Source: Deltaproteobacteria bacterium (GTDB lineage: Bacteria > Desulfobacterota > GWC2-55-46 > DRQE01). Taken from it: DNA of 64,000 nt. Of the stretch, positions 1-64,000 are shown in pieces. Positions within the stretch are counted from its first letter, which is position 1, and the number at the start of each line of letters is the position of its first letter. The DNA is taken from positions 6,231-70,230 of the forward strand of contig WGFM01000032.1 in the NCBI GenBank assembly GCA_015492245.1. The letters are read 5' to 3'. The notes under the pieces are model-generated. The model was not told the DNA's origin. It worked only from the letters and a program-made list of their open reading frames with translations, and made no database searches. The position numbers and the translations under genes were made by a program.

Positions 1-1252
1 TGCCTGTAAGCCCTTTGTCACCAGGAAAGTTCACTATCCTGTTGCAGGTGGTTCTTCCAGTAAGCTCGGTTCTGTCGAGCTTGCTCTCTCCCTCTACAAG
101 AACCTTCATCCTTCTGCCTACAAGAAGCCTGTTCCTTCTGATGGTTATCTCCCTTTGTGTTGCCTGTAGCTCCTCGAGCCTTCTCTGTTTTACATCTTCA
201 GGTAGCTGGTCCGTGTAGGTAGCTGCCTCTGTTCCAGGTCGGGGTGAATACTTGAAAGAGAAGATGCTATCGAACCCAACGGTTCTTACCACTTCCATGG
301 TCTCACGGAAGTCCTCCTCTGTCTCTCCTGGAAAGCCCACTATCATGTCTGTGGATATGGACACGTCCCTATAAAGCCTTCTGAAAAGAGAGACCTTCTT
401 AAGATACTCCTTCACGGTGTATCTTCTTTTCATCCTCTCAAGCACCCTGTCAGAGCCTGCCTGTATGGGAAGGTGCATGCTTCTTGCAAGTTTCTCCTCT
501 TCGCCAAAAAGATATATGAGTTCTTCTGATATATCCTTTGGATGGGAGGTTAGAAAACGCACCCTTTCTATGCCATCTACTCTACAGACCATCCTCAAAA
601 GCTCTGGAAATGACACATCCCCGCAGTAGCTGTTGACATTCTGTCCCAGAAGGGTTACCTCCTTTATCCCCCTGTCAGCAAGCCTTCGTATATCCTCTAT
701 CACATCACGGTGGGGCCTGCTCACCTCCCTGCCCCTCACATATGGGACTATACAGTAGGTACAGTAGTTGTCGCATCCACGCATGCAGCTTACATATGCC
801 TTTACACCATCGACCTCAGGGGTGGGAAACTCCCCTGACTCGATGGAGCCATAGAGCTCTGTGGATACAACCTGTGTCTTCTCCTCTCTTACCCTCTTGA
901 GAAGCTCTGTGAGACGATGTATGTTGTGTGTGCCTACCACGATGTCCACATAGGGCATCCTCTTCAGAAGCTCGCCCCCTTTCTGCTGTGCCACGCACCC
1001 GCTTATACCTATGACGAGTTCAGGGTTGTTCCTCTTAAGCCTCTTGTATCTTCCTGCGGTGCTGTACACCTTCTGTTCCGCCTTGTCTCTTATGCTGCAG
1101 GTGTTAATCAGTATGAGGTCTGCCCTGTCGGGTGTATCGGTGGGTCTGTAGCGATGGTCCTTGAGGAACGCAAGCATCCGCTCGGTGTCATTCTCGTTCA
1201 TCTGACACCCGAATGTCTCTATGAATACATATCTCTCGCACCCTTCTCTCAT
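1..1252 (-). CDS. miaB: tRNA-2-methylthio-N6-dimethylallyladenosine synthase MiaB (radical SAM methylthiotransferase); C-terminus runs off left edge
   Basis: Own reverse-complement translation from ATG at 1250-1252: MREGCERYVFIETFGCQMNENDTERM... with CMRGCDNYCTYCIVP radical-SAM motif and UPF0004 N-domain FGCQMNE. No stop before position 1, so absent from the ORF track. Confidence 0.85.
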   Translation of the reverse strand, partial: MREGCERYVFIETFGCQMNENDTERMLAFLKDHRYRPTDTPDRADLILINTCSIRDKAEQKVYSTAGRYKRLKRNNPELVIGISGCVAQQKGGELLKRMPYVDIVVGTHNIHRLTELLKRVREEKTQVVSTELYGSIESGEFPTPEVDGVKAYVSCMRGCDNYCTYCIVPYVRGREVSRPHRDVIEDIRRLADRGIKEVTLLGQNVNSYCGDVSFPELLRMVCRVDGIERVRFLTSHPKDISEELIYLFGEEEKLARSMHLPIQAGSDRVLERMKRRYTVKEYLKKVSLFRRLYRDVSISTDMIVGFPGETEEDFRETMEVVRTVGFDSIFSFKYSPRPGTEAATYTDQLPEDVKQRRLEELQATQREITIRRNRLLVGRRMKVLVEGESKLDRTELTGRTTCNRIVNFPGDKGLTG

Positions 1253-1291
1253 AGATAATATTTTAAAGATTCAACCCCCCGAGCGTCAAGC

Positions 1292-1915
1292 TTATTTTAT
1301 ATGCTCAACTATCTCTTTTTTCGATGGTTTTACAACCCATGCCCCTGGTTTTTCGTATTTTTCAGAGAGCACCCTTGCCACCTTCTTCGCTTCCTCCTTC
1401 GAGCCATAGAAGCCAACCCTGACCCTGTGCCACTTTATACCATCCTTCAGGAACTCTGTGATGTAGGCGTTGTATCCTGCCTTAAGAAGCCGTGAGACAA
1501 GCCCCTCTGCCTCTTTCTCTGTCCTGAAGGATGCGAGATGCACCGCCCATCTGCCATCGGGCACAGGATGCGGCGGAGGGGAAAGCCTCTCTTTCTTCTT
1601 TGCCACGGGCTTCTGTGTGGCCACGGGCTTGCCCTTCTCTGCCACCTTCCTTTCGGCCTCTTTCGGTCTGCTCACCTTCTCCTCTCTTTTCGGTGCAGGC
1701 ACAGGCTTTGATGTAATCTTTGCAGGGGCCTCTGTGGCAGGCCTTACCTTTTCAGGTGCCACCACCCTTATGCGCTTTGTAATCTTTTCCTGCTCCATTC
1801 GGCCAGCCTCTTCACTGGAAAAAAGAAACCACAAGAGCACACCACCACCTACAAGGAGCAGTATAAGGATCATGTTGTAGGCCCTGTTACCTCCAGAAAC
1901 GGTCAAGAGTGCCAA
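1292..1915 (-). CDS. SPOR-domain (peptidoglycan-binding) membrane protein with Lys/Pro-rich linker
   Basis: N-terminal TM helix (ILILLLVGGGVLLWFLF), K/P/E-rich linker, C-terminal SPOR-like block WAVHLASFRTEKEAEGLVSRLLKAGYNAYI...WHRVRVGFY. True start may be the internal Met at 1873. Confidence 0.7.
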   Translation of the reverse strand: MALLTVSGGNRAYNMILILLLVGGGVLLWFLFSSEEAGRMEQEKITKRIRVVAPEKVRPATEAPAKITSKPVPAPKREEKVSRPKEAERKVAEKGKPVATQKPVAKKKERLSPPPHPVPDGRWAVHLASFRTEKEAEGLVSRLLKAGYNAYITEFLKDGIKWHRVRVGFYGSKEEAKKVARVLSEKYEKPGAWVVKPSKKEIVEHIK

Positions 1916-2026
1916 TTTGCACCTCCTTGATTGAATTGGTCTTCGATTTAATAAAGATTATACTATCATATTTTTATTGTCAAATAAAACCTTACAGCAT
2001 TAACCATGTCCCTGTTCCCATTCGGT

Positions 2027-2071
2027 CTCTACAAACAAAAGACCCCGGGCCCTACAGACAGGCCCGGGGTC
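2027..2071 (-). terminator. Rho-independent terminator downstream of aclA
   Basis: Perfect 11-bp GC-rich stem gaccccgggcc/ggcccggggtc (2041-2071), followed on the minus strand by UUUUGUUUGU. Confidence 0.6.
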
Positions 2072-2101
2072 TACACTGGGTGAAATTCTTTCAGACAGGT
2101 T

Positions 2102-4825
2102 TTACCGTATGAATGTGCACCGGCTTGCAGGGGTGCGGGTATCCATGTCTCTACCCCTGTTTATGTGGTCGTCTATCTCTGCTGCACAGCCTACCATCCT
2201 GCCAAAGAGGAAGGTGGTGAACGCTGCGTTCTCAACCTCTTTCTCGGTCATCCTGCCACTGGTGAAGGTGTTCCAGACCATCTTAAGGAGTATCACCGCT
2301 ATCACGGCATCCACATTCACACAGAACACATTCCTCGTAACCCTTGCCTCGAAGAGCGACTGCACAAGTGTTCTGTAGAAGTCAAGGAACACATTGTATA
2401 TACGGCGCTCCTTGAAGACCTCTTCGATGAAGCGCTCCCTTGGGTCGTAGTTTACCTGCTTACCCTTGAACACGGGATGTCCCACGCATGGTATCTTCTT
2501 GTACTCTATATTGCCTATGGCCTTCTGCTCTGTCTTGTACTGGCCATACCAGGTGGCATACTCGTCTGCTATCTTCTTAAGGTCCAGCCCGTGCTCGGCA
2601 CTGCCAGGGTCTTCAAGGCCCGTGTTACGGAACCTCTCTATGAGAAACTCTATGGCCTCGTAGCCATTGCCACCATGTGCAAACCCTGTGTGGGTCAGAA
2701 ACCCTGCAAAGGCCTTGTTTATCTGCACCCTGATGGGGTCTTCCGGCCCATCGGCACTTACGGCACCCTTGCTGCCCTGGGCAGATATGGTGCCAGGCCC
2801 GTTGGACACAATCAGTCCCAGAAGAAGCGAGAACTCGAAGAGCTCTTCCTCTGTGGGCCTTCTTCCAACAAGGGCAAGGAAGGCCGTCTCTGTAAAGGAC
2901 CACTCCCCAGTAAGCTCCGTATCCTTCACCCCACAGAAGGCATCCTCTGTGTGCCTCTCTGCCGGCACACTGCAGGCAATCATCTTGGAGAACAGAAGGG
3001 AATACCAGGGCAGTGTAACAAATGTAACCCTCGATATATCCTTCCTCAAAAGGGGCTTCCATGCAAGGGTTGCCCACACGGCCGCAAGAAGCGCAGCCCT
3101 GGAAGGCAGCCCCCTGGCCACATCCCTCACAAAATCGACAAACACAGAGCTTCTTCCCGCACCATCTACCTTGTCAACCATTGCCCTGAGCACCCTATCC
3201 TCTCCATCAGAGGCCCTGAAGAGCACCCTGTCATCATCACTCAAGCCATCTATTATCTCTTTGTAATCAAGTGGTTCTGCAGGGTCTTTAACAACAAGCT
3301 TGAAGTTGTCGAATATTATCTCCATTATACGCTGTGCATCTTTTACCCTGGCTCTACCCACTATGGATATGGCAGATGTGAGCACCGTATTCGGGGAATT
3401 TCCCTCTTTTCTTGCAGCATCTGCACAGAGGAGTTCTGGCAGGTTACAGGAGTTTACGAACCCGTTGAGCACAGTGTTTGCAAGCTCACGCTCGTAGCTA
3501 TCAGGGTAGTTCTTTATGACCGAGAGCACAAGGTTTTCCTCGAAGGAGTGTTTGCCAGCATCGAGTATGGAGACCCCGTGGAGTTTTGTTATCTGGGTAG
3601 TGGGGTCCATCATTGACGCACCACTTGCATCCTTCATGGACTGGCGCGGATACTGTGCGCCAACCTGTTTGAGTATCTCTTCTATCTGTTCCCCGTATGG
3701 AGAGATTGCCCTTACGGTCTGTATGTCCAGTTCCCTGGGAACCTGTATGCTCGCATTGTTTGCAAACCAGCATTTGAGGGAAAGGTCTCCTCTTGGCTCG
3801 AAGTCGGGCTCTATGCCGTTCAATTCCATAACCTTTGTGAGTGCCTCTGGTATGTGTGCTATGTTTGTAACCACCGCACCCTTCTTCGAGAAGACGGGGT
3901 TCTCCGGTGTATAGATGTCATCCACCCCGAAGTAATCCATGAACCAGCGCTCCTTTGCCCTGGCATCGTCGCCACTGCCGGCAAGGCTTCCGGCGTGCCC
4001 ACATGCCTTCGTGAGCCTTGCCTTCCATCTGCCAACAACACATGCAACGGTGGGCCTGGTTATGTTGAGGTCCTTTTCGTAGTATCCACCTGGCTCCACA
4101 TATATGACGGCACACTTGCTCCTCGGGTCATTGGAGAGGGCATGGAAGAACTCACGGGGTGCAAAGTGTATGTACACATCCTTTCCGCTCGATATGGATG
4201 TGGTAGTGCCCCATCCCTTTGTAAGGAGGTATACAGCAATTGTGGTAGTGAAGTTACCAGAATTTGAGTATATGGCTACAGAGCCCTTCACCAGGGACTC
4301 CTCGGGTCTGCTTCCGCCGAGGGCTCCACCGATTCTCACCCTGTTCCACGAGTCTGCCACACCCAGGCAGTTTCCACCGAACACATCCACCCCGTTTGTC
4401 TGGCAGATGGCCCTTATTATACGGGCATCGTGGATGGGAATCTTCTCTGTTATTATGATTATCTTCTTAAGCTCCGGGTTGAACTTTACCACCTCTGCCA
4501 CTCCGTCCTTGACGCCTGCTGGTGGCAGGTAGACCACTGCGGTGGTAAACCGGTGGCCTGCATCCAGCCCTTCCTTTACAGAGTTGTACACCGGTATATC
4601 ACCTGTGGGGGTCTCCAGCACCTGCCCGCTTCTACCAGGACTTGTGCCGAAGACCACATTCCCACCGCTGAAGGCATGGCTTACAGGGGTTACGGTGCGG
4701 CTCTCTGTGCCAAGGATGTTCAGCACACAGACCCTGTCCTCTTTTGTTGCCACCTCTTCAAGAGAATCTATACCAACATAGTAGGGAAAGTTCTTTACAC
4801 CTTCTTTATGCATCGTATGGTTCAC
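2102..4825 (-). CDS. aclA: ATP-citrate lyase large (alpha) subunit, unusually long form (907 aa): CoA-binding/phosphohistidine domain + citryl-CoA lyase (citrate-synthase-like) domain
   Basis: SucD-like N-terminus. Phosphohistidine loop CGHAGSLAGSGDDARAKE. C-terminal citrate-synthase-like motif PCVGHPVFKGKQVNYDPRE. About 300 aa longer than canonical bacterial AclA. Confidence 0.8.
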   Translation of the reverse strand: MNHTMHKEGVKNFPYYVGIDSLEEVATKEDRVCVLNILGTESRTVTPVSHAFSGGNVVFGTSPGRSGQVLETPTGDIPVYNSVKEGLDAGHRFTTAVVYLPPAGVKDGVAEVVKFNPELKKIIIITEKIPIHDARIIRAICQTNGVDVFGGNCLGVADSWNRVRIGGALGGSRPEESLVKGSVAIYSNSGNFTTTIAVYLLTKGWGTTTSISSGKDVYIHFAPREFFHALSNDPRSKCAVIYVEPGGYYEKDLNITRPTVACVVGRWKARLTKACGHAGSLAGSGDDARAKERWFMDYFGVDDIYTPENPVFSKKGAVVTNIAHIPEALTKVMELNGIEPDFEPRGDLSLKCWFANNASIQVPRELDIQTVRAISPYGEQIEEILKQVGAQYPRQSMKDASGASMMDPTTQITKLHGVSILDAGKHSFEENLVLSVIKNYPDSYERELANTVLNGFVNSCNLPELLCADAARKEGNSPNTVLTSAISIVGRARVKDAQRIMEIIFDNFKLVVKDPAEPLDYKEIIDGLSDDDRVLFRASDGEDRVLRAMVDKVDGAGRSSVFVDFVRDVARGLPSRAALLAAVWATLAWKPLLRKDISRVTFVTLPWYSLLFSKMIACSVPAERHTEDAFCGVKDTELTGEWSFTETAFLALVGRRPTEEELFEFSLLLGLIVSNGPGTISAQGSKGAVSADGPEDPIRVQINKAFAGFLTHTGFAHGGNGYEAIEFLIERFRNTGLEDPGSAEHGLDLKKIADEYATWYGQYKTEQKAIGNIEYKKIPCVGHPVFKGKQVNYDPRERFIEEVFKERRIYNVFLDFYRTLVQSLFEARVTRNVFCVNVDAVIAVILLKMVWNTFTSGRMTEKEVENAAFTTFLFGRMVGCAAEIDDHINRGRDMDTRTPASRCTFIR

Positions 4826-4846
4826 CTCTCGGTAGTTTTTGTGGTT

Positions 4847-6151
4847 TCAAACTGTTGCCTGTGCGGGTTCCTCCCGTTTGCCCAGGAGTTTCTCCTCTAT
4901 GAGCCTTCTACCGCCCTGGCGCATCCACTCGTCCACCGTCAGGGCGTAGTTCACCACCTCGCTCATTGCGCTGTCGTGCCCGAACATACGATATGGAAGC
5001 TTGAGCCTGTCCAGTGTGTCCTTCATGTATGCCATGCCCTTAACAAGGTTTGGCCCGCCTCTGCCTATGACCACAAAGAGCGGTGTGGGGCCATTGTCCT
5101 GGAAGTACTCGCGCAGGGCATCTGCCATGGCACGGAAGGTCTGGTATATATCTGTATTGTTGGCCTTCCCACCTATTATGAAGAGCACATTGCTCTGTTT
5201 GAGCCAGTACTTGAAGACAATCCTTGAAATCTGCAACATCTTCTCATAGGGTGGGTTTCCACCGAAGTCGGAAGATATTGTGGCTCTCTCGCCAAGAAGC
5301 TCTGTAACGAGGGCGTTGGCACCCCCGCCGAAGGTTGGTGCGGTTATGGTGCCATGGGGGTTTATGACGAACACATCGCTCTGGCCCTGATAGGTGCGAA
5401 GCTGGTTTATCTCCTGCTCGAACTCCGAGTAGTCCGAGGCGAAAAGATGCGGTGGAAGCTCCAGCCTCTTCCATGCAGGGTCATCGATGTCGAATGTTGC
5501 CTTGAAATCACATGCGACTGGCACAAGGCGGCCTGCCGCATTCGGCATCATCCTTATGGGGTTGAGCTCTATGAGGCTGAACCCGTAGTTGTTGTAAAGG
5601 GTCCACAGCTTCGGCAGGTTCTGCACGAGGGGGCTTATAATCTCCTTTGGTGCCTTGAGCTCTTCCAGGGCGTTGGCTATGTGGTAGCTCTTAAGCCCTG
5701 TAAGTGGGTCGAAAGGCACCACCCTGAGCTTGTCCTTTGGCACCTCCTCTATGTCCACACCACCCTCGTGTGTTATGGTTATGGTGGGTGCCCTGTAGAC
5801 AGTGGACTCACTTATGGAGAAGTATACCTCATGCTTTGCCGGCACAAAACCCTCGAAGGTTACACCATCTGCCTTTGCCGTGATGTTACCAGCCGAGTGC
5901 TCAACAAAGTAGAGCCTTTCCTTGTGTCTGAGCGCCTCTTCTATGTTCTTTGCCCTGCCTATAAGGCCGGATTTGCCCTTCTTACCAACTCCACCTTTGA
6001 AGACGGGCTTTACGAATATCTCCCCATGTCTCTTTATAAGCTCCTTTATCTCGTCCACACTTGACTCTGGCCCAAGCACATCGGCCACAGGAAACTCCAC
6101 CTTCTTAAGAAGCTTTCCTCCCCATAAAAGGCCTGTTAACTGCATCGACAC
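4847..6151 (-). CDS. aclB: ATP-citrate lyase small (beta) subunit, ATP-grasp succinyl-CoA-synthetase-beta-like
   Basis: 434-aa ATP-grasp SucC-like protein immediately upstream and co-oriented with aclA, with a 21-nt gap. RBS GGAGGTG lies before the ATG at 6151. Confidence 0.75.
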   Translation of the reverse strand: MSMQLTGLLWGGKLLKKVEFPVADVLGPESSVDEIKELIKRHGEIFVKPVFKGGVGKKGKSGLIGRAKNIEEALRHKERLYFVEHSAGNITAKADGVTFEGFVPAKHEVYFSISESTVYRAPTITITHEGGVDIEEVPKDKLRVVPFDPLTGLKSYHIANALEELKAPKEIISPLVQNLPKLWTLYNNYGFSLIELNPIRMMPNAAGRLVPVACDFKATFDIDDPAWKRLELPPHLFASDYSEFEQEINQLRTYQGQSDVFVINPHGTITAPTFGGGANALVTELLGERATISSDFGGNPPYEKMLQISRIVFKYWLKQSNVLFIIGGKANNTDIYQTFRAMADALREYFQDNGPTPLFVVIGRGGPNLVKGMAYMKDTLDRLKLPYRMFGHDSAMSEVVNYALTVDEWMRQGGRRLIEEKLLGKREEPAQATV

Positions 6152-6284
6152 CTCCAGAATTTCCCCCTGTCTTCAAGGGATTTTAAGGTTTTGTATGGAA
6201 CTCATCGAGTGTTCTCTCACAACCCTGTCTGCATATATCCTGCCCTGAAAGGGTAGCTCCCCCATCTCTTCTTTGAGTCTTTAC

Positions 6285-8525
6285 TCATGTTATCACGGTA
6301 GCCGACTCGAGTATCCTGTTGAAGGTCTCGCTTGGACGCATTGCCTTCGAGGTCTTTTCTGGATCAGGTTGATAGTATCCTCCAAGGTCCTTCGGGCTTC
6401 CCTGTGTGGAGTCTATCTCCTCGAGTATCTTTTCCTCCTTTTCAGCAAGCTCTCGGGCTATCCTCGTGAACCGCTCCTTGAGTTCAGGGTCCTCCTCCTG
6501 TTCTGCCAGTGCCTCTGCCCAGTACAGTGCAAGGTAGAAGTGGCTCCCCCTGGTATCCAGCTCACCGCACTTTCTTGAAGGGGATCTGTTGTTATCGAGG
6601 AACTTTGCGTTTGCCCTGCTGAGAGTCTCTGAAAGAACCCTTGCCTTCATGTTGCCCATTACATTGCTCAGGTGTTCCAGTGATTCCGCCAGTGCCAGAA
6701 ACTCTCCGAGGGAATCCCACCTCAGATGTCCCTCCTCTACGAACTGCTGGACATGCTTTGGTGCAGAACCACCGGCACCTGTCTCGAAGAGCGCGCCACC
6801 ATTTATCAATGGCACGATGGAGAGCATCCTTGCACTGGTGCCGACTTCAAGTATGGGAAAGAGGTCAGTAATGTAATCACGCAGCACATTACCTGTAACC
6901 GATATGGTGTCCTTGCCCTCTCTCATCCTCTCTACAGAAAATCTCGTTGCCTCTGCAACGGACATGATACGAATATCAAGGCCCGTGGTGTCGTGTTCCT
7001 TCAGATACTCTTCGACCTTCTTCAAGAGTTCTATGTGGTGGGGCCTGTCCTCATCGAGCCAGAACACTGCAGGTGCGCCTGTGGCCCTTGCGCGTGTTAC
7101 AGCCAGTTTCACCCAGTCCCGTATGGCCAGGTCCTTCACGGTACATGCACGCCATATATCGCCCTCTTCGACCTCGTTCTCGAGTATGGTCCTTCCAGAG
7201 GAATCGACAAGCCGTATGGTTCCCTTTCCAGGGGACTGAAATGTCTTGTCATGTGAACCATATTCTTCTGCCTTCTTTGCCATGAGCCCCACATTGGAGA
7301 CACTCCCCATGGTTCTGGGATCAAAGGCACCGTATTTTTTGCAGTTGTCTATGGTCTCCTGATAGAGGCTTGCATAACTGTGATCTGGAATCACTGCCTT
7401 TGTATCATGGGGGCTGCCATCAGGACCCCACATCTTGCCACCATCACGAATCATTGGTGGCATGGATGCATCTATTATCACATTACTCGGCACATGGAGG
7501 TTAGTAATCCCCCTGGTAGAGTCCACCATGGCAAGTTCAGGACCCCTCCTGTAGACCCCCTCTATGTCAGCCTCGATTTCCTTTCTCTTCTCCTCTGGAA
7601 GGCTCTGTATCTTTGCATACAGTTCCCCGATACCGTTGTTGAGGTCAACCCCGAGTTCTTCTATCAGGTCGGCATGTTTCTCGATAACGTCCCTGTAATA
7701 CATCCTGACGCAATGACCAAAGATTATCGGATCAGAGACCTTCATCATCGTAGCCTTCAGGTGAAGGGAAAAGAGTATACCCATATCCCTCGTTTCATCT
7801 ATCTGTTCAGCCAGGAACTCCAGGAGGGCCTTCTTGCTCATAAATGTGGTATCAACTATCTCGCCGGCCTCCAGCAAGAGTTTCTCCTTCAGAACCGTTA
7901 CATTACCATTCTCATCGACGAACTCTATCCTTGCCTCTGTTGCCTCTGGTATGGTGGTTGATCTTTCGTTGGAACGAAAATCACCATCGCTCATCGTGGC
8001 AACATGTGTCTTCGAGTCGGCCTTCCATTCACCCATCTTGTGTGGGTTCTTCCTTACATACTGTTTGACAGCCTCTGCCACCCTGCGGTCAGAGTTTCCC
8101 TCCCTGAGGACCGGGTTTACGGCACTACCAAGAACCTTTGCATACCTTGCCTTAATCTCCCTCTCCTTGTCATCTTTTGGTTCCTCAGGGTAATCGGGCA
8201 CATTATAGCCCTGTTCCTGCAACTCTTTTATTGCTGCCTTGAGCTGGGGAACAGATGCACTGATGTTCGGCAGCTTGATGATATTTGCCTCGGGCTTCTT
8301 TACAAGTCTGCCAAGTTCAGCCAGATCATCGGGTATCCGCTGGTCCTCCCTCAGATACTCCGGAAAGGTTGCGATGACCCTGCCCGCAAGGGATATGTCT
8401 TTCAACTCTATCTCGATACCGCAACCATGTGTGAAACTCTTTATAATCGGCAACAGGGAATAAGTTGCCAGTGCAGGTGCCTCATCGGTCCTGGTCCAGA
8501 CAATCTTTGATACCTGTGATGTCAT
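6285..8525 (-). CDS. icd: Monomeric NADP-dependent isocitrate dehydrogenase (about 740-aa type)
   Basis: 746 aa. Collinear match to monomeric IDH (Azotobacter/Corynebacterium type): [57 protein letters not shown]...[30 protein letters not shown]. Confidence 0.92.
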
Positions 8526-8551
8526 GATTTACCTCCTTTAAAGAATCTCTC

Positions 8552-8579
8552 GAGTTTATCGTTGCATGCCTGTTAGACA
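8552..8579 (-). promoter_or_regulatory. Putative sigma70-type promoter for icd (TTGTCT-N16-TAAACT)
   Basis: Minus strand reads ttgtct-aacaggcatgcaacga-taaact, then aaggagg RBS 7 nt before the icd ATG at 8525. Confidence 0.3.
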
Positions 8580-8584
8580 AAAAT

Positions 8585-8612
8585 GTCAGTCTCTAACTGG
8601 GTAGAGACTGAC
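8585..8612 (-). terminator. Hairpin / probable intrinsic terminator between GH63 gene and icd
   Basis: 11-bp perfect stem gtcagtctcta/tagagactgac with 5-nt loop, followed on the minus strand by AUUUUUUG. Confidence 0.4.
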
Positions 8613-8767
8613 AAATATTCAACAAAACTCACCTTACGAACGAGCTATCCAGATTGTCGGTGGTAAATATATAGCACTATCTTTATTCCCTGTCAAGTTT
8701 TTTATCTTTTGGTTCATACCCTCATGCAACGCAGAGCCAGGCGTTCCACATTGGAGCAAAGGGCTCT

Positions 8768-10090
8768 TCAATCACAGCAGACGGCGGCTATGGTTAGTGC
8801 CGCAGTCCAGGAGAAACCGTCTATCCCGCAGCCCTTCTTCTTGATGGGGTCGAAGTATTCATGGAATCCGTATCTTTTTATGAGTTCCAGCATGGATTCC
8901 TTTATTTCAAGGGCCTTGTGTGTATAGCCATATTTTTTAAGCCCCTCGTATACAATCCAGTTCATGTTTGCCCATACAGGGCCCATCCAGTATCTATCGG
9001 AGCTGAAGTCTTCCTCGCATCTTGGATAACTTGGCACGGCACTGTTTGTCTCTTCCATACCACACTGGCAGACCCTGTCTATATACCGGTAGAGCCTTTC
9101 GGCCTGTTCATGGGCAGGCACCCCTGCAAAAAGTGGAGAGAACGATGCAGCAGTGGGTTTTCTTATCTGTGAGCTCGTCCTCAGATTGTAGCTATAATAC
9201 ATTCCTGCCTCTTCGTTCCAGAGCACCTTCTCGATGGCCTTTCTGGTGGAGGCCAGGTATTCCTTTGGTTCCAGGGTGTCCTGTCCTACAATCCTTCCTA
9301 TCTCTATGAGGCATTCGTTGGCCCTGCACAGAAGAGAGTTGAACAGCACATCGTAGACCAGAAAAGGCGAGTCCTTCACCATCTGGTGTTGCTGGTAGCC
9401 GTATTCTTTGAATAGTTCAACGAGATATACATATCTTTTGTAGAGTTCATCCTCTGGCCTCTCATCTGGTGGCACATTGATTATGTCTTTTCTTCTGTAA
9501 GTAGTGGCATAGCCCTGTGGTATGGGGATGCCCCTGAGCATATCACGCCATGCAGGCGAGTCATCCTGGCCCGATTCCCAGGGGTGCACCATTGCAATGA
9601 GTCCGTCTCTGTGGGGGTCTCTTTCCCGGTAGAGGAAGCGATGAAAATCAAGAAGCCTGGGATAGATGTAGCCGAGAAACCTCTTGGCCTCCTCCATATC
9701 CACGGCGTTGTTGTAAAAGTAGAGTGCGCCGATGGTGAGAAGTGGTGGCTGTATTATGCATGAGGTGTCCACACCCCTTGGGGCATATACTGGTAGGGGG
9801 CGCCAGAAGGATGCATTGGGAAAATACTCACTGTAGGCAGGGTTGTATCTTATGTGCGGCACCATGCCATCTGCCCATTGTGCCTTAAGGAGAGAGACCA
9901 GCTCTCTTTTTGCCCTCTCCTCGTCGAAGTATGAATAGCCTATGGCGATGAAACCAGAGTCCCAGCTCCACTGGTGAGGATACTGCTTTACAGAGGGGGC
10001 GGTGTAATTGCCCTGCCAGTTCCTGTCAAGCACCTCTCTTGCCCTTCTTATAAGGGTTATGAGCTTTTTCTCCTCTTTTCTATCATACAT
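8768..10090 (-). CDS. Glycoside hydrolase family 63-like (mannosylglycerate/glucosylglycerate hydrolase-type, six-hairpin glycosidase)
   Basis: 440 aa. Resembles bacterial GH63 compatible-solute hydrolases (QWSWDSGFIAIGY, WPHIRYNP, MVHPWESGQDDSPAW, WMGPVWANMNW). Confidence 0.6.
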   Translation of the reverse strand: MYDRKEEKKLITLIRRAREVLDRNWQGNYTAPSVKQYPHQWSWDSGFIAIGYSYFDEERAKRELVSLLKAQWADGMVPHIRYNPAYSEYFPNASFWRPLPVYAPRGVDTSCIIQPPLLTIGALYFYNNAVDMEEAKRFLGYIYPRLLDFHRFLYRERDPHRDGLIAMVHPWESGQDDSPAWRDMLRGIPIPQGYATTYRRKDIINVPPDERPEDELYKRYVYLVELFKEYGYQQHQMVKDSPFLVYDVLFNSLLCRANECLIEIGRIVGQDTLEPKEYLASTRKAIEKVLWNEEAGMYYSYNLRTSSQIRKPTAASFSPLFAGVPAHEQAERLYRYIDRVCQCGMEETNSAVPSYPRCEEDFSSDRYWMGPVWANMNWIVYEGLKKYGYTHKALEIKESMLELIKRYGFHEYFDPIKKKGCGIDGFSWTAALTIAAVCCD

Positions 10091-10223
10091 CGTTGCATCC
10101 CCTTCAGTTGCCTGTTAGATACTATTGCCCCAACCCCGTTGTTGAGCCCACACCAGAACGATGGCAAAGGTCCGTCCTGTAGTCCTTACCCTGGCAGCAA
10201 GGTTATATCTACACCCTACCAGA

Positions 10224-10556
10224 TCACTTCTTCTTTTCTATACTGTCCAGATCACAGCAGGAGTGTCCCTCGCTCTGGAGGGCATCGCGCTCGTTTTCTT
10301 CTGTATAGTGTATCCAGCCTCTCTTGAACCTCTCGAGAAAGCTATCATCGAGAACAAAGCCGTTCTTTTCCATCCAGTGTTCCACGGCCTCTTCACAGCA
10401 CATAAGGAGATCATATTCCACAGAGATTTCTTTTTTCTCCATATCCACACTCACCTTGGATACCCCCCTGACCTTCCCTATAAGCTCCTCAATCTCTTCA
10501 TTTCTGCCCGAAGGGGCCTTCTTGAATCTTATGTGACGATATTTAAGGACAGCCAT
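10224..10556 (-). CDS. Hypothetical small protein, HMA-like fold with Cys pairs (CC ... HSCC)
   Basis: 110-aa ORF with beta-alpha-beta-like segment LIGKVRGVSKVSVDMEKKEISVEYD plus LMCCEE and GHSCCD. Lies in a cluster with small metal-ligand-rich membrane proteins. Confidence 0.35.
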   Translation of the reverse strand: MAVLKYRHIRFKKAPSGRNEEIEELIGKVRGVSKVSVDMEKKEISVEYDLLMCCEEAVEHWMEKNGFVLDDSFLERFKRGWIHYTEENERDALQSEGHSCCDLDSIEKKK

Positions 10557-10585
10557 CTGGACACCTCCTTTTGTGAGAGCAGCCG

Positions 10586-10852
10586 TCAGGCCTGCTTGCC
10601 AAACTTCATGTTGAAAAGGTTATAGAAGGGTGTGAACACAAGCCCTATGTAGATGCCATAAAGGAAGCTTTCTATAAGTCCCAGGAAGAAACTCCACCAG
10701 CTTATCCACTCAAACCCTGGTAGAAGTCTTATCCATGCCTCGTACATTGCGTAGCCAGGAAATATGAGATCGAACAGAACACAGAGCACATAGGTGAAAC
10801 TGAGGAAACACCCGGTAGAAAAACCAACCACCTTCCAGTCAAGAAACCCCAT
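10586..10852 (-). CDS. Small integral membrane protein (two TM helices), hypothetical
   Basis: 88 aa, hydrophobic: FLDWKVVGFSTGCFLSFTYVLCVLFDLIF...ISWWSFFLGLIESFLYGIYIGLVF. Confidence 0.4.
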   Translation of the reverse strand: MGFLDWKVVGFSTGCFLSFTYVLCVLFDLIFPGYAMYEAWIRLLPGFEWISWWSFFLGLIESFLYGIYIGLVFTPFYNLFNMKFGKQA

Positions 10853-10871
10853 CTTCTAACCTCCTTTTTTG

Positions 10872-11048
10872 TCAATGGCACGACTTCTTCTCATCTCCGC
10901 CCTCTCTTCCGGCTTCCTTCCCCTGGCCTCCTTTTTCCGTGTCTTTGTGGCCTCCTCCGCAGCATCCACCACGGCGCATCATGAAGTAGAATATTGCCCC
11001 TATGATGAGAAACCATACTATAGCATTAACACCTTCCATGATTACCAT
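10872..11048 (-). CDS. Tiny single-TM protein with Cys/His/Gly-rich tail (GGCCGGGH...SCH)
   Basis: Short form MVIMEGVNAIVWFLIIGAIFYFMMRRGGCCGGGHKDTEK...SCH from ATG at 11046-11048. The track's 92-aa form has an unstructured N-extension. Confidence 0.4.
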   Translation of the reverse strand: MVIMEGVNAIVWFLIIGAIFYFMMRRGGCCGGGHKDTEKGGQGKEAGREGGDEKKSCH

Positions 11049-11255
11049 CCTGTTTTTGAGGTTTTCTCCACTATACCGGGAGACACAGGCCACGCCTTCG
11101 GTAGATTGGGATACCCGGATCAATGGAACTGGTGGGCAGTTTAGGGTCATGCCCAGGACCTTCTACAGTGTCCCTCACCACAGTGTGCCACCCGGGGAAC
11201 CATAAATCTATACCTCATTTCTCATACCCCCTTTCTGTCTGTTAATGCCTGTTCA

Positions 11256-11426
11256 GTCTGCTCTGTGCTCCAGCCCTTGCGGACAACCTTTGTCCGGCGC
11301 TTCTTTTTTCTCCATCTTCTGCTCGTCTGTCCTGTGCATCTCCTTGTGCATGGGCATGTGGACGGACCCACCGAGCAGATACAGCCCCAGTACCACCACC
11401 ATCATCACCCCCATCAGGAATTCCAT
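11256..11426 (-). CDS. Tiny single-TM protein with His/Met-rich motif (HMPMHKEMH); not in ORF track (56 aa)
   Basis: Own translation: MEFLMGVMMVVVLGLYLLGGSVHMPMHKEMHRTDEQKMEKKEAPDKGCPQGLEHRAD. RBS AGGAGGG 6 nt upstream and a TTGACA-N17-TATGAT promoter with a palindromic operator. Confidence 0.55.
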
Positions 11427-11461
11427 GAAACCCTCCTGAAAGACAATCCTCCCATAATGAA

Positions 11462-11490
11462 ATCATATTCTACAAAGCGTAGAATGTCAA
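11462..11490 (-). promoter_or_regulatory. Near-consensus sigma70 promoter TTGACA-N17-TATGAT with embedded palindrome TTCTAC-N5-GTAGAA (operator-like)
   Basis: Minus strand reads cTTGACAttctacgctttgtagaaTATGATttc. The inverted repeat ttctac gcttt gtagaa fills the spacer. About 29 nt to the ATG at 11426. Confidence 0.55.
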
Positions 11491-11527
11491 GGGATAAAGA
11501 GGACATTCATGGTGTTTTTCTAATGGC

Positions 11528-12124
11528 CTATTTTCTGCCTTCCGTAGGGTGTGTAATAAGGGTGGTTCTGAAGAACCTTACGAAGTAGTCAATCCCTGAC
11601 CACAGGGTAACAACCAGTGCCAGCCATATGAGCCAGACTCCCAGGAGTTGAAAGTCTATCCCCCACAGCTCGTAGTGCAGAAGCAGGGCGGTTATGGCCG
11701 CTATCTGGCTTACTGTCTTGACTTTGCCCAGCCATGTTGCGCCTATAACTATGCCTGTTCTTACCGCCATGGTTCGAAGCCCTGTAACGGCTATCTCACG
11801 AGATACTATGAGGGCAACCATCCAGGCAGGCACCCGATCGAGGGATATGAGCATTATCAGGGCTGTGACTATGAGGAGTTTGTCCGCAAGGGGATCGAGG
11901 AACTTCCCGAGGGATGTAACCGTGCCCCACCTTCTTGCAAGCCATCCATCGAGCCAGTCGGTAGCACACACAATAAGAAAGACAAGGGCTGCAATTATAC
12001 TCAATGTCCTGCCGGGTGAGAGAAGAACAAGTATAAGAAACGGTGATGCCCCTATCCTCACAAGGGAAAGGATGTTTGGCAGGTTCCAGAGCTCTTGCCG
12101 AAAATCGTTCTCCATTTGTTTCAC
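11528..12124 (-). CDS. pgsA: CDP-diacylglycerol--glycerol-3-phosphate 3-phosphatidyltransferase (CDP-alcohol phosphatidyltransferase family)
   Basis: 198 aa with CDP-OH_P_transf signature DWLDGWLARR...G...DPLADK and multiple TM helices. Confidence 0.75.
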   Translation of the reverse strand: MKQMENDFRQELWNLPNILSLVRIGASPFLILVLLSPGRTLSIIAALVFLIVCATDWLDGWLARRWGTVTSLGKFLDPLADKLLIVTALIMLISLDRVPAWMVALIVSREIAVTGLRTMAVRTGIVIGATWLGKVKTVSQIAAITALLLHYELWGIDFQLLGVWLIWLALVVTLWSGIDYFVRFFRTTLITHPTEGRK

Positions 12125-12197
12125 TTCTCTATCTCCACCCCTTTCTATCCATTAAGTCTATACCCATAGGGATGGAAGGGCAAGAATTTTTTAGGGC

Positions 12198-12227
12198 TTG
12201 ACACAGCTACTCCCATTCCTGTAAGTT
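12198..12227 (+). promoter_or_regulatory. Putative sigma70 promoter for nadB (TTGACA-N18-TAAGTT)
   Basis: ttgaca at 12198-12203 and taagtt at 12222-12227, in the divergent intergenic region between pgsA and nadB. RBS AGGAGG lies before the ATG at 12258. Confidence 0.35.
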
Positions 12228-12257
12228 TTTTAGAATACACAGGAGGTTGTTACCCCC

Positions 12258-13868
12258 ATGGAGGTGAAGAGCGATTTTCTCGTCATCGGCAGTGGCATTG
12301 CGGGGCTCACCTTTGCCCTCACCGTTAAGGACCATGGCACCGTCGCCATCGTTACAAAGAGAGACAGGAAAGAGTCTGCCACTTTCTATGCCCAGGGTGG
12401 CATTGCATCGGTTCTGAGCAGTGAGGACAGCTTCGATGCCCACATACGGGACACCATAAAGACAGGGTGTGGCCTTTCTCATCCAGATGTTGTGGAGCTG
12501 GTGGTAAAGGATGGCCCACGAAGGATACAGGAGCTTATAGACATGGGCGTACACTTTACGGCAGGAAAAGAAGGGCTTGATCTGGGCAAGGAAGGAGGCC
12601 ATTCCAGAAGGAGGATAGTCCATGCAGGAGACCTTACCGGCAAGGAGGTCGAGGATGCGCTCCTTCGTGCCATAGATAAGGAAGAGAACATTACAATATA
12701 CGAGAACCACATAGCCGTAGACCTTATAACCCATTCCAAGTTCGTGGGACGCACCACCGATGACCGTGTGTGGGGCGCCTATGTGCTCGATAAATCCACA
12801 GGCCAGATACACACCTTCCTCGCCCGTGCGACCATACTTGCCACAGGTGGTGCAGGCAAGGTATACCTGTATACCAGCAACCCCGATGTGGCCACAGGCG
12901 ATGGCATAGCCATGGCATACCGGGCAGGGGCAGAGTGTGGTAACATGGAATTCATGCAGTTCCATCCCACCTGCCTGTATCATCCAAAGGCGAAGAGCTT
13001 TCTCATATCAGAGGCCCTCCGTGGAGAAGGGGCAATCCTGAGGCTCAAGGACTCGACCCCCTTCATGAAGAAATACCACCCCGATGGCGAGCTCGCCCCA
13101 CGCGACATTGTTGCAAGGGCAATAGACTTCGAACTGAAAAAGAGTGGAGATGAATGTGTCTACCTCGATATAAGCCATCGTCCAGCAGAGTTCGTAAAGA
13201 AGAGGTTCCCCAATATATACAGAAGATGCATCGAGTTCGGCTTCGATATGACACGAGAGCCCATCCCTGTGGTGCCTGCTGCACACTACATATGTGGTGG
13301 GGTAAGGACAGACAGGTGGGGGCAGACCACCATAAGAAGACTCTATGCCATAGGCGAGACCGCACACACAGGGCTGCATGGTGCCAACAGGCTTGCCTCG
13401 AACTCTCTGCTCGAGGCCCTGGTGTTTGCAAAGAGGGCAGCTGAACACTCCACAGAACTGGTAAAGAACGACAGGGAGGAGATACCCCCCATCCCGCCAT
13501 GGCATACAGGTGGAGCGGTCATAAGCGATGAGATGGTGGTCATCACCCACAACTGGGATGAAATAAGAAGGTTCATGTGGAACTATGTTGGTATCGTAAG
13601 GTCCAACCGCCGGCTCGAGCGTGCAAAAAGAAGGATAGAGGTGCTCTCCGAAGAGATAGACCAGTACTACTGGGACTTCATACTCACATCAGACCTCGTG
13701 GAACTGAGAAACATAGCGGTCGTATCAGAACTCATAATAAACTCTGCCATATACAGGAAGGAATCGAGGGGGCTCCACTACAACATAGACTTTCCAGAGA
13801 GGGATGACCTCCGTTTCAACAAGGATACCATCATAAGGAGGAAGGCTCAGGGGTCCGAGACCCTGTAA
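12258..13868 (+). CDS. nadB: L-aspartate oxidase
   Basis: 536 aa. FAD-binding VIGSGIAGL, fumarate-reductase/succinate-dehydrogenase flavoprotein family. Characteristic NadB blocks [32 protein letters not shown]. Confidence 0.9.
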
Positions 13869-14913
13869 GGTGAAACCTTATGGTGAAGGTTGTGCCCTTT
13901 CCCTTCTCGCTCTCCACCTCTATGTCCCCGTTGTGGTTCTCTATTACCCTGTACGCTATGGTGAGTCCAAGGCCTGCCCCTGTAACCTTTGATGTGAAGA
14001 AGGGATGAAAGATCCTTCTTGCAACCTCGCTCTCCATACCACAGCCCGTATCCCTTATCTTCACCACAAGGATATTTCCCTCTGCCGGAAGGGTGGAGAT
14101 GGTTATCTCGCCCTTCCTGTCTATGGCATCTATGGAGTTATGCAGCAGGTTCAGAAGGGCAACCCGTAGATGAGCACTATCCATCTCGAACTCTGGCACC
14201 CCTGGCATGAGCTCTGTCTTTATTGTAATATCCTTCTCACCAATGAACTTTCTGGCCTCTTCTACCGCCTCCTCTATAACCTGGTTTATGTTACCAGGAC
14301 GCATCCTTGGGGTCAGAATACCCTTGTATTCATCTATCCTCTCCATCATCTTCTCGAGCCTCTCCACATAGGCCATCATGACCTCAAGGTATTTCCTGTG
14401 GTCAGGGTTTGTCTCGTGCTCATAGAGGCGCCTTGCCATCCCCCCTATGCTCACAAGTGGGTTACGAACCTCGTGGGCTATCTGGTCTACCATCTCGCCG
14501 AGGACGGCCATCTTCTCTGCCTCCCTGAGTTTTGTCTGCAGCATCTTGACCCTCAAAAGAGACCTTACCCTCGCACTCACCTCCACGAGGCTGTAGGGCT
14601 TGACTATGTAGTCTTCGGCACCCATCTCAAGCCCCATGACCTTGTCATCCAGTTCACCCCTTGCAGTCAGCATTATTACGGATATGTAGCGTGTGCGCTC
14701 GTCGGACTTGAGACGCCTGCACATCTCATAGCCATCCATCCGTGGCATCATGATGTCAAGAAGGACGAGGTCGGGCCTGAACTTTTCAACCTTCTCAAGC
14801 CCCTCTACTCCATCCTTTGCGGTGTCCACCTGGTAGCCGTCTGCCGTCATCTTCTCGGAGAGCAGAAAACGGCTCTTCTCGTTATCATCAACAATGAGTA
14901 TTCTTGGTTTCAT
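13831..14913 (-). CDS. Hybrid two-component protein: N-terminal receiver domain fused to HisKA + HATPase_c histidine kinase (no sensor or TM domain)
   Basis: REC signature ILIVDDNE...[10 protein letters not shown]...DYIVKP. HisKA H-box IAHEVRNPL. HATPase block DTGCGM...GAGLGLTIA. 3' end overlaps nadB by 38 bp (convergent). Confidence 0.8.
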
Positions 14914-14919
14914 ATCTGA

Positions 14920-15669
14920 TCAGAATCCTACCCGAAACATTATGAATGGTCCTGTCAGTTCAAGGTCTACCTTGTCGTCATCGTTTTCTGCATACAACTG
15001 CAGGTACCTGTACCCACCAGATATGGTCATGAGGGGCATGGGTCTTATATTCACCCCCACCTCTCCATCGACAAAGTGGGCATCCCCCCCATAGGTCATA
15101 CCTGTAAGTTCACCCTCTATACTGAACAGTGCTGGAAGCCCCAGCCTGAAGGCAACACCGATGGCAGGAAAACCCATGGCCAGGGACTCTGCCTCATCTA
15201 TGGTTGCAGACTTAAGTGAGGCGTCTATATCCATATACTTGAGCTCCGCTATTACGCCGAGCCTGTTTCCTGCAACACTTATGAAGTCGTACTGATAGCC
15301 AAGACGATGGTAGTCCACATCGAGGCTCGATGTTACAGCTGTGTTGACACTGTAGGTCCTGCCTGCAAAGTTTATACTCCTCGTTATGGTCTTCGCACCA
15401 TCCCAGCTCATTGGCACAAAGGCATACCTTATACTGTGCTTTCCCATCTGAAGGGTTATCCTTGCCTCGAGAAAGTTCTCCTCTGTATCCACACCGAGGT
15501 CCTTCTCAAAATCCATGGTGGTGCCGGTGAGTCCACTTTCTGTAACCTTTACCTCGGCATCGAGCTCGCTCACCCAGTATCTTGCCTCTGCCTTGATTAA
15601 TGCCATGGCATCAGACTGGAAGATTATCACAGAAGCTATGGTCGCAACGATCATTATCAGCCTTCTCAT
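14920..15669 (-). CDS. Outer-membrane beta-barrel protein (OmpA-like/porin family, 8-10-strand class), with signal peptide
   Basis: Start chosen at MRRLIMIVATIASVIIFQSDAMA (RBS GGAGGA upstream) rather than the track's longer ORF. Alternating amphipathic strands, C-terminal ...MFRVGF. Confidence 0.6.
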   Translation of the reverse strand: MRRLIMIVATIASVIIFQSDAMALIKAEARYWVSELDAEVKVTESGLTGTTMDFEKDLGVDTEENFLEARITLQMGKHSIRYAFVPMSWDGAKTITRSINFAGRTYSVNTAVTSSLDVDYHRLGYQYDFISVAGNRLGVIAELKYMDIDASLKSATIDEAESLAMGFPAIGVAFRLGLPALFSIEGELTGMTYGGDAHFVDGEVGVNIRPMPLMTISGGYRYLQLYAENDDDKVDLELTGPFIMFRVGF

Positions 15670-15739
15670 GCCCCTTGTCCTCCTTTCGACAGTATTAATA
15701 CTTGACAGTCTCCTCCAGCTGGCATAACCTGAATACAGT

Positions 15740-16120
15740 ATGTTTCTGAAACTCTTCATACTCTTCACCGTGGTTCCTGTGGTGGAGCTTGCCCTTCTCA
15801 TAAAAGTGGGCACCATGATAGGCACGCTCAACACTGTGGCACTTGTGATACTCACTGCCATCGTGGGCGCCTACATGGTAAGGCTTGAAGGACTCAATGT
15901 GTTCTACCGTTTTCAAAGAAACCTCCTGCATGGCATATTCCCTGCCGAGGAGATATTCGATGGCGCACTCTTGCTCGTGGCAGGTGCCCTCCTTATAACC
16001 CCTGGTATTATAACCGACATACTGGGCTTTTCCATAGTATTTCCACCATCGAGAAGGGTGATAAAGAACATCCTCAGACGCTACTTTGAGAAAAGGTTCG
16101 AGTTAAGGGTCATAAGATAG
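15740..16120 (+). CDS. fxsA: FxsA family inner-membrane protein
   Basis: 126 aa, two N-terminal TM helices, conserved LLLVAGALLITPGIITDILG..RR block typical of FxsA. Confidence 0.7.
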   Translation: MFLKLFILFTVVPVVELALLIKVGTMIGTLNTVALVILTAIVGAYMVRLEGLNVFYRFQRNLLHGIFPAEEIFDGALLLVAGALLITPGIITDILGFSIVFPPSRRVIKNILRRYFEKRFELRVIR

Positions 16121-16134
16121 TACATTGTTTTCTG

Positions 16135-16614
16135 CTATATCTGGGGGCTCGAAGGGCCTGCCTGCTTGCCCATCTCGTATCTTATCGTCCCTGACTGGTC
16201 TGCATAGAACCACCGTATCTGTGTGTTCCCATCCTCTGGCTCCACCCTCAGAGACCATGTGGAGTCCTCCTCCAGACCACCTGAGACCGAAAGCGTATAC
16301 CTGTAGCCCTCGTATATCCTTACATTGTTACCGCCACCTGACGGAGCTGTTCCTGGCATATTGAGTTCACTGAAGTCATCGGTGTATACACCCTTCTCTG
16401 CCCTGTACAACTCCTGTGCCTTCATGATCTGCTTTGTGTGGAGTATCGCAACGGTCTCCTTTGTCTTGTATATGAACTTGAAGTATACCATTGTGGCTAT
16501 TGCCGCCAGAACACCTATGAAGAACAGCACCACAATCAGCTCAACCAGGGTGAACCCTGACTGAGAGTGTAAACCAAACAGCCCCTTCCTGTCTCCCTCA
16601 GACCTTTTTACCAT
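16135..16614 (-). CDS. Type IV pilin/pseudopilin (prepilin-type N-terminal methylation motif)
   Basis: G|FTLVELIVVLFFIGVLAAIA N-terminal helix. Leader may be shorter than the track's start. Confidence 0.75.
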   Translation of the reverse strand: MVKRSEGDRKGLFGLHSQSGFTLVELIVVLFFIGVLAAIATMVYFKFIYKTKETVAILHTKQIMKAQELYRAEKGVYTDDFSELNMPGTAPSGGGNNVRIYEGYRYTLSVSGGLEEDSTWSLRVEPEDGNTQIRWFYADQSGTIRYEMGKQAGPSSPQI

Positions 16615-16622
16615 AAAGAAGG

Positions 16623-17213
16623 CTACCCTTTCTTCTCCCCGATGCTGGAAGCATCCTCAGTAGAAAACCTTTCGATGAGCCTGTTCAGTCTATCCGTCGC
16701 ATGACCTGTGCCCCCTTCTTTTTCGAGTACCGAGCCAATGGCCTTCAACTCCCTGACAAGTTCCTCATGCAATGCCATATCCTGCTCCCTTCTCTGCTGC
16801 AGGTGGTCTGCGAGCCTGTTCACCACATCCTCGAGTTCTCTGAACTCGTCACCCTTCCTCAACCTCATGCGCACATGGAAGTTACCCTTAAGGAGTTCTT
16901 CCAGTGTTCTCTCAACCCTGTATACGGGCCCTGCAACCCTGTGGGATGCCAGTATAACCTGTATGCCCACAAGAAGGGCTATGACCACCACTGCCGGCCA
17001 CAGAACCTTATGGAGGCTCAATATGGCGTAGGATACCATTTCCTTCTCGTATATGCTCGTTGCAGACTGCAGTTCCATCCACAGGGGATAGAATATCAGC
17101 ATACCCAGTATGATGGAATATATGATAAGGGATATTACTATCGTAAGGGTTGCCTTTATCTGGTAGGCTGGTTTTATGAGTTTTTTCTTTCTGCGAAAGA
17201 AGGGATGGCCCAT
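16623..17213 (-). CDS. Membrane protein with two TM helices and HAMP-like linker domain
   Basis: Two TM helices then an amphipathic HAMP-like segment HRVAGPVYRVERTLEELLKGNFHVRMRLRKGDEFRELEDVVNRLADHL. No output domain. Confidence 0.5.
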   Translation of the reverse strand: MGHPFFRRKKKLIKPAYQIKATLTIVISLIIYSIILGMLIFYPLWMELQSATSIYEKEMVSYAILSLHKVLWPAVVVIALLVGIQVILASHRVAGPVYRVERTLEELLKGNFHVRMRLRKGDEFRELEDVVNRLADHLQQRREQDMALHEELVRELKAIGSVLEKEGGTGHATDRLNRLIERFSTEDASSIGEKKG

Positions 17214-17340
17214 GGTTAATTCCTCGTTACCATGAGATGATAAAACAATTGTCCCCCTCTGTCAAACATAAAAAAGCCGTCCCATCCTGCGGTTATTTGC
17301 CTGATGGAACGGCTGTATTCTTCGTCCCCGACAATGTGCC

Positions 17341-18498
17341 TTATCCCTTCATGGCCTTTATGAGCACCCCTGCAACCTCTGGCCTTGAGAACTCTGGCGG
17401 AGGTATCTCACCCTGTCTTAGCATCTCACGCACCTTTGTTCCAGAAAGGGTTATGTGGTCATGGGAGTCATGGGGGCAGGTCTTGTATGAAGCCATACCG
17501 CCACATCTTTTGCAGTAGAATGTGTAGTCGAAAAAGAGCGGAGTTATGCCTATCTTTTCGGGATCGAACTCGTCGAATATGTAGTGTGCATCGAATGTGC
17601 CGTAGTAGTTGCCCACACCTGCATGGTCTCTACCCACTATGAAGTGGGTGCACCCGTAGTTCTTGCGTATAAGGGCATGGAACACGGCCTCTCTGGGGCC
17701 TGCATACCTCATTGCCGCAGGAAACACAAGGAGCATCACCCTGTCCTTTGGATAGTAGTTCTCCATGAGGACCTCGTAGCAGCGCATCCTCACATCTGCA
17801 GGTATATCGTCTGCCTTGGTCTCACCCACAAGGGGGTGTATCATTAGTCCATCCACCACTTCGAGGGCACACTTCTGTATGTACTCGTGGGCACGGTGTA
17901 TGGGGTTACGGGTCTGAAAGCCCACCACCCTCTTCCATCCACGTTCCTGGAAGAGGGCCCTCGTCTGGGCAGGGTCAAGTCTGTATTGTTTGAAGTCCTC
18001 ATGTTCTGGCCTCTCTATGAGTGAGACCTTTCCACCAAGGAGCATATCTCCTGACTGGTAGAGTCTCTTTACCCCTGGGTGTGCCTCCTCCCTTGTGCCG
18101 TATACCTGGAGGGCCTCTTTATCCTTGTCGTGGGGGAATACCTCCTCTACCGCCATAAGGGCCAGTATGGTGCCATCTTCGCTGGTAAGGGCCACATCTT
18201 CGCCCTCTTTTATGGTGTCTGCGGTCTCTTTCGAGACCGCAAGGGTTACCGGAATGGTCCATGGCAGCCCACCTGCAAGGTGCATGGTGTCCATGGTGGA
18301 GTGGTAGTCCTCTTTTGTCATGAAGCCCTCGAGGGGGCTGTATGCACCTGTTGATATAAGCTCCAGATCAGATATTTCTTTTGGGCTGATGGCTATCTTC
18401 CTTAGCCCCTCTGCCCTCTTTCTCGCCTCCGTGAGCTCATCGCCTTTCAGCCTTCTGTCAACGAGCCTTCCCCCGTGGGGTGCAATGGTCTCTTTCAC
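17341..18498 (-). CDS. sat: Sulfate adenylyltransferase (ATP sulfurylase), homo-oligomeric type without APS-kinase domain
   Basis: 385 aa. [23 protein letters not shown] and PUA-like N-terminal domain are ATP-sulfurylase signatures. Confidence 0.9.
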
Positions 18499-18546
18499 CC
18501 TTTCGTACCTCCTTGAGTAGTCTTTGGTAGCAGAGTATACTCTGGC

Positions 18547-19242
18547 TTACTGGTGCAGCCCGCACTCGGTCTTTTCTTTGCCAGCCCATCTGCCTGCCCT
18601 GGGGTCCTCGCCTGGATGGACGGGCCTTGTGCAGGGCTGGCAGCCTATGCTGGGATAGTTCTGGTCATGGAGCACATTGTATGGAACATCGTTATCCTTT
18701 ATGTAGTTCCATACATCGTCGTATGTCCATGCAACAAGCGGGTTTATCTTTACAAGGCCGAACCTGTTGTCCCATGTAACAACCGGGGCATTCGCCCTTG
18801 TTGGGGACTGCTCTCTCCTTATACCTGTTATCCATGCCTTGAGGTCCTTGAGGGCTGCCTCGAGGGGGCGCACCTTTCTTATCCTACAGCACTCATCAGG
18901 GTTTGTCTCCCAGAGCTTTGGGCCATACTTCTCTTCCATCTCCTCGAGGGTAATTTCTGCCTCGTACTTTTCGGGCTGTATGCCGTACTTCTCCTTCACC
19001 CTCTCTATCACATCGTAGGTCTCCTTGAAAAGCAGCCCTGTATCGAGGTAGAAGATCCTGGCATCCTTCCTTATCTTGACGAGCATATCCAGGAGCACCA
19101 CATCCTCTGCACCGAAGCTGCATGCAAGTGATATGTGGGGATGAAAGTTGTCAAGCGCCCACCCGATTACTTCCTGTGGGGATTTGCCCTCGAAGGAATC
19201 ACTTGTCTTTTTCAGTTCTTCTTCTGTCCACACTTTCTCCAT
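18547..19242 (-). CDS. cysH: Adenylylsulfate (APS) reductase, thioredoxin-dependent CysH family with Fe-S Cys cluster
   Basis: PAPS_reduct fold (SFGAEDVVLLDM). CC (ECCRIRK) plus C-terminal CQPCT pattern typical of APS- rather than PAPS-reductases. Catalytic ECGLH tail. Confidence 0.85.
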   Translation of the reverse strand: MEKVWTEEELKKTSDSFEGKSPQEVIGWALDNFHPHISLACSFGAEDVVLLDMLVKIRKDARIFYLDTGLLFKETYDVIERVKEKYGIQPEKYEAEITLEEMEEKYGPKLWETNPDECCRIRKVRPLEAALKDLKAWITGIRREQSPTRANAPVVTWDNRFGLVKINPLVAWTYDDVWNYIKDNDVPYNVLHDQNYPSIGCQPCTRPVHPGEDPRAGRWAGKEKTECGLHQ

Positions 19243-19248
19243 CTTCTC

Positions 19249-19722
19249 CTATACCTCCTCTTCGTCGAATATTTCCACCCTGCAGGATACCCGCTCCTTC
19301 AACTCATCCATCATCGAAGAAGAGAAGTATCTCCTCAGGGTGGTTGTCTTCTTCCTTATAGTTATTATAAGCTCTATGGAATATTTTTCTATTGTTTTTT
19401 TGATGATCTCGATAAAATCTCCCTCTTCCATCAGGGGTTCGAACTCCACGCCCTCTTCCATGGCCTTTATCTGCACCTTGCCGAGTTCTTCATAGCCCCG
19501 TTGTCTGGACTCCTTCATTATGGCCTCTGACAGCTGTGTAGAGGGCTTGTCCCCTATGAAGCCCACATCTGAGAACCGCTCGAGCGCCTCTTCTGCAACG
19601 GCCCTGTCGAGTATGTAGAGGGCGTAGAGCATGGCACCCTCTTTCTTTGCGGTCCTTACCGCATGTTCTATTGCCCTCTCGGATCTTCTCGAGCCCGGTA
19701 TAACGAGCACTATCCCCTTCAC
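19249..19722 (-). CDS. Universal stress protein (UspA family)
   Basis: GTG start at 19720-19722 preceded by GGAGGG RBS. USP alpha/beta signature IVLVIPGSRRSERAIEHAV...IELIITIRKK. Overlaps stop of the upstream transporter by 4 nt. The track's 283-aa ORF is an out-of-frame read-through. Confidence 0.65.
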   Translation of the reverse strand: MKGIVLVIPGSRRSERAIEHAVRTAKKEGAMLYALYILDRAVAEEALERFSDVGFIGDKPSTQLSEAIMKESRQRGYEELGKVQIKAMEEGVEFEPLMEEGDFIEIIKKTIEKYSIELIITIRKKTTTLRRYFSSSMMDELKERVSCRVEIFDEEEV

Positions 19723-21152
19723 CTCAACCCTCCGAGCCCTATGAGCGGCCAGTAGAACCTTGCCACGAGGTTGAAGACCACCCAAGAGGTTATGCTCATT
19801 ATGACACCTGCCTTTGCCATGTCCCTGATCGTAAGGTATGTGGAGGATACAGCTATGGCGTTTGCAGGTGTCGAAAGGGGCAGTGTGAAGGCAAGCCCTG
19901 CGGGCACCGCTATGGCATAGGTTACGAGCACAGGGTCTATGTTGACCCCTCCGGTAAGCCCTATTCCCACAGGCAGAAGTATGGCAATCACTGCGGCATT
20001 GCTTATCCCCTCTGTAAAGAGCAGTGCCAGAAGGCTCAGTACCGCCACTGCAAGCCATGGCTCCACCATCCATCCACCTATCGTGGACTGGGCTATCCAC
20101 ATGGCGGCCCCACTTCTTTCAAGGGCAGTGCCCATTATTATCGCCCCTCCGTACATGAGTATTATACCCCAGTTCACATACTCCTCTATGTCCTTCCAGC
20201 GCACAAGCCTCAACACGAAAAGGGCCACCACCGCTGCAAGGGACACCGTGGCAAGCCCAACCCTTGCGCCAAGGGTTGCCCATGCCACCACGGTAACCAC
20301 AAGGATTATGCCCACCATGTATTCATTGTAACCTATCTTTCCCATGGATTGTATACGCCTTTTGAGCACCTCGTGTGCCTTCTCCACACTGTCTATGTCC
20401 ATGGAGAACAACCTTGTAAGAAGAAAGTAACCAAACAGCAGCATTATCACCACAACGGGAAAGACCCCTACCGAGTAGCTTATGAAGTCTATGGTCCTGC
20501 CCGTGGTCTCCTTCAGTATGCCCAGGGCAAGGGGCACCCTTGCACCACCGAGGAATGTGGCGATCCCTCCTATGACGCAACCCCAGGCGAGCGAGAGAAA
20601 GAGCATCTTCGCATAGGTGGACCTACCTGGTCTCAGCCCAAGGCTCTTTGCGATCTCGAACACTATGGGAAATAGCATGGCAGCCACCGCATGTTCTGAC
20701 ATGAAGCAGGAAAGCAGCGCCGCCAGGAGGTATATGCTCAGAAGAAGCCTTGCCGGTGAACTACCGAATCTATCCATTATAACGAGGGCGATCCTGTTGG
20801 AAAGCCCTGAATGCATCACCGCACCTGCCAGTATGAAGGCACCAAGGATGAAGAATACCGCCTCGTTGCCGAAGAGCCCGTATACCTCTTCTTTTGGCAG
20901 TATGTCCACAAGCGGCACAAGTGCTATGGCAAAAAGGCTGGTTATGGCAAGGGGTATTATGTTGGACACCCACAGTATAAGACACAGGATGAACACCGCT
21001 ATGGCGTTCTTGCCCTCAGGGGTAAGCCCCTCGGGGGTGGGCATCTTTATGAGGTAATAGAACCCTGCCGCAAGGAGCACAAAGAAGGCAGGCCGAAGCC
21101 CCTTCAAGACAAGCAGCACCCATATGGACCTTCTGTCTATCTCTACAGCCAT
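19719..21152 (-). CDS. DASS/SLC13-family anion:sodium symporter (putative sulfate permease)
   Basis: 477 aa, about 12-14 TM helices, duplicated-repeat architecture with SNxA/TNxA-like hairpin tips (ISNAAVIAILLP). Genomic context with usp-cysH-sat. Confidence 0.7.
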   Translation of the reverse strand: MAVEIDRRSIWVLLVLKGLRPAFFVLLAAGFYYLIKMPTPEGLTPEGKNAIAVFILCLILWVSNIIPLAITSLFAIALVPLVDILPKEEVYGLFGNEAVFFILGAFILAGAVMHSGLSNRIALVIMDRFGSSPARLLLSIYLLAALLSCFMSEHAVAAMLFPIVFEIAKSLGLRPGRSTYAKMLFLSLAWGCVIGGIATFLGGARVPLALGILKETTGRTIDFISYSVGVFPVVVIMLLFGYFLLTRLFSMDIDSVEKAHEVLKRRIQSMGKIGYNEYMVGIILVVTVVAWATLGARVGLATVSLAAVVALFVLRLVRWKDIEEYVNWGIILMYGGAIIMGTALERSGAAMWIAQSTIGGWMVEPWLAVAVLSLLALLFTEGISNAAVIAILLPVGIGLTGGVNIDPVLVTYAIAVPAGLAFTLPLSTPANAIAVSSTYLTIRDMAKAGVIMSITSWVVFNLVARFYWPLIGLGGLR

Positions 21153-21208
21153 CTCTCTGTAACCCTGTTTTGAAGGAAAGGTAAGGAGGTTGCCCCTCTC
21201 TTATATTG

Positions 21209-22402
21209 TCAATCCTCTTCTATCTCCTTTACCCTGAGCTTTCGCCTCAGGGTGGAGAGCCCCCAGGCGGTCTTGAGTCCCAGCCTTGTGCCATAGAACT
21301 TTTCGATTAGCCCGCTTATCCCACCAGTTTTCTCACCTGCAATGAGTCTACCCTCTATGGGTGTGGTTACAACACTTATATCCCTCATCCAGTTCATGTT
21401 TATCCCCTTCTTCTTTACCGCCCTGTAGAGGTGTCTGTATATGGGTATTATCACCTCTGCATTAAGGGGTTCTATCCTCAGGGCCCCACCAGGGCGTGGC
21501 CTGTATATGGGCAATATGGGCACCACGCCCATGTCTGTGAGAAAGTCTATGCCCATGCATGTGGAGCCAGGGGGTTCAAGCCCCACTATGAGGTGTGAGG
21601 CAACGGTGCCATTTGGAAATATGTCTGCCGCATATCTCAATGCCTCTATGTATCTTTTTCTGCCCACAAACCTTGCCCTGCCCGGGCAGAGTGCCTCGAA
21701 GAGCTCCTCGTCGAATATCTCGAGGTTGTAGAGCAGGGCATCTGCCCCAAGGGCATATGTCCTGTCTATCCAGTGATTGTTCTTCGGTGGAAGGGCTTCC
21801 ACTGCAACAAGGCAGTTGAACCTCTTCTTTATGGCCTCTATGTAGGGTGTGAGGAACCCTATGCCACCATCGTCGTCCTCGGTAAAGCCCGTGGAAAGGT
21901 ATATTATCTCTGACACTCCTTCCTCAAGCACTGCCGAGACGACCTCCACCACCTCGTCCACTGTATGGGTTCTGCCCGGTCTTTCATCGTATCCACCGGC
22001 ACAATAGCTGCACTCCACCTTCTTTTCGAAGAACACACACTCCTTCTTGGGTAGAATCAGCACATAGCTCCCGTGCACCGTGGCTATCTCGCTGTAGGGT
22101 GTGCCCTCTCCTGTCGTTCTCGAGAGAAACTCGGGCATTTTTACAGGCCTTACCTCCACCTCACCTGTGGTGTCTGATATGAGCCACCTTTCTCCCGCCT
22201 TCTTGAGAACATATGGAGAATCTCTGGTGAACTCCTCTCCGCAGGGCACATTCACAGGGGAACCCCCTGGAAGCACTATGTCCACTCCCTCACCTGCCCT
22301 GCCGTAGAAGGCAAGAGGGCCATCTTCCCGGGGAAGCCTTATCCCCCTGAGCATGAGGTCTATCTTCAATGTGCCGGGGTTGTTGAGGTAGCTCTTTTTC
22401 AT
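21209..22402 (-). CDS. Uncharacterised radical-SAM-like protein with non-canonical Cx8Cx2C motif and N-terminal about 110-aa extra domain
   Basis: 397 aa. KKECVFFEKKVECSYCAGGYDER cluster loop; GxIxGxxE-like IVGLEPPG; TIM-barrel-like periodicity. Its start abuts the stop of the E1 gene (22402/22403). Confidence 0.5.
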   Translation of the reverse strand: MKKSYLNNPGTLKIDLMLRGIRLPREDGPLAFYGRAGEGVDIVLPGGSPVNVPCGEEFTRDSPYVLKKAGERWLISDTTGEVEVRPVKMPEFLSRTTGEGTPYSEIATVHGSYVLILPKKECVFFEKKVECSYCAGGYDERPGRTHTVDEVVEVVSAVLEEGVSEIIYLSTGFTEDDDGGIGFLTPYIEAIKKRFNCLVAVEALPPKNNHWIDRTYALGADALLYNLEIFDEELFEALCPGRARFVGRKRYIEALRYAADIFPNGTVASHLIVGLEPPGSTCMGIDFLTDMGVVPILPIYRPRPGGALRIEPLNAEVIIPIYRHLYRAVKKKGINMNWMRDISVVTTPIEGRLIAGEKTGGISGLIEKFYGTRLGLKTAWGLSTLRRKLRVKEIEED

Positions 22403-23224
22403 CTAAGTTTCACAACTCGAGCGTTGCAGCTCGCAACTCTCCTCGTATGTTACAAGCTCTTTTATGGATGGCTCCTTGCCACAGAGCCTGCACCCGGGGT
22501 CTTTCCTTACCCTGACTTTTCTGAAGTCCATCCTCAATGCATCGAATATGAGGAGCCTTCCCGAAAGCCCCTCGCCTATCCTGAGTATCTCCTTTATGGT
22601 CTCAACAGCCTGCAACACCCCTATGACCCCTGCAAGGGCACCGAGTACGCCTGCCTCCTGGCAGCTTGGCACAAGCCCTGGTGGAGGGGGCTCTGGATAG
22701 AGACACCTGTAACATGGCGAGCCCTCATGGGGCTTGAAGACCGAAAGCTGCCCCTCGAAACGGAACATGCTGCCAGATACAAGAGGCCTATGCTCGAAAA
22801 AGGCCGCATCGTTTACGAGAAACCTTGTAGGGAAGTTGTCCGAGCCATCGAGCACAATATGGAACCCCCTTATGACCTCCCTTATGTTCTCCCTTGTGAG
22901 CCTCTCGTTGTAGGTTATAACCTCTACATCAGGGTTTAACTCCTCTATGGTCTTCTTTGCAGAGAGTGCCTTCGGGGTGCCAACCCTGGGGGTGGAGTGT
23001 ATTATCTGACGCTGAAGGTTGCTCAGATCCACCCTGTCTCCATCGGCGATCCCCACGGTGCCAACCCCTGCAGCTGCAAGATACATGAGCGCAGGCGAAC
23101 CAAGCCCACCTGCACCAACCACAAGGACCCTGGCATCGAGCAACTTTCGCTGCCCCCTGCCACCAACCTCTGGAAGTATGATGTGCCTGGAATACCGCTC
23201 TATCTGCTCCTCTGTAAAATCCAT
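22403..23224 (-). CDS. MoeZ/MoeB/ThiF-family E1-like sulfur-carrier-protein adenylyltransferase
   Basis: RYSRHIILPEVGGRGQRKL, nucleotide loop VVGAGGLGS, two CxxC pairs (CYRC...CRLC). Confidence 0.85.
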   Translation of the reverse strand: MDFTEEQIERYSRHIILPEVGGRGQRKLLDARVLVVGAGGLGSPALMYLAAAGVGTVGIADGDRVDLSNLQRQIIHSTPRVGTPKALSAKKTIEELNPDVEVITYNERLTRENIREVIRGFHIVLDGSDNFPTRFLVNDAAFFEHRPLVSGSMFRFEGQLSVFKPHEGSPCYRCLYPEPPPPGLVPSCQEAGVLGALAGVIGVLQAVETIKEILRIGEGLSGRLLIFDALRMDFRKVRVRKDPGCRLCGKEPSIKELVTYEESCELQRSSCET

Positions 23225-23297
23225 TTAAACCTGCCTCCTTACACCACAAAAGATAAGAACGAATGCTAAATATACCCTCTGTTCTCCTGAAAAGGAT

Positions 23298-23702
23298 CTA
23301 TTTCTCGGCTATTTCTTCTTCTACAAACACATCGGCATCATCCAGCCTCCAGCACCTGACCTCAGTCTCTCTCCCGCCCCTTACTCCCACGATGAGGTAG
23401 AAGTATTCGGGCCATGCCCTGGTTCTGTCGAACTCAGATGGTTCTGCCGGGTGATCCGGGTGTGAGTGGTATATGCCGATTACCGCAAGCCCCCTTTTTG
23501 CTGCCTCTTTTTCCACCATGAGGAATTCCCGTGGGTCTATCTCGTAGCGGTCCTGCGCCCTTTCGGTGTTGATATTTTTAACCTTCACCGCCTCTAACAC
23601 CACCCCTTCCTTACCCAGAAGCAGTCCGCAGCATTCATTGGGGTAAGAGGCCCTTGCATTCTCACGCACCTTTTCTGCTGCATCCCTGACTATGCGAAGC
23701 AT
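23298..23702 (-). CDS. JAMM/MPN+ metalloprotease (Mec+/CysO-hydrolase-like)
   Basis: 134 aa with canonical JAMM motif E...HSHPDHPAEPSEFD (HxHx7Sx2D). Confidence 0.85.
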   Translation of the reverse strand: MLRIVRDAAEKVRENARASYPNECCGLLLGKEGVVLEAVKVKNINTERAQDRYEIDPREFLMVEKEAAKRGLAVIGIYHSHPDHPAEPSEFDRTRAWPEYFYLIVGVRGGRETEVRCWRLDDADVFVEEEIAEK

Positions 23703-23712
23703 CTTTCCGTAG

Positions 23713-24672
23713 TCAATCCTCCCACACCCTTGTGGAGAGGTACTTGTCTCCGCCGTCCGGGAACATGACGACTATGAGCCCCTCTTTGAGTGTCCTTGCA
23801 AGCCTCAATGCCCCGAGTAGAGCTGCCCCTGAGGACTGGCCTGCAAGTATGCCCTCTTCTTTTGCAAGCCTTCTTGTCATCTCGTAGGACTCTTCGGTGT
23901 CTGCCGGTATCTTATCGTCCAGTTCTTCCTCGTGGTATATGCCAGGCACGATGCTCGATGCCATGTGTTTAAGGCCCTCGAGCCCGTGAAGGGGGCTATC
24001 GGGCTCAACTGCTATGACCTTTATATCCTTTCTGAACTCCTTCAATCTTCTTCCAGTGCCCATTATGGTTCCCCCTGTGCCTATGCTTGCCACAAAGTGG
24101 GTTATTCTGCCCTCTGTCTGTGCGATTATCTCTGGCCCGGTGGTCTCGTAATGGGCAAGGGGGTTGGAGGGGTTGTTGTATTGATCAAGCTTGCAGTATT
24201 TCTCGGGGTTGTCCACATATAGCTTCCAGCAAAGCCTTATGGCCCCATCGGAGCCCTCCAAGGGGTCAGAGAATATCACCTTAGCCCCGTAGGCGCTGAG
24301 CATCTTCTTTCGCTCCTCACTCACATTGCCTGGCACCACAAGCTCCACCCTGTAGCCCTTGTGTGCGCCTATCCATGCATAGGCAATGCCTGTGTTGCCG
24401 GATGTTGAATCGAGTATTATCTTGTCCTTCGTAAGACGGCCTGCCTTCTCGGCGTCCTCTATCATCTTCAGTGCTGGCCTGTCCTTTACAGAACCCCCTG
24501 GATTGTAGCCCTCGAGCTTGGCATATATCTCCACCCCGGGAGGTATATCCCTGGTTACATTCCTTATATTGACGAGCGGGGTGTTGCCAACAAGGTCTAT
24601 AACAGAGCCCACCGCCTCCCTTACCCCTCCTGACCTTGTCCGGTAGTCCGCCCCTGCAACCCTTGTATCCAT
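23713..24672 (-). CDS. cysM: Cysteine synthase, CysM/CysK family (likely carrier-protein-thiocarboxylate-dependent)
   Basis: PLP-lysine motif GGSVKDR, GNTGIA, SIGTGGT. Start reassigned to the internal ATG at 24670-24672 (MDTRVAG...), 6 nt after RBS AGGGAGG. Confidence 0.85.
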   Translation of the reverse strand: MDTRVAGADYRTRSGGVREAVGSVIDLVGNTPLVNIRNVTRDIPPGVEIYAKLEGYNPGGSVKDRPALKMIEDAEKAGRLTKDKIILDSTSGNTGIAYAWIGAHKGYRVELVVPGNVSEERKKMLSAYGAKVIFSDPLEGSDGAIRLCWKLYVDNPEKYCKLDQYNNPSNPLAHYETTGPEIIAQTEGRITHFVASIGTGGTIMGTGRRLKEFRKDIKVIAVEPDSPLHGLEGLKHMASSIVPGIYHEEELDDKIPADTEESYEMTRRLAKEEGILAGQSSGAALLGALRLARTLKEGLIVVMFPDGGDKYLSTRVWED

Positions 24673-24722
24673 ACAAAAACCTCCCTGAAGTAAAGACAAA
24701 ATACCTTACTAACTTAGTCAAG

Positions 24723-24750
24723 TTTATAATAGATTAGTATTTTTGTCAAG
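24723..24750 (-). promoter_or_regulatory. Internal sigma70-type promoter TTGACA-N16-TATAAA upstream of cysM
   Basis: Minus strand reads TTGACAaaaatactaatctatTATAAAct, within the 88-nt gap between the NIL gene stop and cysM. Confidence 0.4.
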
Positions 24751-24787
24751 AACTTTAACAAAAAAAGGCACTTACGGTGGGAGGGTC

Positions 24788-25027
24788 TTACTCTATTATA
24801 TCGAGTTCTATGGGTTCCACCTTAACGCCTTTGTCGATGAAGAACTGTATTGCCCTGCCTATCTCCTCTTCGCTACCCTCGAGCTCAAGGGCCACAAGCC
24901 CCATGGTATCTGACACACATGCCTGCCGTATGTTGGTAACCACACGGAAGCGCTTGCCCGCCTCGTATATGAGGGGTTCCTTCACGAGCTCCCTCGGGTA
25001 TGTAAGGTAGACCCTTTTTTTCAACAC
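24788..25027 (-). CDS. Stand-alone NIL-domain protein (MetN C-terminal-like; sulfur-amino-acid-associated)
   Basis: 79 aa. PLIYEAGKRFRVVTNIRQACVSD.MGLVALELEGSEEEIGRAIQFFIDKGVKVEPIE matches the RF.V..NI..A...G.M.LEL.G....A...L...V.VE NIL pattern. Confidence 0.55.
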   Translation of the reverse strand: MLKKRVYLTYPRELVKEPLIYEAGKRFRVVTNIRQACVSDTMGLVALELEGSEEEIGRAIQFFIDKGVKVEPIELDIIE

Positions 25028-25302
25028 ATGCCTCCTGCTATTGCAGGAATTATGGAGAGCTCATCACCCTCTTTGAGCTCTGTATCCAGGTTGAGCTTGA
25101 ACCGTATGTCCTCATCGTTCACATAGAGGTTTACGAACTTTCTTATAGAGCCGTCTTCCTCGCAGATGCGCTCTTTTATACCTGGATACCTCTTTTCGAG
25201 GTCATCTATGACCTCTCTTACTGTTGTGCCCTCTGCAGTAACCTCGTCCTTGCCTTCTGTAAGTTTCCTCAGTGGTGTGGGTATCCTTACCTTTACAGCC
25301 AT
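25021..25302 (-). CDS. MoaD/ThiS/CysO-family sulfur carrier protein with C-terminal GG followed by 2-residue extension (..AIAGG-MC)
   Basis: 93-aa beta-grasp. C-terminal DELSIIPAIAGGMC resembles MoaD ...VAIIPPVSGG but with MC after the di-glycine. Confidence 0.75.
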   Translation of the reverse strand: MAVKVRIPTPLRKLTEGKDEVTAEGTTVREVIDDLEKRYPGIKERICEEDGSIRKFVNLYVNDEDIRFKLNLDTELKEGDELSIIPAIAGGMC

Positions 25303-25332
25303 ACCTTGAGTTACCTCCTTTTTGATGGGGTT

Positions 25333-25575
25333 TTATTCGCCTCTTTCTATAAGGAGCCTGAAGTGGTCGTCCTCTTTCTTCACATCTATTATCCTGTGTC
25401 CCTCTTCTTTTATGCTCTTTGGCACATTCTGGATGGGCTCTCCACTGTCGAGCACCACCTCGAGCACCTCGCCCTTCTCCATGCTCTCGAGCTTGAGCTT
25501 GGTCTTAACGAAGTTCATGGGGCAGAGCACCCCTCTCAGGTCAAGGGTATCTACCGGTCTTACTTCTGCTGACAT
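25333..25575 (-). CDS. tusA: TusA/SirA-like sulfurtransferase
   Basis: 80 aa with LDLRGVLCPMNFVKTK active-site Cys motif (CPxP variant). Confidence 0.7.
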   Translation of the reverse strand: MSAEVRPVDTLDLRGVLCPMNFVKTKLKLESMEKGEVLEVVLDSGEPIQNVPKSIKEEGHRIIDVKKEDDHFRLLIERGE

Positions 25576-26534
25576 GCTGCCTCCTTTGCTCCGAGCACCC
25601 TGTCGCCGAAGACATCTTTCATGAATTCAAGGTACTTATCGACCCCCACGCGTTCCAGGGTCTTTCCAATCCTCTCACCCCTCATGCCATTTGCCATATA
25701 CCACTCTATGGTCTTCTCGATTACCTCTGCCACCTTCTCGTCAGGCACAAAGAGTGCCACCTCTTCTGCCTCCATGGGCCATCTACCGTGCTTTCCACCA
25801 ACCCGTACGAGGTGTCCATAGCGCTTTGCCCTCCAGGCACCTGTTGGGCATGCACGGATGCAATCGCCACAGTAGATGCATTTTTCAGGATAGTAGATGG
25901 GTTTACCCGTATCGGGATCACTCTCTATGGCGTCCTCCTTACATGCCTCGGCACATATGGTGCAGCCCGTGCATGTGGGTTCCTCCCACTCGGGCTCCAC
26001 CACACCCTGAAAGCCCAGGTCCATCTCTCTGGTTCTTGCACAATCTATCGGGCAGCCAGAGAAGGATATTTTGAACTTGTGGTGTGTGGGTGTGCCGAAG
26101 AACCTTTCATCCACCATCTTTGCAAGGGCCTGGGTGTCGGTAAGCCCATTCGGGTTGTACTCACAGCCGCCACAGGCAGTGGGCACCCTCACCCTTGGCC
26201 CGCAGGAGGCAACCTTCCAGCCTATGGCCTCAAGCTCCTTCACAAGCTGGGGGAACTCCTTGTAGTCCACATAGAGTATCTCTATGGATTGGCGAAAGCT
26301 CAGGTGTATGACGCCCTTCTTGCTGTACTTGTGGGCTATCTTCGAGATTTCTATGAGCTTATCTGTTGGAACCCTTCCCCCAGGGCATCGAAGCCTCACG
26401 GTGAAAAGATCACGCTGGCGCTGTTTTATAAAGCCACCTGTCTTGAGCTCGCCAAAATCGAGTTTTTTTGTCTCTCCGTCGAGGCTTACCTCGACCCTTG
26501 TGGTCTTATCCTCAATGAAACGGTCCATGGACAC
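25560..26534 (-). CDS. Small sulfite/nitrite-reductase-family protein (siroheme/4Fe-4S-binding half-domain) with inserted 2x[4Fe-4S] ferredoxin domain; assimilatory-type low-MW sulfite reductase / AsrC-like
   Basis: NiR/SiR ferredoxin-like half domain. Siroheme-cluster cysteines SCGPRVRVPTACGGC...SGCPIDCA. Ferredoxin motifs CTGCTICAEAC and CIYCGDCIRACP. Confidence 0.7.
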   Translation of the reverse strand: MSMDRFIEDKTTRVEVSLDGETKKLDFGELKTGGFIKQRQRDLFTVRLRCPGGRVPTDKLIEISKIAHKYSKKGVIHLSFRQSIEILYVDYKEFPQLVKELEAIGWKVASCGPRVRVPTACGGCEYNPNGLTDTQALAKMVDERFFGTPTHHKFKISFSGCPIDCARTREMDLGFQGVVEPEWEEPTCTGCTICAEACKEDAIESDPDTGKPIYYPEKCIYCGDCIRACPTGAWRAKRYGHLVRVGGKHGRWPMEAEEVALFVPDEKVAEVIEKTIEWYMANGMRGERIGKTLERVGVDKYLEFMKDVFGDRVLGAKEAACQQK

Positions 26535-26599
26535 ATCTCTCCTTTCAAAAAGATGTAGACAACTATGATAACAAAAAACCCCCTGGGGGTAAAGGAGGA

Positions 26600-27853
26600 T
26601 TAGCCCTCCAGGGCATATTTTTCATCCATCTTCTTTACCAGCTCATCGAAGTCCTTGAGGCTTGCGTTTATGGTGGGCACCTCTTCGAGTCTTCCATGGA
26701 GTGCCTCCTGGGTCTTGAGCCCGTTGCCTGTTACGGAGACCACTATGGACTCGTCCCTGGGGATTCGGCCCTGTTCTATGAGCTTCTTTGTAACCCCCAG
26801 GGTAACCCCACCGGCTGTCTCTGCAAATATGCCCTCCCTTTCTGCCAGAAGCTTTATCGCCTCTACGATTTCCTCATCCGACACATCCTCTGCCCATCCG
26901 CCACTCTCTCTTATGGTCTTCGCAGAGTAGTAGCCATCGGCAGGGTTGCCTATCGCAAGGGATTTTGCAATGGTGTTGGGTCTTACAGGCTCTATGAGCT
27001 CTTTACCCCTCTTTACCGCTGTAACTATGGGTGCACAGCCCGTTGCCTGTGCCCCGTAGACCTTCGCATCCATGTTGTCCACAAGCCCGAGCATATGAAG
27101 CTCTCTGTATGCCTTCCACACCTTCGTTATGAGCGAGCCCCCTGCCATTGGCACAACCGTGTGTCTGGGCAGCCTCCAGCCCAGCTGTTCTGCAATCTCG
27201 AAGCCGAAGGTCTTCGAGCCCTCGGCATAATAGGGCCTTATGTTTATGTTCACGAATGCCCAGCCGTATTTGCCCGCAATCTCACTGCACAGGCGGTTTA
27301 CCTCATCGTATGTGCCCCTTATACCCACGACCCTTGCCCCGTATACGAGGGTTCCCACAATCTTCGTGGGCTCGAGATCGAAGGGTATGAACACATAGCT
27401 CTCCATACCACAGGCAGTGGCATTTGCAGCCACAGAGTTCGCAAGGTTGCCTGTGGACGCACAGGAGGCCACCTTGAAGCCCATCTCCAGTGCCCTGGAG
27501 ATGGCAACAGAGACCACCCTGTCCTTGAAAGAGAGGGTGGGATAGTTTACCGCATCGTTCTTTATGTAGAGCTCCTTTACACCCAGGGCCTTCTCAAGGT
27601 TTCTCGCCCTTATAAGGGGCGTAAAACCAACTTCTCTGCCCACCGTGGGCTCTCCATCTATGGGTAGAAGCTCCCTGTAGCGCCACATGTTCTGTGGCCT
27701 CTTCTCTATGGTCTCTTTCGACAGGCTCTTCTTGATTTTACCATACTCGTAGACCACCTCGAGGGGACCAAAGCAGTACTCGCACACATGCAAAGCCTTC
27801 CTGGGATACTCCCTGCCACACTCTCTGCATCTCAGTGCCTTCATAAAGCCCAT
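26600..27853 (-). CDS. thrC: Threonine-synthase-family PLP enzyme with N-terminal zinc ribbon; candidate phosphohomoserine sulfhydrylase given SAM-riboswitch control
   Basis: CRECG...CEYC ribbon and PLP-lysine motif TLSFKDR, ThrC fold. Directly downstream of a SAM-I riboswitch. Confidence 0.75.
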   Translation of the reverse strand: MGFMKALRCRECGREYPRKALHVCEYCFGPLEVVYEYGKIKKSLSKETIEKRPQNMWRYRELLPIDGEPTVGREVGFTPLIRARNLEKALGVKELYIKNDAVNYPTLSFKDRVVSVAISRALEMGFKVASCASTGNLANSVAANATACGMESYVFIPFDLEPTKIVGTLVYGARVVGIRGTYDEVNRLCSEIAGKYGWAFVNINIRPYYAEGSKTFGFEIAEQLGWRLPRHTVVPMAGGSLITKVWKAYRELHMLGLVDNMDAKVYGAQATGCAPIVTAVKRGKELIEPVRPNTIAKSLAIGNPADGYYSAKTIRESGGWAEDVSDEEIVEAIKLLAEREGIFAETAGGVTLGVTKKLIEQGRIPRDESIVVSVTGNGLKTQEALHGRLEEVPTINASLKDFDELVKKMDEKYALEG

Positions 27854-27879
27854 CTATTCATCCTCCCTTGTTTTTTGGA

Positions 27880-28078
27880 TAAAAAAAACCTCTTCCTTAC
27901 TTTTTCCCTTTGAAGTTAAGAAGAGGTCTTAACGACTCTTCTTATCTTCCAGGAGCCCTTTAACTGGAAGACTCCTGCTGGAATTAGCACCGGGCGTTTC
28001 ATCCCCCAAGGGGGATAAAACCGGTTGCTGTGGCTTCACGGGGCCAGTTCCCTCCACCACTCTGGATAAGAAGATTAT
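27880..28078 (-). promoter_or_regulatory. SAM-I (S-box) riboswitch: aptamer (about 27936-28076) plus intrinsic terminator (27881-27927)
   Basis: Minus strand reads UCUUAUCCAGAGUGGUGGAGGGAACUGGCCCCGUGAAGCCACAGCAACC...GGUGCUAAUUCCAGCAG...GGAAGAUAAGAAGAG, matching S-box conserved positions. Then hairpin GACCUCUUC...GAAGAGGU + UUUUUUUU, then RBS GGGAGGA and the thrC ATG. Confidence 0.85.
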
Positions 28079-28189
28079 CCCTGTTCAATTGTTAGAGAAT
28101 CTTATAATACACTATGGAAGGATTGTCAAGGAAAAATAAAGGGTTCAGGACAATCAAAGGTAGAACCTCCTCTGTGTAGCCACAAATTT

Positions 28190-29071
28190 CTAAGTGTTAT
28201 CGAGCAGGAACTCCTTGAACTTCCTTGTTGCAGGTGAAGGACTTCTCTTTGAATGTGTTATTATATGGAAGTATCGTTCTATGCCGACACCCTTTATCTT
28301 GACCTCCTTGAGCATCTTTCTTCTCACATGCTCACATATGGCAAGTCTGGACATGAAGGCAAGCCCGAGCCCGCTCTTTATTGCACCCACAAGGGCCTGT
28401 GTGGAGCCCATCTCTGCCACTATGTTGAGTCCTTCAGGCTCTATGCCTGCCTCTCTTATGGCCCTTTCTGTCTCCATCCTGGTTCCAGAGCCCCTTTCCC
28501 TTACCACAAGTGGTATATGGGAAAGCTCTTCCCTTGAGACCCTCGATTTCTTGAAGGAAGAAGGTGCTGCCAGCACTATCTCGTCGGATACAAACCTTTC
28601 CAGCAATAGATGTTTATCCTTCACCACCGAGCCCACCACCCCTATGTCCACCCTTCCCTCTGACACCATGTGGCTTACCTTTTCTGTATCCGCTATGGTT
28701 AGTGATGGAAAGACCCCCGGGTACAGTCTTCTGAACTCTGCTATCCTCTGTGGCAGTATGTACTCCCCTGGTATGGTGCTCGCCCCTATTGTGAGTGTAC
28801 CCTGCACCGAGCCGCCGAACTCTTTCAGGGACTGGCTTGCCTCCTCTTTGAGTCTTACAATCTCCTTGGCGTATCTGTAGAGTATGGCTCCCTCCTTGGT
28901 GGGCACCACCTTTCTGCCGAGTCTGTCCAGCAGTCTTGTGGTGAGGGTTTCCTCAAGGGTTCTTATGTGAATACTTATGGTGGGTTGGGTAAGATTCAGA
29001 GACTCTGCAGCCTGGGAAAATCCTCCTTCCTCAACAACTCTGCAGAATATCTCAAGAAGTCTCAACTCCAC
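28190..29071 (-). CDS. LysR-family transcriptional regulator
   Basis: N-terminal wHTH MELRLLEIFCRVVEEGGFSQAAESLNLTQPTISIHIRTLE, C-terminal LysR substrate-binding domain. Confidence 0.85.
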   Translation of the reverse strand: MELRLLEIFCRVVEEGGFSQAAESLNLTQPTISIHIRTLEETLTTRLLDRLGRKVVPTKEGAILYRYAKEIVRLKEEASQSLKEFGGSVQGTLTIGASTIPGEYILPQRIAEFRRLYPGVFPSLTIADTEKVSHMVSEGRVDIGVVGSVVKDKHLLLERFVSDEIVLAAPSSFKKSRVSREELSHIPLVVRERGSGTRMETERAIREAGIEPEGLNIVAEMGSTQALVGAIKSGLGLAFMSRLAICEHVRRKMLKEVKIKGVGIERYFHIITHSKRSPSPATRKFKEFLLDNT

Positions 29072-29234
29072 GGGCTGCCCCTCTTTTTTTTATTCTTTCT
29101 TTCTCCTTCTTCAGAGAGCAGTCGGGGCACGCATACATCTTGTGGTGCTTTATAGTAAGTCTATCATATTCTTTATCGAGGGCAACCCTTATGACAACAT
29201 CACACTCTTTACCACAGAAATCACACCTTAACAT
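29052..29234 (-). CDS. Small zinc-ribbon protein (CxxC...CxxC)
   Basis: 60 aa, MLRCDFCGKEC...YACPDCS. RBS AAGGAGG 9 nt upstream of the ATG at 29232-29234. Overlaps neighbours on both sides. Confidence 0.45.
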   Translation of the reverse strand: MLRCDFCGKECDVVIRVALDKEYDRLTIKHHKMYACPDCSLKKEKERIKKRGAARGVETS

Positions 29235-29463
29235 ACCCTTTCTCCTCCTTCCTGTATACGGCGGAAGGATGCACCCTGTGAGCCGAAAGTACGGAGAGGG
29301 CCTCCTCGAGGTCCTCTTCTCTTTTAACCGTTATGACCAGATCGCAGTACTTCGTAAGGGTTCGTGGTGCAGGGTCAAGCCGTATATCGACACCCTGGTC
29401 CTTCAGAAGACTTTCTGCCTTCAGCACCTTATGTGTGGTTGAGAAGGCAAGTATATGTTTCAT
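29221..29463 (-). CDS. DUF3343-like small protein (putative Se/S carrier-like family)
   Basis: 80 aa. MKHILAFSTTHKVLKAESLLKDQGVDIRLDPAPR pattern recalled for DUF3343. Confidence 0.4.
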   Translation of the reverse strand: MKHILAFSTTHKVLKAESLLKDQGVDIRLDPAPRTLTKYCDLVITVKREEDLEEALSVLSAHRVHPSAVYRKEEKGYVKV

Positions 29464-29472
29464 GGACAGAGC

Positions 29473-30741
29473 TCATCTGTAGGTTCCACAGAGTCTCTCC
29501 GTGTAGAAAGGAAAACCCTCGCACAGCCTTCTCACCTCTTCTTTTATACGGCAGAGAAGTTTCTCGTCGTCAGGGGCTTTTAGCACCCTGTCTATGAAGT
29601 CTGCTATTGTGCGCATCTCTCCCTCTTTCATGCCCCTCGTGGTAACTGCGGGAACCCCTATCCTTATCCCGCTTGTTACGAAGGGGCTTCTCGTCTCAAA
29701 AGGTATGGTGTTCTTGTTTACCGTTATGCCTGCCCTGTGGAGGGCCTCTTCGGCCTCCTTGCCGGTAAGGCCTGTCTTTGTAAGGTCCACGAGCATAAGA
29801 TGGGTATCTGTTCCACCTGATATTAGCTCGTAGCCACGGCTCAAGAGTTCTTCTGCAAGGGTCTTTGCATTCTTCAGTATCTGCTTCTGATACTCCTTGA
29901 ACCCAGGCTCAAGGGCCTCTTTCAGTGCCACGGCCTTTGCGGCTATTATGTGCATAAGGGGGCCACCCTGTATGCCAGGGAATATCTCCTTGTCCATGGC
30001 CTTTGCGAACTCCTCCCTGCACATAATCATGCCTGCCCTTGGGCCTCTGAGTGTCTTGTGTGTGGTGGTGGTTACAAACTCTGCATGGGGCACGGGGCTT
30101 GGATGAAGCCCTGCTGCCACAAGCCCTGCTATATGGGCTATGTCTACCATTATGTGGGCACCAACCTCGTCTGCGATCTGGCGGAATGCCTCAAAATCTA
30201 TAACCCTGGGATAGGCACTCGCACCAACCACTATGAGTTTTGGCCTGTGCTTTCCTGCGAGCTCACGAACCTGGTCCATATCTATACGGTGATCCTCCTT
30301 TCTTACGCCATAGAACAGGAAGTCGTAGAGCCTGCCAGAAAAGTTGACAGGGCTTCCATGGGTGAGATGCCCACCATGGGTAAGGTCCATGCCCAGCACC
30401 CTATCCCCCGGCTTCAGGGTGGCCATGTAGACCGCCATGTTCGCCTGGGAGCCGGAGTGGGGCTGCACATTCACATGCTCACAGCCGAACAGCTTCTTCG
30501 CCCTCTCTATGGCGAGCCTCTCGGCTATGTCCACAAACTCGCATCCACCGTAGTAGCGCCTGCCAGGATAACCCTCTGCATACTTGTTTGTGAGCACACT
30601 TCCCACGGCCTCGAGCACCCGCTCGCTTACAAGGTTTTCAGAGGCGATGAGTTCCAGCTTGTATTCCTGCCTCTCTGTCTCAAGCCTTATCGCCTCGTAT
30701 ATCTGTGGATCGAATTCTTTAAGCAGTGATTCTTTCCTCAT
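29473..30741 (-). CDS. glyA: Serine hydroxymethyltransferase
   Basis: 422 aa. SHMT signatures [29 protein letters not shown]-lysine region [15 protein letters not shown]. Confidence 0.95.
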
Positions 30742-31202
30742 ATCCTTTCACCCATTCTGTCTTCTATTTCTCTTATCTTGTCCAGGCGTCTTGAGTGTCT
30801 GCCGCCCTGGAAGGATGACTCGAGCCACACCCTCACCATCTCCCTTGCAAGCCCCTTTCCCACCACCCTTCCACCTATGACCAGTATGTTGGCATCGTTA
30901 TGTTCCTTTGCCATCCTTGCGGTGTAAGTGTCGTATACAAGGGCAGCCCTCACACCGCTGAACTTGTTTGCCACTATACTCATCCCTATACCTGTGCCAC
31001 ATATGAGTATGGCCTTCTGTATCTCCCCTTTCGACACCTTCTCTGCCACGGGTATGCCGTAGTCAGGGTAGTCCACCCTCTCGTCACTGTCTGTTCCCAT
31101 ATCCACTAGTTCGTAGCCTGATGAAATGAGAAACTCTTTGATGTCCTCTTTCAGCTCCCTGCCTGCGTGGTCACTGGCTATGGCGATACGGCGGTCTTCC
31201 AT
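30738..31202 (-). CDS. rpiB: Ribose-5-phosphate isomerase B
   Basis: Start at the internal ATG 31200-31202 ([14 protein letters not shown]), RBS GAGGAG upstream. RpiB/LacAB fold, [16 protein letters not shown]. Confidence 0.8.
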
Positions 31203-31206
31203 CCCC

Positions 31207-32445
31207 TTACTCCTCGAACCTTTTGAACACAAGCACCGCATTTGTTCCCCCGAAGCCGAAGGAGTTACTCATCGCAGCCCTCATATCCATCTTGCGTGCC
31301 TCGTTCGGCACATAGTCCAGATCACATCCCTCATCGGGTGTCTCGTAGTTTATGGTGGGGGGCAGAACCCCTTCTTTTATTGCAAGCACTGTGAAGACCG
31401 CCTCCACCCCGCCGGCAGCCCCCAGGAGGTGGCCTGTCATGCTCTTTGTAGAGCTTACGGCAAGCCTTTCTGCATGCTCACCGAAGACCCTCTTTATCGC
31501 CTCGGTCTCGTTGAGGTCGTTGTAGTATGTGGATGTCCCGTGTGCGTTTATGTAGTCTATATCCGCTGGGTCGAGCCCTGCATCATTCAGGGCCAGTTCC
31601 ATGCACCTTGCTGCACCCTCTCCTTCAGGGGCGGGTTGTGTTATGTGGTAGGCATCGGCATTCAGCCCATAGCCTGCAACCTCTGCGTATATCCTTGCCC
31701 CCCTTCTTCTGGCACTCTCAAGTTCTTCGAGCACCAGAACACCTGCACCCTCGCCCACAACGAAGCCGTCTCTTTCCTTCTCGAAGGGTCTGCTTGCCCG
31801 CTGTGGCTCTGAGTTTCTCTGCGAGAGGGCCTTCATTGCGTTGAACCCTGCTATGCACAGGGGCGTTATGGTGGACTCTGTGCCGCCTGCCACCATGCAG
31901 TCTGCCTCACCCTGCTGGATGAGTCTGAAGGCATCGCCTATGGAGTGGGCGCCTGTTGCGCATGCGGTAACGGCACAGCTGTTTGGCCCCTTCGCACCGA
32001 GCTTTATGGAGACCTGTCCAGAGGCAAGGTTTATTATGACCATGGGTATGAAGAAAGGAGTAATCCTCGTTGGTCCCTTTTCTTTGAGCACATCGTGCCA
32101 GTGTTCTATACCAGGAAGCCCCCCTATGCCTGCACCTATGTATACCCCAACACGCTCGGCATTCTCTTCTGTAATCCTGTAGCCACTGTCTTCTACCGCC
32201 TCGCAGGCTGCCACAAGGGCATACTGGATGAAAAGGTCCATCTTCTTGAGCTCTTTCTTCTCGATATATGATGAGGGCTCGAAGTCATCTACCTCGCCTG
32301 CGATACGCACAGGAAACCCGGTGGCATCGAACCTCGTTATGGTGTCTATACCACTTCTGCCGGCCACTATATTCTGCCAGGCCCTCTCTGTGCCAGTTCC
32401 CACTGGACTGACACAGCCCAGCCCTGTAACCACTACCCTTCTCAT
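31207..32445 (-). CDS. fabF: 3-oxoacyl-ACP synthase II
   Basis: 412 aa. Active-site Cys region [25 protein letters not shown] and GHLLGAAG His/His motifs. Confidence 0.95.
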
Positions 32446-32459
32446 AGGATGTATCCTTA

Positions 32460-32696
32460 TTACCTGGATGCCTTCTTCTCTATATAGTCGATCGCATCCT
32501 GCACGGTGCGAATCTTCTCGGCATCCTCATCTGGTATCTCTATGCCGAACTCCTCTTCAAATGCCATGACCATCTCCACCGTATCGAGGGAATCCGCCCC
32601 CAGATCATCCACGAAAGAGGCGTCTGACTTTACCTCCTCCTCGGAAACGCCGAGCTGGTCCACGATTATCTTTTTTACCCTTGCTTCTGTTGACAT
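32460..32696 (-). CDS. acpP: Acyl carrier protein
   Basis: Start at the internal ATG 32694-32696 (MSTEARVKK...), RBS AAGGAGGG upstream. Phosphopantetheine site [11 protein letters not shown]. Confidence 0.95.
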
Positions 32697-32784
32697 CTTC
32701 CCACCCTCCTTGAAGATTTTTGACAAACAATGCTGATTGTATATCACCTATGCCGGTTCATGTCAATTTTAAAGACCCTTCTCT

Positions 32785-33525
32785 TTACATGCTCATACCG
32801 CCGTTTATATTGAGCACCTCGCCTGTTATGTAACCTGCCCCATCCGAGGCAAGAAAGAGCACTCCTTCGGCCACATCCTCGGGGGTTCCGAGCCTTTGAA
32901 GTGGTATTCTTCCTCTAAGCTCCTCTCTGGCCTTCTCTGGCATGGCCTGTGTCATGGCGGTGTCTATGAAACCAGGGGCCACGGCATTGCAGGTGATACC
33001 CCTCGAGGCAAACTCCCTTGCAACGGTCTTTGTAAGGGCTATGAGGCCACCCTTGCTTGCGGCATAGTTTGCCTGCCCCGGGTTGCCTGTTATACCAACG
33101 ATGGAGGCTATGTTCACTATCCTTCCATAGCGAGCCCTTGCCATAACCCTGACAGATGACCTTATACAGTTGAACGCCCCCTTGAGGTTTACATCCAGTA
33201 CCCTCTGCCAGTCCTCGTCCGTCATGCGCAGCAGGAGTCTATCCCTTGTGATACCAGCGTTGTTCACCAGTATGTGGAGTGCGCCAAGGCTATCCACCGT
33301 CTCCTTTACCATACGGTCTGTATCCTCGGGGCTGGTTACATCCACCTTTACGAAGATGGCCTCACCCCCTGCCTCCCTTATCTCTCTGGCGGTCTTATTG
33401 CCCGCCTCTTCGTTAACATCTGCTATACTAACCCTTGCCCCCTCGGCCGAAAGCTTGAGGGATATGGCTCTGCCTATACCCTGGCTTCCTCCTGTAACTA
33501 TGGCCACACGGTCTTCAAGAAGCAT
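32785..33525 (-). CDS. fabG: 3-oxoacyl-ACP reductase
   Basis: 246 aa SDR: TGGSQGIG, NNAG, Y...K catalytic motif (YAASKGG). Confidence 0.92.
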   Translation of the reverse strand: MLLEDRVAIVTGGSQGIGRAISLKLSAEGARVSIADVNEEAGNKTAREIREAGGEAIFVKVDVTSPEDTDRMVKETVDSLGALHILVNNAGITRDRLLLRMTDEDWQRVLDVNLKGAFNCIRSSVRVMARARYGRIVNIASIVGITGNPGQANYAASKGGLIALTKTVAREFASRGITCNAVAPGFIDTAMTQAMPEKAREELRGRIPLQRLGTPEDVAEGVLFLASDGAGYITGEVLNINGGMSM

Positions 33526-34471
33526 CTTCTTCCTCCGTCAAGGTTGTTTTAAGGGTTTCGAGGTCTTCTGGTCTGCCAAAGTTGAGTGTAGAGAGTCTCT
33601 TCTCTATGCGTTTTGCAAGCCCTGTAAGGACCTTTCCCGGGCCTATCTCAACGGTTGCCTCCACACCATCTGTGAACATCCGTTTTATGGTATCTAGCCA
33701 CCTTACAGGGTGTGTCAGCTGGAGTGCAAGCAGTTCTCTTATCCTTTCTGGCACATCTGCGGGTTCTGCCGTTACATTGGATACTATTGGTATCAGTGGC
33801 CTGCCTATTTCTATCCTGGACAGCTCTTCTGCAAGCCTTTCAGCTGCCTCTTTCATAAGTGGCGAGTGCGATGGCACACTTACCTGCAGGGGCACAACCC
33901 TCTTTGCACCCACATCCTTTGCCGCGGTCTCCACCCTCTCGACGGCCTCTCTGTGGCCCGATATGACTATCTGTTCGGGGCTGTTTATATTGGCAGGCAC
34001 CACCTCCTCCTCATCTGTTGAGGCATCCTCACAGAGTTCTTCGACCACCTCTGGTGCAAGCCCTATTATGGCGGTCATCTTGCCAACCCCTTCCTCTGCA
34101 CTTTTCTGCATGAACACACCCCGCAGGTGGGTGAGCCTTACGGCGTCTTCGAAGCTGATGCTCTCTGCACACACAAGGGCCGTGTATTCACCCAGGCTGT
34201 GGCCTGCCGTATAGATGGGCTCAAGGGGGAACTCTGCCTGCACCACCCTGAGGGCAGCCACACTCACCGTAAGTATTGCAGGCTGAGTGTTCTCTGTACG
34301 GTTCAGTTCTGCCTCTGGGCCTTCGAAGCAGAGCCCTTCCATGTCTCTACCCAGAACCCCGGAGGCCTCCCTGAAGACCTTCTGTGCCTGGGCGAACTCG
34401 TCAAACAGAGCCCTGCCCATACCAACGAACTGTGAGCCCTGTCCCGGAAATAGGAACGCCACTTTTTTCAT
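33515..34471 (-). CDS. fabD: Malonyl-CoA:ACP transacylase
   Basis: 318 aa with GQGSQ and GHSLGE active-site motifs. Confidence 0.92.
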   Translation of the reverse strand: MKKVAFLFPGQGSQFVGMGRALFDEFAQAQKVFREASGVLGRDMEGLCFEGPEAELNRTENTQPAILTVSVAALRVVQAEFPLEPIYTAGHSLGEYTALVCAESISFEDAVRLTHLRGVFMQKSAEEGVGKMTAIIGLAPEVVEELCEDASTDEEEVVPANINSPEQIVISGHREAVERVETAAKDVGAKRVVPLQVSVPSHSPLMKEAAERLAEELSRIEIGRPLIPIVSNVTAEPADVPERIRELLALQLTHPVRWLDTIKRMFTDGVEATVEIGPGKVLTGLAKRIEKRLSTLNFGRPEDLETLKTTLTEEEDAS

Positions 34472-34472
34472 C

Positions 34473-35450
34473 TCACCACCTCAACACAGTTGCTCCCCAT
34501 GTGAACCCCCCACCGAAGGCAACAAGGAGCACCACATCTCCTCTCTTTATGCGTCCTGCCTCGACTGCCTCGTAAAGGGCTATGGGGATGGATGCAGAAG
34601 ATGTGTTACCATACCTGTCTATATTTGAAAACACCCTTGTGTTTCCTATACCGAGCCTGTCCTTTATGGCATTTATTATCCTTATGTTGGCCTGATGAGG
34701 TATGACAAGGGCTATATCCTCTGGCCTGAGTCTGTTCTTTCTCATGGCCTCCTTTATGGCCCCACCCATGGTCTTTACAGCCATCCTGAAGGTCTCGTTG
34801 CCCTTCATCTTGAGGTATGGCCTGGGGGAGTTTCTTCTCTCAAATGGGCTCCCTGTGAGTGCCCCCGGGGTGTAGAGCATCTCCCAGTACCTGCCATCTG
34901 AGTGTATGTGGGAAGATAGTATACCGCCCTTGCCCCTTGTCTGCCTCAGGACAACCGCACCTGCACCATCTCCGAAGAGCACACATGTGGCCCTGTCCTG
35001 CCAGTCCATGATCCTTGAGAACACATCCACACCAACAACCAGTGCTGTTCTTGCTGCCCCGCTCTTTATGTAGCGGTCTGCCACATCGAGTGCATAGAGG
35101 AAACCAGAGCATGCTGCTGCCACATCGAATGCTGGAATACCTGGCCTCATGCCCAGTTCTGCCTGAACGAGGCAGGCCGTTGATGGAAAGACATTGTCTG
35201 CCGTTACCGTGCCCACCACAAGGAGCTCTACATCCCTTGCCTTAAGCCCTGCACCCCTGAGTGCACTGCGCGATGCCCTCGTGGCAAGCTCCACCGTCCT
35301 CTCGCCAGACACTATCCTTCTTTCCTTTATGCCTGTACGGGTGGTTATCCACTCATCCGAGGTATCCACCATCTCCTCAAGGTCCCTGTTTGTGAGCACC
35401 CTTTCGGGCACATATAACCCACACCCTATAATCCTGCTCTTAAGGGTCAT
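34473..35450 (-). CDS. fabH: 3-oxoacyl-ACP synthase III
   Basis: 325 aa with AACSGF active-site Cys and HQANIRI, FGGGFTWGA C-terminal motifs. Confidence 0.92.
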   Translation of the reverse strand: MTLKSRIIGCGLYVPERVLTNRDLEEMVDTSDEWITTRTGIKERRIVSGERTVELATRASRSALRGAGLKARDVELLVVGTVTADNVFPSTACLVQAELGMRPGIPAFDVAAACSGFLYALDVADRYIKSGAARTALVVGVDVFSRIMDWQDRATCVLFGDGAGAVVLRQTRGKGGILSSHIHSDGRYWEMLYTPGALTGSPFERRNSPRPYLKMKGNETFRMAVKTMGGAIKEAMRKNRLRPEDIALVIPHQANIRIINAIKDRLGIGNTRVFSNIDRYGNTSSASIPIALYEAVEAGRIKRGDVVLLVAFGGGFTWGATVLRW

Positions 35451-35473
35451 GCCTCCTTAAGTCCTTCTCTTTA

Positions 35474-36505
35474 TTATGCAGGTTGACGCTGAGTAAGTTC
35501 CTCGAGGTCTCTGTTGTTAGAGAGTTCCTTAATAAGACAGGAGTTCACACCACTTTCGACATACTCTCTGGCCCTCAGTATGGCGTTCTTTATCGCCTTG
35601 GATGACGAGGCACCATGGCTTATGATACACACGCCATCTATGCCGAGAAGTGGAGCCCCCCCGTATTCTGCATAGTCTATCTTCTTCTTGAGATTGTCGA
35701 ACGCCGGCTTTGCAAGTATATAGCCCAGTTTTGCAAGGAACCTTGCCTTTATCTCTTTTTTCAGCATCCTTACCACCGTCTCAACGAGCCCCTCGCTGAG
35801 CTTCAGCACCACATTGCCCACGAATCCATCGGTAACCACCACGTCTATACCGCCACGGTATATGTCCTTGCCCTCTATGTATCCCACATAGTTGAGGGAT
35901 GTCTTCTTGAGCAGCTCATGGGTCTGTTTTGTAAGCTCGTTGCCCTTTTCCTCTTCCTCCCCGTTGGAAAGCAGCCCCACCCTTGGCCTCTCTTTGTCGA
36001 GCACATACTTTGCGTATATGGAGCCCATCAGTGCGAACTGTAGAAGATGGAGGGGCTTGCAGTCCACATTACCCCCTACATCGAGCACCACAGCGGGCTC
36101 CATCATGGTGGGCACACATACGGCTATGGCAGGCCTGTTCACGCCCTTGAGTCTCTTGAGCACCATTATACCTGCAGCAAGCGCTGACCCACTGTTACCA
36201 GCACTCACCACGGCATCTGCCCTGCCCTCCTTGACCAGCTCGAAGCACACCCTTATTGAGGAATCCTTCTTGTTCCTTATGGCCTGTGCAGGAGACTCTG
36301 CCATACCCACCACCTCGCTTGCATGCACTATCGGTATGGAGAGCCCCTGGATGTCGTGCTTTTTCAGTTCCTCTTCTATCCTCTGCCTGTCTCCAACAAG
36401 TGTAACATCCACGCCGCTCTTTACCGCCTGCACGGCACCACTTACCACAGAGGCAGGGGCATAGTCCCCCCCCATGGCATCCACTGCTACCCTTACATTA
36501 TCCAT
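35474..36505 (-). CDS. plsX: Phosphate:acyl-ACP acyltransferase
   Basis: 343 aa; [10 protein letters not shown]-terminal signature of PlsX. Confidence 0.9.
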
Positions 36506-36514
36506 CAGCCCTTC

Positions 36515-36700
36515 TCAGACCTCCTCTTCCATCTTCACTACTTCCCTGCCCCTGTAGAATCCACACTTGGGGCAGACATGGTGTGGCCTCTTGAGCTCTC
36601 CACACCTTGGACATGTAGAGGAAGGTGGCGCAGAGAGTGCATCATGGCTACGGCGCTTGCCTCTACGGCTGCGGCTCTGACGCTTCTTTGGATTCGGCAT
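36515..36700 (-). CDS. rpmF: 50S ribosomal protein L32
   Basis: 61 aa. MPNPKKRQSRSRRGKRRSH plus CPRCG...CPKCG zinc ribbon. Confidence 0.92.
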   Translation of the reverse strand: MPNPKKRQSRSRRGKRRSHDALSAPPSSTCPRCGELKRPHHVCPKCGFYRGREVVKMEEEV

Positions 36701-36731
36701 CTTGTATCGAACCTCCTTTGTGTCGTCTTGT

Positions 36732-37256
36732 CTATTCTACCCTGAAACCCTTGAGCTTTGCAAATCTGGGGTCTACCCTGTCTTCCGGCGGGCACTTGCA
36801 CTCTGCCCTGTTGAGGTCTTTGCCACAGCGTGGGCAAAGCCCCAGGCAGTCTTCGCTGCACAGAGGCTTGGTGGGTATCTCTAAGGAGACCTCCTCGAAG
36901 AGCACCTCAAGGAGTTCTATCTCATCACCTTCAAAGAATGTTACATCCATATCCTCTGGTGAGAGTTCCTTCTCTCTTTCCTTCTCCTTACCCCTTACCA
37001 GATGCCTTGCAAAATCTGCCTCCACGGTGCATCCAAACTCCTCGAGACACCTTGCACACCTTAAAGAAATGGTTACGGCCACATGGCCTGCAATCTCCAC
37101 TGCACCTGAGACAGGCCTTATATCCACATGACCGGTGACGGGAGAAAGGGTACTTACTCCCCTCTGGTCTGCAAGAAGACGGAAGTCCTCCTCTTCGGTT
37201 ACATCCACACCCAGCCCTTCAGGGCCTATATCCTGTAGTTTTATCTTCATAACCAT
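36732..37256 (-). CDS. yceD: YceD/DUF177 family protein (23S rRNA accumulation protein)
   Basis: 174 aa with Cys pairs CARCLEE...CPRCG and conserved synteny upstream of rpmF-plsX. Confidence 0.8.
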   Translation of the reverse strand: MVMKIKLQDIGPEGLGVDVTEEEDFRLLADQRGVSTLSPVTGHVDIRPVSGAVEIAGHVAVTISLRCARCLEEFGCTVEADFARHLVRGKEKEREKELSPEDMDVTFFEGDEIELLEVLFEEVSLEIPTKPLCSEDCLGLCPRCGKDLNRAECKCPPEDRVDPRFAKLKGFRVE

Positions 37257-37300
37257 TTAACTATTAAGGAGAAAATTATACAGGAGATGGCTCTGCTTTG

Positions 37301-38326
37301 TCAATCTTTTTGGTCTCCTCCTGTCCAAAAAGAGACTGTGCCCCTGTAACCCGAGCAATCGTGCCGTTCTGGTGTGAGCCTACAGCTCATTATACCCTCT
37401 GTTTTCGGGATGGGTCTGAAGTTGACCCTCCTGTTGTCCACATCCAGGGGGATAACCCTGAACGAGTGGAGCCAGCTTCTATGGGCCTCTTTCCTCAGGA
37501 CCACCTCAAGGAGCATCCCCTCTGGCTCCATGGTGCTGTAAGAGGCGAAGACCAGGTTTCCCACACTATAGGCTATTATACCGCCTTTGTAAAGTTCTAT
37601 CGGCTGTAGCACATGCGGGTGATGGCCCACCACCACTGCCGCACCACTATCTATGGCCACACGGGCAAGCCTTCTCTGATAGGGCTTTGGCTCCTTCATG
37701 CCCTCTTCACCCCAGTGGAAGCTTACCACCACGAAGTCAGAGGCCTTCCTTGCCTCCCTGACATCTTCTCTTACAAACCCTGCAAGCCCCCTTGCGGTGC
37801 CCCCCCTTTCGGTATCTGCATAGAACTTCTTTGGAAAGGTGTTGGAATAGGCAAGAAAGGCCACCCTTATGCCTGCCCTTTCCATAATCCAGGCCCTTCT
37901 TGCCTCCTCCATGGTGGTGCCTGCACCCACATGGCCTATACCACTGGAGGCAAGCACCTCAAGGGTATCCTCAAGCCCCTCCATGCCGTAGTCCATTATG
38001 TGATTGTTTGCAAGTGTAACCACATCTATGCCCCCCTTTTTCAGAACCTCCACGAGCCCTGGTGCCACCCTGAACAGATACTCCTTCTCCATGAACTCTT
38101 TCTGTGCGGTTGTAAAGGGGGCCTCAAGGTTTGCAACCCTTACATCCGCTCTTTCCAGTATGTCTTTCAGATCTCCCCATGGATACCCTGCCCCTTCTCT
38201 TTCCACAACCCCTTCCACCCAGCTTCCAAGATAGAGGTCTCCCCCCAGGACAAGGCGCAGCTGGGCCGCATCAGCAGAGGACACCCACAACAGAACATAC
38301 AGGACTGCAACCATTCTTTTTACCAT
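37301..38326 (-). CDS. CapA/PGA_cap-family metallophosphatase-like protein (poly-gamma-glutamate capsule synthesis-like), exported
   Basis: Signal peptide MVAVLYVLLWVSSADA. PGA_cap motifs NLEAPFT, ANNHIMDYG, VVVSFHWGEE, GHHPHVLQP. Confidence 0.75.
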   Translation of the reverse strand: MVKRMVAVLYVLLWVSSADAAQLRLVLGGDLYLGSWVEGVVEREGAGYPWGDLKDILERADVRVANLEAPFTTAQKEFMEKEYLFRVAPGLVEVLKKGGIDVVTLANNHIMDYGMEGLEDTLEVLASSGIGHVGAGTTMEEARRAWIMERAGIRVAFLAYSNTFPKKFYADTERGGTARGLAGFVREDVREARKASDFVVVSFHWGEEGMKEPKPYQRRLARVAIDSGAAVVVGHHPHVLQPIELYKGGIIAYSVGNLVFASYSTMEPEGMLLEVVLRKEAHRSWLHSFRVIPLDVDNRRVNFRPIPKTEGIMSCRLTPERHDCSGYRGTVSFWTGGDQKD

Positions 38327-38440
38327 AAAATCGATTCTATCCCCTACTCTGCAGGGTTGTCAAACCTTAAAAGCCTTGTAGAAGAGCCAAACCTCTGTTA
38401 TACTTTTCTGGACTAAACTTTTTGTTCAGGAGGAAAGTGT

Positions 38441-39100
38441 ATGAAAAAGGCCAGGGTTGTGAAGAAACTTAAAGCCCTCCTTACAGAAAATCTGCACATG
38501 AACCCATCGAAAAATCCCGTACATATAAGGCTCGAAGATGACAGCATGGTCGTGGAAGGAGAGGTTGAGAGGGTTGCCTACAAGAAGAAGGCCCTCCTCC
38601 TTGCAATGGGGCTCGAAGGCATCGAGGGTGTCATAGACAGGCTCAGGGTAAGACCTGCGAAGCGGATGGGAGACGGGGAAATCAAAAAACACATAATGGA
38701 CGCCATAACAGAGGAACCAGCACTGGATGCCTCTGCAATAGATGTGGAGGTCAAAGACGGCGTGGTGGATATTGAGGGCAGGGTGCCCTCTTTGAGCCAT
38801 AAACGACTCTGCGGGGTCCTTGCCTGGTGGGTCCCAGGCAGCACAGATGTGATAAACAGCCTTATGGTAGACCCCCCGGAGGAAGACTCCCCCGAAGAAC
38901 TTGTCGATGCCATAAGGATCGTGTTAGAGAAAGATGGGCTCGTGGATGCCTCTTCCATAACCATCGAGGCGGATGCAAACTGGGTGGTAACCCTCAGGGG
39001 CACCGTTAAAGGCCCTGCAGAATGCCTTGCCGCAGAGGACGATGTATGGTATGTGTGGGGAGTAAACGATGTTATGAACAAACTTGATGTCCTGAAATAA
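38441..39100 (+). CDS. BON-domain protein (OsmY-like, three BON repeats)
   Basis: 219 aa with three repeats of the I.V.V.DGVV.L.G.V motif. Confidence 0.65.
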   Translation: MKKARVVKKLKALLTENLHMNPSKNPVHIRLEDDSMVVEGEVERVAYKKKALLLAMGLEGIEGVIDRLRVRPAKRMGDGEIKKHIMDAITEEPALDASAIDVEVKDGVVDIEGRVPSLSHKRLCGVLAWWVPGSTDVINSLMVDPPEEDSPEELVDAIRIVLEKDGLVDASSITIEADANWVVTLRGTVKGPAECLAAEDDVWYVWGVNDVMNKLDVLK

Positions 39101-39117
39101 CTTTCAATGAAAACTGC

Positions 39118-39741
39118 TTGAAAACATTGAAGAAAATAAAAGACATCAAAAAGATAAGGATACGAAGGGTAGACCCCGAGGTGGTCGAGCAGAAGGGGCT
39201 TTTCGGTGGTGGCTGCATGGATGCAGGCTGCGAGGACATATGCTGTGAGTACGGCTGCGATGTGGACTATGCAACACTCGGGCTCATCTACAGGTATCGC
39301 CGTCTCATAGAACCCCTTACAGGGGCAAGCGTGGATGACTGCTTTTCCACGGAACTGACCCCTGACGAGGACTACATAGGTGGGGCATACAGGGAGACCC
39401 TTGTAAGGGAAGAGGATGAGCGCTGCGCCTTTCACCTCAAGGACAGGAAGGGTTGTGCCCTCTTCTACCTGTGGCAGACAAAGGGGCTTCCCAAAAGGAT
39501 TGTGCCCACCATATGCCGTGTGTATCCAGTAACATGGCACAGGGGCCATCTCTTTGTGGACAGACCCATCAAAAGGGCCTGCAGGTGCCTCGAAAGGGCC
39601 CCAAAGGGAGTATACATACCCTCCATATACGAGACCCAGCGCCGCGACATACTGGCACTGTTCGAGATAGAACCAAAGGAGCTCGAAAAGATAGAAAGGC
39701 TCAGGAAGGAGAGGATAAGGAGGTTCAAAAACAGGCCTTGA
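39118..39741 (+). CDS. YkgJ/UPF0153-family putative zinc- or iron-chelating Cys-rich protein
   Basis: 207 aa with CMDAGCEDICCEYGC (CxxxCxxxCC) N-terminal cluster. Confidence 0.5.
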   Translation: MKTLKKIKDIKKIRIRRVDPEVVEQKGLFGGGCMDAGCEDICCEYGCDVDYATLGLIYRYRRLIEPLTGASVDDCFSTELTPDEDYIGGAYRETLVREEDERCAFHLKDRKGCALFYLWQTKGLPKRIVPTICRVYPVTWHRGHLFVDRPIKRACRCLERAPKGVYIPSIYETQRRDILALFEIEPKELEKIERLRKERIRRFKNRP

Positions 39742-39759
39742 AGCATCTACTCTCCAGGC

Positions 39760-41235
39760 CTATCCCTTCCTTTCTTTCAGCCACTCCCTTACATACCCAA
39801 GGGCACTCTCCTTATCCCTTACAACCCCTTTTTCCACACCCTCTTCTATCTTTCTCTTCATCTCCCCCACGATGACACCCTCTTTCACGCCGAACACCCT
39901 CATTATCTCATGGCCATCCATCATGGGCTCGGGCCTTACTCTTGTGTATACCTCAAAGTAGAACCTCAACATCTCCCTTACGAATGCGTAAAGCTCGGGG
40001 TCCTCACCACCCCTTGTTGCCCTTGCATCGGCGATGGCAAGACACAACAGATCAAGCCCCACATCTCCACCCACGGCATTGAAAAAATGGTTTCTCGCCC
40101 TGTCGGTGGGACTTTCAAGCTGTATGAGGGAGAAAACCCTGTGATGATTTCTCACAATAGTTGATATTATATCTGATATTTTTCTTCCAACCCTCAATCT
40201 TTTAAGGATTTTTTTTGACACTTTCTCACCCTCGACATCGTGTCCCCAGAACTTAAGCTCTTCCTTCTCTATCCTCATGGTCTCAGGTTTTCCGCAGTCA
40301 TGGAGGAAGGCTGCAAGCTTGAACACCACCTCTCTCCTCGTGCCAGAGGGAAGTTCTCCCATGAAGTGTTCCCGAAGGGCTGGAAACTCGGTCATAACTC
40401 TGTCATCCAGGAGTCTTTCTGCCTCATCGAGTGTCTTGAGCGAGTGCGAGACCATGTCGTAATGCCCCCCCTTTCTCCAGCCTGCAAGCTCTGGCAGCAT
40501 GTGGTATACAAGGCCGACCCTGAAGAACTCCCTCATGGTGGGGGCAGTCTCTTTATTTGAGAATATAGTCATAAGCTCATCTTTTATCCTTTCTGTGGCA
40601 ACGAGCCCTATGAGTGGGGCATCTTCTTTGAGCAGCCTTCGGGTATTGCGCTCGACCCTGAGGCCATGGAGCTGGCAGAGCCTGAGTGCCCTTACAAGCC
40701 TGAGGGGGTCCTTCTTGAAACCATCTTCAGATACAAGCCTCAGCCTCTTCTTTTTTATATCCTCTATTCCTCCTGCAGGGTCTATGACAGGTGGGATGTG
40801 GTGGCCATAGAGGTCTTCAAGCCCCACTGCAAGGGCGTTTATGGTGAAGTCTCTCTTAAGGAGGTCTTCCTCCAGGGTGGCACCATCCATGGGTGCAATA
40901 TCTATCGTAAAGGGTAGCCTGCCCCTTTTCTTTACCACCCTCCATATACCTCTTTCTCTATCCATCAGAAACCTCTTTGCCCTGAATTCCTGTGCCACCC
41001 TGCTTGCGACCCTTTCGGGCACGTCCTGTGTAACAAGGTCATAGTCTTTCATCCAGCTTCTCTCAAGGCCTGCCTCTCTCAGCACCCCACCCACAAGGTA
41101 GAGCTTGACCTCTTCAGCACGGGCAAGCCCGTAGAGGGTCTTAACGATGGGGTCCTGCTTCAGGGCTGCAAATCGTTCATAAAAAAAAGCCGACCTCTGG
41201 CCGGCTCTCCTGGGTGTCTGTCGCTTCTCTCTCAT
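39760..41235 (-). CDS. cca: tRNA nucleotidyltransferase (CCA-adding enzyme/poly(A) polymerase head domain) with C-terminal HD domain
   Basis: 491 aa. GGVLRE (GGxVRD-like) and RDFTINA head-domain motifs; HD region AAFLHDCGKP. Confidence 0.8.
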   Translation of the reverse strand: MREKRQTPRRAGQRSAFFYERFAALKQDPIVKTLYGLARAEEVKLYLVGGVLREAGLERSWMKDYDLVTQDVPERVASRVAQEFRAKRFLMDRERGIWRVVKKRGRLPFTIDIAPMDGATLEEDLLKRDFTINALAVGLEDLYGHHIPPVIDPAGGIEDIKKKRLRLVSEDGFKKDPLRLVRALRLCQLHGLRVERNTRRLLKEDAPLIGLVATERIKDELMTIFSNKETAPTMREFFRVGLVYHMLPELAGWRKGGHYDMVSHSLKTLDEAERLLDDRVMTEFPALREHFMGELPSGTRREVVFKLAAFLHDCGKPETMRIEKEELKFWGHDVEGEKVSKKILKRLRVGRKISDIISTIVRNHHRVFSLIQLESPTDRARNHFFNAVGGDVGLDLLCLAIADARATRGGEDPELYAFVREMLRFYFEVYTRVRPEPMMDGHEIMRVFGVKEGVIVGEMKRKIEEGVEKGVVRDKESALGYVREWLKERKG

Positions 41236-42881
41236 ACAACCTCTACCTCTATGGTGTCATCATTCAGAGGTGGAGAAGGTTTTCTAAGGCTTTCCATCTT
41301 TTCTGCCACATTCCTGTATTCCTTGTCCATCTCGTAGACCTTTGAGAACATCCTGAGGGCATCTTCCCTTCTGCCTGATGCCTCCAGTGTCAGGCCGAGC
41401 TCGTACATAAGGGCCTTCTTTTCCTCCTCGCTTTTGCCCTCCATCTTGAGTGCCCGCTCGTAGAACCCTGTGGCCTCATGGAACTCCCCCTTCTTCATGG
41501 AGCAGAGGGCCAGTCTTGTCAGCGCATCGAACTCAAGGGAAGGGTCCTTGAGGCTCAGCTTGAACTCCTTTATTGCCTCATCGAAGAGTTCCATCTCCAT
41601 ATATGCTATACCAAGGTTGTAATGGGTTTCGGCATCCTCTTTTGTGAGTTGAGCTCCCATGTCTTCCTTGAGTTCTTCTGCCATCTCCACTGCCTCGCCC
41701 TCGGCAACAGGGGATACGAGCTGGTCCAGGGCCTCTTCCACCCCGAGCTCTTTTATTATGTCCACATACTGTTCGGCCTCCTTCTCCCTTGTCTTCTCCT
41801 GGGCCGGGGCTTCTTCTTCAACCTCTTCTACAAGCTCTATCTCTTCCATCGCCTCTTCTTCGAAGATTTCATCTGGTATCATTATAAGTTCTTCCCCTGC
41901 CTTCTCAGGCTCGGCCGAAAGCTCTTCCGGGGGTGTGGATACAACCTCTTCAGGGGATTCCTCTTCTTCTATTGTCTCTATGATTTCAAGTGGTGGTTCT
42001 TCTTCTGGTTCTTCCAGGGGTAATGGGGGTTCCGTCTTTTCTGCCTCTTCTTCTGCAAACTTTGAAAAGTCCACCTCTCTTTCCTCTGGACACAGCTTTT
42101 CGAGCATGCCTCGTGCCTCCTGGTTGTCAGGAAAGCGCTCCACAATGTCCTTACACCTTGCTATCAGCCTGTCTCTGAGCCCCTTCTCTTTGTAGAGTCT
42201 TACAAGTTCAAGGGCATGTTCTTTGTACCCTTCACTGTCCTCTTTCTTCTCACAGAGTTCGAGGAGTTTCTCAAGTATTGCCACATTCTCTGGATACTCC
42301 TCGTATATCTCTCCTATGACCTTCTCTGCCCTTTCCGTTCTGCCCTGTCCAAGGAGTTTGTCGAATATGGTGCAGTATTCCTTTACGGCATCGTCCTCAT
42401 AGCCTAACTCCAGTTCCTTCTTTGCGAGTCTAAGCCGCACACCAGTGTTGTTTGGATCCACCTCTACCATCTTCTTAAGAAGCTCAAAGGCATCCTGTGT
42501 TCTTCCCTTTCTCTCGAATATATTCAGTATATAGCTATACTCGCTTATGGCATCTGCCAGAAGGCGTTGTTTTGTGTAGAGTTCAGCGAGCCTGTAGTGC
42601 ACATCCAGGTTGGTCTCATCGAGCTTGAGTATCTGTTTGTATACAGCGATGGCCTTGAGGTAGAACCCTTTTCTGTTGTTTATCCTTGCTGCCTCGTTGT
42701 ATTCCTCTATTGCATCCTCCTTCTTTCCTGCCTTCACATAGAGGTCTCCGAGCCTGAGCCTTAATGTTACATCATGTGGGTCCGTGGCAACAGCTCCCCT
42801 GTATTCTTCTATTGCCTTGCCAAGATGTCCCTTCATTATGTGTCTCTGTGCACGCTCTATGTATTTTTCCTTACCTGTCAT
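41232..42881 (-). CDS. TPR-repeat protein with central highly acidic low-complexity linker
   Basis: 549 aa. N- and C-terminal TPR helices (AIEEY, LGDLYVKAGK, YNLGIAYMEMELFDEAI) flank an E/P-rich region. 4-nt overlap with cca. Confidence 0.75.
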   Translation of the reverse strand: MTGKEKYIERAQRHIMKGHLGKAIEEYRGAVATDPHDVTLRLRLGDLYVKAGKKEDAIEEYNEAARINNRKGFYLKAIAVYKQILKLDETNLDVHYRLAELYTKQRLLADAISEYSYILNIFERKGRTQDAFELLKKMVEVDPNNTGVRLRLAKKELELGYEDDAVKEYCTIFDKLLGQGRTERAEKVIGEIYEEYPENVAILEKLLELCEKKEDSEGYKEHALELVRLYKEKGLRDRLIARCKDIVERFPDNQEARGMLEKLCPEEREVDFSKFAEEEAEKTEPPLPLEEPEEEPPLEIIETIEEEESPEEVVSTPPEELSAEPEKAGEELIMIPDEIFEEEAMEEIELVEEVEEEAPAQEKTREKEAEQYVDIIKELGVEEALDQLVSPVAEGEAVEMAEELKEDMGAQLTKEDAETHYNLGIAYMEMELFDEAIKEFKLSLKDPSLEFDALTRLALCSMKKGEFHEATGFYERALKMEGKSEEEKKALMYELGLTLEASGRREDALRMFSKVYEMDKEYRNVAEKMESLRKPSPPLNDDTIEVEVV

Positions 42882-42886
42882 ATGTT

Positions 42887-43675
42887 TTATACCCCCATGG
42901 GTGTTTTACCCTCGATGTTCCACAGAGGGCTGGAATACTTCTCACGGAGGGCGCTTTCCAGCATATACAACAACTCCTTCTTCTCCATGCTCACCTCTTC
43001 GAATTCTACAGAGAGCCCCTGTGTCATCTTTTCAACGAGAAGCCTCTCCAGCACATCTTTATCGATTGATGCAAACTCACCCACCGCTGCCATCTCGAGG
43101 TGGGCATCCGCTCCGAAGAGTCTTTCCACAAGCCCCTTCTCCACACTCAGAAGAATTGAGCCATGCTGGAGGAAGGCCCTCTTCAGTCTTCTCTGCGCAC
43201 CGCCTGAAAGCTTTCTTCCCCCTACGGTAATCTCATACCTTGAGGCCGAATGAAAACAGGACTCTCTTTTTCTGTATCCCGCAGGATTCTTCCTGCAGGA
43301 GAGTTCTGCCTCTATGCCCACTTCTCTGAGTGTCTCCTTTATGATACTGTTTATCACATAATATGTGTGTCGCAACCCTCTGTCGAAGGGCTCTGCATCC
43401 ATGGGTGCAACCATGGAGTAGGTGAGTTCTCTCCAGTGAAGCACCGCCCTTCCACCTGTGGGTCTTCTGACCACTGTAAGCCAGCAGTCCACAAACCCTG
43501 TGGCATCCTGCATGTAGCCCACTGAAAGGGCCTTCTCCTGCCAGCCATAGAGCCTCAGTGTTGGTCTTCCCCATCCCTGTTCGAGGCCCAGAAGGAGTGC
43601 CTCATCGCGTGCCATGTTTTCAGCTGCCGGACATTCCCCCTCGAGCAGTAGTTGCCACCTTTCGATTGGTCTCAT
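42887..43675 (-). CDS. Lipoate-protein ligase / octanoyltransferase family protein (BPL_LplA_LipB domain)
   Basis: 262 aa with conserved RRPTGGRAVLH and K-containing GGRKLSGGAQRR motifs. Confidence 0.7.
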   Translation of the reverse strand: MRPIERWQLLLEGECPAAENMARDEALLLGLEQGWGRPTLRLYGWQEKALSVGYMQDATGFVDCWLTVVRRPTGGRAVLHWRELTYSMVAPMDAEPFDRGLRHTYYVINSIIKETLREVGIEAELSCRKNPAGYRKRESCFHSASRYEITVGGRKLSGGAQRRLKRAFLQHGSILLSVEKGLVERLFGADAHLEMAAVGEFASIDKDVLERLLVEKMTQGLSVEFEEVSMEKKELLYMLESALREKYSSPLWNIEGKTPMGV

Positions 43676-43687
43676 AACATATATATT

Positions 43688-45022
43688 TTAGGAGAATCTC
43701 GAGAGAAAATCTATATCAATGTTGCCTGCAATGAAGTCGTGATCCTTCATTATTTCCAGAAGCAGGGGTATGTTTGTCTTGATACCCTCTATGCGGAATT
43801 CTTCAAGGGCACGGGTCATCTTCTTTATGGCCTCAAGGCGTGTTGGTGCATGGACGATGAGTTTTGCAATAAGTGAGTCATAATGGGATGGTATGGTGTA
43901 TCCAGAGTATATGGCTGTATCCACCCTTACCCCGGGACCGCCTGGCAGATAGAGCGAGGTAATCTTGCCAGGTGATGGCACGAAGGTTCTGGGGTCTTCC
44001 GCATTTATCCTGCACTCTATGCTGTGCCCTGTGAGTTTCACATCCTTCTGCCTCAGGGAAAGTGGAGTGCCTGCGGCAATCCTTATCTGTTCTTTGACCA
44101 TGTCCAGTCCTGTTATCATCTCGGTTACAGGGTGTTCCACCTGTATGCGTGTATTCATCTCCATGAAGTAGAAGTTCCTGTTCCTGTCCACCAGGAACTC
44201 CACTGTGCCTGCGTTTACATATCCAATACTTTTTGCAAGCCTTATTGCTGCCTCTCCCATCTTCTGCCTGAGCCTTGCATCCACAACAGGAGAAGGTGCC
44301 TCTTCCACAATCTTCTGGTGGCGGCGCTGTATGGAGCACTCCCTTTCACCAAGGTGGATAACACTACCATGCTGGTCTGCAAGGAGCTGTATCTCTATGT
44401 GTCTCGGTTTTTCACAGTATTTCTCTATGAACACCTCATCGTCTCCGAAGGCGGTGTGCGCCTCTCTTCTTGCCATGTGGAATGCGCTTCCAAGGGATGC
44501 CTGTGTGTGCACAAGCTTCATGCCCCTTCCACCCCCACCTGATGCCGCCTTTATTATCACCGGAAAACCTATCTCCTTTGCCATCTCAAGGGCGGTCTTT
44601 TCATTCTCAAGGCCTGTCTTGCTCCAGGCAAGAACAGGCACTTTAACCTTCTCTGCCTCTTTCTTTGCTGCTATCTTGTTGCCCATGAGGCGTATGACCT
44701 TTGAAGGTGGCCCTATGAACTTGATCCCACAGTTCTCGCATATCTCTGCGAACTCGGCACTTTCTGCAAGAAACCCGTAGCCAGGGTGCACGGCCTCGGC
44801 ATCCACCACCTCTATGGCACTAATTATGGATGATATGTTAAGATAGCTCTCGGAACTCTTTGCAGGCCCTATACATATGGCGGCATCTGCAAGCCTTACA
44901 TGCATGGAATCTCTGTCCGTGTCCGAATATACGGCCACGGTTCTTACATCCAGCTCCCGTGCTGCCCTTATTATCCTTACGGCTATCTCGCCACGGTTTG
45001 CAACAAGTATTTTGTTGAACAT
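43688..45022 (-). CDS. accC: Acetyl-CoA carboxylase, biotin carboxylase subunit
   Basis: 444 aa. [13 protein letters not shown]-grasp [21 protein letters not shown]. Confidence 0.95.
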
Positions 45023-45060
45023 AGGATATATTCTCCAGGAGGAGTTTTTCTCTGTTTTAG

Positions 45061-45513
45061 TCAGGAGGAGACCTCTACCTCAAACAGTGGTTCACCGTAT
45101 TCAACGGGCTGGCCGTTCTCAACGAGCACAGAGACCACCTTTCCCGTATACTCGGATTCCACCTCGTTCATAATCTTCATGGCCTCTATTATACAGACCA
45201 CCTGGCCTGGGCTCACGCTGGCTCCCACATCCACGAAGGGGTCTGCATCCGGGGCAGGTGCCCTGTAGAAGGTGCCAACCATTGGAGATGTTATTACCTT
45301 TATGTTTGCCCTCTCCCCTGTGGACACCCTTTCTGGTGGAGGTGCCTCTGATGGCACCCTCTCCACGGCCACTGGCCTCTGCTGAGGCTCGAGCTGGATG
45401 GCTGTGGGTCTTCTTTTTATCCTTACCTTTCCCTTCTCATCTTCGAGCTCGAGCTCTTCAATATCTGTATTCTTCATGAACCTGTAGAGTGCTCTCAAGT
45501 CTTTTATCTCCAT
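45061..45513 (-). CDS. accB: Acetyl-CoA carboxylase, biotin carboxyl carrier protein
   Basis: Start at the internal ATG 45511-45513 ([10 protein letters not shown]...), RBS AGGAGG upstream. Biotinyl-lysine motif EAMKIMNEV. Confidence 0.9.
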
Positions 45514-45521
45514 ATCGCCTC

Positions 45522-46589
45522 CTATTCTATTGTTCTGAGCTCTTTGTTGCCCTCTGTAAGGAGCGTACATCCATCTTTTTCAACGAGCACCATGTCCTCT
45601 ATCCTCACCCCTCCAAGGCCTGGTATGTATATGCCGGGCTCAACGGTTACCACCATGCCTTCTTCGAGTATATCGGGGCTACGGGGGCCAACATAGGGGG
45701 CCTCATGCACCCTGAGGCCCACGCCATGGCCTGTGCCATGGGCAAAGTATCTTCCATAGCCTGCCTTTCTTATGGTGCTCCGTGCAACAGAGTCTATCCT
45801 TCTGGCCCTTACACCTGCCTTTATGGCGTCTATGGCACGCCTCTGTGCATCGAGCACTGTGGTATAGACCCTTTTATGTATACCCTTGGGGCTACCTGTA
45901 AAGTATGTTCTGGTCTCGTCGGAACTATAGCCCTGGTAGACAACACCCATATCCACTATGAGGAATTCCCCTCTCTCTATACTCTTGCTGGATGGTGTCC
46001 CATGGGGCAGTGCGCTACGCTCGCCCGATACTACTATTATATCAAAAGACAGCCTCTCTGCCCCGGCCTTTCTTACGGTGCCCTCTATCGTCCAGGCGAC
46101 ATCCCTTTCGGCTCTGCCCACAACCCCTGCCTTCTCCATCCTTCTGAAGCCACGGCTTGCAATCCTTATGGCCTCTCTTATACTCTGAAGCTCTCCCCCG
46201 TCCTTTCTTGCCCTGAGCCTGTCAACCATGCCGGCCACATCTCTTACCCTTACCCCCTCAAGCCTCTTCTTCATATTCATCCACCTCTGGTGGCTCAATG
46301 CCCTGCCATCGAGCCCGAGGGTTCTGAACCCGTTTTTTTTTACAAACCCTGCAATATCCTCTGCCTCCTTAGAGTATCCTTTTATCCTCACCCCCTCTGT
46401 CTCTGTGCGTGCCTGAAGGGTATAGCGTGAGTCTGTAAAGAGCCAGGCACCTTTTCTCGAGATAAGAAGCTGTGCCGCACTCCCTCTAAAGCCCGAAAGA
46501 TAGCGTATATTGGCAATGTCAGAGACAAGGAGGCAGTCTATCCCGCGCCTTTCCATCTCTTCTGTCAGGGTGGCAATCCGCTCTTTCAT
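45522..46589 (-). CDS. pepP: Xaa-Pro aminopeptidase / M24B metallopeptidase
   Basis: 355 aa. Creatinase N-domain plus M24 metal ligands (D..D...HGTGHGVG...E...E). Confidence 0.85.
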
Positions 46590-46591
46590 GG

Positions 46592-46957
46592 TCAGGTGAG
46601 AAGGTCCTCCCCTATGGTGCTGGCAAGTCTGCGCAACAGATACCTTCCCTTGCCCATATTGCCATCGTGCAGCAACACCAGTGCCAGAAAGTAGTCCCTT
46701 CCCACAGGCCTCACGACCACCCTGTTACGCTCAAGGGTTATTACCACCTCTTCCACCTCTCCGAGCTCGAGCAGTTCCGATGCCCTCCGTATCTCTGCCA
46801 TAACCTTTCCATATTCCACGCCGAAGGACTCTATGTCGCAACTTGCGCCCTCTTTGATGTAGTCCTGCACAGCTATGCCATCCATGCCCATGACCGTTGC
46901 GGCATATCCACCCTCTACCCCTTCGACCACCTCTTTGAGTATCTTCTTAAAGTCCAT
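46592..46957 (-). CDS. Roadblock/LC7-domain protein (MglB-like)
   Basis: 121 aa. GGYAATVMGMDGIAV...VVVRPVGRDYFLALVL typical Roadblock fold. Confidence 0.65.
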   Translation of the reverse strand: MDFKKILKEVVEGVEGGYAATVMGMDGIAVQDYIKEGASCDIESFGVEYGKVMAEIRRASELLELGEVEEVVITLERNRVVVRPVGRDYFLALVLLHDGNMGKGRYLLRRLASTIGEDLLT

Positions 46958-46962
46958 ATGCC

Positions 46963-47193
46963 CTATCCCCTCTTTTTTCTCCCCTTCTCTTCGAGCCTTC
47001 TCATCCTTTCTGTAAGCTCTCTGTCATCAGGGTTAGAGTCTGCCAGTATCCTGTATATGATAATGGCATCTTCCATGTGTCCCTGTCTCTCCAGCAGTTC
47101 TGCCATGGTGCGGGTAAAGAATATGTCGTCCCCTGGTTTCAGAACACTTCTCCTCATATCCCTACAATTGTTTAAAGTTATTAAAGAATACAT
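46963..47193 (-). CDS. Hypothetical small protein (single TPR-like hairpin)
   Basis: 76-aa ORF (or 64 aa from MRRSV). AELLERQGHMEDAIIIYRILADSNPDD resembles one TPR. No other support. Confidence 0.3.
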   Translation of the reverse strand: MYSLITLNNCRDMRRSVLKPGDDIFFTRTMAELLERQGHMEDAIIIYRILADSNPDDRELTERMRRLEEKGRKKRG

Positions 47194-47205
47194 CTCAAGT
47201 CAAGG

Positions 47206-48819
47206 CTAAACTTTGGCTCGTAGAAGATAGCCCCTCAGGGTCTCCGGCTCTACCTCTCTGAGCACGACGGTTCCTATTCTTTCTGCAAGCACGAACCTTA
47301 TCTTGCCCCTTTTCACCTTCTTGTCGAGCCTTATGGTATCTATGATGCTTTCTGCATCAAGTTCCTCTGGCATCCTTACCGGGAGCCCGAGTGCTGAAAG
47401 CAGCTTTTCTATCCTCTCCTGTGTGCCCGCCTCTGTCATACCCATGTAGCGTGATAGTCCTGCAGCCATTACCATCCCGATGCCAACGGCCTCACCGTGT
47501 CTGTAGCTGGCATAGCCTGTAAGTGCCTCTATGGCATGGCCGAAGGTATGGCCAAAGTTCAGTATGCTCCTTAAGCCTGCCTCTTTCTCGTCTCTACTTA
47601 CAACCTCTGCCTTTATGGCGCAGGACCTTCTTATGGCCCCTATTATGGGCTCGTCGAGGGAGAGCAGCCCCCGGGTGTTTCCCTCAAGGAAGCCGAAGAA
47701 CCTTTCATCCCATATGACACCATATTTTACCACCTCAGAAAGACCTGCCCTGAGGTCTCTTTCATCGAGGGTCTCGAGCACATCCGGGTCTATCAACACA
47801 GCCCTTGGGTGGTAGAAGGCACCTATGAGGTTCTTGCCCCTGGGGTGGTTCACCCCTGTCTTTCCACCAACAGAGCTGTCCACCTGCGCAAGAAGTGTGG
47901 TGGGTATCTGCACATGAGGCACACCCCTCAAGAATGTGGCGGCCACGAACCCTGCAATATCCCCGATCACACCTCCACCAAGGGCTATAATGAGACTCGA
48001 GCGCTCAAGCCTTTCCGAAAGAAGCCTGTCGTATATGGTGGCCACAGTCTGGAGGTTCTTGTATTCCTCTCCATCTGGAACCTCCACCACCACCGGAAGA
48101 AAACCCTCTTTCTTGAGAGACCCCACAAGTCTCTCACAGTAAAGCCTGCCCACCGTTGGGTTGGTTATTACGGCACACCTTTCCGAGGGGGCCACACCCT
48201 TAACCCTTTTTCCTGCCTCATCGAGTATGCCCCGCTTTATGTATATCGGGTAGGACTCATCCACCCTCTTTTCAAGCCTTACCCGGAGTGTATCTTCATC
48301 CTTAATGAACTCCATGATTATATCTGCCACCTCTTCGGGGGTCCTATCTGTTGTATCTATCAAGATGTCCGAATCCCTGTAGGCGTCCTCTCTTCTTCGA
48401 AGAAGCTCCTCTATGGCCCTTCTTCTGTCCCTTTCGTTAAGAAGGGGTCTTTCGTCTCCACTGCCTGTGCGCTCGAGTATTGTATCCACCGTGGCAACGA
48501 GGCATACAAGGATACCCCACTCTTTGAGGAGCCTTCTGTTCTCTTCATCCACCACAGCCCCTCCGCCTGTGGCGAGCACAACAGCTGTCTTTGTTGAGGT
48601 AACATCCCTTATGACCTCTTTTTCGAGTGTCCTGAATAGGGGCTCCCCCTTCTTTTCGAATATCTCCTTTATGGTGAGGGCTGCCCTCTTCTCTATGAGT
48701 TCGTCTGTATCGATAAACTCAAGCCCTAATCTTCTGGCAAGCAGTCTACCCACAGAGCTCTTGCCTGTTCCCATGAACCCTGCAAGCACCAGATTTTCAG
48801 AACCTTTCGAGCTCACCAA
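47206..48819 (-). CDS. aroKB: Bifunctional shikimate kinase / 3-dehydroquinate synthase fusion
   Basis: N-terminal P-loop [14 protein letters not shown] (AroK). C-terminal Aro[12 protein letters not shown], metal-site HGEAV. Confidence 0.9.
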
Positions 48820-49951
48820 GGTAGCCCCTTAAGTTTCTCCTTATCTCCCTTATGGAGTCTCCGCCGAACTTTTCCATGAACGCGGCTGCAAGCTCCATCG
48901 CCACCACTGCCTCTGCCACCACACTGGCCGAAGGCAGGGCGCACACATCGCTCCTTTCAACTGCTGCCAGGTGAGTCTTTCTGGTTGTAATATCCACCGA
49001 GTGAAGTGGTTTCATAAGTGTTGGTATGGGTTTCATGACAGCCCTTATGAGCAGGGGCTCGCCATTGGTCATGCCCCCTTCTATGCCACCTGCGTGGTTG
49101 GTCCTGCGGTGGTAGCCCCTCTTTGTGGTGTAGAATATCTCATCATGTGCCTTGGAGCCAGGTAGCGTTGCAAACCCGAATCCTTCGCCTATCTCCACCC
49201 CTTTTATCGCCTGTATGCTCATCACGGCCCCTGCAAGCCTTGCATCAAGTTTTCTGTCCCAGTGGACATGGCTTCCAATACCTGGTGGCAGGCCTGTGGC
49301 AACCACCTCGAATATGCCGCCAAGGCTGTCTCCGTTGCGCTGGGCCCTGTCTATCCTTCTTTTCATCTTCTCTGTAACATCAGGGTCAGGACATCTGGTA
49401 TCAGATGCCTCGGCCCTCTCAAAGAGCCTCTGTGGTGGGAGGTCTTCCCCTGGTTCGTATCTTACCCCACCTATGTCCACCACCCAGCTGTATACCTCTA
49501 TCCCGAATTCTTCGAGGAGCCTCCTTGCCACCGTGCATGCCGCAACCCTGACAGCGGTCTCCCTTGCGCTTGAGCGCTCGAGGATGTTTCGCACATCCTT
49601 TGTGAGATACTTCATCGCCCCTGGAAGGTCTGCATGTCCTGGCCTGGGGTTGGTGAGCATGGGTGCTCTACCCTTCTGGGGCTTCATTGCATCCTTCCAG
49701 TTCTCCCAGTCGCGGTTTCTTACAACAAGGGATATGGGCGAGCCAAGGGTTCTGCCCAGCCTCACCCCGGAGAGTATCTCCACCTGATCCTTCTCTATCT
49801 TCTGCCTTGCACCCCTGCCATAGCCCTGCTGCCTTCTGTGAAGCTGGGTGTCTATGTATTCGGCTGTAAGCTCAAGCCCTGCGGGAACACCCTCTACTAT
49901 GGCCGTAAGGGCCCTGCCATGTGATTCCCCTGCTGTAAGGTATCTCAACAT
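48797..49951 (-). CDS. aroC: Chorismate synthase
   Basis: Start at the internal ATG 49949-49951 ([12 protein letters not shown]), RBS AAGGGGG upstream. GRSSARET-like and conserved chorismate-synthase blocks. Overlaps aroKB by 23 nt. Confidence 0.92.
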
Positions 49952-50015
49952 CTCTGACCCCCTTAAAAAAAAGCACCCCGCAGGGTGCATGGTGCTGAAA
50001 AGGTATTCATCGATA

Positions 50016-52772
50016 CTACTGTATCTCCCCTTTCTTCAGTATCGTGGGGGTTATGAATATGAGCAACTCCTTCTGAGAGTCCGTAACCGATTTACCCTTG
50101 AAGAGCCATCCCAGGACAGGCAGGTCTTTGAGGAACGGCACACCCTGCTCTGATCTACTCATATCAGATACTATTATGCCACCTATGACGGTTGTCTCGC
50201 CGTCTTTTACCAGCACGGTGGTTGATGCCTCTTTCTTGCTTATACTGGGTTTTCCTGTGGCTGTCCGATATGTTCCTATGGCATTTCTGCTTGCCTTTAT
50301 GTCCATGAGTATGCTTCCATCTGGTGTAACCTGTGGTTTTACGGTAAGGCTCAGGCTCGCATCAACAAATGTTGTCTGTGTGCCGGCTGCAGAGGTCGTC
50401 TCGAATGGAACAGATTCACCCTGTTCTATCTTTGCCTCTTTGTTGTTGAGCGTTACTATCCTTGGCCGTGATATGGTTTTTACAAGACCCTGTTTCTCTC
50501 CTGCCGAGATTCTCAGGTCGAGTATCAGTGGTGTTCCCTTGTGCTTGCCCACTATGAAACCGAGTGCACCGAGGGTGCCTGCGGTGCCGGCTGCCGGAAG
50601 GTTCACGGCATAGTTGGTTACACCAACATCTGCCGTGAAACCCGAGCCTTTGTCCTGAGATGTAACGCCTCCGCCCGCGAATGTGGCTGTCTGCTGGCTC
50701 GGGTACGGAGCGGCTGAGCCAAGCTCCGAGGTGCTTCCAAAGAGATTGTAGTGGAAGTCCGCATTGCTATCCCTTACATCCACACCCCACTGTATGCCCA
50801 GGTCCCTTGCAAAGCTTGATTCTGCCTCTACAATCCTCGTTTCTATGAGGACCTGGGGTATGGGTATGTCCACCTTTCTAACATACTCCTTCACCTCTCT
50901 GAGCACGGACTTTATATCCCTCACTATGAGGGTATTGGTGGTCTCGTGCACGGTTACACTACCCCTGTCTGAAAGCAGGCTCTGCACCTGCGGGGCTACA
51001 CTCGATGCGTTGTCATAGTTCACCCTTATGAACTCTGTTACGAGCTCCTCGAGTTTTTTCTGGGCAGCCCTTGTGCGCATCTCCTCTTCCTTCTCCTGCC
51101 GTATCTTGTCCCGTGGGGCCACCCTTATGACATTGCCCTCTCTTATACTGTCCAGCCCCTTGGTCCTCAGCACAAGTTCAAATGCCTGCTGCCATGGCAC
51201 ATTCTTGAGCTTGAGTGTTATCGTGCCCCTCACATCCTCGGATACCACTATGTTTAGATCACTTATCTCTGCAAGAAGTCTCAACACATCCACCACCTGG
51301 GCATCCACCATGTTTATGTTGACCTTTCTGGTCTTGTATGCCTCGACAACAATGGGCTTCTCTCGGGCCTTCGCGGGGGTGGCATCTCTCTTTGCCGGCC
51401 TCTCCTCCCTGGCCTTCTCGGCAACGAGGACAGGGAAGTCTATGTATATGAAACCATCGCCTTCGCCAACATTGTAGGGTGTTCTGCCTGTAAGCCTTAT
51501 GAATATTCTTCCAAGCTCTGGCCTTGTTGATGCCTGGTAGGAGCTTATGCTTATAACCGGTGTCTTGAGCTCTGTTGCATCAAGGGTTACCCTCAAATCC
51601 TCCGGTATGTATGCAGATGGAAGGTCCACTATGAGATTCTTACCCATCTTCGCCTCTGTTATGCGGAACTCTGGCTTGCCTGTTCCCTCTATTACGAGCC
51701 TTGCTGTGCCAGGAAGTTTCTTGAACCTTATGTCCTTTATCTCGACCCTTTCTGTACCCACAGTGGCAGTAGCCTCTACAGGGGCATTCTCTGTTGATTC
51801 AGCCTGGCCTGGCTCATCCTTCAGCCCTGAAACAGGCGCTGTGTCTTCTCCACCTTCGGCCTTCCTGAACCTTACGGCAAGCATGCCATCTTCTTTATCA
51901 ACCATGTAGGAGGGCACAACGGGCTGTGGTGAATCAAAGACCATCCTTACCTTGTCAGGATGCACCCCAACCCTCATCTGCTCAATCACATCTGATCCAA
52001 CCTGGAACTCCTTCTCAGCGAATGTGGCTCCAACACCCCATACATCGAGAACAACCCTCGTGGGGTCATCGAGCCCAAAGGCGTTGAAGTTTCCTATCTC
52101 TCCATCTCCCACGAGTGTTATGACCACCTCGCCATCTTCACTGTCTATCCTGACATCTGTAATGTTGGTTGCATCTTCCTGCAGAGGTTCTTCTACCCCT
52201 TCGGTTGCAACCACTGTGGTTTCAACGGCTACATCTTCTTCTGTCTTCTCTATGATTGTATTTACCTCATCTGCTGTCTGCGGGGCCTCTTCTTCTGGCA
52301 CGGCCTCCTCACCACTCATTGCAGATATGTATACATCTCTTCTGAGGTCTACCAGAATACTGTTCTCTCCCGACTTCACCCTGTGGAGTATTCCCTGCCT
52401 CAGGCCTATCTCTATTCTGCCGATCCTTTTGTCTTCGTCTCCATATGTAGACGATCTTATCTCGGTTATATAATTGTTGTTAATCTCTATGGGGCTTTCC
52501 ACGGTGCTCACATCCACCCCTGGCATGTCTATTATTATCCGTGGTGGGTCGGTTAGCTTGAAGGCCGTGTATTTTACGGGCCCATCGGTCTCCACCAGCA
52601 CGGCATCTCCATCGCCCACCACACTTATTAGCTCTACCTTTGTGGCCTCCTCTGCGGCTGGTTCTGGCTCTTTTATACTCGTTGTCTGTCTTTTTGGTGT
52701 GCATCCCCCAATGGCAATGGCAATACTCACGAGTATCCCGACAAGACCGTTTAGAAAAAGCCTCTTATTCAT
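50016..52772 (-). CDS. pilQ: Type IV pilus secretin PilQ with multiple N-terminal AMIN-like domains
   Basis: 918 aa. Lipoprotein-like N-terminus IGGCTP. Secretin C-terminal domain ([13 protein letters not shown]..., [11 protein letters not shown]). Confidence 0.9.
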
Positions 52773-52810
52773 AGGAACCTCCCCTTGTTCTTACGGGTAA
52801 TAAACCCTCT

Positions 52811-53332
52811 TCATTTCTTCTCTGGCAGTGTTAGTTTCACTGTTTCAGTGGCTACAACATTACCTTCTGCATCCCGTATCTTCTCTTTGACCATCACGCT
52901 ATCCATTGTTATTGCCACCACCCTGCCATCTTTTATGCCTATTCGGTCTCCTTTTCTTATTATGTATCGTTTTCCATCAGGTGCCCGCACCACAGCCCTT
53001 GGCTTCTTGACTCCTGTAACCACTGCAACGAGCCTGAACACCCCCACCTCGCAGCACTCAAGAGGTGTTTTAATACGCTGTTCCATCCTTTTAACCTTGA
53101 CCTTCGCAAGGTAGCTCAGGAAGGGGTTCCTCTTGAGTCTCGTTATATCTATCTCCTCTTCCTTTTCTGTCTTCTCTGCTGGCTGTGGCTGTTTCTGTTC
53201 TACTATTCTTTTCTTCTGCGGCCTTTTGATCTCCACCTTTTCCGCCGCAGGCTCTTCTCCTCCGCAACCTGCAACGGCAAATATCAACAGTGTCAGCACT
53301 GCCACATATCTTTTGATACTTTTCATCTTCAT
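52811..53332 (-). CDS. pilP: Type IV pilus assembly lipoprotein PilP
   Basis: 173 aa. Lipobox AGCGG. Position between pilO and pilQ. Confidence 0.75.
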   Translation of the reverse strand: MKMKSIKRYVAVLTLLIFAVAGCGGEEPAAEKVEIKRPQKKRIVEQKQPQPAEKTEKEEEIDITRLKRNPFLSYLAKVKVKRMEQRIKTPLECCEVGVFRLVAVVTGVKKPRAVVRAPDGKRYIIRKGDRIGIKDGRVVAITMDSVMVKEKIRDAEGNVVATETVKLTLPEKK

Positions 53333-53937
53333 CTCTTCTTTTCTGGTATAAATCTGAAGGTGGTTACCACGAACTTTGCCCTCAACATGGGCGCAAGTGA
53401 TGTGCCCCCCTTTGTCAGGCTCACCTTTACGCCTGTTATGTTCACTATTCTCGAGAGCTTGCTTATTCTGTAACAGAAATCAAACAGACTTTCGAATGTG
53501 CCCTCCACCTCCATACTGACGGGCACCGCTGCGTAAAACCCCTTCGGCTTCTCTGGCAGTGGTTTGAAGAACAATATTTTAAGCCCAGCCTTTTTACCTG
53601 ACTCGCTTATACTGTCTATAAGCCCTGGTATCTCCTTCTTGTCGGGAAGCCTCTCAAGGGCCTCTTTGAGTTTGATCTCAAGCTCCTCTTTCTCTTTTCT
53701 GTACCTGGGTATGTCCTGTGCTATACGCTTTGTCTCTATGAGTTTTATCTCGAGCCTGTCCATCCTGTCTCTGAGTTCTTCTATCCTGTCGAGCTGCGGG
53801 GAGATGAAGAACTGATAACTTACAAGCCCTACAAGGAGATTCACGCCTATGAGTATAAGGACCTTGTGCAGGCGTGGAAGCTTGAGCACCCTGTCGAGTT
53901 TTATGGTATTGACTATATTTTTTATATCTATGGCCAT
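53329..53937 (-). CDS. pilO: Type IV pilus assembly protein PilO
   Basis: 202 aa, single TM + coiled coil + ferredoxin-like domain. Overlaps pilP by 4 nt. Confidence 0.75.
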   Translation of the reverse strand: MAIDIKNIVNTIKLDRVLKLPRLHKVLILIGVNLLVGLVSYQFFISPQLDRIEELRDRMDRLEIKLIETKRIAQDIPRYRKEKEELEIKLKEALERLPDKKEIPGLIDSISESGKKAGLKILFFKPLPEKPKGFYAAVPVSMEVEGTFESLFDFCYRISKLSRIVNITGVKVSLTKGGTSLAPMLRAKFVVTTFRFIPEKKR

Positions 53938-53940
53938 GCC

Positions 53941-54483
53941 CTACTTTCTTTCCACATTTATGGTGAAGCTTACTATGTCCAGCCCTATACCTTCGGCCTT
54001 TGTTCTTCTTGCAACCACCAGTTCCACCCTTTTTACATCACTGTATGCATCGAGTCTTCTCATGAATTCTGCCAGGTCTTCGTCTGTAGCCGCATTGCCA
54101 TTGAGGGTTATGTTCTTGCCATCTTCTGAAAGGGATACAAGCCACACCTTTTTCGGTATGGCCTCGCTTATCTTGAAGAACAGTGAGACCGGCCCTGTTC
54201 TTGCCTTCTCGAGCTGGTTGACCACATCGAGCTTGCTTTGAAGCAGCTTTTTCTGTTCCTTTATCTTTGCAAGCTCTCCCACCTTTCTTTTAAGCTTCCT
54301 GAGCTCTGTCTCCATCACATCTATATCTTCCTCCAGCATGGATACATCACTTTCGAGCTTAAGGTAGTATGCCGTGGAGACCGCTATGACCATGGCCGTT
54401 ATGAGCCCTGCCACTGTAAGCTGGAACCTTATGGACTCTTTCTTTTTTGCAGCCCTTACTGGCAGGAGGTTTATCCTTATCAT
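53941..54483 (-). CDS. pilN: Type IV pilus assembly protein PilN
   Basis: 180 aa with MIRINLLP N-terminus, TM helix and coiled coil. Confidence 0.8.
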   Translation of the reverse strand: MIRINLLPVRAAKKKESIRFQLTVAGLITAMVIAVSTAYYLKLESDVSMLEEDIDVMETELRKLKRKVGELAKIKEQKKLLQSKLDVVNQLEKARTGPVSLFFKISEAIPKKVWLVSLSEDGKNITLNGNAATDEDLAEFMRRLDAYSDVKRVELVVARRTKAEGIGLDIVSFTINVERK

Positions 54484-55544
54484 CTATCTCCGAGCCTCCT
54501 TACTGCACAACCCACTGCCACACCGAAGCATGGTGCCATATCCTCGAGATACTTTGCATCAAAGTTCTGCGGGTTGTAGTTCAAGCCATTAAATGGGTTT
54601 GTGATCTCCACATCGAGCCCCACCTTTTCATTCATCAACTCTTTTAGTCCCTGTGTCTTTGCCCCGCCTCCACAGAGCATTATCCTGTGTATTACGAGAC
54701 CCGGGTTGCCTGCTATGAAGAAGTCCACACTTCTTCTGACCTCCATGACCATGCTCTCTGATACCATGTTTACAACCTGTGCCACCTCATCCGGTGTCAT
54801 GTCTTCCAGTTGTTTGCCCAGCTTGAGCTCTTCTGCCTCCTTGAACGGAATGCCGAAGTTTCTCTGCAACTCTTCTGTGTAGTGGTTTCCCCCCATGGGC
54901 ACGGTTCGCGTGAATGTGGTAATCCCTCCTGCTATCACACTTATGCTGGTCACACTGGCCCCTATGTTCACCATCGTTATGTTTTCAACTGGAGGAATGG
55001 TGTAGTTTATCTCCATCATGTTTTCGAGGGCAAAGGCATCCACATCCATTATCATGGGGTTCAGCCCTGCCTCCTTGATGACATTTATGTAATCGTTTAT
55101 GACATCCTTCTTGACGGCAACGAGCATTACCTCCATCTGCCCCTTTCCGCCAACACTCTCACCGAGTATCTGAAAGTCTATGTTCACCTCACTTATGGGG
55201 AACGGTATGTACTGCTCTGCCTCCCACTGGATGGACTCACCCAGTTCTTCCTCTGTCATGGCAGGCAGTTCCACCTTTTTTATGATGACCGAGTTGCCGG
55301 TAAGGGAGGACACCGTATCTTTTGCCCTGACCTTGTGGTCTGCAATAAGTTTCTTTATTGCATCTGTAACACTCATGGAGTCTATGATGGACCCGTCGAC
55401 GATGGCTTCTGGAGGGAGGGGTTCGAAGCCGAGTTTTACAAGCTCCCATCCCTTCTTTGCCTGACTCAACTGAACCAGCTTTACAGAGCTCGAGCCTATG
55501 TCAAGCCCTATGACCTCTTTCTTCTTTAAGAAAGAAAGTACCAT
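54480..55544 (-). CDS. pilM: Type IV pilus assembly ATPase-like protein PilM (actin/FtsA fold)
   Basis: 354 aa; IGLDIGSSSVKLV N-terminal actin-like motif; overlaps pilN by 4 nt. Confidence 0.9.
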   Translation of the reverse strand: MVLSFLKKKEVIGLDIGSSSVKLVQLSQAKKGWELVKLGFEPLPPEAIVDGSIIDSMSVTDAIKKLIADHKVRAKDTVSSLTGNSVIIKKVELPAMTEEELGESIQWEAEQYIPFPISEVNIDFQILGESVGGKGQMEVMLVAVKKDVINDYINVIKEAGLNPMIMDVDAFALENMMEINYTIPPVENITMVNIGASVTSISVIAGGITTFTRTVPMGGNHYTEELQRNFGIPFKEAEELKLGKQLEDMTPDEVAQVVNMVSESMVMEVRRSVDFFIAGNPGLVIHRIMLCGGGAKTQGLKELMNEKVGLDVEITNPFNGLNYNPQNFDAKYLEDMAPCFGVAVGCAVRRLGDR

Positions 55545-55546
55545 TA

Positions 55547-55756
55547 TCAGTCGCTCCCGAAGACCTTGTCCTTCTCTGACAACCTGAACCCCAGTGCCTG
55601 TATAATCTTTCTCTTCGTGTCCATACGGCAGGGGTATCCTTTCTCGATTCGATCGATGGTAATGGGGGATACACCGGCCTTTCTGGCAAGCTCGGATTTA
55701 CTGAGGAGCATGCTCTCCCTTATCTTCTTGAGATTGTTCTTTGCCTTCACCTTCAT
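55547..55756 (-). CDS. XRE-family helix-turn-helix DNA-binding protein
   Basis: 69 aa. LSKSELARKAGVSPITIDRIEKG HTH, immediately upstream of pilM. Confidence 0.65.
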   Translation of the reverse strand: MKVKAKNNLKKIRESMLLSKSELARKAGVSPITIDRIEKGYPCRMDTKRKIIQALGFRLSEKDKVFGSD

Positions 55757-55784
55757 ACTTTAGACCAACCGGTGTTTGCATTGG

Positions 55785-55812
55785 AAAAGGGGCAAAAGCT
55801 GCCCCTCTTTTT
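55785..55812. terminator. Bidirectional-looking GC hairpin terminator between minor-pilin operon and XRE-pilMNOPQ operon
   Basis: aaaa-GGGGCA-aaagc-TGCCCC-tcttttt. A-tract on one side, T-tract on the other. Confidence 0.5.
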
Positions 55813-55903
55813 ATGGAATCTGTAGTGATTTTATTTTATTAAAGCATAATTTGTCAAGACTTTTTTCAAATTAACATCAATTTTGTATAATTTAATATAA
55901 CAA

Positions 55904-56440
55904 CTATGGTGTCTCTATCCTCACCCTTCCGCTCCTTGAGGTTACAACCACCCTGTATCTCTGCGTGTTGTTGGAGTCCAGTATGCAGATGGTTGCCGCA
56001 TCCGCGGTTCCGTTGGGATAGAAGGTTACATTTATATCCGTGTTGCCATCACATGCCTGCCCCGTTGCCCAGTTGACAGACTGATCAAGGCTCTTCCACG
56101 GCCCTACCTGTGTCCAGACGGTGCTTCCAGATGGCTCATTGCCCTCTGTAACCCTGTATCTTCTGCCATCCATGTCGAACTCCATCCTGTGCTCACGATT
56201 CTTCGTTATTGCAAGCTGGCGGGCAAGCCTTGATTTCGAGAGTATATCCCATGCGGCCTCCTTGTATCTTAAAGAACTCAACCATGTACTCACACTGGGC
56301 ACAGCAATGGCTGCGATTACAGTCAATATGGCCATCACAACCAGCACCTCTACAAGGGAGAATCCCCTCTCGTCGTGCTCCCTCTTACTGGAAGGATATG
56401 GTGATGGTATATTCCTGATAGGCTCTGCCATCATGCCCAT
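55904..56440 (-). CDS. Type IV minor pilin/pseudopilin, FimT/GspH-like
   Basis: G|FSLVEVLVVMAILTVIAAIAVP prepilin N-terminus, GspH-like size. The true start is probably downstream of the track's ATG, which overlaps the upstream gene by 56 nt. Confidence 0.7.
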   Translation of the reverse strand: MGMMAEPIRNIPSPYPSSKREHDERGFSLVEVLVVMAILTVIAAIAVPSVSTWLSSLRYKEAAWDILSKSRLARQLAITKNREHRMEFDMDGRRYRVTEGNEPSGSTVWTQVGPWKSLDQSVNWATGQACDGNTDINVTFYPNGTADAATICILDSNNTQRYRVVVTSRSGRVRIETP

Positions 56441-57296
56441 CCTCTGCTATTATTTTCACCCTGTGGGTGCCTGTCTGTGATGCATCTACAGGCCATTCTA
56501 TAAGGCCATTCTGGTCTATGGTCATACCTTCTGGTGCGGCCTCGAGCCAGAGTCTTGTCCTGTCACCATCGGGGTCTTCTACCTCCACCTGATATGTGTA
56601 CATGGTGGTCTTGAAGCTTTCAGGCGGTGCGGATACAAACATGGGTGGTGCGTTGCCCACCGTAACAGGGTCTGCGGTGAAGGGTTCTCCATAGGCCTCG
56701 CCGTCGTAGGGTGTTACGGTCAGCACCACCCTGTCGCCCCTTTTGAGTCTGTCTCCTTCCAGCACAGGTGCTGATACATCTGTCTGTTCCTCATCGTTTA
56801 TCATCCACCTGTAGAGGTACTCCACTTCGTCTCCATCAGGGTCCTCGCCCTCTACCTCTGCGGTTATATCCACACCACGATAGACCTGCCCCGGGTTGAG
56901 CCTTATAGATGTTATCCCTGGTGGTGTGTTGCCTATAGTTACACTTGCGCTCTTCTCTACATTACCGGCCCTGACCTCTACAGATATGGTATCTCCCTTC
57001 TCTATGTATTTCCTGGGGAGCACATCCCTGTCTATTCCCTCTACTGGCATATCGTTCTTGAACCATCGGTAGCTGACCCTTTTCACATCCCCTTTAACCA
57101 GCGCCCTGAGGTCCTTATCCCTGGTGGGCTCTGGAGGAACTATCACAACCTCTATCTGTCCTGTGCCCCCCCTTGCTGCAGCCTCTCTCTGCTGGTTCAC
57201 CTCTTTGTCATCATCCCTGGAGCATGCTGCAAGCTGCGTTACAATCAGGATCCATAGCAGAACCGCTCCCGCCCCTCTGAATACATCTTTTGTCAT
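56385..57296 (-). CDS. Exported lipoprotein with tandem Ig/cadherin-like repeats carrying VE.EDPDGD motifs
   Basis: Signal peptide + lipobox LAACS. Two about 100-aa repeats with EVEGEDPDGDEVEY / VEVEDPDGDRTRLW (Ca-binding-like DPDGD). Confidence 0.55.
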   Translation of the reverse strand: MTKDVFRGAGAVLLWILIVTQLAACSRDDDKEVNQQREAAARGGTGQIEVVIVPPEPTRDKDLRALVKGDVKRVSYRWFKNDMPVEGIDRDVLPRKYIEKGDTISVEVRAGNVEKSASVTIGNTPPGITSIRLNPGQVYRGVDITAEVEGEDPDGDEVEYLYRWMINDEEQTDVSAPVLEGDRLKRGDRVVLTVTPYDGEAYGEPFTADPVTVGNAPPMFVSAPPESFKTTMYTYQVEVEDPDGDRTRLWLEAAPEGMTIDQNGLIEWPVDASQTGTHRVKIIAEDGHDGRAYQEYTITISFQ

Positions 57297-57318
57297 ATCG
57301 CCTATTTGTGTCCCCCGC

Positions 57319-57669
57319 TCAAAAGAGTTTCATAAAGGGGTATCGGTGTCTGTCCTTTCTCTCGATGTAGTCTGGCAGAAGATATATTCTCTCTGCATCT
57401 ATACTGCCGTCCTCCCTGAGCTTGCCTTCCACATAGAGCCATTTGTGTCCCCTCAGGTAGTAAAGGTCTCTTTCATGTCCGTAGGAGTTGAACACCCTTG
57501 TCTTCCCTGTTATGTTTATTACCAGGTGTTCATTCAGCACTATCCTGTCGCCAGTGTGCTCGGTTACGCCTCCCTGCAGAAACTTCCATGGTCTTTGCTT
57601 CTCTGCCACCACTACGCCATGGTTCAACAATACTCCCACCAGCAGCGATACCGCAAGTATCTTTTTCAT
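57319..57669 (-). CDS. Small exported protein, PilY2-like position
   Basis: 116 aa with signal peptide MKKILAVSLLVGVLLNHGVVVA. 4-nt overlap with the pilY1 stop. Confidence 0.5.
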   Translation of the reverse strand: MKKILAVSLLVGVLLNHGVVVAEKQRPWKFLQGGVTEHTGDRIVLNEHLVINITGKTRVFNSYGHERDLYYLRGHKWLYVEGKLREDGSIDAERIYLLPDYIERKDRHRYPFMKLF

Positions 57670-60600
57670 CTTATCTCCCTCCAGTATACAGGTATGACGC
57701 TACCCATCTCACTTACCTCCGGGGTTGCCAGTGCACCACCCACACCTATGAGGGCAGAAATCCCAGATGGACTTATGACCATAACAACACCTGATGGAAT
57801 GCCGGTACCTATGGTCTTTGACCTATCGGATGCATCCTTTACCACACCATCGGTCGTATCATTGGCAGTATTGTAGTTGTAGGCCGCCTCTGTTGTGAGA
57901 TAGTCTATAGCGTAGAGTCTTGCCGTTCCCCTGTTGGCAGAGGTATTGCAGGGGTCTGTAGTGGTCTCGGCTGACGGGGCATATGTGGTAAAGTAGGCAA
58001 CCTTGCTTATAACTGTCGCCTCTGATAGCATCTTCTCACCGGCGTTGTCGTTCAGCTTTATGTACCACCCGTATGAATTGTAGATATTTACACTACCGTT
58101 TGTGGCATCGGACAGGTCCGTCTCATTCACATGGGTTGTCTGTCCCACATCTTTCACTGCATACAGCCTGTCGACCACATCTGTACTCAGTGGATGTGCC
58201 CTGTCTCCTGTGCCGAAGACGATCAGCTCATAGCCCACCTCGAGTGTTACCGCTGGTTTGTAGAATATCTTCCTGCCCGTGGAGGCGTCTGCCCCTGGGT
58301 TGGACTTGAAGATTATCCTGCCGCTCCATGTGGTGGTATCTGTGTTTGCCACATCGAACCTCCACATATTACCCTCTGTGTCTCCCACATATAGTCTTTC
58401 GACGAACCCATCGGCGTCAATATCCACTGTGGCTATACGGCTCGGTATGGAGTGTGTGAGGTCTGTATCCTCAGCATTTGTATAGCCCCACACCTTGTGT
58501 CCGCTGTTGGTAAACGAGGGAACCCCGGTTAGGCTGAGTGTGGCTATCTCCACGGCATATACACCACGGCCCATGGTGTTTGTTGTTGGTGGTTCTGTAT
58601 CCTCGTTGATGTTGTCATAGCCTGCGCCTATGAATGCAACCACCTTTGTAACCTTCTGCCCACCTGAGTCCACCTCCACATTGACGATTTCAGGGGTAGA
58701 CCAACTCTCGCCAAGCTCCGAGTAGTCTGTGTTGTCTCCAGATGGGCTCTCGGTTGGACCTATCCTCCACAGGAACTGGGGTGTATTGGGGTCAGATACA
58801 TCGAGTGCGTAGTACCACCTGCCACCCCTTCTCTCTCCGAACATCACTATCACCTTGTCTCCATCGGCTGTCTCTATGTTGCCGTCGTTATCTGCGTCGT
58901 ACATGTAGGCCACAGGTGTTCCGTCCACATAGTATGTATGCGTGTTACCACTCAGGTGCTTCAGATAGGGCAAGAGATCCGGTGGTATGAACGCCCAGAG
59001 CTCTTCTCCATCGCAGTCCCTGAAGAGATGTAGCATACCATCGTTTGCACCCACGAATATCATGGTCTTGTTCTGTGTGCAATCGCTCTCGTCTGCCGTG
59101 TTGAAAGTTGCGTAATGGACCACAAGCGGTACCGAGTGAAGGATATCGCCGAGTATCCAGCCGCGCTTCTCTGTGGTGTTTCCGTTCGAGTCGCTATCGT
59201 AGGCATCCTTACCATGTACATAGTTTACGACCCTGTCCTTCTCGGTGCTGTCGGTAACATCGAGCAATGTGGGTGTAATGGCTGTGTTCGATGTGGTAAA
59301 TGCGTTTGAAGAGTCGGCAAGATTCGTGCTCGTGCCGAGATAGGTGTATATGTTTCTCTCTGTCGTTCTCAGGAGCAGCCTCTCTCCCACTCCCCCGGCA
59401 TCCACATCTCCACCATCTGCCACAGAGCTCCAGTAGGATACGGCGTTGTCCTTTATGCTTCCATCGGCATTGGTTGCAAGGTTGCCGTTCTTGTCCACCA
59501 CATTGCCATCGTCGTCTATGCCGTATTTCTTGAGGTTTCCGAGCCAGAACGCACCGAGCTGGGGCTTGAAGAACCCCATGTAGAGTCTGCTTCCTGAAAA
59601 GGTTCTGTTCTCGGGACTCACTGGAAGCACTGGAGAGACGAAGGATGTGTTGTCCTCTATGATATTAGCAAATATCTGCCTGAGGGCCTCGCTCAAGCCT
59701 GCGGTTGAACCAGCCGAGTAGTATACACCGCCACCATTCTGGGCCGTTTCATGGAGGAGCTTCTCTGCGCCTGGCTGACCTGCAAGACCAAACCCTATCG
59801 TGTATGTAACAACCCTCTGCACACCCTGTGTCTTCGGATCCCCTGCTACATCCTGAAGCACATCGTTATCGTACATGTACTTTGCCACATCGTCCAGATA
59901 GTCTGAGCCCTGGTAGGAGTAGTCCTTTTCAGGGTCTCCACCTGGCTCGAAGCCGTCTCCATCACAATCACCGCTGTTACAGATGGTTCTAAGAATACTA
60001 TCCCGGTCCTGTGTGGACATTCCGTCTGTTATGAGTATCACATAGTTGTTCTGACAACTGTACTCTATGGGTGTGGAGTATGAGAGGTTTCCATTGAATG
60101 CGGTTTCCTCCCCTCCGTAGTACATCATAGCCTCGTAGAGTGTCTCTGCGAGGGGTGTCCATGTATTTGCAACTATGTTGTTCAGCGTATATACCAGGGC
60201 CTCCCGGTTGGTTGTCGTACCCGTGAATATGGCATCCATGTCTTTTATGTAAGCGTCGTAGCCGTTGTACCCGTAGCTGTCTCCCACACCTGCGATGTGT
60301 CCACCACTGGAGGTGTTGAATATCATCAGTCCAAACTTCACACCAGTGGTGGTATTTATGAGGTTTGTTATGACCTCCTTTGCCACATCTATCTTTGGTC
60401 TCGTTCCACCTGCCTGTGTGAGCCAGTTTATGTAGTTACCCGTTGCGAAGCTCGCAGACTGCCACCACCAGCCTGCACAGCTACCGTTGGTTCTCAGCAC
60501 ACCCTGATATGTTCCGGATGTAAGGAGGGCGTTCTTTGCCGTGGCACAGCTTATGGTGTTCACATCGCTTATGTGGGGCTGCCATATCTGCTCTATCGCC

Positions 60601-60878
60601 CTCCATCTGTAGACCGTGTTGGTGCTGCATGGTTGTCCCTGGCAACTGTTTGTCTGTGGATATGTGATACTTGGGTCGTAAGGATCTCCCACTATTATGT
60701 CGTCGTTCATGCTGCCAGAGTTGTCGAGTATTATGAGCACATTGGGCTGGATCTGGGCTGTTGAGACCCCGTATATGGCCGTATCTCCAGGATACTGGTC
60801 CAGCGCCTTTGAATGGGCTGGCAGAAGGATGCCTATAATTATCAGTATCTTTGTCAGTATCTTTGCGCCCCTTCTCAT
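57666..60878 (-). CDS. pilY1: Type IV pilus tip-associated adhesin PilY1 with N-terminal vWA (MIDAS) domain and C-terminal beta-propeller
   Basis: 1070 aa. Signal peptide. VLIILDNSGSMND MIDAS motif. PilY1-like C-terminal region. Position within the minor-pilin operon. Confidence 0.8.
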   Translation of the reverse strand: MRRGAKILTKILIIIGILLPAHSKALDQYPGDTAIYGVSTAQIQPNVLIILDNSGSMNDDIIVGDPYDPSITYPQTNSCQGQPCSTNTVYRWRAIEQIWQPHISDVNTISCATAKNALLTSGTYQGVLRTNGSCAGWWWQSASFATGNYINWLTQAGGTRPKIDVAKEVITNLINTTTGVKFGLMIFNTSSGGHIAGVGDSYGYNGYDAYIKDMDAIFTGTTTNREALVYTLNNIVANTWTPLAETLYEAMMYYGGEETAFNGNLSYSTPIEYSCQNNYVILITDGMSTQDRDSILRTICNSGDCDGDGFEPGGDPEKDYSYQGSDYLDDVAKYMYDNDVLQDVAGDPKTQGVQRVVTYTIGFGLAGQPGAEKLLHETAQNGGGVYYSAGSTAGLSEALRQIFANIIEDNTSFVSPVLPVSPENRTFSGSRLYMGFFKPQLGAFWLGNLKKYGIDDDGNVVDKNGNLATNADGSIKDNAVSYWSSVADGGDVDAGGVGERLLLRTTERNIYTYLGTSTNLADSSNAFTTSNTAITPTLLDVTDSTEKDRVVNYVHGKDAYDSDSNGNTTEKRGWILGDILHSVPLVVHYATFNTADESDCTQNKTMIFVGANDGMLHLFRDCDGEELWAFIPPDLLPYLKHLSGNTHTYYVDGTPVAYMYDADNDGNIETADGDKVIVMFGERRGGRWYYALDVSDPNTPQFLWRIGPTESPSGDNTDYSELGESWSTPEIVNVEVDSGGQKVTKVVAFIGAGYDNINEDTEPPTTNTMGRGVYAVEIATLSLTGVPSFTNSGHKVWGYTNAEDTDLTHSIPSRIATVDIDADGFVERLYVGDTEGNMWRFDVANTDTTTWSGRIIFKSNPGADASTGRKIFYKPAVTLEVGYELIVFGTGDRAHPLSTDVVDRLYAVKDVGQTTHVNETDLSDATNGSVNIYNSYGWYIKLNDNAGEKMLSEATVISKVAYFTTYAPSAETTTDPCNTSANRGTARLYAIDYLTTEAAYNYNTANDTTDGVVKDASDRSKTIGTGIPSGVVMVISPSGISALIGVGGALATPEVSEMGSVIPVYWREIR

Positions 60879-60905
60879 AACCCACCTCTCTATTTTGACC
60901 GTTTG

Positions 60906-61376
60906 CTAATTCTTTGGCAGTATCTTCACCACCGTGGTCTCAAGCCTTACCCTCGAGTTTCCCGGGGCAGTGCCTTCAAGCTTTATCTCGTAGTAGTTTG
61001 CCTTGAACTTTGTAATATCCACCCCCGAGCCCTTTGGTGGTGGACCACTTGTGAGGTAGCGTACCGTTCCAGTTGCATCTGTGGAGCCAACCTTGAGGCT
61101 CACGCCCGAAAGGGGGATATTCACGGTGCCCGTGCCTATGGTGGTGTATATGTTGGAGTCCACCATGCCATACTCCACACCCCTCTCTGCTGCGTAGAAT
61201 GCCTCTTCTTTGAGCTTGAGGTTTCGGGCGATCTGTATCTCAGGGGTGGTGGTGGACATCATCATGCTTCCAAGGACTCCCATGAGAAGCAGTATGATCA
61301 TGACCAGCACAAGGGCTGTTCCCTTCTCATTCAGGATAAGTCTTCTTGCATGGACTTCTTTACCCATATGTGGCAC
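60906..61376 (-). CDS. pilX: Type IV pilus minor pilin PilX
   Basis: 156 aa. ALVLVMIILLLMGVLGSMMM hydrophobic N-helix, PilX_N-like. Confidence 0.65.
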   Translation of the reverse strand: MPHMGKEVHARRLILNEKGTALVLVMIILLLMGVLGSMMMSTTTPEIQIARNLKLKEEAFYAAERGVEYGMVDSNIYTTIGTGTVNIPLSGVSLKVGSTDATGTVRYLTSGPPPKGSGVDITKFKANYYEIKLEGTAPGNSRVRLETTVVKILPKN

Positions 61377-61382
61377 TCCCTG

Positions 61383-62333
61383 TTATCTGTTTCTGAGCTT
61401 TACAACCGTTGTAAGCTCCCTTGTTCTCTGCCCGCCCATAACAGCCTGGGTCTTGGGTGATGCCGTGGCACCAGTAAGTGTAACCCTCATGGCCCTTATC
61501 TGTGAGTAGTTGGTGGTGCTGTCGAGCTCTGTGGTTGAGCCATCGAGTATGTATCGAAACTGCAGGTCTGTAATGTTTGTCGCCACAATGGAGCTCTCAT
61601 CTGCACTCCCATTTACTATCCTGAACAGACATGTCTGCCCCGTGGGACACCCCGAGACCCCGGAGCCACAGCCTGTTGCAGGCCCAAGACAGTAGAGCAC
61701 GGTGCCCGGATACTGCTCGGATGTGGTATCTCCTGTTCTAACTATAACAAAGCCCTTCTTGAAAGATATGTTGCTCCCGCTTCCAGAGGGCACAACTGTC
61801 AGGCCAGGAGTTACTGTATCTACTGTTGACACAGTATAGGTGGTGGACAGAGGTTCTGTCTTGTTGGTGGGGTCTATGATTCTTACCACATCGTTCACCG
61901 CGAAGCTGCCTGCATCCAGTGAGGAACTCACTGTAAATGTCATTGGCGAGCCCGATACAACATTGGTGGTAACATCGCCATCTATAACCCCATATACACT
62001 GACCGCAGAGGCAACGTTGAGGGTAACTGTATCCGAGCCCCCGGTGCCTCCACCATTAGATATGGCCGATACAGGATATGTTCCCCCTGGCACGAGGAAG
62101 CCCGCCTCCCTTATATCCCTGAGTATTGCGTCAACGGCTATCCTCAGGTTCTGCTGGACCTCCACGGTCTCCTCTTCCACATCGGTCATCCTGGCCTGTC
62201 TGTCATAGAGCAGCAGCACCGCAGATATGACTGTAATGAGTATTCCCATGACTATGAGGATTTCAACAAGGGTGAAACCCCTGTTGCAACATGCAGGGTG
62301 CAGACATGACCGTCTTCTTACCGGATGGCTCAT
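61383..62333 (-). CDS. pilW: Type IV pilus minor pilin PilW
   Basis: 316 aa. G|FTLVEILIVMGILITVISAV prepilin N-terminus, large size typical of PilW. Confidence 0.7.
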   Translation of the reverse strand: MSHPVRRRSCLHPACCNRGFTLVEILIVMGILITVISAVLLLYDRQARMTDVEEETVEVQQNLRIAVDAILRDIREAGFLVPGGTYPVSAISNGGGTGGSDTVTLNVASAVSVYGVIDGDVTTNVVSGSPMTFTVSSSLDAGSFAVNDVVRIIDPTNKTEPLSTTYTVSTVDTVTPGLTVVPSGSGSNISFKKGFVIVRTGDTTSEQYPGTVLYCLGPATGCGSGVSGCPTGQTCLFRIVNGSADESSIVATNITDLQFRYILDGSTTELDSTTNYSQIRAMRVTLTGATASPKTQAVMGGQRTRELTTVVKLRNR

Positions 62334-62336
62334 CGT

Positions 62337-62810
62337 CTATATGGTCCTTCTGAAGCTTGTAAGTGTTATGGATCTACCTACATTACTTGTAACGGTTACA
62401 TCTATCCGTGCCACCCCTACAACGGGATTGTTGGCATCTATATCGATTATGGCAGAATAGCTAATCCCCTGAACAGTCCTTGTGGTCGCAGTGGTATCAG
62501 GGTCAAGGTCATAGGTAACATCTGTCTGGTCTGAATCGAACAGGGTATCTTCAGGGCTTCTCGACATGATCTCATCCAGAACAGAATAGGCTACGGTGGT
62601 CTCAACGGTTATGCTCTGTGCCATGCGGTTGGAACTCATGCCGGTGGTGAGTATGGTTGCCGTTGCAAGAAGCCCCACGGCAAGTATGAAAAGTGCTATC
62701 AAGAGCTCTACAAGGGAGAAACCCCTCTCTCCTCCTACATCCGCCACCTGAAAAACCTCCTTTACAAGGGATATGGCTATCGAACAATATTGCAATATGC
62801 ATGCCATCAC
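62337..62810 (-). CDS. pilV: Type IV pilus minor pilin PilV
   Basis: G|FSLVELLIALFILAVGLLA prepilin N-terminus. The leader in the track ORF is probably over-extended. Confidence 0.7.
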   Translation of the reverse strand: MMACILQYCSIAISLVKEVFQVADVGGERGFSLVELLIALFILAVGLLATATILTTGMSSNRMAQSITVETTVAYSVLDEIMSRSPEDTLFDSDQTDVTYDLDPDTTATTRTVQGISYSAIIDIDANNPVVGVARIDVTVTSNVGRSITLTSFRRTI

Positions 62811-62872
62811 AGAAGTGTCTGATTTTTAAGTATTATTTCTGACTGGAGAGACTGAAAAGGTATGAAATCTTT

Positions 62873-64000
62873 TCACAATCCGTAATTTTTTATCTTGTAA
62901 AGGAGTGCCCTGTGGCTTATCTCAAGCAGTCTTGCCGCCTTTGTTCTGTTGCCCCCTGTTATCTCGAGGGCCTTCTTTATGAGCCTTTTCTCAAGTTCCT
63001 CCTCTGCCCTCTTTATGGAGAGTGGAGGGTAGCTCCTTTCGGTGTCTCTGTGGTCCTCGTCCCTGTCTTCTCTGAGTATGGGCAGGCTTTCTGGTGTGAT
63101 GGTATCTTTGTCCTCGAGTATTACGGCCCTTTCCATGACATTCTCCAGCTCCCTCACATTGCCGGGCCAGTGGTAGGCCAAAAGTAGCTCCATGGCCTCG
63201 GGGCTCATGGCCCGAATCTTCTTTGCGTATCTGTTGCTGTAGCGCTCGAGGAAGAAGCCTGCCAGAAGCTCTATGTCTGCCTTTCTCTCTCTCAAGGGGG
63301 GCACCCTTATGGGTATCACATTTAACCTGTAGTAGAGGTCTTCACGGAACCTGCCCTCTTTTATCTCCTCTTCCAGGTCCCTCGATGTTGCGGCTATGAC
63401 CCTTACATCCACCCTGGTGGTCTTTGTATCGCCAACCCTTCTCACCTCTCCTTCCTGGAGCACCCTCAAGAGTTTTACCTGCAACTCCCTTGGCAGTTCT
63501 CCCACCTCATCGAGGAATATGGTTCCCCCGTCTGCCTCCTGGAAGAGTCCTGCCCTTGTTCTCACCGCATCTGTGAAGGCACCTTTCATGTGGCCGAAGA
63601 GCTCACTTTCCATAAGTCCCTCTGGTATTGCCCCACAGTTTACAGGCACAAAGGGGGCATCCCTTCTTCGGCTCTTGGTGTGTATGGTTCTTGCCACAAG
63701 TTCTTTTCCCGTGCCTGTCTCGCCTGTTATGAGCACCGTTGTGTCGTAGTCTGCAATCCTGTCTATGAGGGCGACTATATCGAGCATCTTTCTATCCCGT
63801 GCATAGAGGGGAGGATATTTCTCCATGTCCTGGCGTTTGAGCCGCTCGTTTTCCCTGCGAAGCCTTTCACGCTCCTGAGCCTTGCGCAGTGTAAGTATTA
63901 TCTCGTCGGTCTTGAAGGGTTTCGATATGTAATCATAGGCACCGAGTTTCATACACTCTACGGCAGTATCTATGGTGCCGTAGGCACTCATCATTATGAC
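62873..64000 (-). CDS. pilR: Sigma-54-dependent response regulator (NtrC/PilR family); N-terminal receiver runs off right edge
   Basis: AAA+ sigma-54 activator motifs GETGTGKELVARTIH, GAFTDA, ESELFGH; C-terminal Fis-type HTH; end of receiver (DYISKPF) at the window edge. Confidence 0.85.
   Translation of the reverse strand, partial: VIMMSAYGTIDTAVECMKLGAYDYISKPFKTDEIILTLRKAQERERLRRENERLKRQDMEKYPPLYARDRKMLDIVALIDRIADYDTTVLITGETGTGKELVARTIHTKSRRRDAPFVPVNCGAIPEGLMESELFGHMKGAFTDAVRTRAGLFQEADGGTIFLDEVGELPRELQVKLLRVLQEGEVRRVGDTKTTRVDVRVIAATSRDLEEEIKEGRFREDLYYRLNVIPIRVPPLRERKADIELLAGFFLERYSNRYAKKIRAMSPEAMELLLAYHWPGNVRELENVMERAVILEDKDTITPESLPILREDRDEDHRDTERSYPPLSIKRAEEELEKRLIKKALEITGGNRTKAARLLEISHRALLYKIKNYGL

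What the first reader, a model, noticed from the sequence alone, without database searches (positions are those of the whole stretch)
2102..8525. Reductive-TCA signature module with an unusually long ATP-citrate lyase large subunit (possible type II ACL) next to a monomeric IDH
aclB (ATP-grasp, 434 aa) and aclA (907 aa) are adjacent, with a monomeric 746-aa isocitrate dehydrogenase just upstream. Canonical bacterial AclA is about 600 aa. Here about 300 extra residues sit between the phosphohistidine loop (CGHAGS) and the citryl-CoA-lyase domain (VGHPVF). That insertion is reminiscent of the type II ACL proposed for a few magnetotactic and Nitrospirota-like lineages. This points to autotrophy via rTCA in the source organism.
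Basis: partly seen in the sequence, partly recalled or inferred. Interest (0 to 1): 0.6.

Follow-up and report, generated by a model that had tools for sequence, protein, structure and literature searches.

The report
Type II ATP-citrate lyase operon
The window carries an isocitrate dehydrogenase gene followed by the two genes of a "type II" ATP-citrate lyase, a known but never purified enzyme family, and the extra 300 residues of its long subunit turn out to be mostly a catalytically dead second copy of its own citryl-CoA-lyase domain.

Summary
Three co-oriented minus-strand genes, bracketed by terminator-like hairpins, encode a monomeric NADP-IDH (746 aa), an AclB-like ATP-grasp and citrate-binding subunit (432-434 aa) and a 903-907-aa AclA-like subunit.

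The long subunit is not a fusion artefact. Thousands of homologues are about 900 aa long. It is 59-60% identical over its full length to the Candidatus Endoriftia persephone protein, which both published type II ACL primers match exactly. [quoted passage not shown] So this is a new member of a known, biochemically uncharacterised kind.

What is new here is the anatomy of the "insertion". It is a conserved linker of about 100 residues plus a domain of about 225 residues (residues 405-630). That domain is a diverged duplicate of the C-terminal citryl-CoA-lyase domain (hhalign E 3e-10; a confident AlphaFold model whose best 39 PDB matches are all CCL modules). It lacks the His/His/Asp catalytic residues.

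The autotrophy inference is only partly supported. IDH linkage is shared with rTCA autotrophs. However, the family is also common in aerobic Burkholderiales, and the window holds no OGOR, POR or fumarate reductase.

The parts
6285..8525 (-). idh: monomeric NADP-dependent isocitrate dehydrogenase, 746 aa
   Evidence: PF03971 1293.6 bits over the full length; TIGR00178 equivalog 1267.7 bits (cutoff 950). It is 70% identical to the monomeric IDH next to the Endoriftia type II ACL.
4847..6151 (-). aclB (type II ACL small subunit): ATP-grasp plus citrate-binding domain. The ORF runs from GTG 6151 (434 aa); the likely start is ATG 6145 (432 aa).
   Evidence: PF16114 Citrate_bind 72 bits and PF08442 ATP-grasp_2 55 bits. 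Best PDB matches are Hydrogenobacter CCS large subunit 6hxq_B (E 5e-35), Methanothrix ACL 6hxi_A (7e-32) and human ACLY residues 63-419 (1e-21). The ANNT and GRGGPN motifs align with ACLY ANFT and RRGGPN. A GGAGG site lies 5 nt before ATG 6145. This gene lies immediately upstream of aclA in every related locus that has sequence there.
2102..4825 (-). aclA (type II ACL large subunit). The ORF runs from GTG 4825 (907 aa); the likely start is ATG 4813 (903 aa).
   Evidence: [quoted passage not shown] Homologues start at MHKxGV. A GAGAGG site lies upstream of ATG 4813.
3917..4747 (-). AclA residues 27-303 (907-aa numbering): succinyl-CoA-synthetase-alpha-like CoA-binding and phosphohistidine module. 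The catalytic His277 codon is at 3995-3997.
   Evidence: NF004230 matches residues 27-303 at 112 bits, below its 336-bit cutoff. The best PDB match is citryl-CoA synthetase small subunit 6hxq_A, E 1.5e-30, with GHAG aligned. G276-H277-A278-G279 are invariant in 33 homologues.
3614..3916 (-). AclA residues 304-404: conserved linker. It is also present in the 694-aa single-CCL relatives.
   Evidence: There is no family hit. The segment is strongly conserved, with invariant F295, F299, P310, G316, D341, W353, F354, Y377, R394 and D407 even against the 694-aa relative, and it is 63-68% identical to Endoriftia and Magnetococcus. AlphaFold confidence is low for residues 347-410.
2936..3613 (-). AclA residues 405-630: catalytically dead duplicate of the citryl-CoA-lyase (citrate-synthase-homology) domain. 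This is the bulk of the 'insertion'.
   Evidence: hhalign against residues 631-907 gives probability 96.7%, E 3.1e-10 over 198 columns, while controls give 0.1-0.2%. The domain-only AlphaFold model has pLDDT 88.2 and pTM 0.85. Its best 39 Foldseek PDB hits are all CCL or CCL modules of ACL (6hxp E 2.3e-4; TM 0.51-0.65 over about 230-260 columns). The catalytic positions map to R493, a deletion and A577. The domain is absent from the 694-aa and Planctomycetota relatives. It is the fastest-evolving domain, at 36-49% identity.
2105..2935 (-). AclA residues 631-907: catalytic citryl-CoA-lyase domain. Codons: His717 at 2675-2677, His783 at 2477-2479, Asp839 at 2309-2311.
   Evidence: NF004869 citryl-CoA lyase matches residues 623-898 at 53.5 bits, and PF00285 scores 32 bits. 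It aligns to Hydrogenobacter CCL 6hxp_A with AHGG, GHxxxK and NVD motifs in register. H717, H783 and D839 are invariant in 33 homologues.
2040..2072 (-). Terminator-like hairpin 30 nt after the aclA stop codon.
   Evidence: 13-bp stem with 10 G-C pairs, followed by TTTGTTTGT.
8584..8613 (-). Terminator-like hairpin upstream of idh that closes the preceding gene. Together with 2040-2072 it brackets idh-aclB-aclA as one probable transcription unit.
   Evidence: 12-bp stem followed by TTTTTGTCT. There is no comparable hairpin between idh, aclB and aclA.

Best explanation
idh-aclB-aclA is a three-gene unit encoding a monomeric NADP-isocitrate dehydrogenase and a heteromeric type II ATP-citrate lyase.

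Inferred mechanism, by homology to CCS/CCL and ACLY:
1. AclB binds ATP (ATP-grasp) and citrate (citrate-binding domain).
2. His277 of the SCS-alpha-like module of AclA is phosphorylated and passes the phosphate to citrate.
3. CoA attacks citryl phosphate to give citryl-CoA.
4. The C-terminal CCL domain (His717, His783, Asp839) cleaves citryl-CoA to acetyl-CoA and oxaloacetate.

Shown here: the roughly 300 extra residues are a conserved linker (304-404) plus a tandem, catalytically dead copy of the CCL domain (405-630). This architecture is shared by all type II ACLs, including those of Endoriftia and Magnetococcus.

Inferred only: because citrate-synthase-fold enzymes work as dimers or tetramers, the dead copy probably serves as a built-in partner (pseudo-dimer or scaffold) for the active copy. 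The linkage with IDH places the enzyme in the citrate/isocitrate/2-oxoglutarate segment of the TCA cycle. Reductive use (rTCA) is the most likely direction but is not demonstrated for this organism.
For: - Family identity: 59-60% full-length identity to the Endoriftia (P0409) and Magnetococcus massalia (P0472, named putative type II ACL AclA) proteins. Both published type II primers match the Endoriftia gene in L027 exactly, and the motifs they encode are present here.
- Conserved length and gene pairing.
- Chemistry: the phosphohistidine motif and the CCL His/His/Asp are invariant. The ACL/CCS-type citrate-binding motifs are present in AclB.
- Closer to CCS and CCL than to type I ACL: 6hxq_A E 1.5e-30 against 6hxj_B E 2.7e-10.
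- Duplication: hhalign E 3e-10 with negative controls; a confident domain model; Foldseek top 39 hits all CCL modules; catalytic residues lost; single-CCL relatives lack the domain.
- TCA linkage: a monomeric IDH is adjacent in 11 related loci from three lineages. In Endoriftia, aconitase, pntAB and mdh follow it.
- Literature: type II ACL is treated as the citrate-cleaving enzyme of rTCA in Endoriftia, Magnetococcus and Nitrospina (PMC3522073, PMC6783814, PMC3578206, PMC6315080). Gmet_0305/0306 are assigned as ACL in the G. metallireducens model.
Against: - No type II ACL has been purified or assayed in the literature I could search. The activity is inferred from homology and from cell-extract or proteome data in other organisms.
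- All curated family scores are far below cutoff.
- The pseudo-dimer role of the dead domain is inference. I had no access to inter-domain geometry or a multimer model, and the full-length model is only moderate (pLDDT 70.5, pTM 0.59).
- A profile of the dead domain does not reach significance against PDB sequences (CCL E 0.44, in register).
- The family occurs in many aerobic Burkholderiales in non-TCA contexts. It also occurs beside a canonical type I ACL on one Nitrospinota contig. So the role need not be the same everywhere.
- No other rTCA marker gene lies in the window.
Confidence: 0.75

Rival explanations
1. The enzyme is a genuine type II ACL, but in this organism it does not serve autotrophy. 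It could run towards citrate as an ATP-yielding citrate synthase during acetate oxidation, as described for Desulfobacter postgatei (own knowledge). Alternatively it could supply acetyl-CoA and oxaloacetate heterotrophically, with IDH working oxidatively.
For: - The ACL reaction is close to equilibrium (about -8 kJ/mol in the table of PMC13147460).
- The source lineage is 'Deltaproteobacteria'/Thermodesulfobacteriota-like.
- Homologues occur in the acetate oxidiser Geobacter metallireducens and in many aerobic Burkholderiales.
- No OGOR, POR or Frd gene lies in 64 kb.
- The adjacent IDH is of the ordinary NADP type.
Against: - IDH-ACL linkage is shared with Endoriftia (an rTCA cluster with aconitase and mdh) and with Nitrospinota, both regarded as rTCA autotrophs.
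- In G. metallireducens the genes sit beside an acquired fumarate reductase and PEP carboxylase, and were used to predict growth on formate plus CO2.
- Absence of marker genes from a 64-kb window says little about a whole genome.
Confidence: 0.3
2. The pair is not a citrate enzyme. It would be an ATP-dependent CoA ligase and lyase for a different di- or tricarboxylate (for example a substituted malate or citrate analogue), and the 'type II ACL' label would be a misnomer.
For: - No biochemical characterisation was found.
- Similarity to validated ACLs is very low (PMC3578206).
- Burkholderiales contexts contain transporters (MFS, TctC), an aldolase, an acyl-CoA ligase and a separate 260-aa CCL-like protein.
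- The pair coexists with a canonical type I ACL 4 kb away in a Nitrospinota contig.
Against: - PF16114 citrate-binding domain and the ACL/CCS-specific ANNT and GRGGPN motifs are present.
- Linkage to IDH, aconitase and MDH recurs.
- Magnetococcus extracts cleave citrate, and its genome has no other candidate enzyme (PMC6783814).
Confidence: 0.12
3. The long ORF is an artefact: a misassembly, a frameshift-joined pair of genes, or a chance read-through fusing an AclA with another gene.
For: Pfam recognises nothing between residues 304 and 622.
Against: - More than 3000 homologues were found, and the best 120 in each of three searches are 897-946 aa apart from one 809-aa protein annotated as partial, from isolates with complete genomes and from MAGs of several phyla.
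- Alignment is collinear over the full length.
- The middle region folds confidently.
Confidence: 0.01

Closest known systems
Type II ATP-citrate lyase of Candidatus Endoriftia persephone and Magnetococcus (Hugler and Sievert 2011; Mmc1_3638/3639; tubeworm-symbiont aclA)
   Same: - Same two-gene arrangement.
- Same large-subunit size, about 905-925 aa.
- 59-60% identity over the whole length.
- Same primer motifs.
- Same linker plus dead-CCL plus live-CCL architecture.
- In Endoriftia, the same adjacency to a monomeric IDH.
   Different: - The host is an uncultured Thermodesulfobacteriota/'Deltaproteobacteria'-like lineage.
- Gene order is idh-aclB-aclA rather than aclB-aclA-idh-acn-pntAB-mdh.
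- No neighbouring aconitase or mdh.
Type I ATP-citrate lyase (Chlorobium limicola AclBA, PDB 6HXJ; human ACLY)
   Same: - Same overall logic: ATP-grasp and citrate-binding subunit, SCS-alpha-like phosphohistidine module, and C-terminal citryl-CoA-lyase module with His and Asp catalytic residues.
   Different: - AclA is about 610 aa with a single CCL module.
- Sequence similarity is marginal (6hxj_B E 2.7e-10 for the N-terminal module only). A true type I AclA from a Nitrospinota contig scores E 1e-253.
- Type II has a second, dead CCL domain and a longer linker.
Citryl-CoA synthetase plus citryl-CoA lyase of Hydrogenobacter thermophilus (PDB 6HXQ, 6HXP)
   Same: These are the closest solved relatives of all three catalytic parts: 6hxq_B E 5e-35, 6hxq_A E 1.5e-30, and 6hxp_A as the best hit of both CCL copies.
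   Different: There CCL is a separate 268-aa protein. Here it is fused to the CCS small-subunit homologue and duplicated.
Fused single-CCL AclA of Planctomycetes and relatives (described as intermediate between CCS/CCL and type II ACL in PMC5459899)
   Same: 37-38% identical, collinear, and shares the conserved linker and the catalytic CCL domain.
   Different: About 694 aa. It lacks residues 412-630, that is, the duplicated dead domain.

Membership tests
Type II ATP-citrate lyase | Adjacent genes for an ATP-grasp/citrate-binding small subunit and a long CoA-binding large subunit | tested here: met
   aclB is at 4847-6151 and aclA at 2102-4825, 21 nt apart. The same pairing occurs in all related loci that have sequence upstream.
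Type II ATP-citrate lyase | Large subunit orthologous to the Endoriftia and Magnetococcus proteins for which the type was proposed | tested here: met
Type II ATP-citrate lyase | Sites of the published type II aclA primers (acl2F1 and acl2R1) | tested here: met
   The primers match the Endoriftia gene in L027 exactly and are 1317 bp apart. The peptides they encode, AKEEWF and NGFEAIA, correspond to AKERWF (residue 290) and NGYEAIE (residue 720) here.
Type II ATP-citrate lyase | More similar to CCS/CCL than to type I ACL | tested here: met
   6hxq_A E 1.5e-30 against 6hxj_B E 2.7e-10. 6hxq_B E 5e-35 against 6hxj_A E 7e-11.
Type II ATP-citrate lyase | ATP- and CoA-dependent cleavage of citrate to acetyl-CoA and oxaloacetate | not testable with these tools
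   This needs an enzyme assay. I found no report of a purified type II enzyme.
Type I ATP-citrate lyase (K15230/K15231, Chlorobium type) | AclA of about 600 aa with one citryl-CoA-lyase module and high similarity to validated ACLs | tested here: not met
   The protein is 903 aa with two CCL-fold domains. It shows only marginal similarity to 6hxj_B. A genuine type I AclA from L029 scores E 1e-253.
Type I ATP-citrate lyase (K15230/K15231, Chlorobium type) | Catalytic phosphohistidine, and His and Asp of the lyase site | tested here: met
   H277, H783 and D839 are invariant and aligned to the CCS and CCL motifs.
[quoted passage not shown] | CCL encoded as a separate protein | tested here: not met
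   The CCL domain is fused to the CCS-small-subunit homologue in one ORF that is conserved across the family.
Succinyl-CoA synthetase | Scores above the curated cutoffs of the sucC and sucD models | tested here: not met
   NF004230 scores 112 bits (cutoff 336). TIGR01016 scores 65 bits (cutoff 376).
Monomeric NADP-isocitrate dehydrogenase | Full-length match above the curated cutoff | tested here: met
   TIGR00178 scores 1267.7 bits (cutoff 950). PF03971 covers 1-734 of 734 positions.
Reductive TCA cycle (pathway) | 2-oxoglutarate:ferredoxin oxidoreductase, pyruvate:ferredoxin oxidoreductase and fumarate reductase in the same genome | not testable with these tools
   None lies in the 64-kb window. 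About 50 of the longer ORFs were scanned, and 12258-13868 is NadB (NF006567 770 bits, cutoff 629). The rest of the genome is not available.

The most novel reading that the evidence does not exclude
The defining extra length of type II ACL would be an undescribed tandem duplication of the citryl-CoA-lyase domain, in which the first copy has lost all catalytic residues. It would act as an intramolecular partner for the active copy, giving a quaternary architecture different from the homotetrameric CCL core of type I ACL and ACLY. In addition, because the same enzyme is widespread in aerobic Burkholderiales and can sit beside a type I ACL, type II ACL would not be a reliable marker of rTCA autotrophy.
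Probability: 0.45. Interest if true: 0.55.

Novelty: new member of a known kind. Interest (0 to 1): 0.4.

Why it matters
Type II ACL is used as a marker gene for the reductive TCA cycle in tubeworm symbionts, magnetotactic cocci and Nitrospina. Yet it has never been purified, and its odd size has not been explained in the papers I could search.

Most of the extra length is a dead copy of the enzyme's own lyase domain. This gives a concrete, testable structural hypothesis: a built-in pseudo-dimer with half the active sites. It also suggests a plausible evolutionary series, from CCS plus CCL, to a fused single-CCL AclA, to the duplicated type II form.

The family's abundance in aerobic Burkholderiales, and its coexistence with type I ACL on one contig, warn against reading the gene alone as proof of autotrophy in metagenome surveys. 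That includes the uncultured Thermodesulfobacteriota-like lineage from which this window comes.

Tried and rejected
- Pfam on the isolated insert (E up to 10) found only a spurious phage-scaffold hit.
- An HMM of the insert against PDB sequences was not significant (CCL E 0.44, though in register). The duplication therefore rests on profile-profile and fold evidence.
- Foldseek with the full-length model was dominated by the SCS-alpha module and was uninformative for the insert.
- I considered that the insert might complete a full citrate-synthase fold. I rejected this because the domain aligns over about 230-260 columns to whole CCL modules and to the protein's own C-terminal domain.
- The FAD flavoprotein at 12258-13868 was checked as a possible fumarate reductase. 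It is L-aspartate oxidase.
- The biotin carboxylase at 43688-45022 is ordinary AccC.
- The genome-contig scan found only close relatives. Endoriftia and Magnetococcus members had to be reached through the published primer sequence and a third protein search.
- Gene-fusion artefact: rejected.
- I could not obtain inter-domain contacts or a heteromer model, so the pseudo-dimer idea remains untested.

Full report
**Observation**

- The 746-aa protein is a full-length monomeric NADP-isocitrate dehydrogenase (PF03971 1294 bits; TIGR00178 1268 bits against a cutoff of 950).
- The 434-aa protein has an ATP-grasp domain and the ACL citrate-binding domain (PF16114, 72 bits).
- The 907-aa protein has a succinyl-CoA-synthetase-alpha-like module (residues 27-303) and a weak citryl-CoA-lyase/citrate-synthase match (residues 623-898). 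Nothing is recognised in between.
- CGHAGS and VGHPVF are at residues 275 and 781.
- Homologue N-termini and ribosome-binding sites indicate that the real starts are ATG 4813 (903 aa) and ATG 6145 (432 aa).
- Terminator-like hairpins at 8613-8584 and 2072-2040, with none in between, suggest that idh-aclB-aclA is one transcription unit.

**Not an artefact**

A search of 5.8 billion proteins gave more than 3000 relatives. The best 120 were all 897-912 aa and 66-90% identical, and came from uncultured 'Deltaproteobacteria'/Thermodesulfobacteriota and Nitrospinota. In 22 genome loci the aclB-like gene always lies directly upstream wherever sequence is available. The closest relative (90% identity, L028) has the same gene order over 20 kb.

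**It is a type II ACL**

- The term comes from Hugler and Sievert 2011, as cited in PMC3522073, PMC6783814 and PMC6315080.
- The published type II aclA primers translate to AKEEWF and NGFEAIA. The window protein has AKERWF and NGYEAIE.
- Searching metagenome contigs for the forward primer returned one contig (L027), which also matches the reverse primer exactly 1317 bp away.
- The gene on that contig encodes a 905-aa protein identical to the Candidatus Endoriftia persephone protein (P0409). It is 59% identical to the window protein from residue 5 to 906.
- The length is therefore the norm of the type, not an oddity of this locus.
- As expected for type II, the subunits resemble Hydrogenobacter citryl-CoA synthetase (6hxq_A E 1.5e-30; 6hxq_B E 5e-35) more than Chlorobium ACL (E 2.7e-10; 7e-11).
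- Nitrospina gracilis was reported to have two genes with 'very low similarities' to ACL (PMC3578206). Nitrospinota MAG proteins are 62-70% identical to the window protein.
[quoted passage not shown] A 909-aa G. metallireducens protein (ABB30551.1) is 45-46% identical; from its accession number it is probably Gmet_0306, which I inferred and did not verify.

**What the extra 300 residues are**

- An alignment with a 694-aa relative and a Planctomycetota relative shows that those proteins lack residues 412-630 but keep residues 304-410. The extra length therefore has two parts.
- A profile of residues 405-630 aligns to a profile of residues 631-907 of the same family with hhalign probability 96.7% and E 3.1e-10 over 198 columns. 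Controls against the N-terminal module, and of the linker against the C-terminal domain, gave 0.1-0.2%.
- AlphaFold2 predicts the region as a confident all-helical domain. pLDDT is about 90-96 within the full-length model. For the domain alone, pLDDT is 88.2 and pTM 0.85.
- Foldseek of the domain model against the PDB returns, as its first 39 hits, only Hydrogenobacter citryl-CoA lyase (6hxp, E 2.3e-4) and the citryl-CoA-lyase modules of Chlorobium, Methanothrix and human ACL. TM-scores are 0.51-0.65 over about 230-260 columns. Citrate and methylcitrate synthases follow.
- The C-terminal copy aligns to CCL with the AHGG, GH and NVD motifs in register. His717, His783 and Asp839 are invariant.
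- In the first copy these positions are Arg493, a deletion and Ala577.
- The first copy is the fastest-evolving part (36-49% identity to other lineages, against 59-81% elsewhere) but is retained at full length in every type II member examined.
- Conclusion: the 'insertion' is a conserved linker plus a catalytically dead tandem duplicate of the lyase domain. I found no mention of this in the searchable literature. The original 2011 review is not in the library, so I cannot exclude that it is noted there.

**Mechanism**

- By homology, AclB binds ATP and citrate. Its IIGGKANNT and GRGGPN motifs align with the ACLY residues that I recall as citrate-binding (N346, T348, R379; residue numbers from memory, alignment).
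- His277 of AclA is the phosphohistidine.
- Citryl-CoA is made and then cleaved at the C-terminal lyase site.
- These steps are inferred, not shown.
- Citrate-synthase-fold enzymes function as dimers or tetramers (established knowledge; Verschueren et al. 2019 structures 6HXH-6HXQ). I therefore propose that the dead copy pairs with the live copy within one chain. I could not test this, because no inter-domain geometry or multimer model was available and the full-length model is only moderate (pTM 0.59).

**Autotrophy**

In favour of a TCA role:
- A monomeric IDH is adjacent to the pair in 11 related loci.
- These include Endoriftia, where aconitase, transhydrogenase and malate dehydrogenase follow, and a Nitrospinota contig.
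- The window IDH is 70% identical to the Endoriftia one.

Against reading the gene as proof of rTCA autotrophy:
- The family is abundant in aerobic Burkholderiales (Variovorax, Cupriavidus necator, Polaromonas, Acidovorax, Comamonas, Ralstonia; 55% identity).
- There it lies in contexts with a Crp regulator, an aldolase and an MFS transporter, or with a stand-alone CCL-like protein, an acyl-CoA ligase, TctC and IclR.
- The window itself contains only housekeeping functions: assimilatory sulfate reduction, fatty-acid synthesis, accBC, aromatic amino-acid synthesis and type IV pili.
- The one Frd-like flavoprotein in the window is NadB.
- The reverse direction is thermodynamically feasible, and ACL is used that way in Desulfobacter (own knowledge).
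- I put rTCA autotrophy in the source organism at about even odds, pending the genome.

**Verdict**

- The 'possible type II ACL' reading is right.
- The 'insertion' is better described as a dead duplicate domain plus a linker.
- The autotrophy inference is plausible but unproven.
- The locus is a new member of a known kind. The domain anatomy is the most interesting product of the analysis.

Noticed in passing
L029 6968-18259 (Nitrospinota MAG contig JBGMQP010000133.1): One contig carries a type II pair (422 + 907 aa) followed by a monomeric IDH. About 4 kb further on it carries a canonical type I pair (400 + 610 aa); the 610-aa protein matches Chlorobium AclA at E 1e-253. Two ACL types side by side suggests that they are not simply redundant.
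   Followed up: partly
L023/L024 (Variovorax) 6363-14084; L030 (Cupriavidus necator) 8695-17320: Aerobic Burkholderiales carry full-length type II ACL pairs (55% identity) without IDH. In Variovorax they lie next to a Crp regulator, a class II aldolase and an MFS transporter. In C. necator they lie next to a 260-aa stand-alone citrate-synthase-fold (CCL-like) protein, an AMP-forming acyl-CoA ligase, TctC receptors and an IclR regulator. This hints at a heterotrophic organic-acid role.
   Followed up: partly
window 3614-3916 (AclA residues 304-404): The linker between the phosphohistidine module and the first CCL copy is highly conserved, even in the 694-aa single-CCL relatives. Yet AlphaFold predicts it with very low confidence (residues 347-410, pLDDT below 50), and it matches no family. 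It may fold only against AclB or CoA.
   Followed up: no
window 27939-28072 (-): A SAM riboswitch (RF00162, 83.8 bits, E 3e-18) lies upstream of a 417-aa PLP-dependent enzyme gene (26600-27853). It sits at the edge of a sulfur-assimilation cluster.
   Followed up: no
window 17341-29071: Sulfur-assimilation cluster: ATP sulfurylase, a PAPS/APS-reductase-like gene, a Na/sulfate symporter, a variant radical-SAM protein, a ThiF-family protein, two PLP enzymes and a LysR regulator. It also holds a small 324-aa sulfite-reductase-like protein with a ferredoxin insert, whose best match (AsrC, 137 bits) is far below the 324-bit cutoff.
   Followed up: partly
window 1-64000: Almost all long ORFs are on the minus strand. 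GC skew is negative in nearly every 2-kb bin, so cumulative skew falls almost monotonically. This is consistent with a single replichore whose genes are co-oriented with replication.
   Followed up: no
window 50016-63994: A large type IV pilus cluster: pilMNOPQ, minor pilins with N-methylation motifs, a 1070-aa PilY1-like protein and a sigma-54 activator at the window edge.
   Followed up: no
P0136 (694 aa, JGI metagenome), P0143 (Planctomycetota): Single-CCL fused AclA relatives (37-38% identity) lack residues 412-630. They fit the 'intermediate between CCS/CCL and type II ACL' described for Planctomycetes in PMC5459899, and they suggest the order fusion first, duplication second.
   Followed up: partly

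Follow-up and report, generated by a model that had tools for sequence, protein, structure and literature searches.

Thirteen co-oriented minus-strand genes, found behind a SAM-I riboswitch and terminator within the window (the whole 64-kb stretch of DNA analysed), encode in order a ThrC-like enzyme, a sulfite-reductase-like (SiR-like) protein, TusA, a CysO-like carrier, a NIL-domain protein, CysM, a JAMM protease, an E1 enzyme, a radical-SAM protein (rSAM), a DASS transporter, a universal-stress protein (USP), APS reductase and ATP sulfurylase (Table 1). We propose that this block is a chromosomal, lineage-conserved sulfur-assimilation island rather than a single operon, a modular route from sulfate to thiocarboxylate in which one carrier would serve both CysM and a MetM-type homocysteine synthase; to this explanation as a whole we assign a joint probability of about 0.72. 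Gene identities, conservation and the RNA and promoter features are directly supported, while every step of the mechanism is inferred from homology.

All 13 open reading frames are present on the minus strand where the initial annotation had placed them, and Pfam and NCBIfam profile searches fit each to its claimed family, including CysH as an APS-reductase type (the PAPS-reductase model scores 222, below its cut-off of 254). Intergenic gaps across the block range from −16 to +115 nt; three gene pairs (ThiS/NIL, DASS/USP, SiR/TusA) overlap, and E1 directly adjoins rSAM. The genomic surroundings are of a housekeeping nature (fab genes, glyA, rpiB, ATP-citrate lyase, IDH).

Table 1. Features of the cluster, in the direction of transcription (window positions).
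Feature	Position	Strand	Basis
Promoter-like site ahead of riboswitch	28101..28129	-	TTGACA, 17 nt, TATAAG; read from sequence
SAM-I riboswitch aptamer (S box)	27939..28072	-	Rfam RF00162, 83.8 bits, full model 1-108
Riboswitch expression platform: intrinsic terminator hairpin + U8	27877..27930	-	Predicted fold
ThrC-fold PLP enzyme, N-terminal CxxC..CxxC zinc ribbon; proposed MetM-type	26600..27853	-	PALP 230 bits, TIGR00260 286 bits
Short hairpin (CCCCC-A-GGGGG) + T6, overlapping extended -10-like TGTTATCAT	26565..26598	-	Ahead of SiR-like gene
Small siroheme-type sulfite-reductase-like protein, inserted 2x[4Fe-4S] ferredoxin domain	25560..26534	-	NIR_SIR 97 bits, NIR_SIR_ferr 57 bits, Fer4
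TusA-family sulfurtransferase	25333..25575	-	PF01206, 82 bits
CysO-type ThiS/MoaD-fold sulfur carrier, pro-form ending ...AGG-MC	25021..25302	-	PF02597, 73 bits
Stand-alone NIL-domain protein, 78-79 aa	24788..25027	-	PF09383, 48 bits
Weak, long imperfect hairpin then T7	24755..24832	-	Site of relatives' canonical post-NIL terminator
CysM promoter (TTGACA, 17 nt, TAAACT) + two ACTAAGGTATT-like operator copies	24700..24749	-	Conserved junction motif
CysM-type cysteine synthase, fold-type II PLP	23713..24672	-	TIGR01136, 357 bits vs cut-off 344
JAMM/MPN+ metalloprotease (Mec+/HcyD-like)	23298..23702	-	Prok-JAB, 100 bits
ThiF/MoeB/UbaA-type E1 adenylyltransferase, 273 aa	22403..23224	-	PF00899, 273 bits
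Variant radical-SAM protein, CX8CX2C	21209..22402	-	Radical_SAM 36 bits, NF045502 variant_rSAM 172 bits
DASS-family anion:Na+ symporter, presumed sulfate importer	19719..21152	-	PF00939 214 bits; TIGR00785 250 bits
Universal-stress-protein domain protein (USP)	19249..19722	-	PF00582, 40 bits
Thioredoxin-dependent Fe-S-type APS reductase (CysH)	18547..19242	-	TIGR02055, 266 bits vs cut-off 235
ATP sulfurylase (Sat), homo-oligomeric type	17341..18498	-	NF003166 590 bits; PF01747 344 bits; PUA_2 193 bits
Terminator after sat, AGCCGTTCCATC..GATGGGACGGCT + T6	17269..17314	-	Read from sequence

The arrangement is beyond chance, since the same order was recovered in all 73 related loci, which belong to uncultured 'Deltaproteobacteria/Thermodesulfobacteriota' genomes (about 70 uncultured bacterial species; rSAM identity 52-87%). 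All 13 genes are present in 24 of these loci. The E1 gene lies immediately upstream of the rSAM gene in 57/57 testable loci and DASS immediately downstream in 60/61. Neighbourhood co-conservation, on which the initial annotation had made its proposal depend, is thus strongly borne out.

By this co-conservation, the rSAM and NIL proteins appear to be obligate accessories of the cluster. The rSAM protein, whose CX8CX2C motif is invariant, is exclusive to the cluster and belongs to the LipA/BioB/ThiH/HydE fold group, and it begins directly after the E1 stop codon (TAG ATG); we can only guess that, together with the E1, it mobilises sulfur or handles the carrier. The NIL start overlaps the carrier stop (GTG TTG A; median ThiS/NIL gap of −7 nt in 43 relatives), which suggests translational coupling of the two. 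The NIL protein shows only weak similarity to MetN, in the C-terminal domain that binds methionine (3dhx, E = 0.035), and might, again as a guess, associate with the carrier as a small subunit that binds a ligand or a partner. It counts against the modular model that rSAM, NIL and USP are given no necessary role in it, though they are strictly co-conserved.

A SAM riboswitch at the head of the cluster, as originally claimed, is upheld by a match well above the RF00162 gathering score (83.8 vs 44.4 bits), and such a riboswitch also precedes the ThrC-like gene in 7/7 relatives tested (53-91 bits); a search relaxed to E ≤ 1 found no other Rfam element in the region. Its promoter-like site sits within the 118-nt gap after a LysR gene and was missed by the consensus scanner owing to a G at position 6 of its −10 hexamer. 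The minimum-free-energy fold (z = −4.7) comprises the aptamer and a 17-bp terminator hairpin, then U8. Judging by complementarity, the terminator 5′ arm can alternatively pair with the P1 3′ strand into an antiterminator, and AGAUAAGAAGAG in this region is complementary to CUCUUCUUAAC. At high SAM the aptamer would close and the terminator form, switching the homocysteine branch off. Control by the riboswitch probably covers the ThrC-like gene and, where transcription reads through, extends no further than NIL.

The further claim that the whole cluster stands under one SAM riboswitch did not hold up. A canonical terminator (hairpin ≤ −8 kcal/mol plus T-run) follows NIL in 25/42 relatives, against 1-6 at most other junctions; at the ThrC-like/SiR-like junction only 6/35 have a real terminator. 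Enrichment of terminators is also seen downstream of the rSAM gene (29/74) and of sat (13/34; the window's own copy was missed by the scanner because its loop is 16 nt). A sigma-70 promoter ahead of CysM is conserved among relatives together with a duplicated ACTAAGGTATT operator. The exact 11-mer is confined to the NIL/CysM junction (23 loci), where 58 copies occur with one mismatch allowed vs 14 elsewhere in 0.97 Mb, and the copies are 28 bp apart in all two-copy loci except one (L035, 34 bp). The ThrC-to-NIL module is absent from six relatives that keep the CysM-to-sat part, and one locus (L082) has a chromate transporter gene inserted at the NIL/CysM junction. On the strength of these terminators, the promoter and operator, the module absence and the insertion, the cluster would comprise about three or four transcription units. 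The carrier module would stay available for cysteine synthesis via the internal promoter, and the CysM unit would be controlled separately by a putative repressor binding the duplicated operator.

Transcription of all 13 genes as one operon from the riboswitch promoter, with SAM jointly controlling sulfate uptake, sulfate reduction and both cysteine and homocysteine synthesis, is the strongest of the alternatives and still an improbable one. The window genes are all co-oriented with short gaps behind a single Rfam element, and the window hairpins after ThrC and NIL are weak (the latter at −22 kcal/mol, z = −1.6), so read-through is possible. The window's operator-like copies, at 24728-24738 (two mismatches) and 24700-24710 (one mismatch), include a degenerate first copy, which like the weak post-NIL terminator counts against modular regulation. 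Nevertheless, the one-operon scheme is opposed by the canonical terminators of relatives after NIL, rSAM and sat, by the CysM promoter and operator, by the conserved extended −10 before the SiR-like gene (TTTTcTGGTAtcATA element), by the six relatives keeping CysM-to-sat without the riboswitch module and by the foreign gene in L082. Shutting off cysteine synthesis at high SAM also makes little physiological sense.

For the sulfate-reducing part, the SiR-like protein finds its best solved relative in the F420-dependent sulfite reductase Fsr (7np8, 145 bits), of which it matches the C-terminal half. It aligns with this catalytic half and keeps the four cluster cysteines and two ferredoxin motifs; all 14 cysteines are 100% conserved, including CX2C (121/124), where Fsr has CX5C, and CX3C (161/165). 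Its AsrC score is far below the cut-off (137 vs 324), which, like CX2C in place of CX5C, counts against the proposed model. The TusA start overlaps the SiR-like gene end by 16 nt, and 97% of relatives keep the active-site Cys18 of TusA within CP[IMT]NF. USP starts at GTG 19722 and shares 4 nt with the end of DASS (median gap of −1 nt in 64 relatives), and in CysH the CC (118/119), CxxC (201/204) and C227 are 100% conserved. DASS would bring in sulfate and USP would likely be its partner in regulation; Sat would produce APS, the Fe-S APS reductase would yield sulfite, the Fsr-C-type small siroheme enzyme would reduce it to sulfide and TusA may carry sulfide-derived sulfur as persulfide.

Among solved structures the carrier is closest to CysO proteins, with 94.6 bits for 4n6e_B and 81.8 bits for M. 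tuberculosis CysO 3dwg_C. Among about 40 relatives read, nearly all carriers end in PAIAGG plus a few variable residues (mostly 1-3) and one ends directly at GG. The JAMM motif HSHPDHPAEPSEFD (HxHx7Sx2D) and upstream Glu are intact, as read from the sequence. The E1 shows 100% conservation of its Zn cysteines 171/174/245/248 and of Cys188, and no rhodanese domain was found, its match to the MoeZ and MoeB-rhodanese models being limited to the adenylation part; the enzyme first labelled MoeZ/ThiF is thus of ThiF type and, for want of that domain, not MoeZ. The most likely start of CysM is ATG 24672, not TTG 24699, and the protein falls below the TIGR01138 cysM cut-off (381 vs 394 bits). It is nearer to enteric CysM (Salmonella/E. 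coli, 253 bits) than to the thiocarboxylate-using M. tuberculosis enzyme (209 bits) and could simply take free sulfide or thiosulfate, a point against the carrier model.

What argues for a carrier mechanism is that a CysO-type carrier with a variable tail after GG adjoins a JAMM protease with an intact motif. The missing rhodanese domain of the E1 and the position of TusA, with its conserved Cys, next to the SiR-like gene also speak for the model. The carrier would be made with its short tail beyond Gly-Gly, JAMM would trim the tail, the E1 would adenylate the exposed glycine and the adenylate would become a thiocarboxylate by way of sulfide or TusA persulfide. CysM would add this thiocarboxylate to the aminoacrylate derived from O-phosphoserine or O-acetylserine, and after an S-to-N acyl shift JAMM would free cysteine and regenerate the carrier. 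The MetM-type enzyme would combine the same thiocarboxylate with O-phosphohomoserine into carrier-homocysteine, from which JAMM would release homocysteine.

MetM is described as a ThrC homologue that works alongside Mec and MoeZ and takes the MetO thiocarboxylate and O-phosphohomoserine (bioRxiv 10.1101/2024.10.14.618325), and Streptomyces albulus metM is preceded by a SAM riboswitch (PMC12172450). The ThrC-like protein is 51% identical to an actinobacterial clade carrying SAM riboswitches (Micromonospora), and by including these genes its clade fits the published MetM; we propose it as a MetM-type thiocarboxylate-dependent homocysteine synthase, with orthology assessed through such proxies rather than the S. 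albulus sequence. An ordinary threonine synthase or other ThrC-family activity, leaving the carrier to make cysteine only with no homocysteine branch, seems to us very unlikely. The protein does pass the TIGR00260 threonine-synthase cut-off (286 vs 167), which counts against the MetM-type reading, and lies just below that of PRK08197 (302.7 vs 303); it shares about 40% identity with solved threonine synthases, retains the PLP lysine and CASTGN loop, and has a cyanobacterial homologue with reported threonine synthase and deaminase activity (PMC12172450). However, NINIRPYYAEGSKT replaces NSVNPHRLEGQKT and the clade has RP[YF]Y where solved threonine synthases have NP[HY]R, the phosphate-site arginine (NPHR) being tyrosine throughout. 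The upstream signal here, in the seven relatives and in Micromonospora is a SAM riboswitch and not a threonine one, a sulfur carrier gene adjoins, and MetM is often misannotated as threonine synthase according to GapMind (bioRxiv 10.1101/2024.10.14.618325). As for other ThrC-family activities, the cysteate synthase model gives 63 bits vs a cut-off of 325.

Equally hard to sustain is a role of carrier, E1, JAMM and rSAM in making a non-proteinogenic thio-compound (a thio-cofactor, thiosugar or thiocarboxylate siderophore, cf. the QbsE/PDTC or BexX/CysO systems), with CysM and sulfate reduction merely feeding precursors: the carrier's best solved match, 4n6e_B, is the CysO partner of the 2-thiosugar enzyme BexX, and amino-acid synthesis does not account for the cluster-exclusive rSAM, but domain searches found no NRPS, glycosyltransferase or thiazole synthase genes in the cluster, both PLP enzymes are amino-acid-synthesis types, the riboswitch indicates methionine and the genomic context is housekeeping.

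The modular island does resemble CysO/CysM/Mec, HcyS/HcyD/HcyF and MetM, as first noted. The Wolinella thiocarboxylate pathway (Krishnamoorthy and Begley, 2011) was reportedly already joined to sulfate-reduction genes. The novelty originally claimed for the combination does not extend to that joining, nor to the SAM riboswitch with metM known from S. albulus (PMC12172450), and stands for the full combination: the literature searched held no description of one carrier adjoining both CysM and a MetM-type enzyme along with a small Fsr-type sulfite reductase, TusA, NIL and a cluster-exclusive CX8CX2C rSAM. Most parts are known elsewhere, and what appears new against that literature is the all-in-one layout and the co-conserved radical-SAM enzyme.

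The riboswitch is followed by 13 minus-strand genes separated by −16 to +115 nt, which code in order for a ThrC-like enzyme, a small sulfite-reductase-like (SiR-like) protein, TusA, a ThiS-type sulfur carrier, a NIL-domain protein, CysM, a JAMM hydrolase, an E1, a radical-SAM (rSAM) protein, a DASS transporter, USP, CysH and ATP sulfurylase (Sat). Pfam and NCBIfam confirmed the assignments made for all 13 in the initial annotation. The rSAM protein has 384 detectable relatives, and the names given by the sources are all those of uncultured "Deltaproteobacteria/Thermodesulfobacteriota". Scanning one genome per species returned 74 loci, with which we compared the 13 window proteins by tblastn. 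All 73 loci holding the rSAM gene (52–87% identity) have the genes colinear and co-oriented; 24 carry the complete 13-gene set and most others are cut by contig ends. The rSAM gene is directly preceded by that of E1 in all 57 loci where this could be tested and directly followed by that of DASS in 60 of 61. The initial annotation had named a lack of co-conservation among the outcomes that would refute its proposal; co-conservation is borne out by this colinearity and by independent look-ups through rSAM and NIL homologues, where the same map with Pfam labels was recovered.

Housekeeping genes (plsX-fabHDG-fabF, rpiB, glyA, ATP-citrate lyase and monomeric isocitrate dehydrogenase) occupy the flanks of the window, which is chromosomal rather than part of a mobile element. 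The presence of both ATP-citrate lyase subunits along with monomeric isocitrate dehydrogenase suggests a reductive-TCA autotroph, which would fit an organism obliged to make all of its own sulfur amino acids. Coordinates of these and other features are collected in the table.

Features discussed in the text, with positions in the window or in related loci
Feature	Locus	Position (strand)	Remarks
SAM-I riboswitch, RF00162	window	27939–28072 (−)	83.8 bits against a gathering score of 44.4; model positions 1–108
LysR regulator gene	window	28190–29071 (−)	just upstream of the riboswitch promoter
N[VI]N[LI]RP[YF]YAEG[SA]KT motif of the ThrC-like clade	window	27250–27210 (−)	residues 202–215; NS[VI]NP[HY]R[LI]EGQKT in solved enzymes
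SiR-like gene	window	25560–26534 (−)	
Carrier Cys47	window	25164–25162 (−)	
TTGACA promoter with embedded direct repeat of ACTAAGGTATT	window	24700–24749 (−)	ahead of CysM
Same promoter and repeat	L007 (related locus)	7354–7392	
Same promoter and repeat	L012 (related locus)	7049–7087	
Same promoter and repeat	L074 (related locus)	7249–7287	
Terminator-like hairpin after the rSAM gene	window	21183–21198 (−)	also in relatives
Hairpin followed by T6 after sat	window		closes the block; read from sequence
ATP-citrate lyase (both subunits) and monomeric isocitrate dehydrogenase genes	window	2102–8525 (−)	
Inserted chromate-transporter gene	L082 (related locus)	10494–11723	between NIL and CysM
SAM riboswitch	L084 (Micromonospora coriariae)	5855–5990	directly ahead of the next gene
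RP[YF]Y-clade gene	L084 (Micromonospora coriariae)	6001–7287	annotated "threonine synthase"

Six low-GC relatives (loci L061, L063, L064, L067, L068 and L069) lack the riboswitch-to-NIL module, so that CysM-to-sat stands with no ThrC-to-NIL module within 7 kb. Two loci (L057 and L059) are devoid of the SiR-like gene, one of them also of TusA, and in another (L082) a chromate-transporter gene is inserted precisely between NIL and CysM. The CysH position is held in some relatives by a far more distant homologue (e.g., L010, L015, L022 and L038, 35–42% identical), and so is the Sat position (e.g., L011, L016, L017 and L037, 38–43% identical), which suggests in-place replacement by another type of reductase or sulfurylase.

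The SAM-I riboswitch is the sole Rfam family detected across the whole 64-kb window, with no further match in 17200–28300 even at E ≤ 1. A second riboswitch or another known RNA in the large gaps can be set aside, as none was returned at E ≤ 1 in the window and none in seven relatives. Folding of the leader gives a four-way aptamer followed directly by a 17-bp hairpin and U8, and the 5′ arm of this terminator hairpin, as read from the sequence, is complementary to the P1 3′ strand AGAUAAGAAGAG. An expression platform made of a terminator and an alternative pairing with the P1 3′ strand is present, and the predicted structure is that of an ordinary SAM-off transcription attenuator. A promoter-like TTGACA-17-TATAAG is found ~30 nt upstream of the riboswitch. 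The LysR gene further upstream passes the NCBIfam "selenium metabolism-associated LysR" model (304 bits vs. 250); it was rejected as a regulator of the cluster given that the related loci show no LysR matches, i.e., it is not a conserved neighbor. The best NCBIfam match of the cluster TusA is likewise selenium-linked, YedF, at a sub-threshold 60 bits vs. 79.

The initial annotation placed all 13 genes under this one riboswitch, a claim that does not survive the comparison with relatives, where internal terminators and promoters, the absence of a module in six cases and an insertion in one are found. The largest gaps across relatives are those between the ThrC-like and SiR-like genes (median 202 nt) and between NIL and CysM (median 262 nt); the carrier and NIL genes overlap, and so do those for DASS and USP. 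A strong GC-rich hairpin followed by T7–9 occurs after NIL in 25 of 42 relatives, most other junctions showing it in 1–6 loci; the window's own hairpin at this place is weak. Terminators are also enriched after the rSAM gene (29/74) and sat (13/34), less so after the JAMM gene (15/57), and the enrichment after the rSAM gene suggests that the transporter-USP-CysH-Sat genes may constitute a transcription unit of their own. Upstream of the SiR-like gene, an extended −10-like TTTTcTGGTAtcATA is common to the relatives. A terminator after the ThrC-like gene was also considered and rejected as a general feature: a real one is rare there (6 of 35 relatives), and for this reason the gene is not clearly monocistronic.

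Downstream of the NIL terminator, nearly all relatives have in common TTGACA-N5-ACTAAGGTATTATAAACTTGA-N5-TTACTAAGGTATT, an element upstream of CysM that combines a sigma-70 promoter with an 11-mer present twice as a direct repeat, first between the −35 and −10 and again just past the −10. In loci that hold both copies the distance between them is 28 bp, with the one exception of the related locus L035 (34 bp). The exact 11-mer is present at the NIL/CysM junction only, and allowing one mismatch yields 58 copies at this junction vs. 14 across the other 0.97 Mb. In the window, the promoter and the second copy are retained, the first one being degenerate. The duplicated 11-mer looks like a candidate operator of a sulfur or cysteine regulator. 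The most economical reading of the transcriptional signals is that the riboswitch would control the ThrC-like gene and might act by read-through as far as NIL, that an internal promoter would keep the carrier module on, and that the CysM and sulfate units would be separately regulated. A riboswitch plus many co-oriented genes should not be taken as one regulon without comparative checks.

The ThrC-like protein is a fold-type-II PLP enzyme homologous to ThrC (PALP, 230 bits), ~40% identical to solved threonine synthases and with the PLP lysine kept in its SFKDR motif. Among threonine synthase models, it scores above TIGR00260 (285.8 vs. 167.1) and just below NF006050 (302.7 vs. 303); cysteate synthase was rejected as an identity for this gene (63 bits vs. 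a cut-off of 325). It presents NINIRPYYAEGSKT at the place of NSVNP(H/Y)R(L/I)EGQKT in solved threonine synthases and lacks their NP[HY]R phosphate-site motif, to which Arg160 of the T. thermophilus enzyme belongs (NINIRPYY in the window vs. NSVNP(Y/H)R in 2zsj and 1uim). A search of 1.84 billion representatives followed by alignment returned RP[YF]Y in ~45 of the closest full-length relatives (41–58% identical), including archaeal MAGs and Micromonosporaceae proteins of equal length to which the window protein is 51% identical, and NP.R in more distant relatives and in the solved enzymes. The gene has the SAM riboswitch directly upstream, and 1.3 kb downstream its module also contains the CysO-type carrier.

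These features recall Streptomyces albulus MetM, described as a ThrC homologue that makes homocysteine from O-phosphohomoserine and the thiocarboxylate of its carrier MetO (Hasebe 2024, as related by GapMind 2026), as needing Mec and MoeZ and as often misannotated as threonine synthase (GapMind 2026); according to PMC12172450, metM stands behind a SAM riboswitch. The ThrC-like enzyme is likely a MetM family member, a membership argued by proxies: the 51% identity to the Micromonosporaceae proteins, the SAM riboswitch ahead of the M. coriariae member and the shared RP[YF]Y signature. Both systems have a ThrC-homologous enzyme behind a SAM riboswitch and an adjoining sulfur carrier, and the cluster holds the two types of partner, Mec-type protease and E1, that the S. 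albulus pathway needs. In the window, unlike S. albulus, CysM and the MetM-type gene are both accompanied by a single carrier gene, the cluster includes the protease, the E1 and the entire route from sulfate to sulfide, and NIL, TusA and rSAM are added. In the cultured actinomycete M. coriariae (LT607412.1), the RP[YF]Y-clade gene behind a SAM riboswitch is without a carrier gene beside it. In neither of the two actinobacterial loci examined does a carrier adjoin the MetM-clade gene, so carrier adjacency is not universal in this clade.

The carrier is of CysO type, matching 4n6e_B at 94.6 bits and M. tuberculosis CysO at 81.8 bits. It ends in AGG-MC, i.e., two residues past Gly-Gly, and nearly all of the ~40 relatives read end in PAIAGG plus a few variable residues, mostly 1–3, a single one stopping at GG. 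Because of these extra residues the carrier must be trimmed, and the JAMM protein (Prok-JAB, 100 bits) has HxHx7Sx2D and the Glu intact. An internal cysteine of the carrier, Cys47, is invariant in 40 sequences and has no role in the usual carrier mechanism. The E1, at 273 aa, matches positions 15–274 of the 392 of the MoeZ model and has no rhodanese Pfam match; since this is the adenylation part only, it is without a rhodanese domain, and the name MoeZ, which denotes an E1-rhodanese fusion, had to be withdrawn from the initial annotation. CysM exceeds TIGR01136 (356.7 bits vs. 344.15), falls just under the TIGR01138 equivalog (381 vs. 394) and resembles enteric CysM (253 bits) more closely than that of M. 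tuberculosis (209 bits). A basic loop residue was tried as a discriminator between O-phosphoserine and O-acetylserine and dismissed, Lys-His here vs. Arg-Arg in Salmonella CysM not being discriminating.

In M. tuberculosis, CysO, CysM and Mec+ together with MoeZ reportedly carry out thiocarboxylate-dependent cysteine synthesis. The resemblance to that system pointed out in the initial annotation holds, as the cluster encodes a CysO-type carrier together with a CysM-family PLP enzyme, a JAMM hydrolase and a ThiF-type E1. The differences are the rhodanese-less E1, the post-GG tail of the carrier that needs trimming, the closeness of CysM to the enteric enzyme and the joining with sulfate reduction, a MetM-type enzyme, TusA, NIL and rSAM. 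A Wolinella succinogenes cluster of HcyS, HcyD, HcyF, MetY and Sir is also said to include sulfate-reduction genes. At the sequence level, the window shares with it a carrier made with a C-terminal extension predicted to be removed by a metalloprotease, a rhodanese-less E1 and sulfide that would come from a clustered putative sulfite reductase, along with sulfate-activation genes in the same cluster. MetY is a fold-type-I O-acetylhomoserine sulfhydrylase; no Cys_Met_Meta_PP-type gene was found in the window cluster, its sole candidates being PALP enzymes, and the homocysteine-forming enzyme would be ThrC-fold (fold type II, MetM-type) instead. Further differences from Wolinella are a putative sulfite reductase that is a small Fsr-C-type protein and a cysteine branch, CysM, in the same cluster.

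On the sulfate side, ATP sulfurylase is well above cut-off (NF003166, 590 bits vs. 387), and CysH passes the thioredoxin-dependent APS reductase model (TIGR02055, 266 bits vs. 235) with CC..CxxC conserved and fails the PAPS-reductase model. The NIR_SIR domains of the SiR-like protein pass Pfam; AsrC gives 137 bits vs. a cut-off of 324. Residues 33–309 of the protein can be aligned to the catalytic half of Fsr, the F420-dependent sulfite reductase (PDB 7np8/7npa; 145 bits to 7np8), and all 14 of its cysteines are invariant in 36 sequences. Similarly to the Fsr C-terminal half, it has a CX3C siroheme-cluster motif and an inserted two-cluster ferredoxin domain; unlike Fsr, it is without the F420H2-dehydrogenase half, its first cluster motif is CX2C rather than CX5C and the end of its gene is overlapped by that of TusA, in which the catalytic cysteine is kept.

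If new chemistry is concealed anywhere in the cluster, the rSAM and NIL proteins are the likeliest places. What the initial annotation called radical-SAM-like agrees with superfamily models and with the barrel fold but not with the canonical CX3CX2C, which is absent; the invariant motif is C122-X8-C131-X2-C134. Fold searches point to the broad LipA/BioB/HydE/ThiH/PylB group only, and a literature search on CX8CX2C returned a generic mention only. RadicalSAM.org (PMC9477430) lists CX8CX2C groups as uncharacterised megaclusters. The NIL protein shows faint similarity to the methionine-binding domain of MetN, and a word-index search matched homologues in the same lineage only, some of which are named by their sources after the DUF39 system. 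NIL/ferredoxin proteins are required for the DUF39 (COG1900) homocysteine route of methanogens and Desulfovibrio, according to PMC5764234, which makes the recurrence of NIL beside homocysteine synthesis worth noting. What the two have in common is that, in anaerobes, the NIL domain is genetically linked with homocysteine synthesis, here a proposed one; however, the window cluster has no DUF39 protein, its NIL is free-standing with no ferredoxin domain and the chemistry proposed here (O-phosphohomoserine plus thiocarboxylate) is unrelated.

Judging from homology, sulfate would enter via DASS and be converted by Sat and APS reductase to sulfite, which the small siroheme enzyme would reduce to sulfide, possibly held on TusA. 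The carrier would be trimmed by JAMM and adenylated by E1, and sulfide or a TusA persulfide would turn it into the thiocarboxylate used by CysM as well as by the MetM-type enzyme; JAMM would then release cysteine or homocysteine once an S-to-N acyl shift has taken place. SAM would switch off the homocysteine enzyme only, perhaps also extra carrier expression. A bolder proposal, in which the strictly co-conserved extras serve a closed sulfur relay that never releases free sulfide, seems to us rather unlikely. In such a relay, the Fsr-C-type reductase would hand reduced sulfur to TusA, which, replacing the rhodanese domain, would load the E1-bound carrier adenylate. The rSAM protein, which is exclusive to this cluster and translationally abutted to E1, would mobilise sulfur or modify the carrier in a new step akin to LipA/BioB chemistry, and NIL, translationally coupled to the carrier, would be a methionine-, homocysteine- or SAM-sensing subunit gating which PLP enzyme gets the thiocarboxylate.

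All modules have precedent, in M. tuberculosis CysO/CysM/Mec/MoeZ, Wolinella HcyS/HcyD/HcyF/MetY and Streptomyces MetM/MetO with its riboswitch. Our literature searches returned no description of a fixed 13-gene arrangement in which both PLP enzymes flank a single carrier and which also has an Fsr-type reductase, TusA, a free-standing NIL and a cluster-exclusive variant rSAM. As far as these searches reach, the novelty claimed for the combination in the initial annotation stands for the full layout but not for the inclusion of sulfate-reduction genes, reportedly already a feature of the Wolinella cluster. If the reading by homology is right, one small carrier would feed both sulfur amino acids across a whole uncultured lineage, with everything from sulfate import through product release encoded in 10.7 kb, a compact and transplantable test bed for thiocarboxylate-dependent cysteine and homocysteine synthesis. 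The linkage of the CX8CX2C rSAM, the free NIL domain and TusA would be absolute enough to make their roles testable. RP[YF]Y vs. NP[HY]R would be a signature separating MetM-type enzymes from the true threonine synthases as which they are annotated, and the recently found MetM route would extend well beyond actinomycetes.

Follow-up and report, generated by a model that had tools for sequence, protein, structure and literature searches.

The sulfur-carrier pathways that yield cysteine and homocysteine are considered to be complete with four or five enzymes. To our knowledge, the described examples, the CysO and the MetM/MetO pathways, include no radical-SAM-like component. Among radical SAM proteins, TIGR04043 (the MSMEG_0568 family) corresponds to the radical SAM member of the nitrilase "Nit1C" clusters. 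These clusters are described in PMC1199592 and the MetM/MetO pathway in the GapMind preprint (10.1101/2024.10.14.618325); PMC9477430 includes CX8CX2C groups in its list of motif variants among radical SAM proteins. Here we analyse a 64,000-nt stretch of a Deltaproteobacteria genome (contig WGFM01000032.1; hereafter the window), in which an uncharacterised, predicted Fe-S protein is encoded between the E1 of a sulfur-carrier system and a presumed sulfate importer. The gene is conserved, wedged in the same place, in several uncultured lineages, where it is sometimes fused to a neighbour. Literature searches combining radical SAM with thiocarboxylate/CysO, DASS, CX8CX2C and MSMEG_0568 returned no description of this rSAM-like protein.

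Results

A radical-SAM-like gene in an operon for sulfur assimilation

The rSAM-like gene belongs to a 13-gene operon lying behind a SAM riboswitch. The genes encode, in order, a ThrC-like (MetM) enzyme, sulfite reductase, TusA, ThiS, a NIL protein, CysM, JAB, E1, the rSAM-like protein, DASS, Usp, CysH and ATP sulfurylase (Table 1). From its gene content, the operon is predicted to serve sulfate uptake, sulfate reduction and the ThiS-dependent synthesis of cysteine and homocysteine. The ThrC-like enzyme, assigned by context, is probably a MetM-type thiocarboxylate-dependent homocysteine synthase. A SAM riboswitch also precedes the homologous operon in six of seven other loci. The NIL protein was found in 78 related loci, and in one locus (L159) TusA is fused to sulfite reductase. 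Of the MoeB/MoeZ profiles, the E1 covers the ThiF portion alone (positions 121-385 of 387 in PRK08762; 15-274 of 392 in PRK07878).

Table 1. Features of the operon and of the rSAM-like gene in the window.
Feature	Position	Strand	Basis or remark
SAM riboswitch (S-box) leader	27939..28072	minus	Rfam RF00162 83.8 bits, full length
ThrC-like PLP enzyme	26600..27853	minus	PALP 230 bits; thrC-like matches
Small sulfite reductase (NIR_SIR + ferredoxin insert)	25560..26534	minus	Profile matches
TusA sulfurtransferase, LCPMN motif	25333..25575	minus	Pfam TusA 82.4 bits; overlaps 3' end of sulfite reductase gene
ThiS/MoaD-type sulfur carrier ending ...AGG-MC	25021..25302	minus	Pfam ThiS 72.8 bits; NF041918
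Stand-alone NIL domain protein, 79 aa	24788..25027	minus	Pfam NIL 48 bits
CysM-type cysteine synthase	23713..24699	minus	TIGR01138 381 bits
JAB/Mec+-type metalloprotease	23298..23702	minus	Prok-JAB 100 bits
ThiF/MoeB-type E1 without rhodanese domain	22403..23224	minus	Pfam ThiF 272.9 bits, residues 11-246
rSAM-like ORF	21209..22402	minus	397 aa; ATG 22402-22400; stop 21211-21209
N-terminal beta-rich domain (residues 1-118, ~115 aa)	22049..22402	minus	Model secondary structure and alignment conservation
Cx8Cx2C triad CVFFEKKVECSYC, residues 122-134 (C122, C131, C134)	22001..22039	minus	Presumed ligands of a site-differentiated [4Fe-4S] cluster
YNLEIFD strand, residues 225-231	21710..21730	minus	Counterpart of SAM ribose-binding beta-4 motif, BioB/LipA/ThiH branch
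HLIVGLEPPG, residues 270-279, GxIxGxxE-like beta-5 strand	21566..21595	minus	Conservation; model strand at 267-271
C-terminal helical extension, residues 336-397 (~60 aa)	21212..21397	minus	Subfamily-specific; ends in RRxLRV
DASS-family anion:Na+ symporter, presumed sulfate importer	19719..21152	minus	Pfam Na_sulph_symp 214.5 bits; TIGR00785 250 bits
Usp-family protein, 157 aa	19249..19722	minus	Pfam Usp 43.4 bits; codon-like DNA conservation
CysH APS/PAPS reductase	18547..19242	minus	Profile matches
ATP sulfurylase	17341..18498	minus	Profile matches

The reading frame proposed for the rSAM-like gene in the initial annotation was confirmed in length and exact coordinates and lies on the minus strand; the plus-strand reading of the same interval was rejected, its translation being riddled with stops. 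The gene had been described as starting one base after the E1 stop codon. The coupling is real, and more precisely the start is the very next base: the E1 stop codon TAG occupies 22405-22403 and the ATG abuts it without spacer (...gaaactTAGATGaaaaag). The DASS gene follows 56 nt downstream. The GTG start of usp overlaps the DASS stop codon (GTGA), and at least 83 loci, as well as L163, have a Usp gene after DASS. Usp, translationally coupled to DASS, is another typical accessory or regulatory module. Neither Usp nor TusA, the NIL protein, the riboswitch or the link to DASS (the tightest of the gene) had been remarked upon in the initial annotation.

The protein is a member of the radical SAM superfamily outside its characterised subfamilies

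The gene product, predicted to be soluble and about 45 kDa in mass, is made of three parts: an N-terminal beta-rich domain, a radical SAM barrel and a helical tail. Residues 131-274 match Pfam Radical_SAM (PF04055) with 35.8 bits (gathering score 29.5), and the NCBIfam model NF045502 ("variant_rSAM") scores 172.2 bits against a curated cut-off of 125. The earlier proposal that the protein is radical-SAM-like, with Cx8Cx2C in place of the canonical motif, is thus borne out. A search for homologues yielded 385 sequences at E<=1e-3, the top E-values ranging from 1e-150 to 1e-269. These homologues, the residues invariant among the close ones (see below) and the profile scores above cut-off show that the reading frame is not a chance one. 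None of the searches gave confident homology to a well-characterised family outside the radical SAM superfamily.

A partial or full (beta/alpha) TIM-barrel core is present, and model comparison places the fold closest to LipA, HydG, HydE, PylB, BioB and ThiH. While the single sequence found no meaningful match in the PDB, a profile search reached ThiH alone (E 2e-4), the nearest in sequence of the solved structures. The barrel belongs to the LipA/BioB/ThiH/HydE branch. As the initial annotation had anticipated, the protein fits no characterised subfamily and only the generic NF045502 domain model. TIGR04043 reaches 122.4 bits over residues 15-336, below its cut-off of 303.7; the LipS2 model gives 19 bits (cut-off 270); the HMM search reported no LipA or BioB model, and no ThiH, HydG or CofH match came near cut-off. 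A SPASM/twitch enzyme was also rejected: neither Pfam nor NCBIfam gave a SPASM match, and residues 336-397 are helical and free of cysteine.

That the BioB/LipA/HydE/ThiH-like branch is rich in cofactor enzymes, together with a weak likeness to LipS2 across family members (19-31 bits), would be consistent with a cofactor or maturation enzyme merely travelling with the operon, acting for example on sulfite reductase or a prosthetic group and having no direct role at carrier or transporter. However, the protein falls far below the cut-off of every cofactor-enzyme model, and the gene's neighbourhood (see below) makes this reading highly improbable.

The extra N-terminal domain, previously put at about 110 residues, is there: some 118 residues precede the first cluster cysteine. 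It opens with an NPGxLKxDLxxxG helix in which, in the alignments, K13 is nearly invariant and G20 invariant. The NF045502 profile includes this domain, so it is a feature of the whole family rather than of this operon. In the barrel, the aromatic Y133 precedes the third cysteine of the triad. The YNLEIFD strand, which we take to be the ribose motif by comparison with the BioB and LipA structures, aligns with "IYQEVYNEE" of ThiH in the profile-to-PDB match. The Glu of the GGE motif of radical SAM enzymes is replaced (STGF). The RRKLRV motif of the tail spans residues 386-391 (codons 21247-21230).

Triad and SAM-contact residues are conserved together, and some members lack the triad

In 24 close homologues (59-88% identity), C122, C131, C134, Y133, G274 and E276 are invariant, and E228 is likewise invariant within this close clade. 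The triad is present in 30 of 36 divergent homologues; the canonical CX3CX2C spacing is absent from the rSAM-like protein. Position 228 is acidic in 27 of the 30 triad-bearing homologues versus three of the six triad-less ones. Position 276 is E or D in all 30 triad-bearing sequences, and G274 is invariant, which bears out the GxIxGxxE-like strand (IVGLEPPG) pointed out earlier. The SAM-contact motifs (Y133, N226/E228, G274/E276) are therefore not only present but conserved together with the triad.

The C-terminal RRxLRV helix is better conserved across the subfamily than the Fe-S triad. R387 is invariant, and R386, L389, R390 and V391 are at least 90% conserved, triad-less members included; in the other variant_rSAM relatives the similarity ends at about residues 305-357. 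The triad was lost in about nine of 37 divergent representatives (about a quarter), all still full-length. These proteins retain K13, G20, Y216, G219, D221, P263, G265, G274, P295, W338 and RRxLRV, and DASS still lies downstream in all three for which downstream DNA is readable. Their full length, their core residues and their DASS neighbour suggest a common function independent of the cluster, and the existence of such orthologue-like members implies that SAM cleavage is not universal in the subfamily.

Sulfur insertion, one of the roles first suggested for the protein, finds no support in these data. The additional cysteines (C239, present in 22 of 30; C54 and C197, clade-specific) form no conserved three-ligand set, which renders insertion of the LipA/BioB type unlikely; the absence of a SPASM or twitch domain and the full-length members lacking the triad point the same way. 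LipA/BioB/MiaB-type insertion was set aside on the ground that none of the three cysteines is conserved subfamily-wide.

A genuine radical SAM enzyme acting elsewhere in the carrier pathway is a different matter. The protein would bind [4Fe-4S] and SAM and generate a 5'-deoxyadenosyl radical, whose target might be an intermediate attached to ThiS or E1, or else a small-molecule precursor of the cysteine/homocysteine branch; JAB would then free the product from ThiS. The proposal amounts to the initial one minus the sulfur-donor cluster. The triad, the aromatic residue, the acidic ribose residue and the GxIxGxxE glutamate, invariant in the close clade and co-varying with the triad subfamily-wide, all speak for it, as does a fold nearest to LipA, HydG, HydE, PylB, BioB and ThiH with ThiH as best sequence match. 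Against it count the lack of an auxiliary cluster and of a SPASM domain, and the triad-less quarter of the representative clusters, of which P0178 (L163) keeps both carrier genes and DASS and P0163 (L078) keeps carrier genes. Moreover, the CysO/CysM/Mec/MoeZ and MetM/MetO pathways have no step needing radical chemistry, and a SAM-consuming step would be awkward in an operon induced at low SAM, unless SAM were used catalytically.

The gene mostly lies between a ThiF-like gene and a presumed sulfate importer in divergent lineages

Neighbourhoods were surveyed in 154 related loci (40-88% identity) retrieved in a metagenome scan with an 11-sequence alignment. All carriers are uncultured, metagenome-assembled genomes (Thermodesulfobacteriota-like and Binatia). 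A search with the DASS protein returned only close relatives from the same lineages. X denotes the rSAM-like gene.

A ThiF-like gene stands immediately upstream in 118 of 124 evaluable loci, and DASS comes next downstream in 121 of 125; these counts do not represent independent events, since they come from few, related lineages. The fixed place in a sulfur-carrier operon, noticed in the initial annotation, is thus strongly conserved, as is co-occurrence with sulfur-carrier genes. The tightest link of the gene is with DASS: besides the adjacency in these 121 loci, one lineage carries a fusion of the two. This fusion (P0165 cluster) is genuine. It comprises four 881-aa members, found on contigs as long as 31.5 kb, and its two halves are homologous, almost end to end, to the rSAM-like and DASS proteins of the window (the window DASS is 42% identical to the transporter half of P0165). 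In P0165, about 20-45 residues separate the RRxLRV helix from the DASS domain that follows it. Read-through frames between the two genes in the high-GC loci L134 and L137 are open off-frames and not fusions.

DASS is retained in divergent contexts as well, even away from carrier genes, which is counted in favour of a partnership with it. Two loci, Rrf2-ATPS-X-DASS (L162) and Flavoprotein-X-DASS (L160), have no carrier genes nearby; others read ThiS-X-DASS-Usp (L163), ThiS-X-DASS (L077) and, on one further contig, ThiF-X-DASS. Conversely, a marine subclade (L143, L151, L152, L154) has ThiS-JAB-X with no DASS downstream, and in L075 X is fused to JAB (ThiF-ThiS-JAB::X-PHP). The link to the carrier system can thus exist without an adjacent transporter.

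These minimal modules and the JAB fusion argue for the radical enzyme, as does the start of X, which abuts or overlaps the stop of the ThiF-like gene in other loci too, even where that gene is a degenerate paralogue (Binatia-type loci). Adjacency and fusion to DASS are left unexplained by it. Taking both sides together, we consider carrier-linked radical chemistry a serious, if somewhat doubtful, rival. The place between ThiF-like gene and DASS is kept across differing types of sulfite reductase (small and Dsr-like in the window, CysI-like in L159) and in Binatia-type loci with no sulfite reductase detected; this and the fusions to JAB and DASS speak against a travelling cofactor enzyme.

The absence of a rhodanese domain from E1 and the translational coupling of the rSAM-like gene to it invite yet another explanation: a non-radical Fe-S relay or reductase in which the free iron of a three-Cys [4Fe-4S] cluster would carry sulfide or persulfide from sulfite reductase/TusA to ThiS-adenylate on E1, or which would reduce a ThiS-acyl-disulfide, in both cases standing in for the missing rhodanese. 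TusA, placed after sulfite reductase and fused to it in L159, makes protein-bound sulfur trafficking plausible. However, TusA already provides a carrier, and sulfide itself reacts directly with ThiS-type acyl-adenylates in vitro. Furthermore, the SAM-contact motifs conserved with the triad would be needless for pure sulfide binding, triad-less members persist, and in L160 and L162 the contexts hold DASS and ATP sulfurylase but no nearby ThiS or E1. We judge such a relay quite unlikely. That sulfur transfer is already covered by TusA is counted in favour of a partnership with the transporter.

Discussion

Our preferred reading, to which we assign a probability of roughly 0.4, is that the rSAM-like protein would bind an Fe-S cluster and SAM and serve in the cytoplasm as a partner of the sulfate importer, linking uptake to the sulfur-carrier machinery, and not a sulfur-inserting enzyme. 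With all cluster and SAM-contact motifs intact, the window copy would bind a [4Fe-4S] cluster through C122, C131 and C134, and SAM at the free iron. The basic C-terminal helix may dock on the cytoplasmic face of DASS while the protein contacts the E1/ThiS/JAB machinery, so that entry of sulfate would be coupled to carrier loading. The Fe-S/SAM site might then act as a sensor (SAM being the end product of the pathway) or as a slow catalytic switch, as opposed to a site of sulfur insertion. Adjacency to or fusion with DASS across divergent lineages, including the three triad-less members with readable downstream DNA, indirectly favours this partnership. So do the C-terminal helix, which surpasses the triad in conservation and neighbours the transporter domain in the fusion, and the coupling of DASS to Usp. 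The triad, Y133, E228 and E276, invariant in the close clade, would also fit a working radical enzyme. We know of no precedent for a radical-SAM-fold protein as transporter accessory or SAM sensor.

A more specific version, rather unlikely as judged from sequence and gene order, is that a radical-SAM-derived, Fe-S/SAM-sensing subunit gates the importer and tethers it to ThiS/E1/JAB, adding SAM feedback at the protein level to that of the riboswitch. If so, no earlier protein of radical SAM fold would be known in the role of transporter accessory or metabolite sensor, and some lineages would already have shed the cluster. More generally, a transporter-coupled sensor or adaptor would widen the uses of the radical SAM fold and add a new layer of control on sulfate assimilation. 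Should the protein prove a real radical enzyme, the thiocarboxylate pathways of these anaerobes would hold an unknown chemical step. Either way, a CX8CX2C radical SAM group without assigned function gains a concrete, testable biological setting.

Within the superfamily, NF045502 and the CX8CX2C megaclusters 4-6-x of RadicalSAM.org share the N-terminal domain, the barrel and a lengthened spacing (Cx8-13Cx2C). NF045502 is, however, a generic model with no function attached, whose other members lack the RRxLRV extension and the sulfur-carrier/DASS context. TIGR04043, the best named relative, has the same variant_rSAM architecture but no C-terminal extension. Its nitrilase-type multi-gene operon does not occur at the rSAM-like locus, which has no nitrilase, GNAT or AIR-synthase-like genes and where the neighbours are E1, DASS, ThiS, CysM and others of the operon. 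LipA/LIAS, archaeal LipS2 and BioB are only 14-15% identical to the rSAM-like protein and space their cysteines as Cx3Cx2C instead of Cx8Cx2C; conserved ligands for a sacrificial auxiliary cluster are absent from the rSAM-like protein. ThiH, the tyrosine lyase of thiazole synthesis, works alongside ThiS, ThiF and ThiG, whereas the present operon has no ThiG, is under SAM and not TPP control, and makes cysteine and homocysteine.

On the transport side, the STAS domain of SulP proteins, TrkA_C/RCK_C inserts in the DASS superfamily and Usp partners serve anion transporters as cytoplasmic modules with an accessory or regulatory role. Like the rSAM-like protein, they are soluble domains whose genes lie beside that of an anion transporter or which are joined to its cytoplasmic N-terminus, and at the present locus a Usp gene is coupled to DASS on its far side. 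The likeness is by analogy only, their fold being wholly different from a radical SAM barrel. As to the carrier pathways themselves, the E1 of Mycobacterium and Streptomyces has a rhodanese domain that the E1 of the window lacks. With the CysO-CysM-Mec+-MoeZ pathway of Mycobacterium and the MetM/MetO pathway of Streptomyces the operon shares ThiS, CysM, JAB, E1 and the ThrC-like enzyme, along with genes of sulfate reduction.

Gene X and its operon

The initial annotation had placed a 397-aa ORF directly after the E1 gene. This ORF, encoding X, the radical-SAM-like protein under study, is real, though it lies on the minus strand (ATG at 22402); a plus-strand reading was ruled out, as that frame is full of stops. 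The proposed coupling was borne out too: the TAG stop of E1 immediately precedes the ATG of X. The cysteine triad (CVFFEKKVECSYC) corresponds to C122, C131 and C134, the predicted strand to HLIVGLEPPG at residues 270-279, and the extra N-terminal stretch to about 118 residues ahead of the first cluster cysteine.

Features of the X operon and of related loci (operon genes in transcriptional order; window positions unless a locus is named)
Feature	Position	Strand	Remarks
Serine hydroxymethyltransferase	29473-30741	minus	just upstream of the riboswitch-led operon
LysR-family regulator	28190-29071	minus	just upstream of the riboswitch-led operon
SAM riboswitch (S-box)	28072-27939	minus	Rfam 83.8 bits, full-length; directly 5' of ThrC-like gene
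ThrC-like PLP enzyme	26600-27853	minus	first gene; probably MetM-type
Small sulfite reductase		minus
TusA sulfurtransferase	25575-25333	minus	LCPMN motif; overlaps 3' end of sulfite reductase gene
ThiS sulfur carrier	25302-25021	minus	C-terminus AIAGG-MC
Stand-alone NIL-domain protein	25027-24788	minus	overlaps ThiS stop
CysM		minus
JAB protease		minus
E1 (ThiF family)	22403-23224	minus	273 aa
X	21209-22402	minus	397 aa
DASS transporter	21152-19719	minus	presumed sulfate importer
Usp-family protein	19722-19249	minus	157 aa; GTG overlaps DASS stop codon (GTGA)
CysH		minus
ATP sulfurylase		minus	last gene
Sulfite reductase with C-terminal TusA domain	L159 3576-5927		783 aa; immediately upstream of X::DASS
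Degenerate ThiF-like gene	L137 9303-10004
Degenerate ThiF-like gene	L099 9333-9983
X with acidic tail	L137 9983-11194
X with acidic tail	L154 433-1683

With the riboswitch immediately in front of the ThrC-like gene, SAM probably represses all 13 genes, which combine sulfate uptake, sulfate reduction and carrier-dependent cysteine and homocysteine synthesis. Of 7 other loci tested, 6 likewise have a SAM riboswitch ahead of the homologous operon, distant and Binatia-type ones included. ThiS extends two residues beyond Gly-Gly and would thus have to be trimmed before adenylation, a step for which the JAB protease of the operon is the presumed agent. In MetN, the NIL domain binds methionine and has a regulatory role, so the stand-alone NIL protein may be a second small-molecule sensor. 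The previously unlisted Usp gene fills what had looked like a gap of 476 nt separating DASS from CysH. Residues 8-32 of the ThrC-like enzyme give an N-terminal NinF-like zinc-ribbon match under the Pfam cut-off; the ThrC-like gene of locus L163 has the same faint match.

Conservation of the neighbourhood

Homologues of X are detectable in a large protein collection (n=385). Gene order was compared in 74 loci from species-representative genomes, all uncultured "Deltaproteobacteria"/Thermodesulfobacteriota MAGs (49-88% identity), and in 80 further metagenome loci, retrieved by searching with a divergent subset of sequences (identity to this query 40-52%, save in two loci), which have relatives carrying the name Candidatus Binatia. 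The expected co-occurrence with ThiF was found: of the 124 loci that could be evaluated, 118 have a ThiF-like gene and 4 a JAB gene as the neighbour within 700 bp upstream. Downstream, X is followed by DASS in 121/125, and DASS in turn by Usp in at least 83 loci plus L163; as the loci were drawn from few related uncultured lineages, all these counts overstate independence. The exceptions without DASS downstream are a marine subclade (L143, L151, L152, L154) arranged ThiS-JAB-X, and L075, which has a PHP-domain gene after X; no DASS match was found downstream of X in L022.

Gene order in divergent loci (<50% identity; "::", gene fusion)
Locus	Arrangement
L077	NIL-CysM-JAB-ThiS-X-DASS
L163	NIL-CysM-JAB-ThiS-X-DASS-Usp
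Further contig	ThiF-X-DASS
L159	ThiS-NIL-CysM-ThiF-(sulfite reductase::TusA)-(X::DASS)-CysD-CysN
L075	ThiF-ThiS-(JAB::X)-PHP
L162	Rrf2-ATP sulfurylase-X-DASS
L160	Flavoprotein-X-DASS

The X::DASS fusion forms a cluster of four 881-aa proteins, on contigs up to 31.5 kb. Both halves align with their window counterparts over nearly full length, and the C-terminal helix of X, carrying the RRxLRV motif, sits just ahead of the transporter domain. The adjoining sulfite reductase::TusA fusion in L159 suggests that reduced sulfur is passed to a protein carrier rather than freed as sulfide. Of the MoeB/MoeZ profiles, E1 matches just the ThiF part; it lacks a rhodanese domain, which X might replace by relaying sulfur, or acting as a reductase, through a non-radical Fe-S centre. 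TusA next to sulfite reductase already fills the carrier role, and such a function is improbable.

Binatia-type operons have two ThiF-like genes. The one directly before X, its stop codon overlapping the X start, is a degenerate second paralogue in which the first 49 profile positions alone match, the glycine-rich loop is lost (reading GAGPAA) and the two CxxC pairs persist. This paralogue may be an inactive E1 that serves as an adaptor or heterodimer half.

C-terminal extension and loss of the triad

The proteins whose match to X reaches the C-terminus make up a subfamily, marked by an extension of 60 additional helical residues that ends in RRxLRV, of which R387 is invariant; in other variant_rSAM proteins the match ends at about residues 305-357. 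Many members (for example P0122, P0134 and the two in the table) carry a conserved acidic tail after the motif, ...V(S/D)(E/D)S(F/Y/L)(D/T)S(S/A)(G/H/N)L-COOH, that could be a docking peptide. The X of the window lacks it, ending ...RVKEIEED.

The triad, Y133, G274, E276 and C239 are invariant across 24 sequences (59-88% identity). Its triad and SAM-contact motifs being intact and conserved together, the X of the window most likely carries a [4Fe-4S] cluster and binds SAM. The triad is absent in about 9 of some 37 full-length RRxLRV-bearing representatives. An alignment of 36 sequences shows that K13, G20, G180, P206, Y216, G219, D221, P263, G265, G274, P295, W338 and RRxLRV are retained in the 6 triad-less members; the SAM-contact positions follow another pattern, with an acidic residue at 228 in 27/30 triad-bearing versus 3/6 triad-less members, and at 276 in 30/30 versus 4/6. 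DASS lies directly downstream in the three triad-less members with readable flanks. Among the further cysteines no three-member set is conserved (C54 and C197 are confined to particular clades; C239 occurs in 22/30) and the extension contains none, which rules out a LipA/BioB/MiaB-like auxiliary cluster and a SPASM/twitch domain, respectively.

Possible roles of X

What appears to survive every rearrangement, even cluster loss, is the DASS partnership together with the C-terminal helix; the link to ThiF-like/ThiS/JAB seems the second most stable. Genomic context, on which all readings of function rest, thus favours a role for X on the cytoplasmic side as partner of the DASS (sulfate) importer (probability roughly 0.4); X would also touch the carrier machinery, and its Fe-S/SAM site would serve as sensor or switch. 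A genuine radical SAM enzyme working on an intermediate bound to the carrier ranks next, as a serious but less likely rival; to our knowledge, no radical step is required in the published CysO and MetO pathways. The Fe-S relay or reductase comes third, and a hitch-hiking cofactor enzyme last, as a very remote prospect. Literature searches of incomplete coverage found no paper on radical-SAM-like proteins beside DASS transporters or in Cys/Met operons with sulfur carriers.

Relation to known radical SAM families

The suspected radical SAM affiliation was upheld by profiles: X passes Pfam Radical_SAM (35.8 bits; cut-off 29.5) and NCBIfam NF045502 "variant_rSAM" (172.2; cut-off 125). Among named families, TIGR04043 (MSMEG_0568 family) comes closest, but its 122 bits are far under the cut-off of 303.7; LipS2 gives a trace match (19 bits against 270). 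An AlphaFold2 model (pLDDT 74, pTM 0.77) comprises an N-terminal beta-rich domain, the anticipated (beta/alpha) barrel and C-terminal helices; the triad-bearing loop has low confidence, as expected since the cluster is absent from the model. Three distant variant_rSAM relatives (P0230, P0248, P0255; 768-937 aa), with long N-terminal extensions, Cx8-10Cx2C motifs and AT-rich-style sequences, form a separate, likewise uncharacterised branch.

X belongs to the radical SAM superfamily and, as a generic domain family, to NF045502; it lies outside the TIGR04043, LipS2/LipA, BioB, ThiH and SPASM families. CX8CX2C groups are listed by RadicalSAM.org as motif variants of the superfamily (PMC9477430), so that the spacing in X represents an uncharacterised variant already on record rather than a new fold. 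Both its fold and its motif variant have been catalogued before; X is a distinct subfamily by its own C-terminal module and its fixed, unusual partnership.
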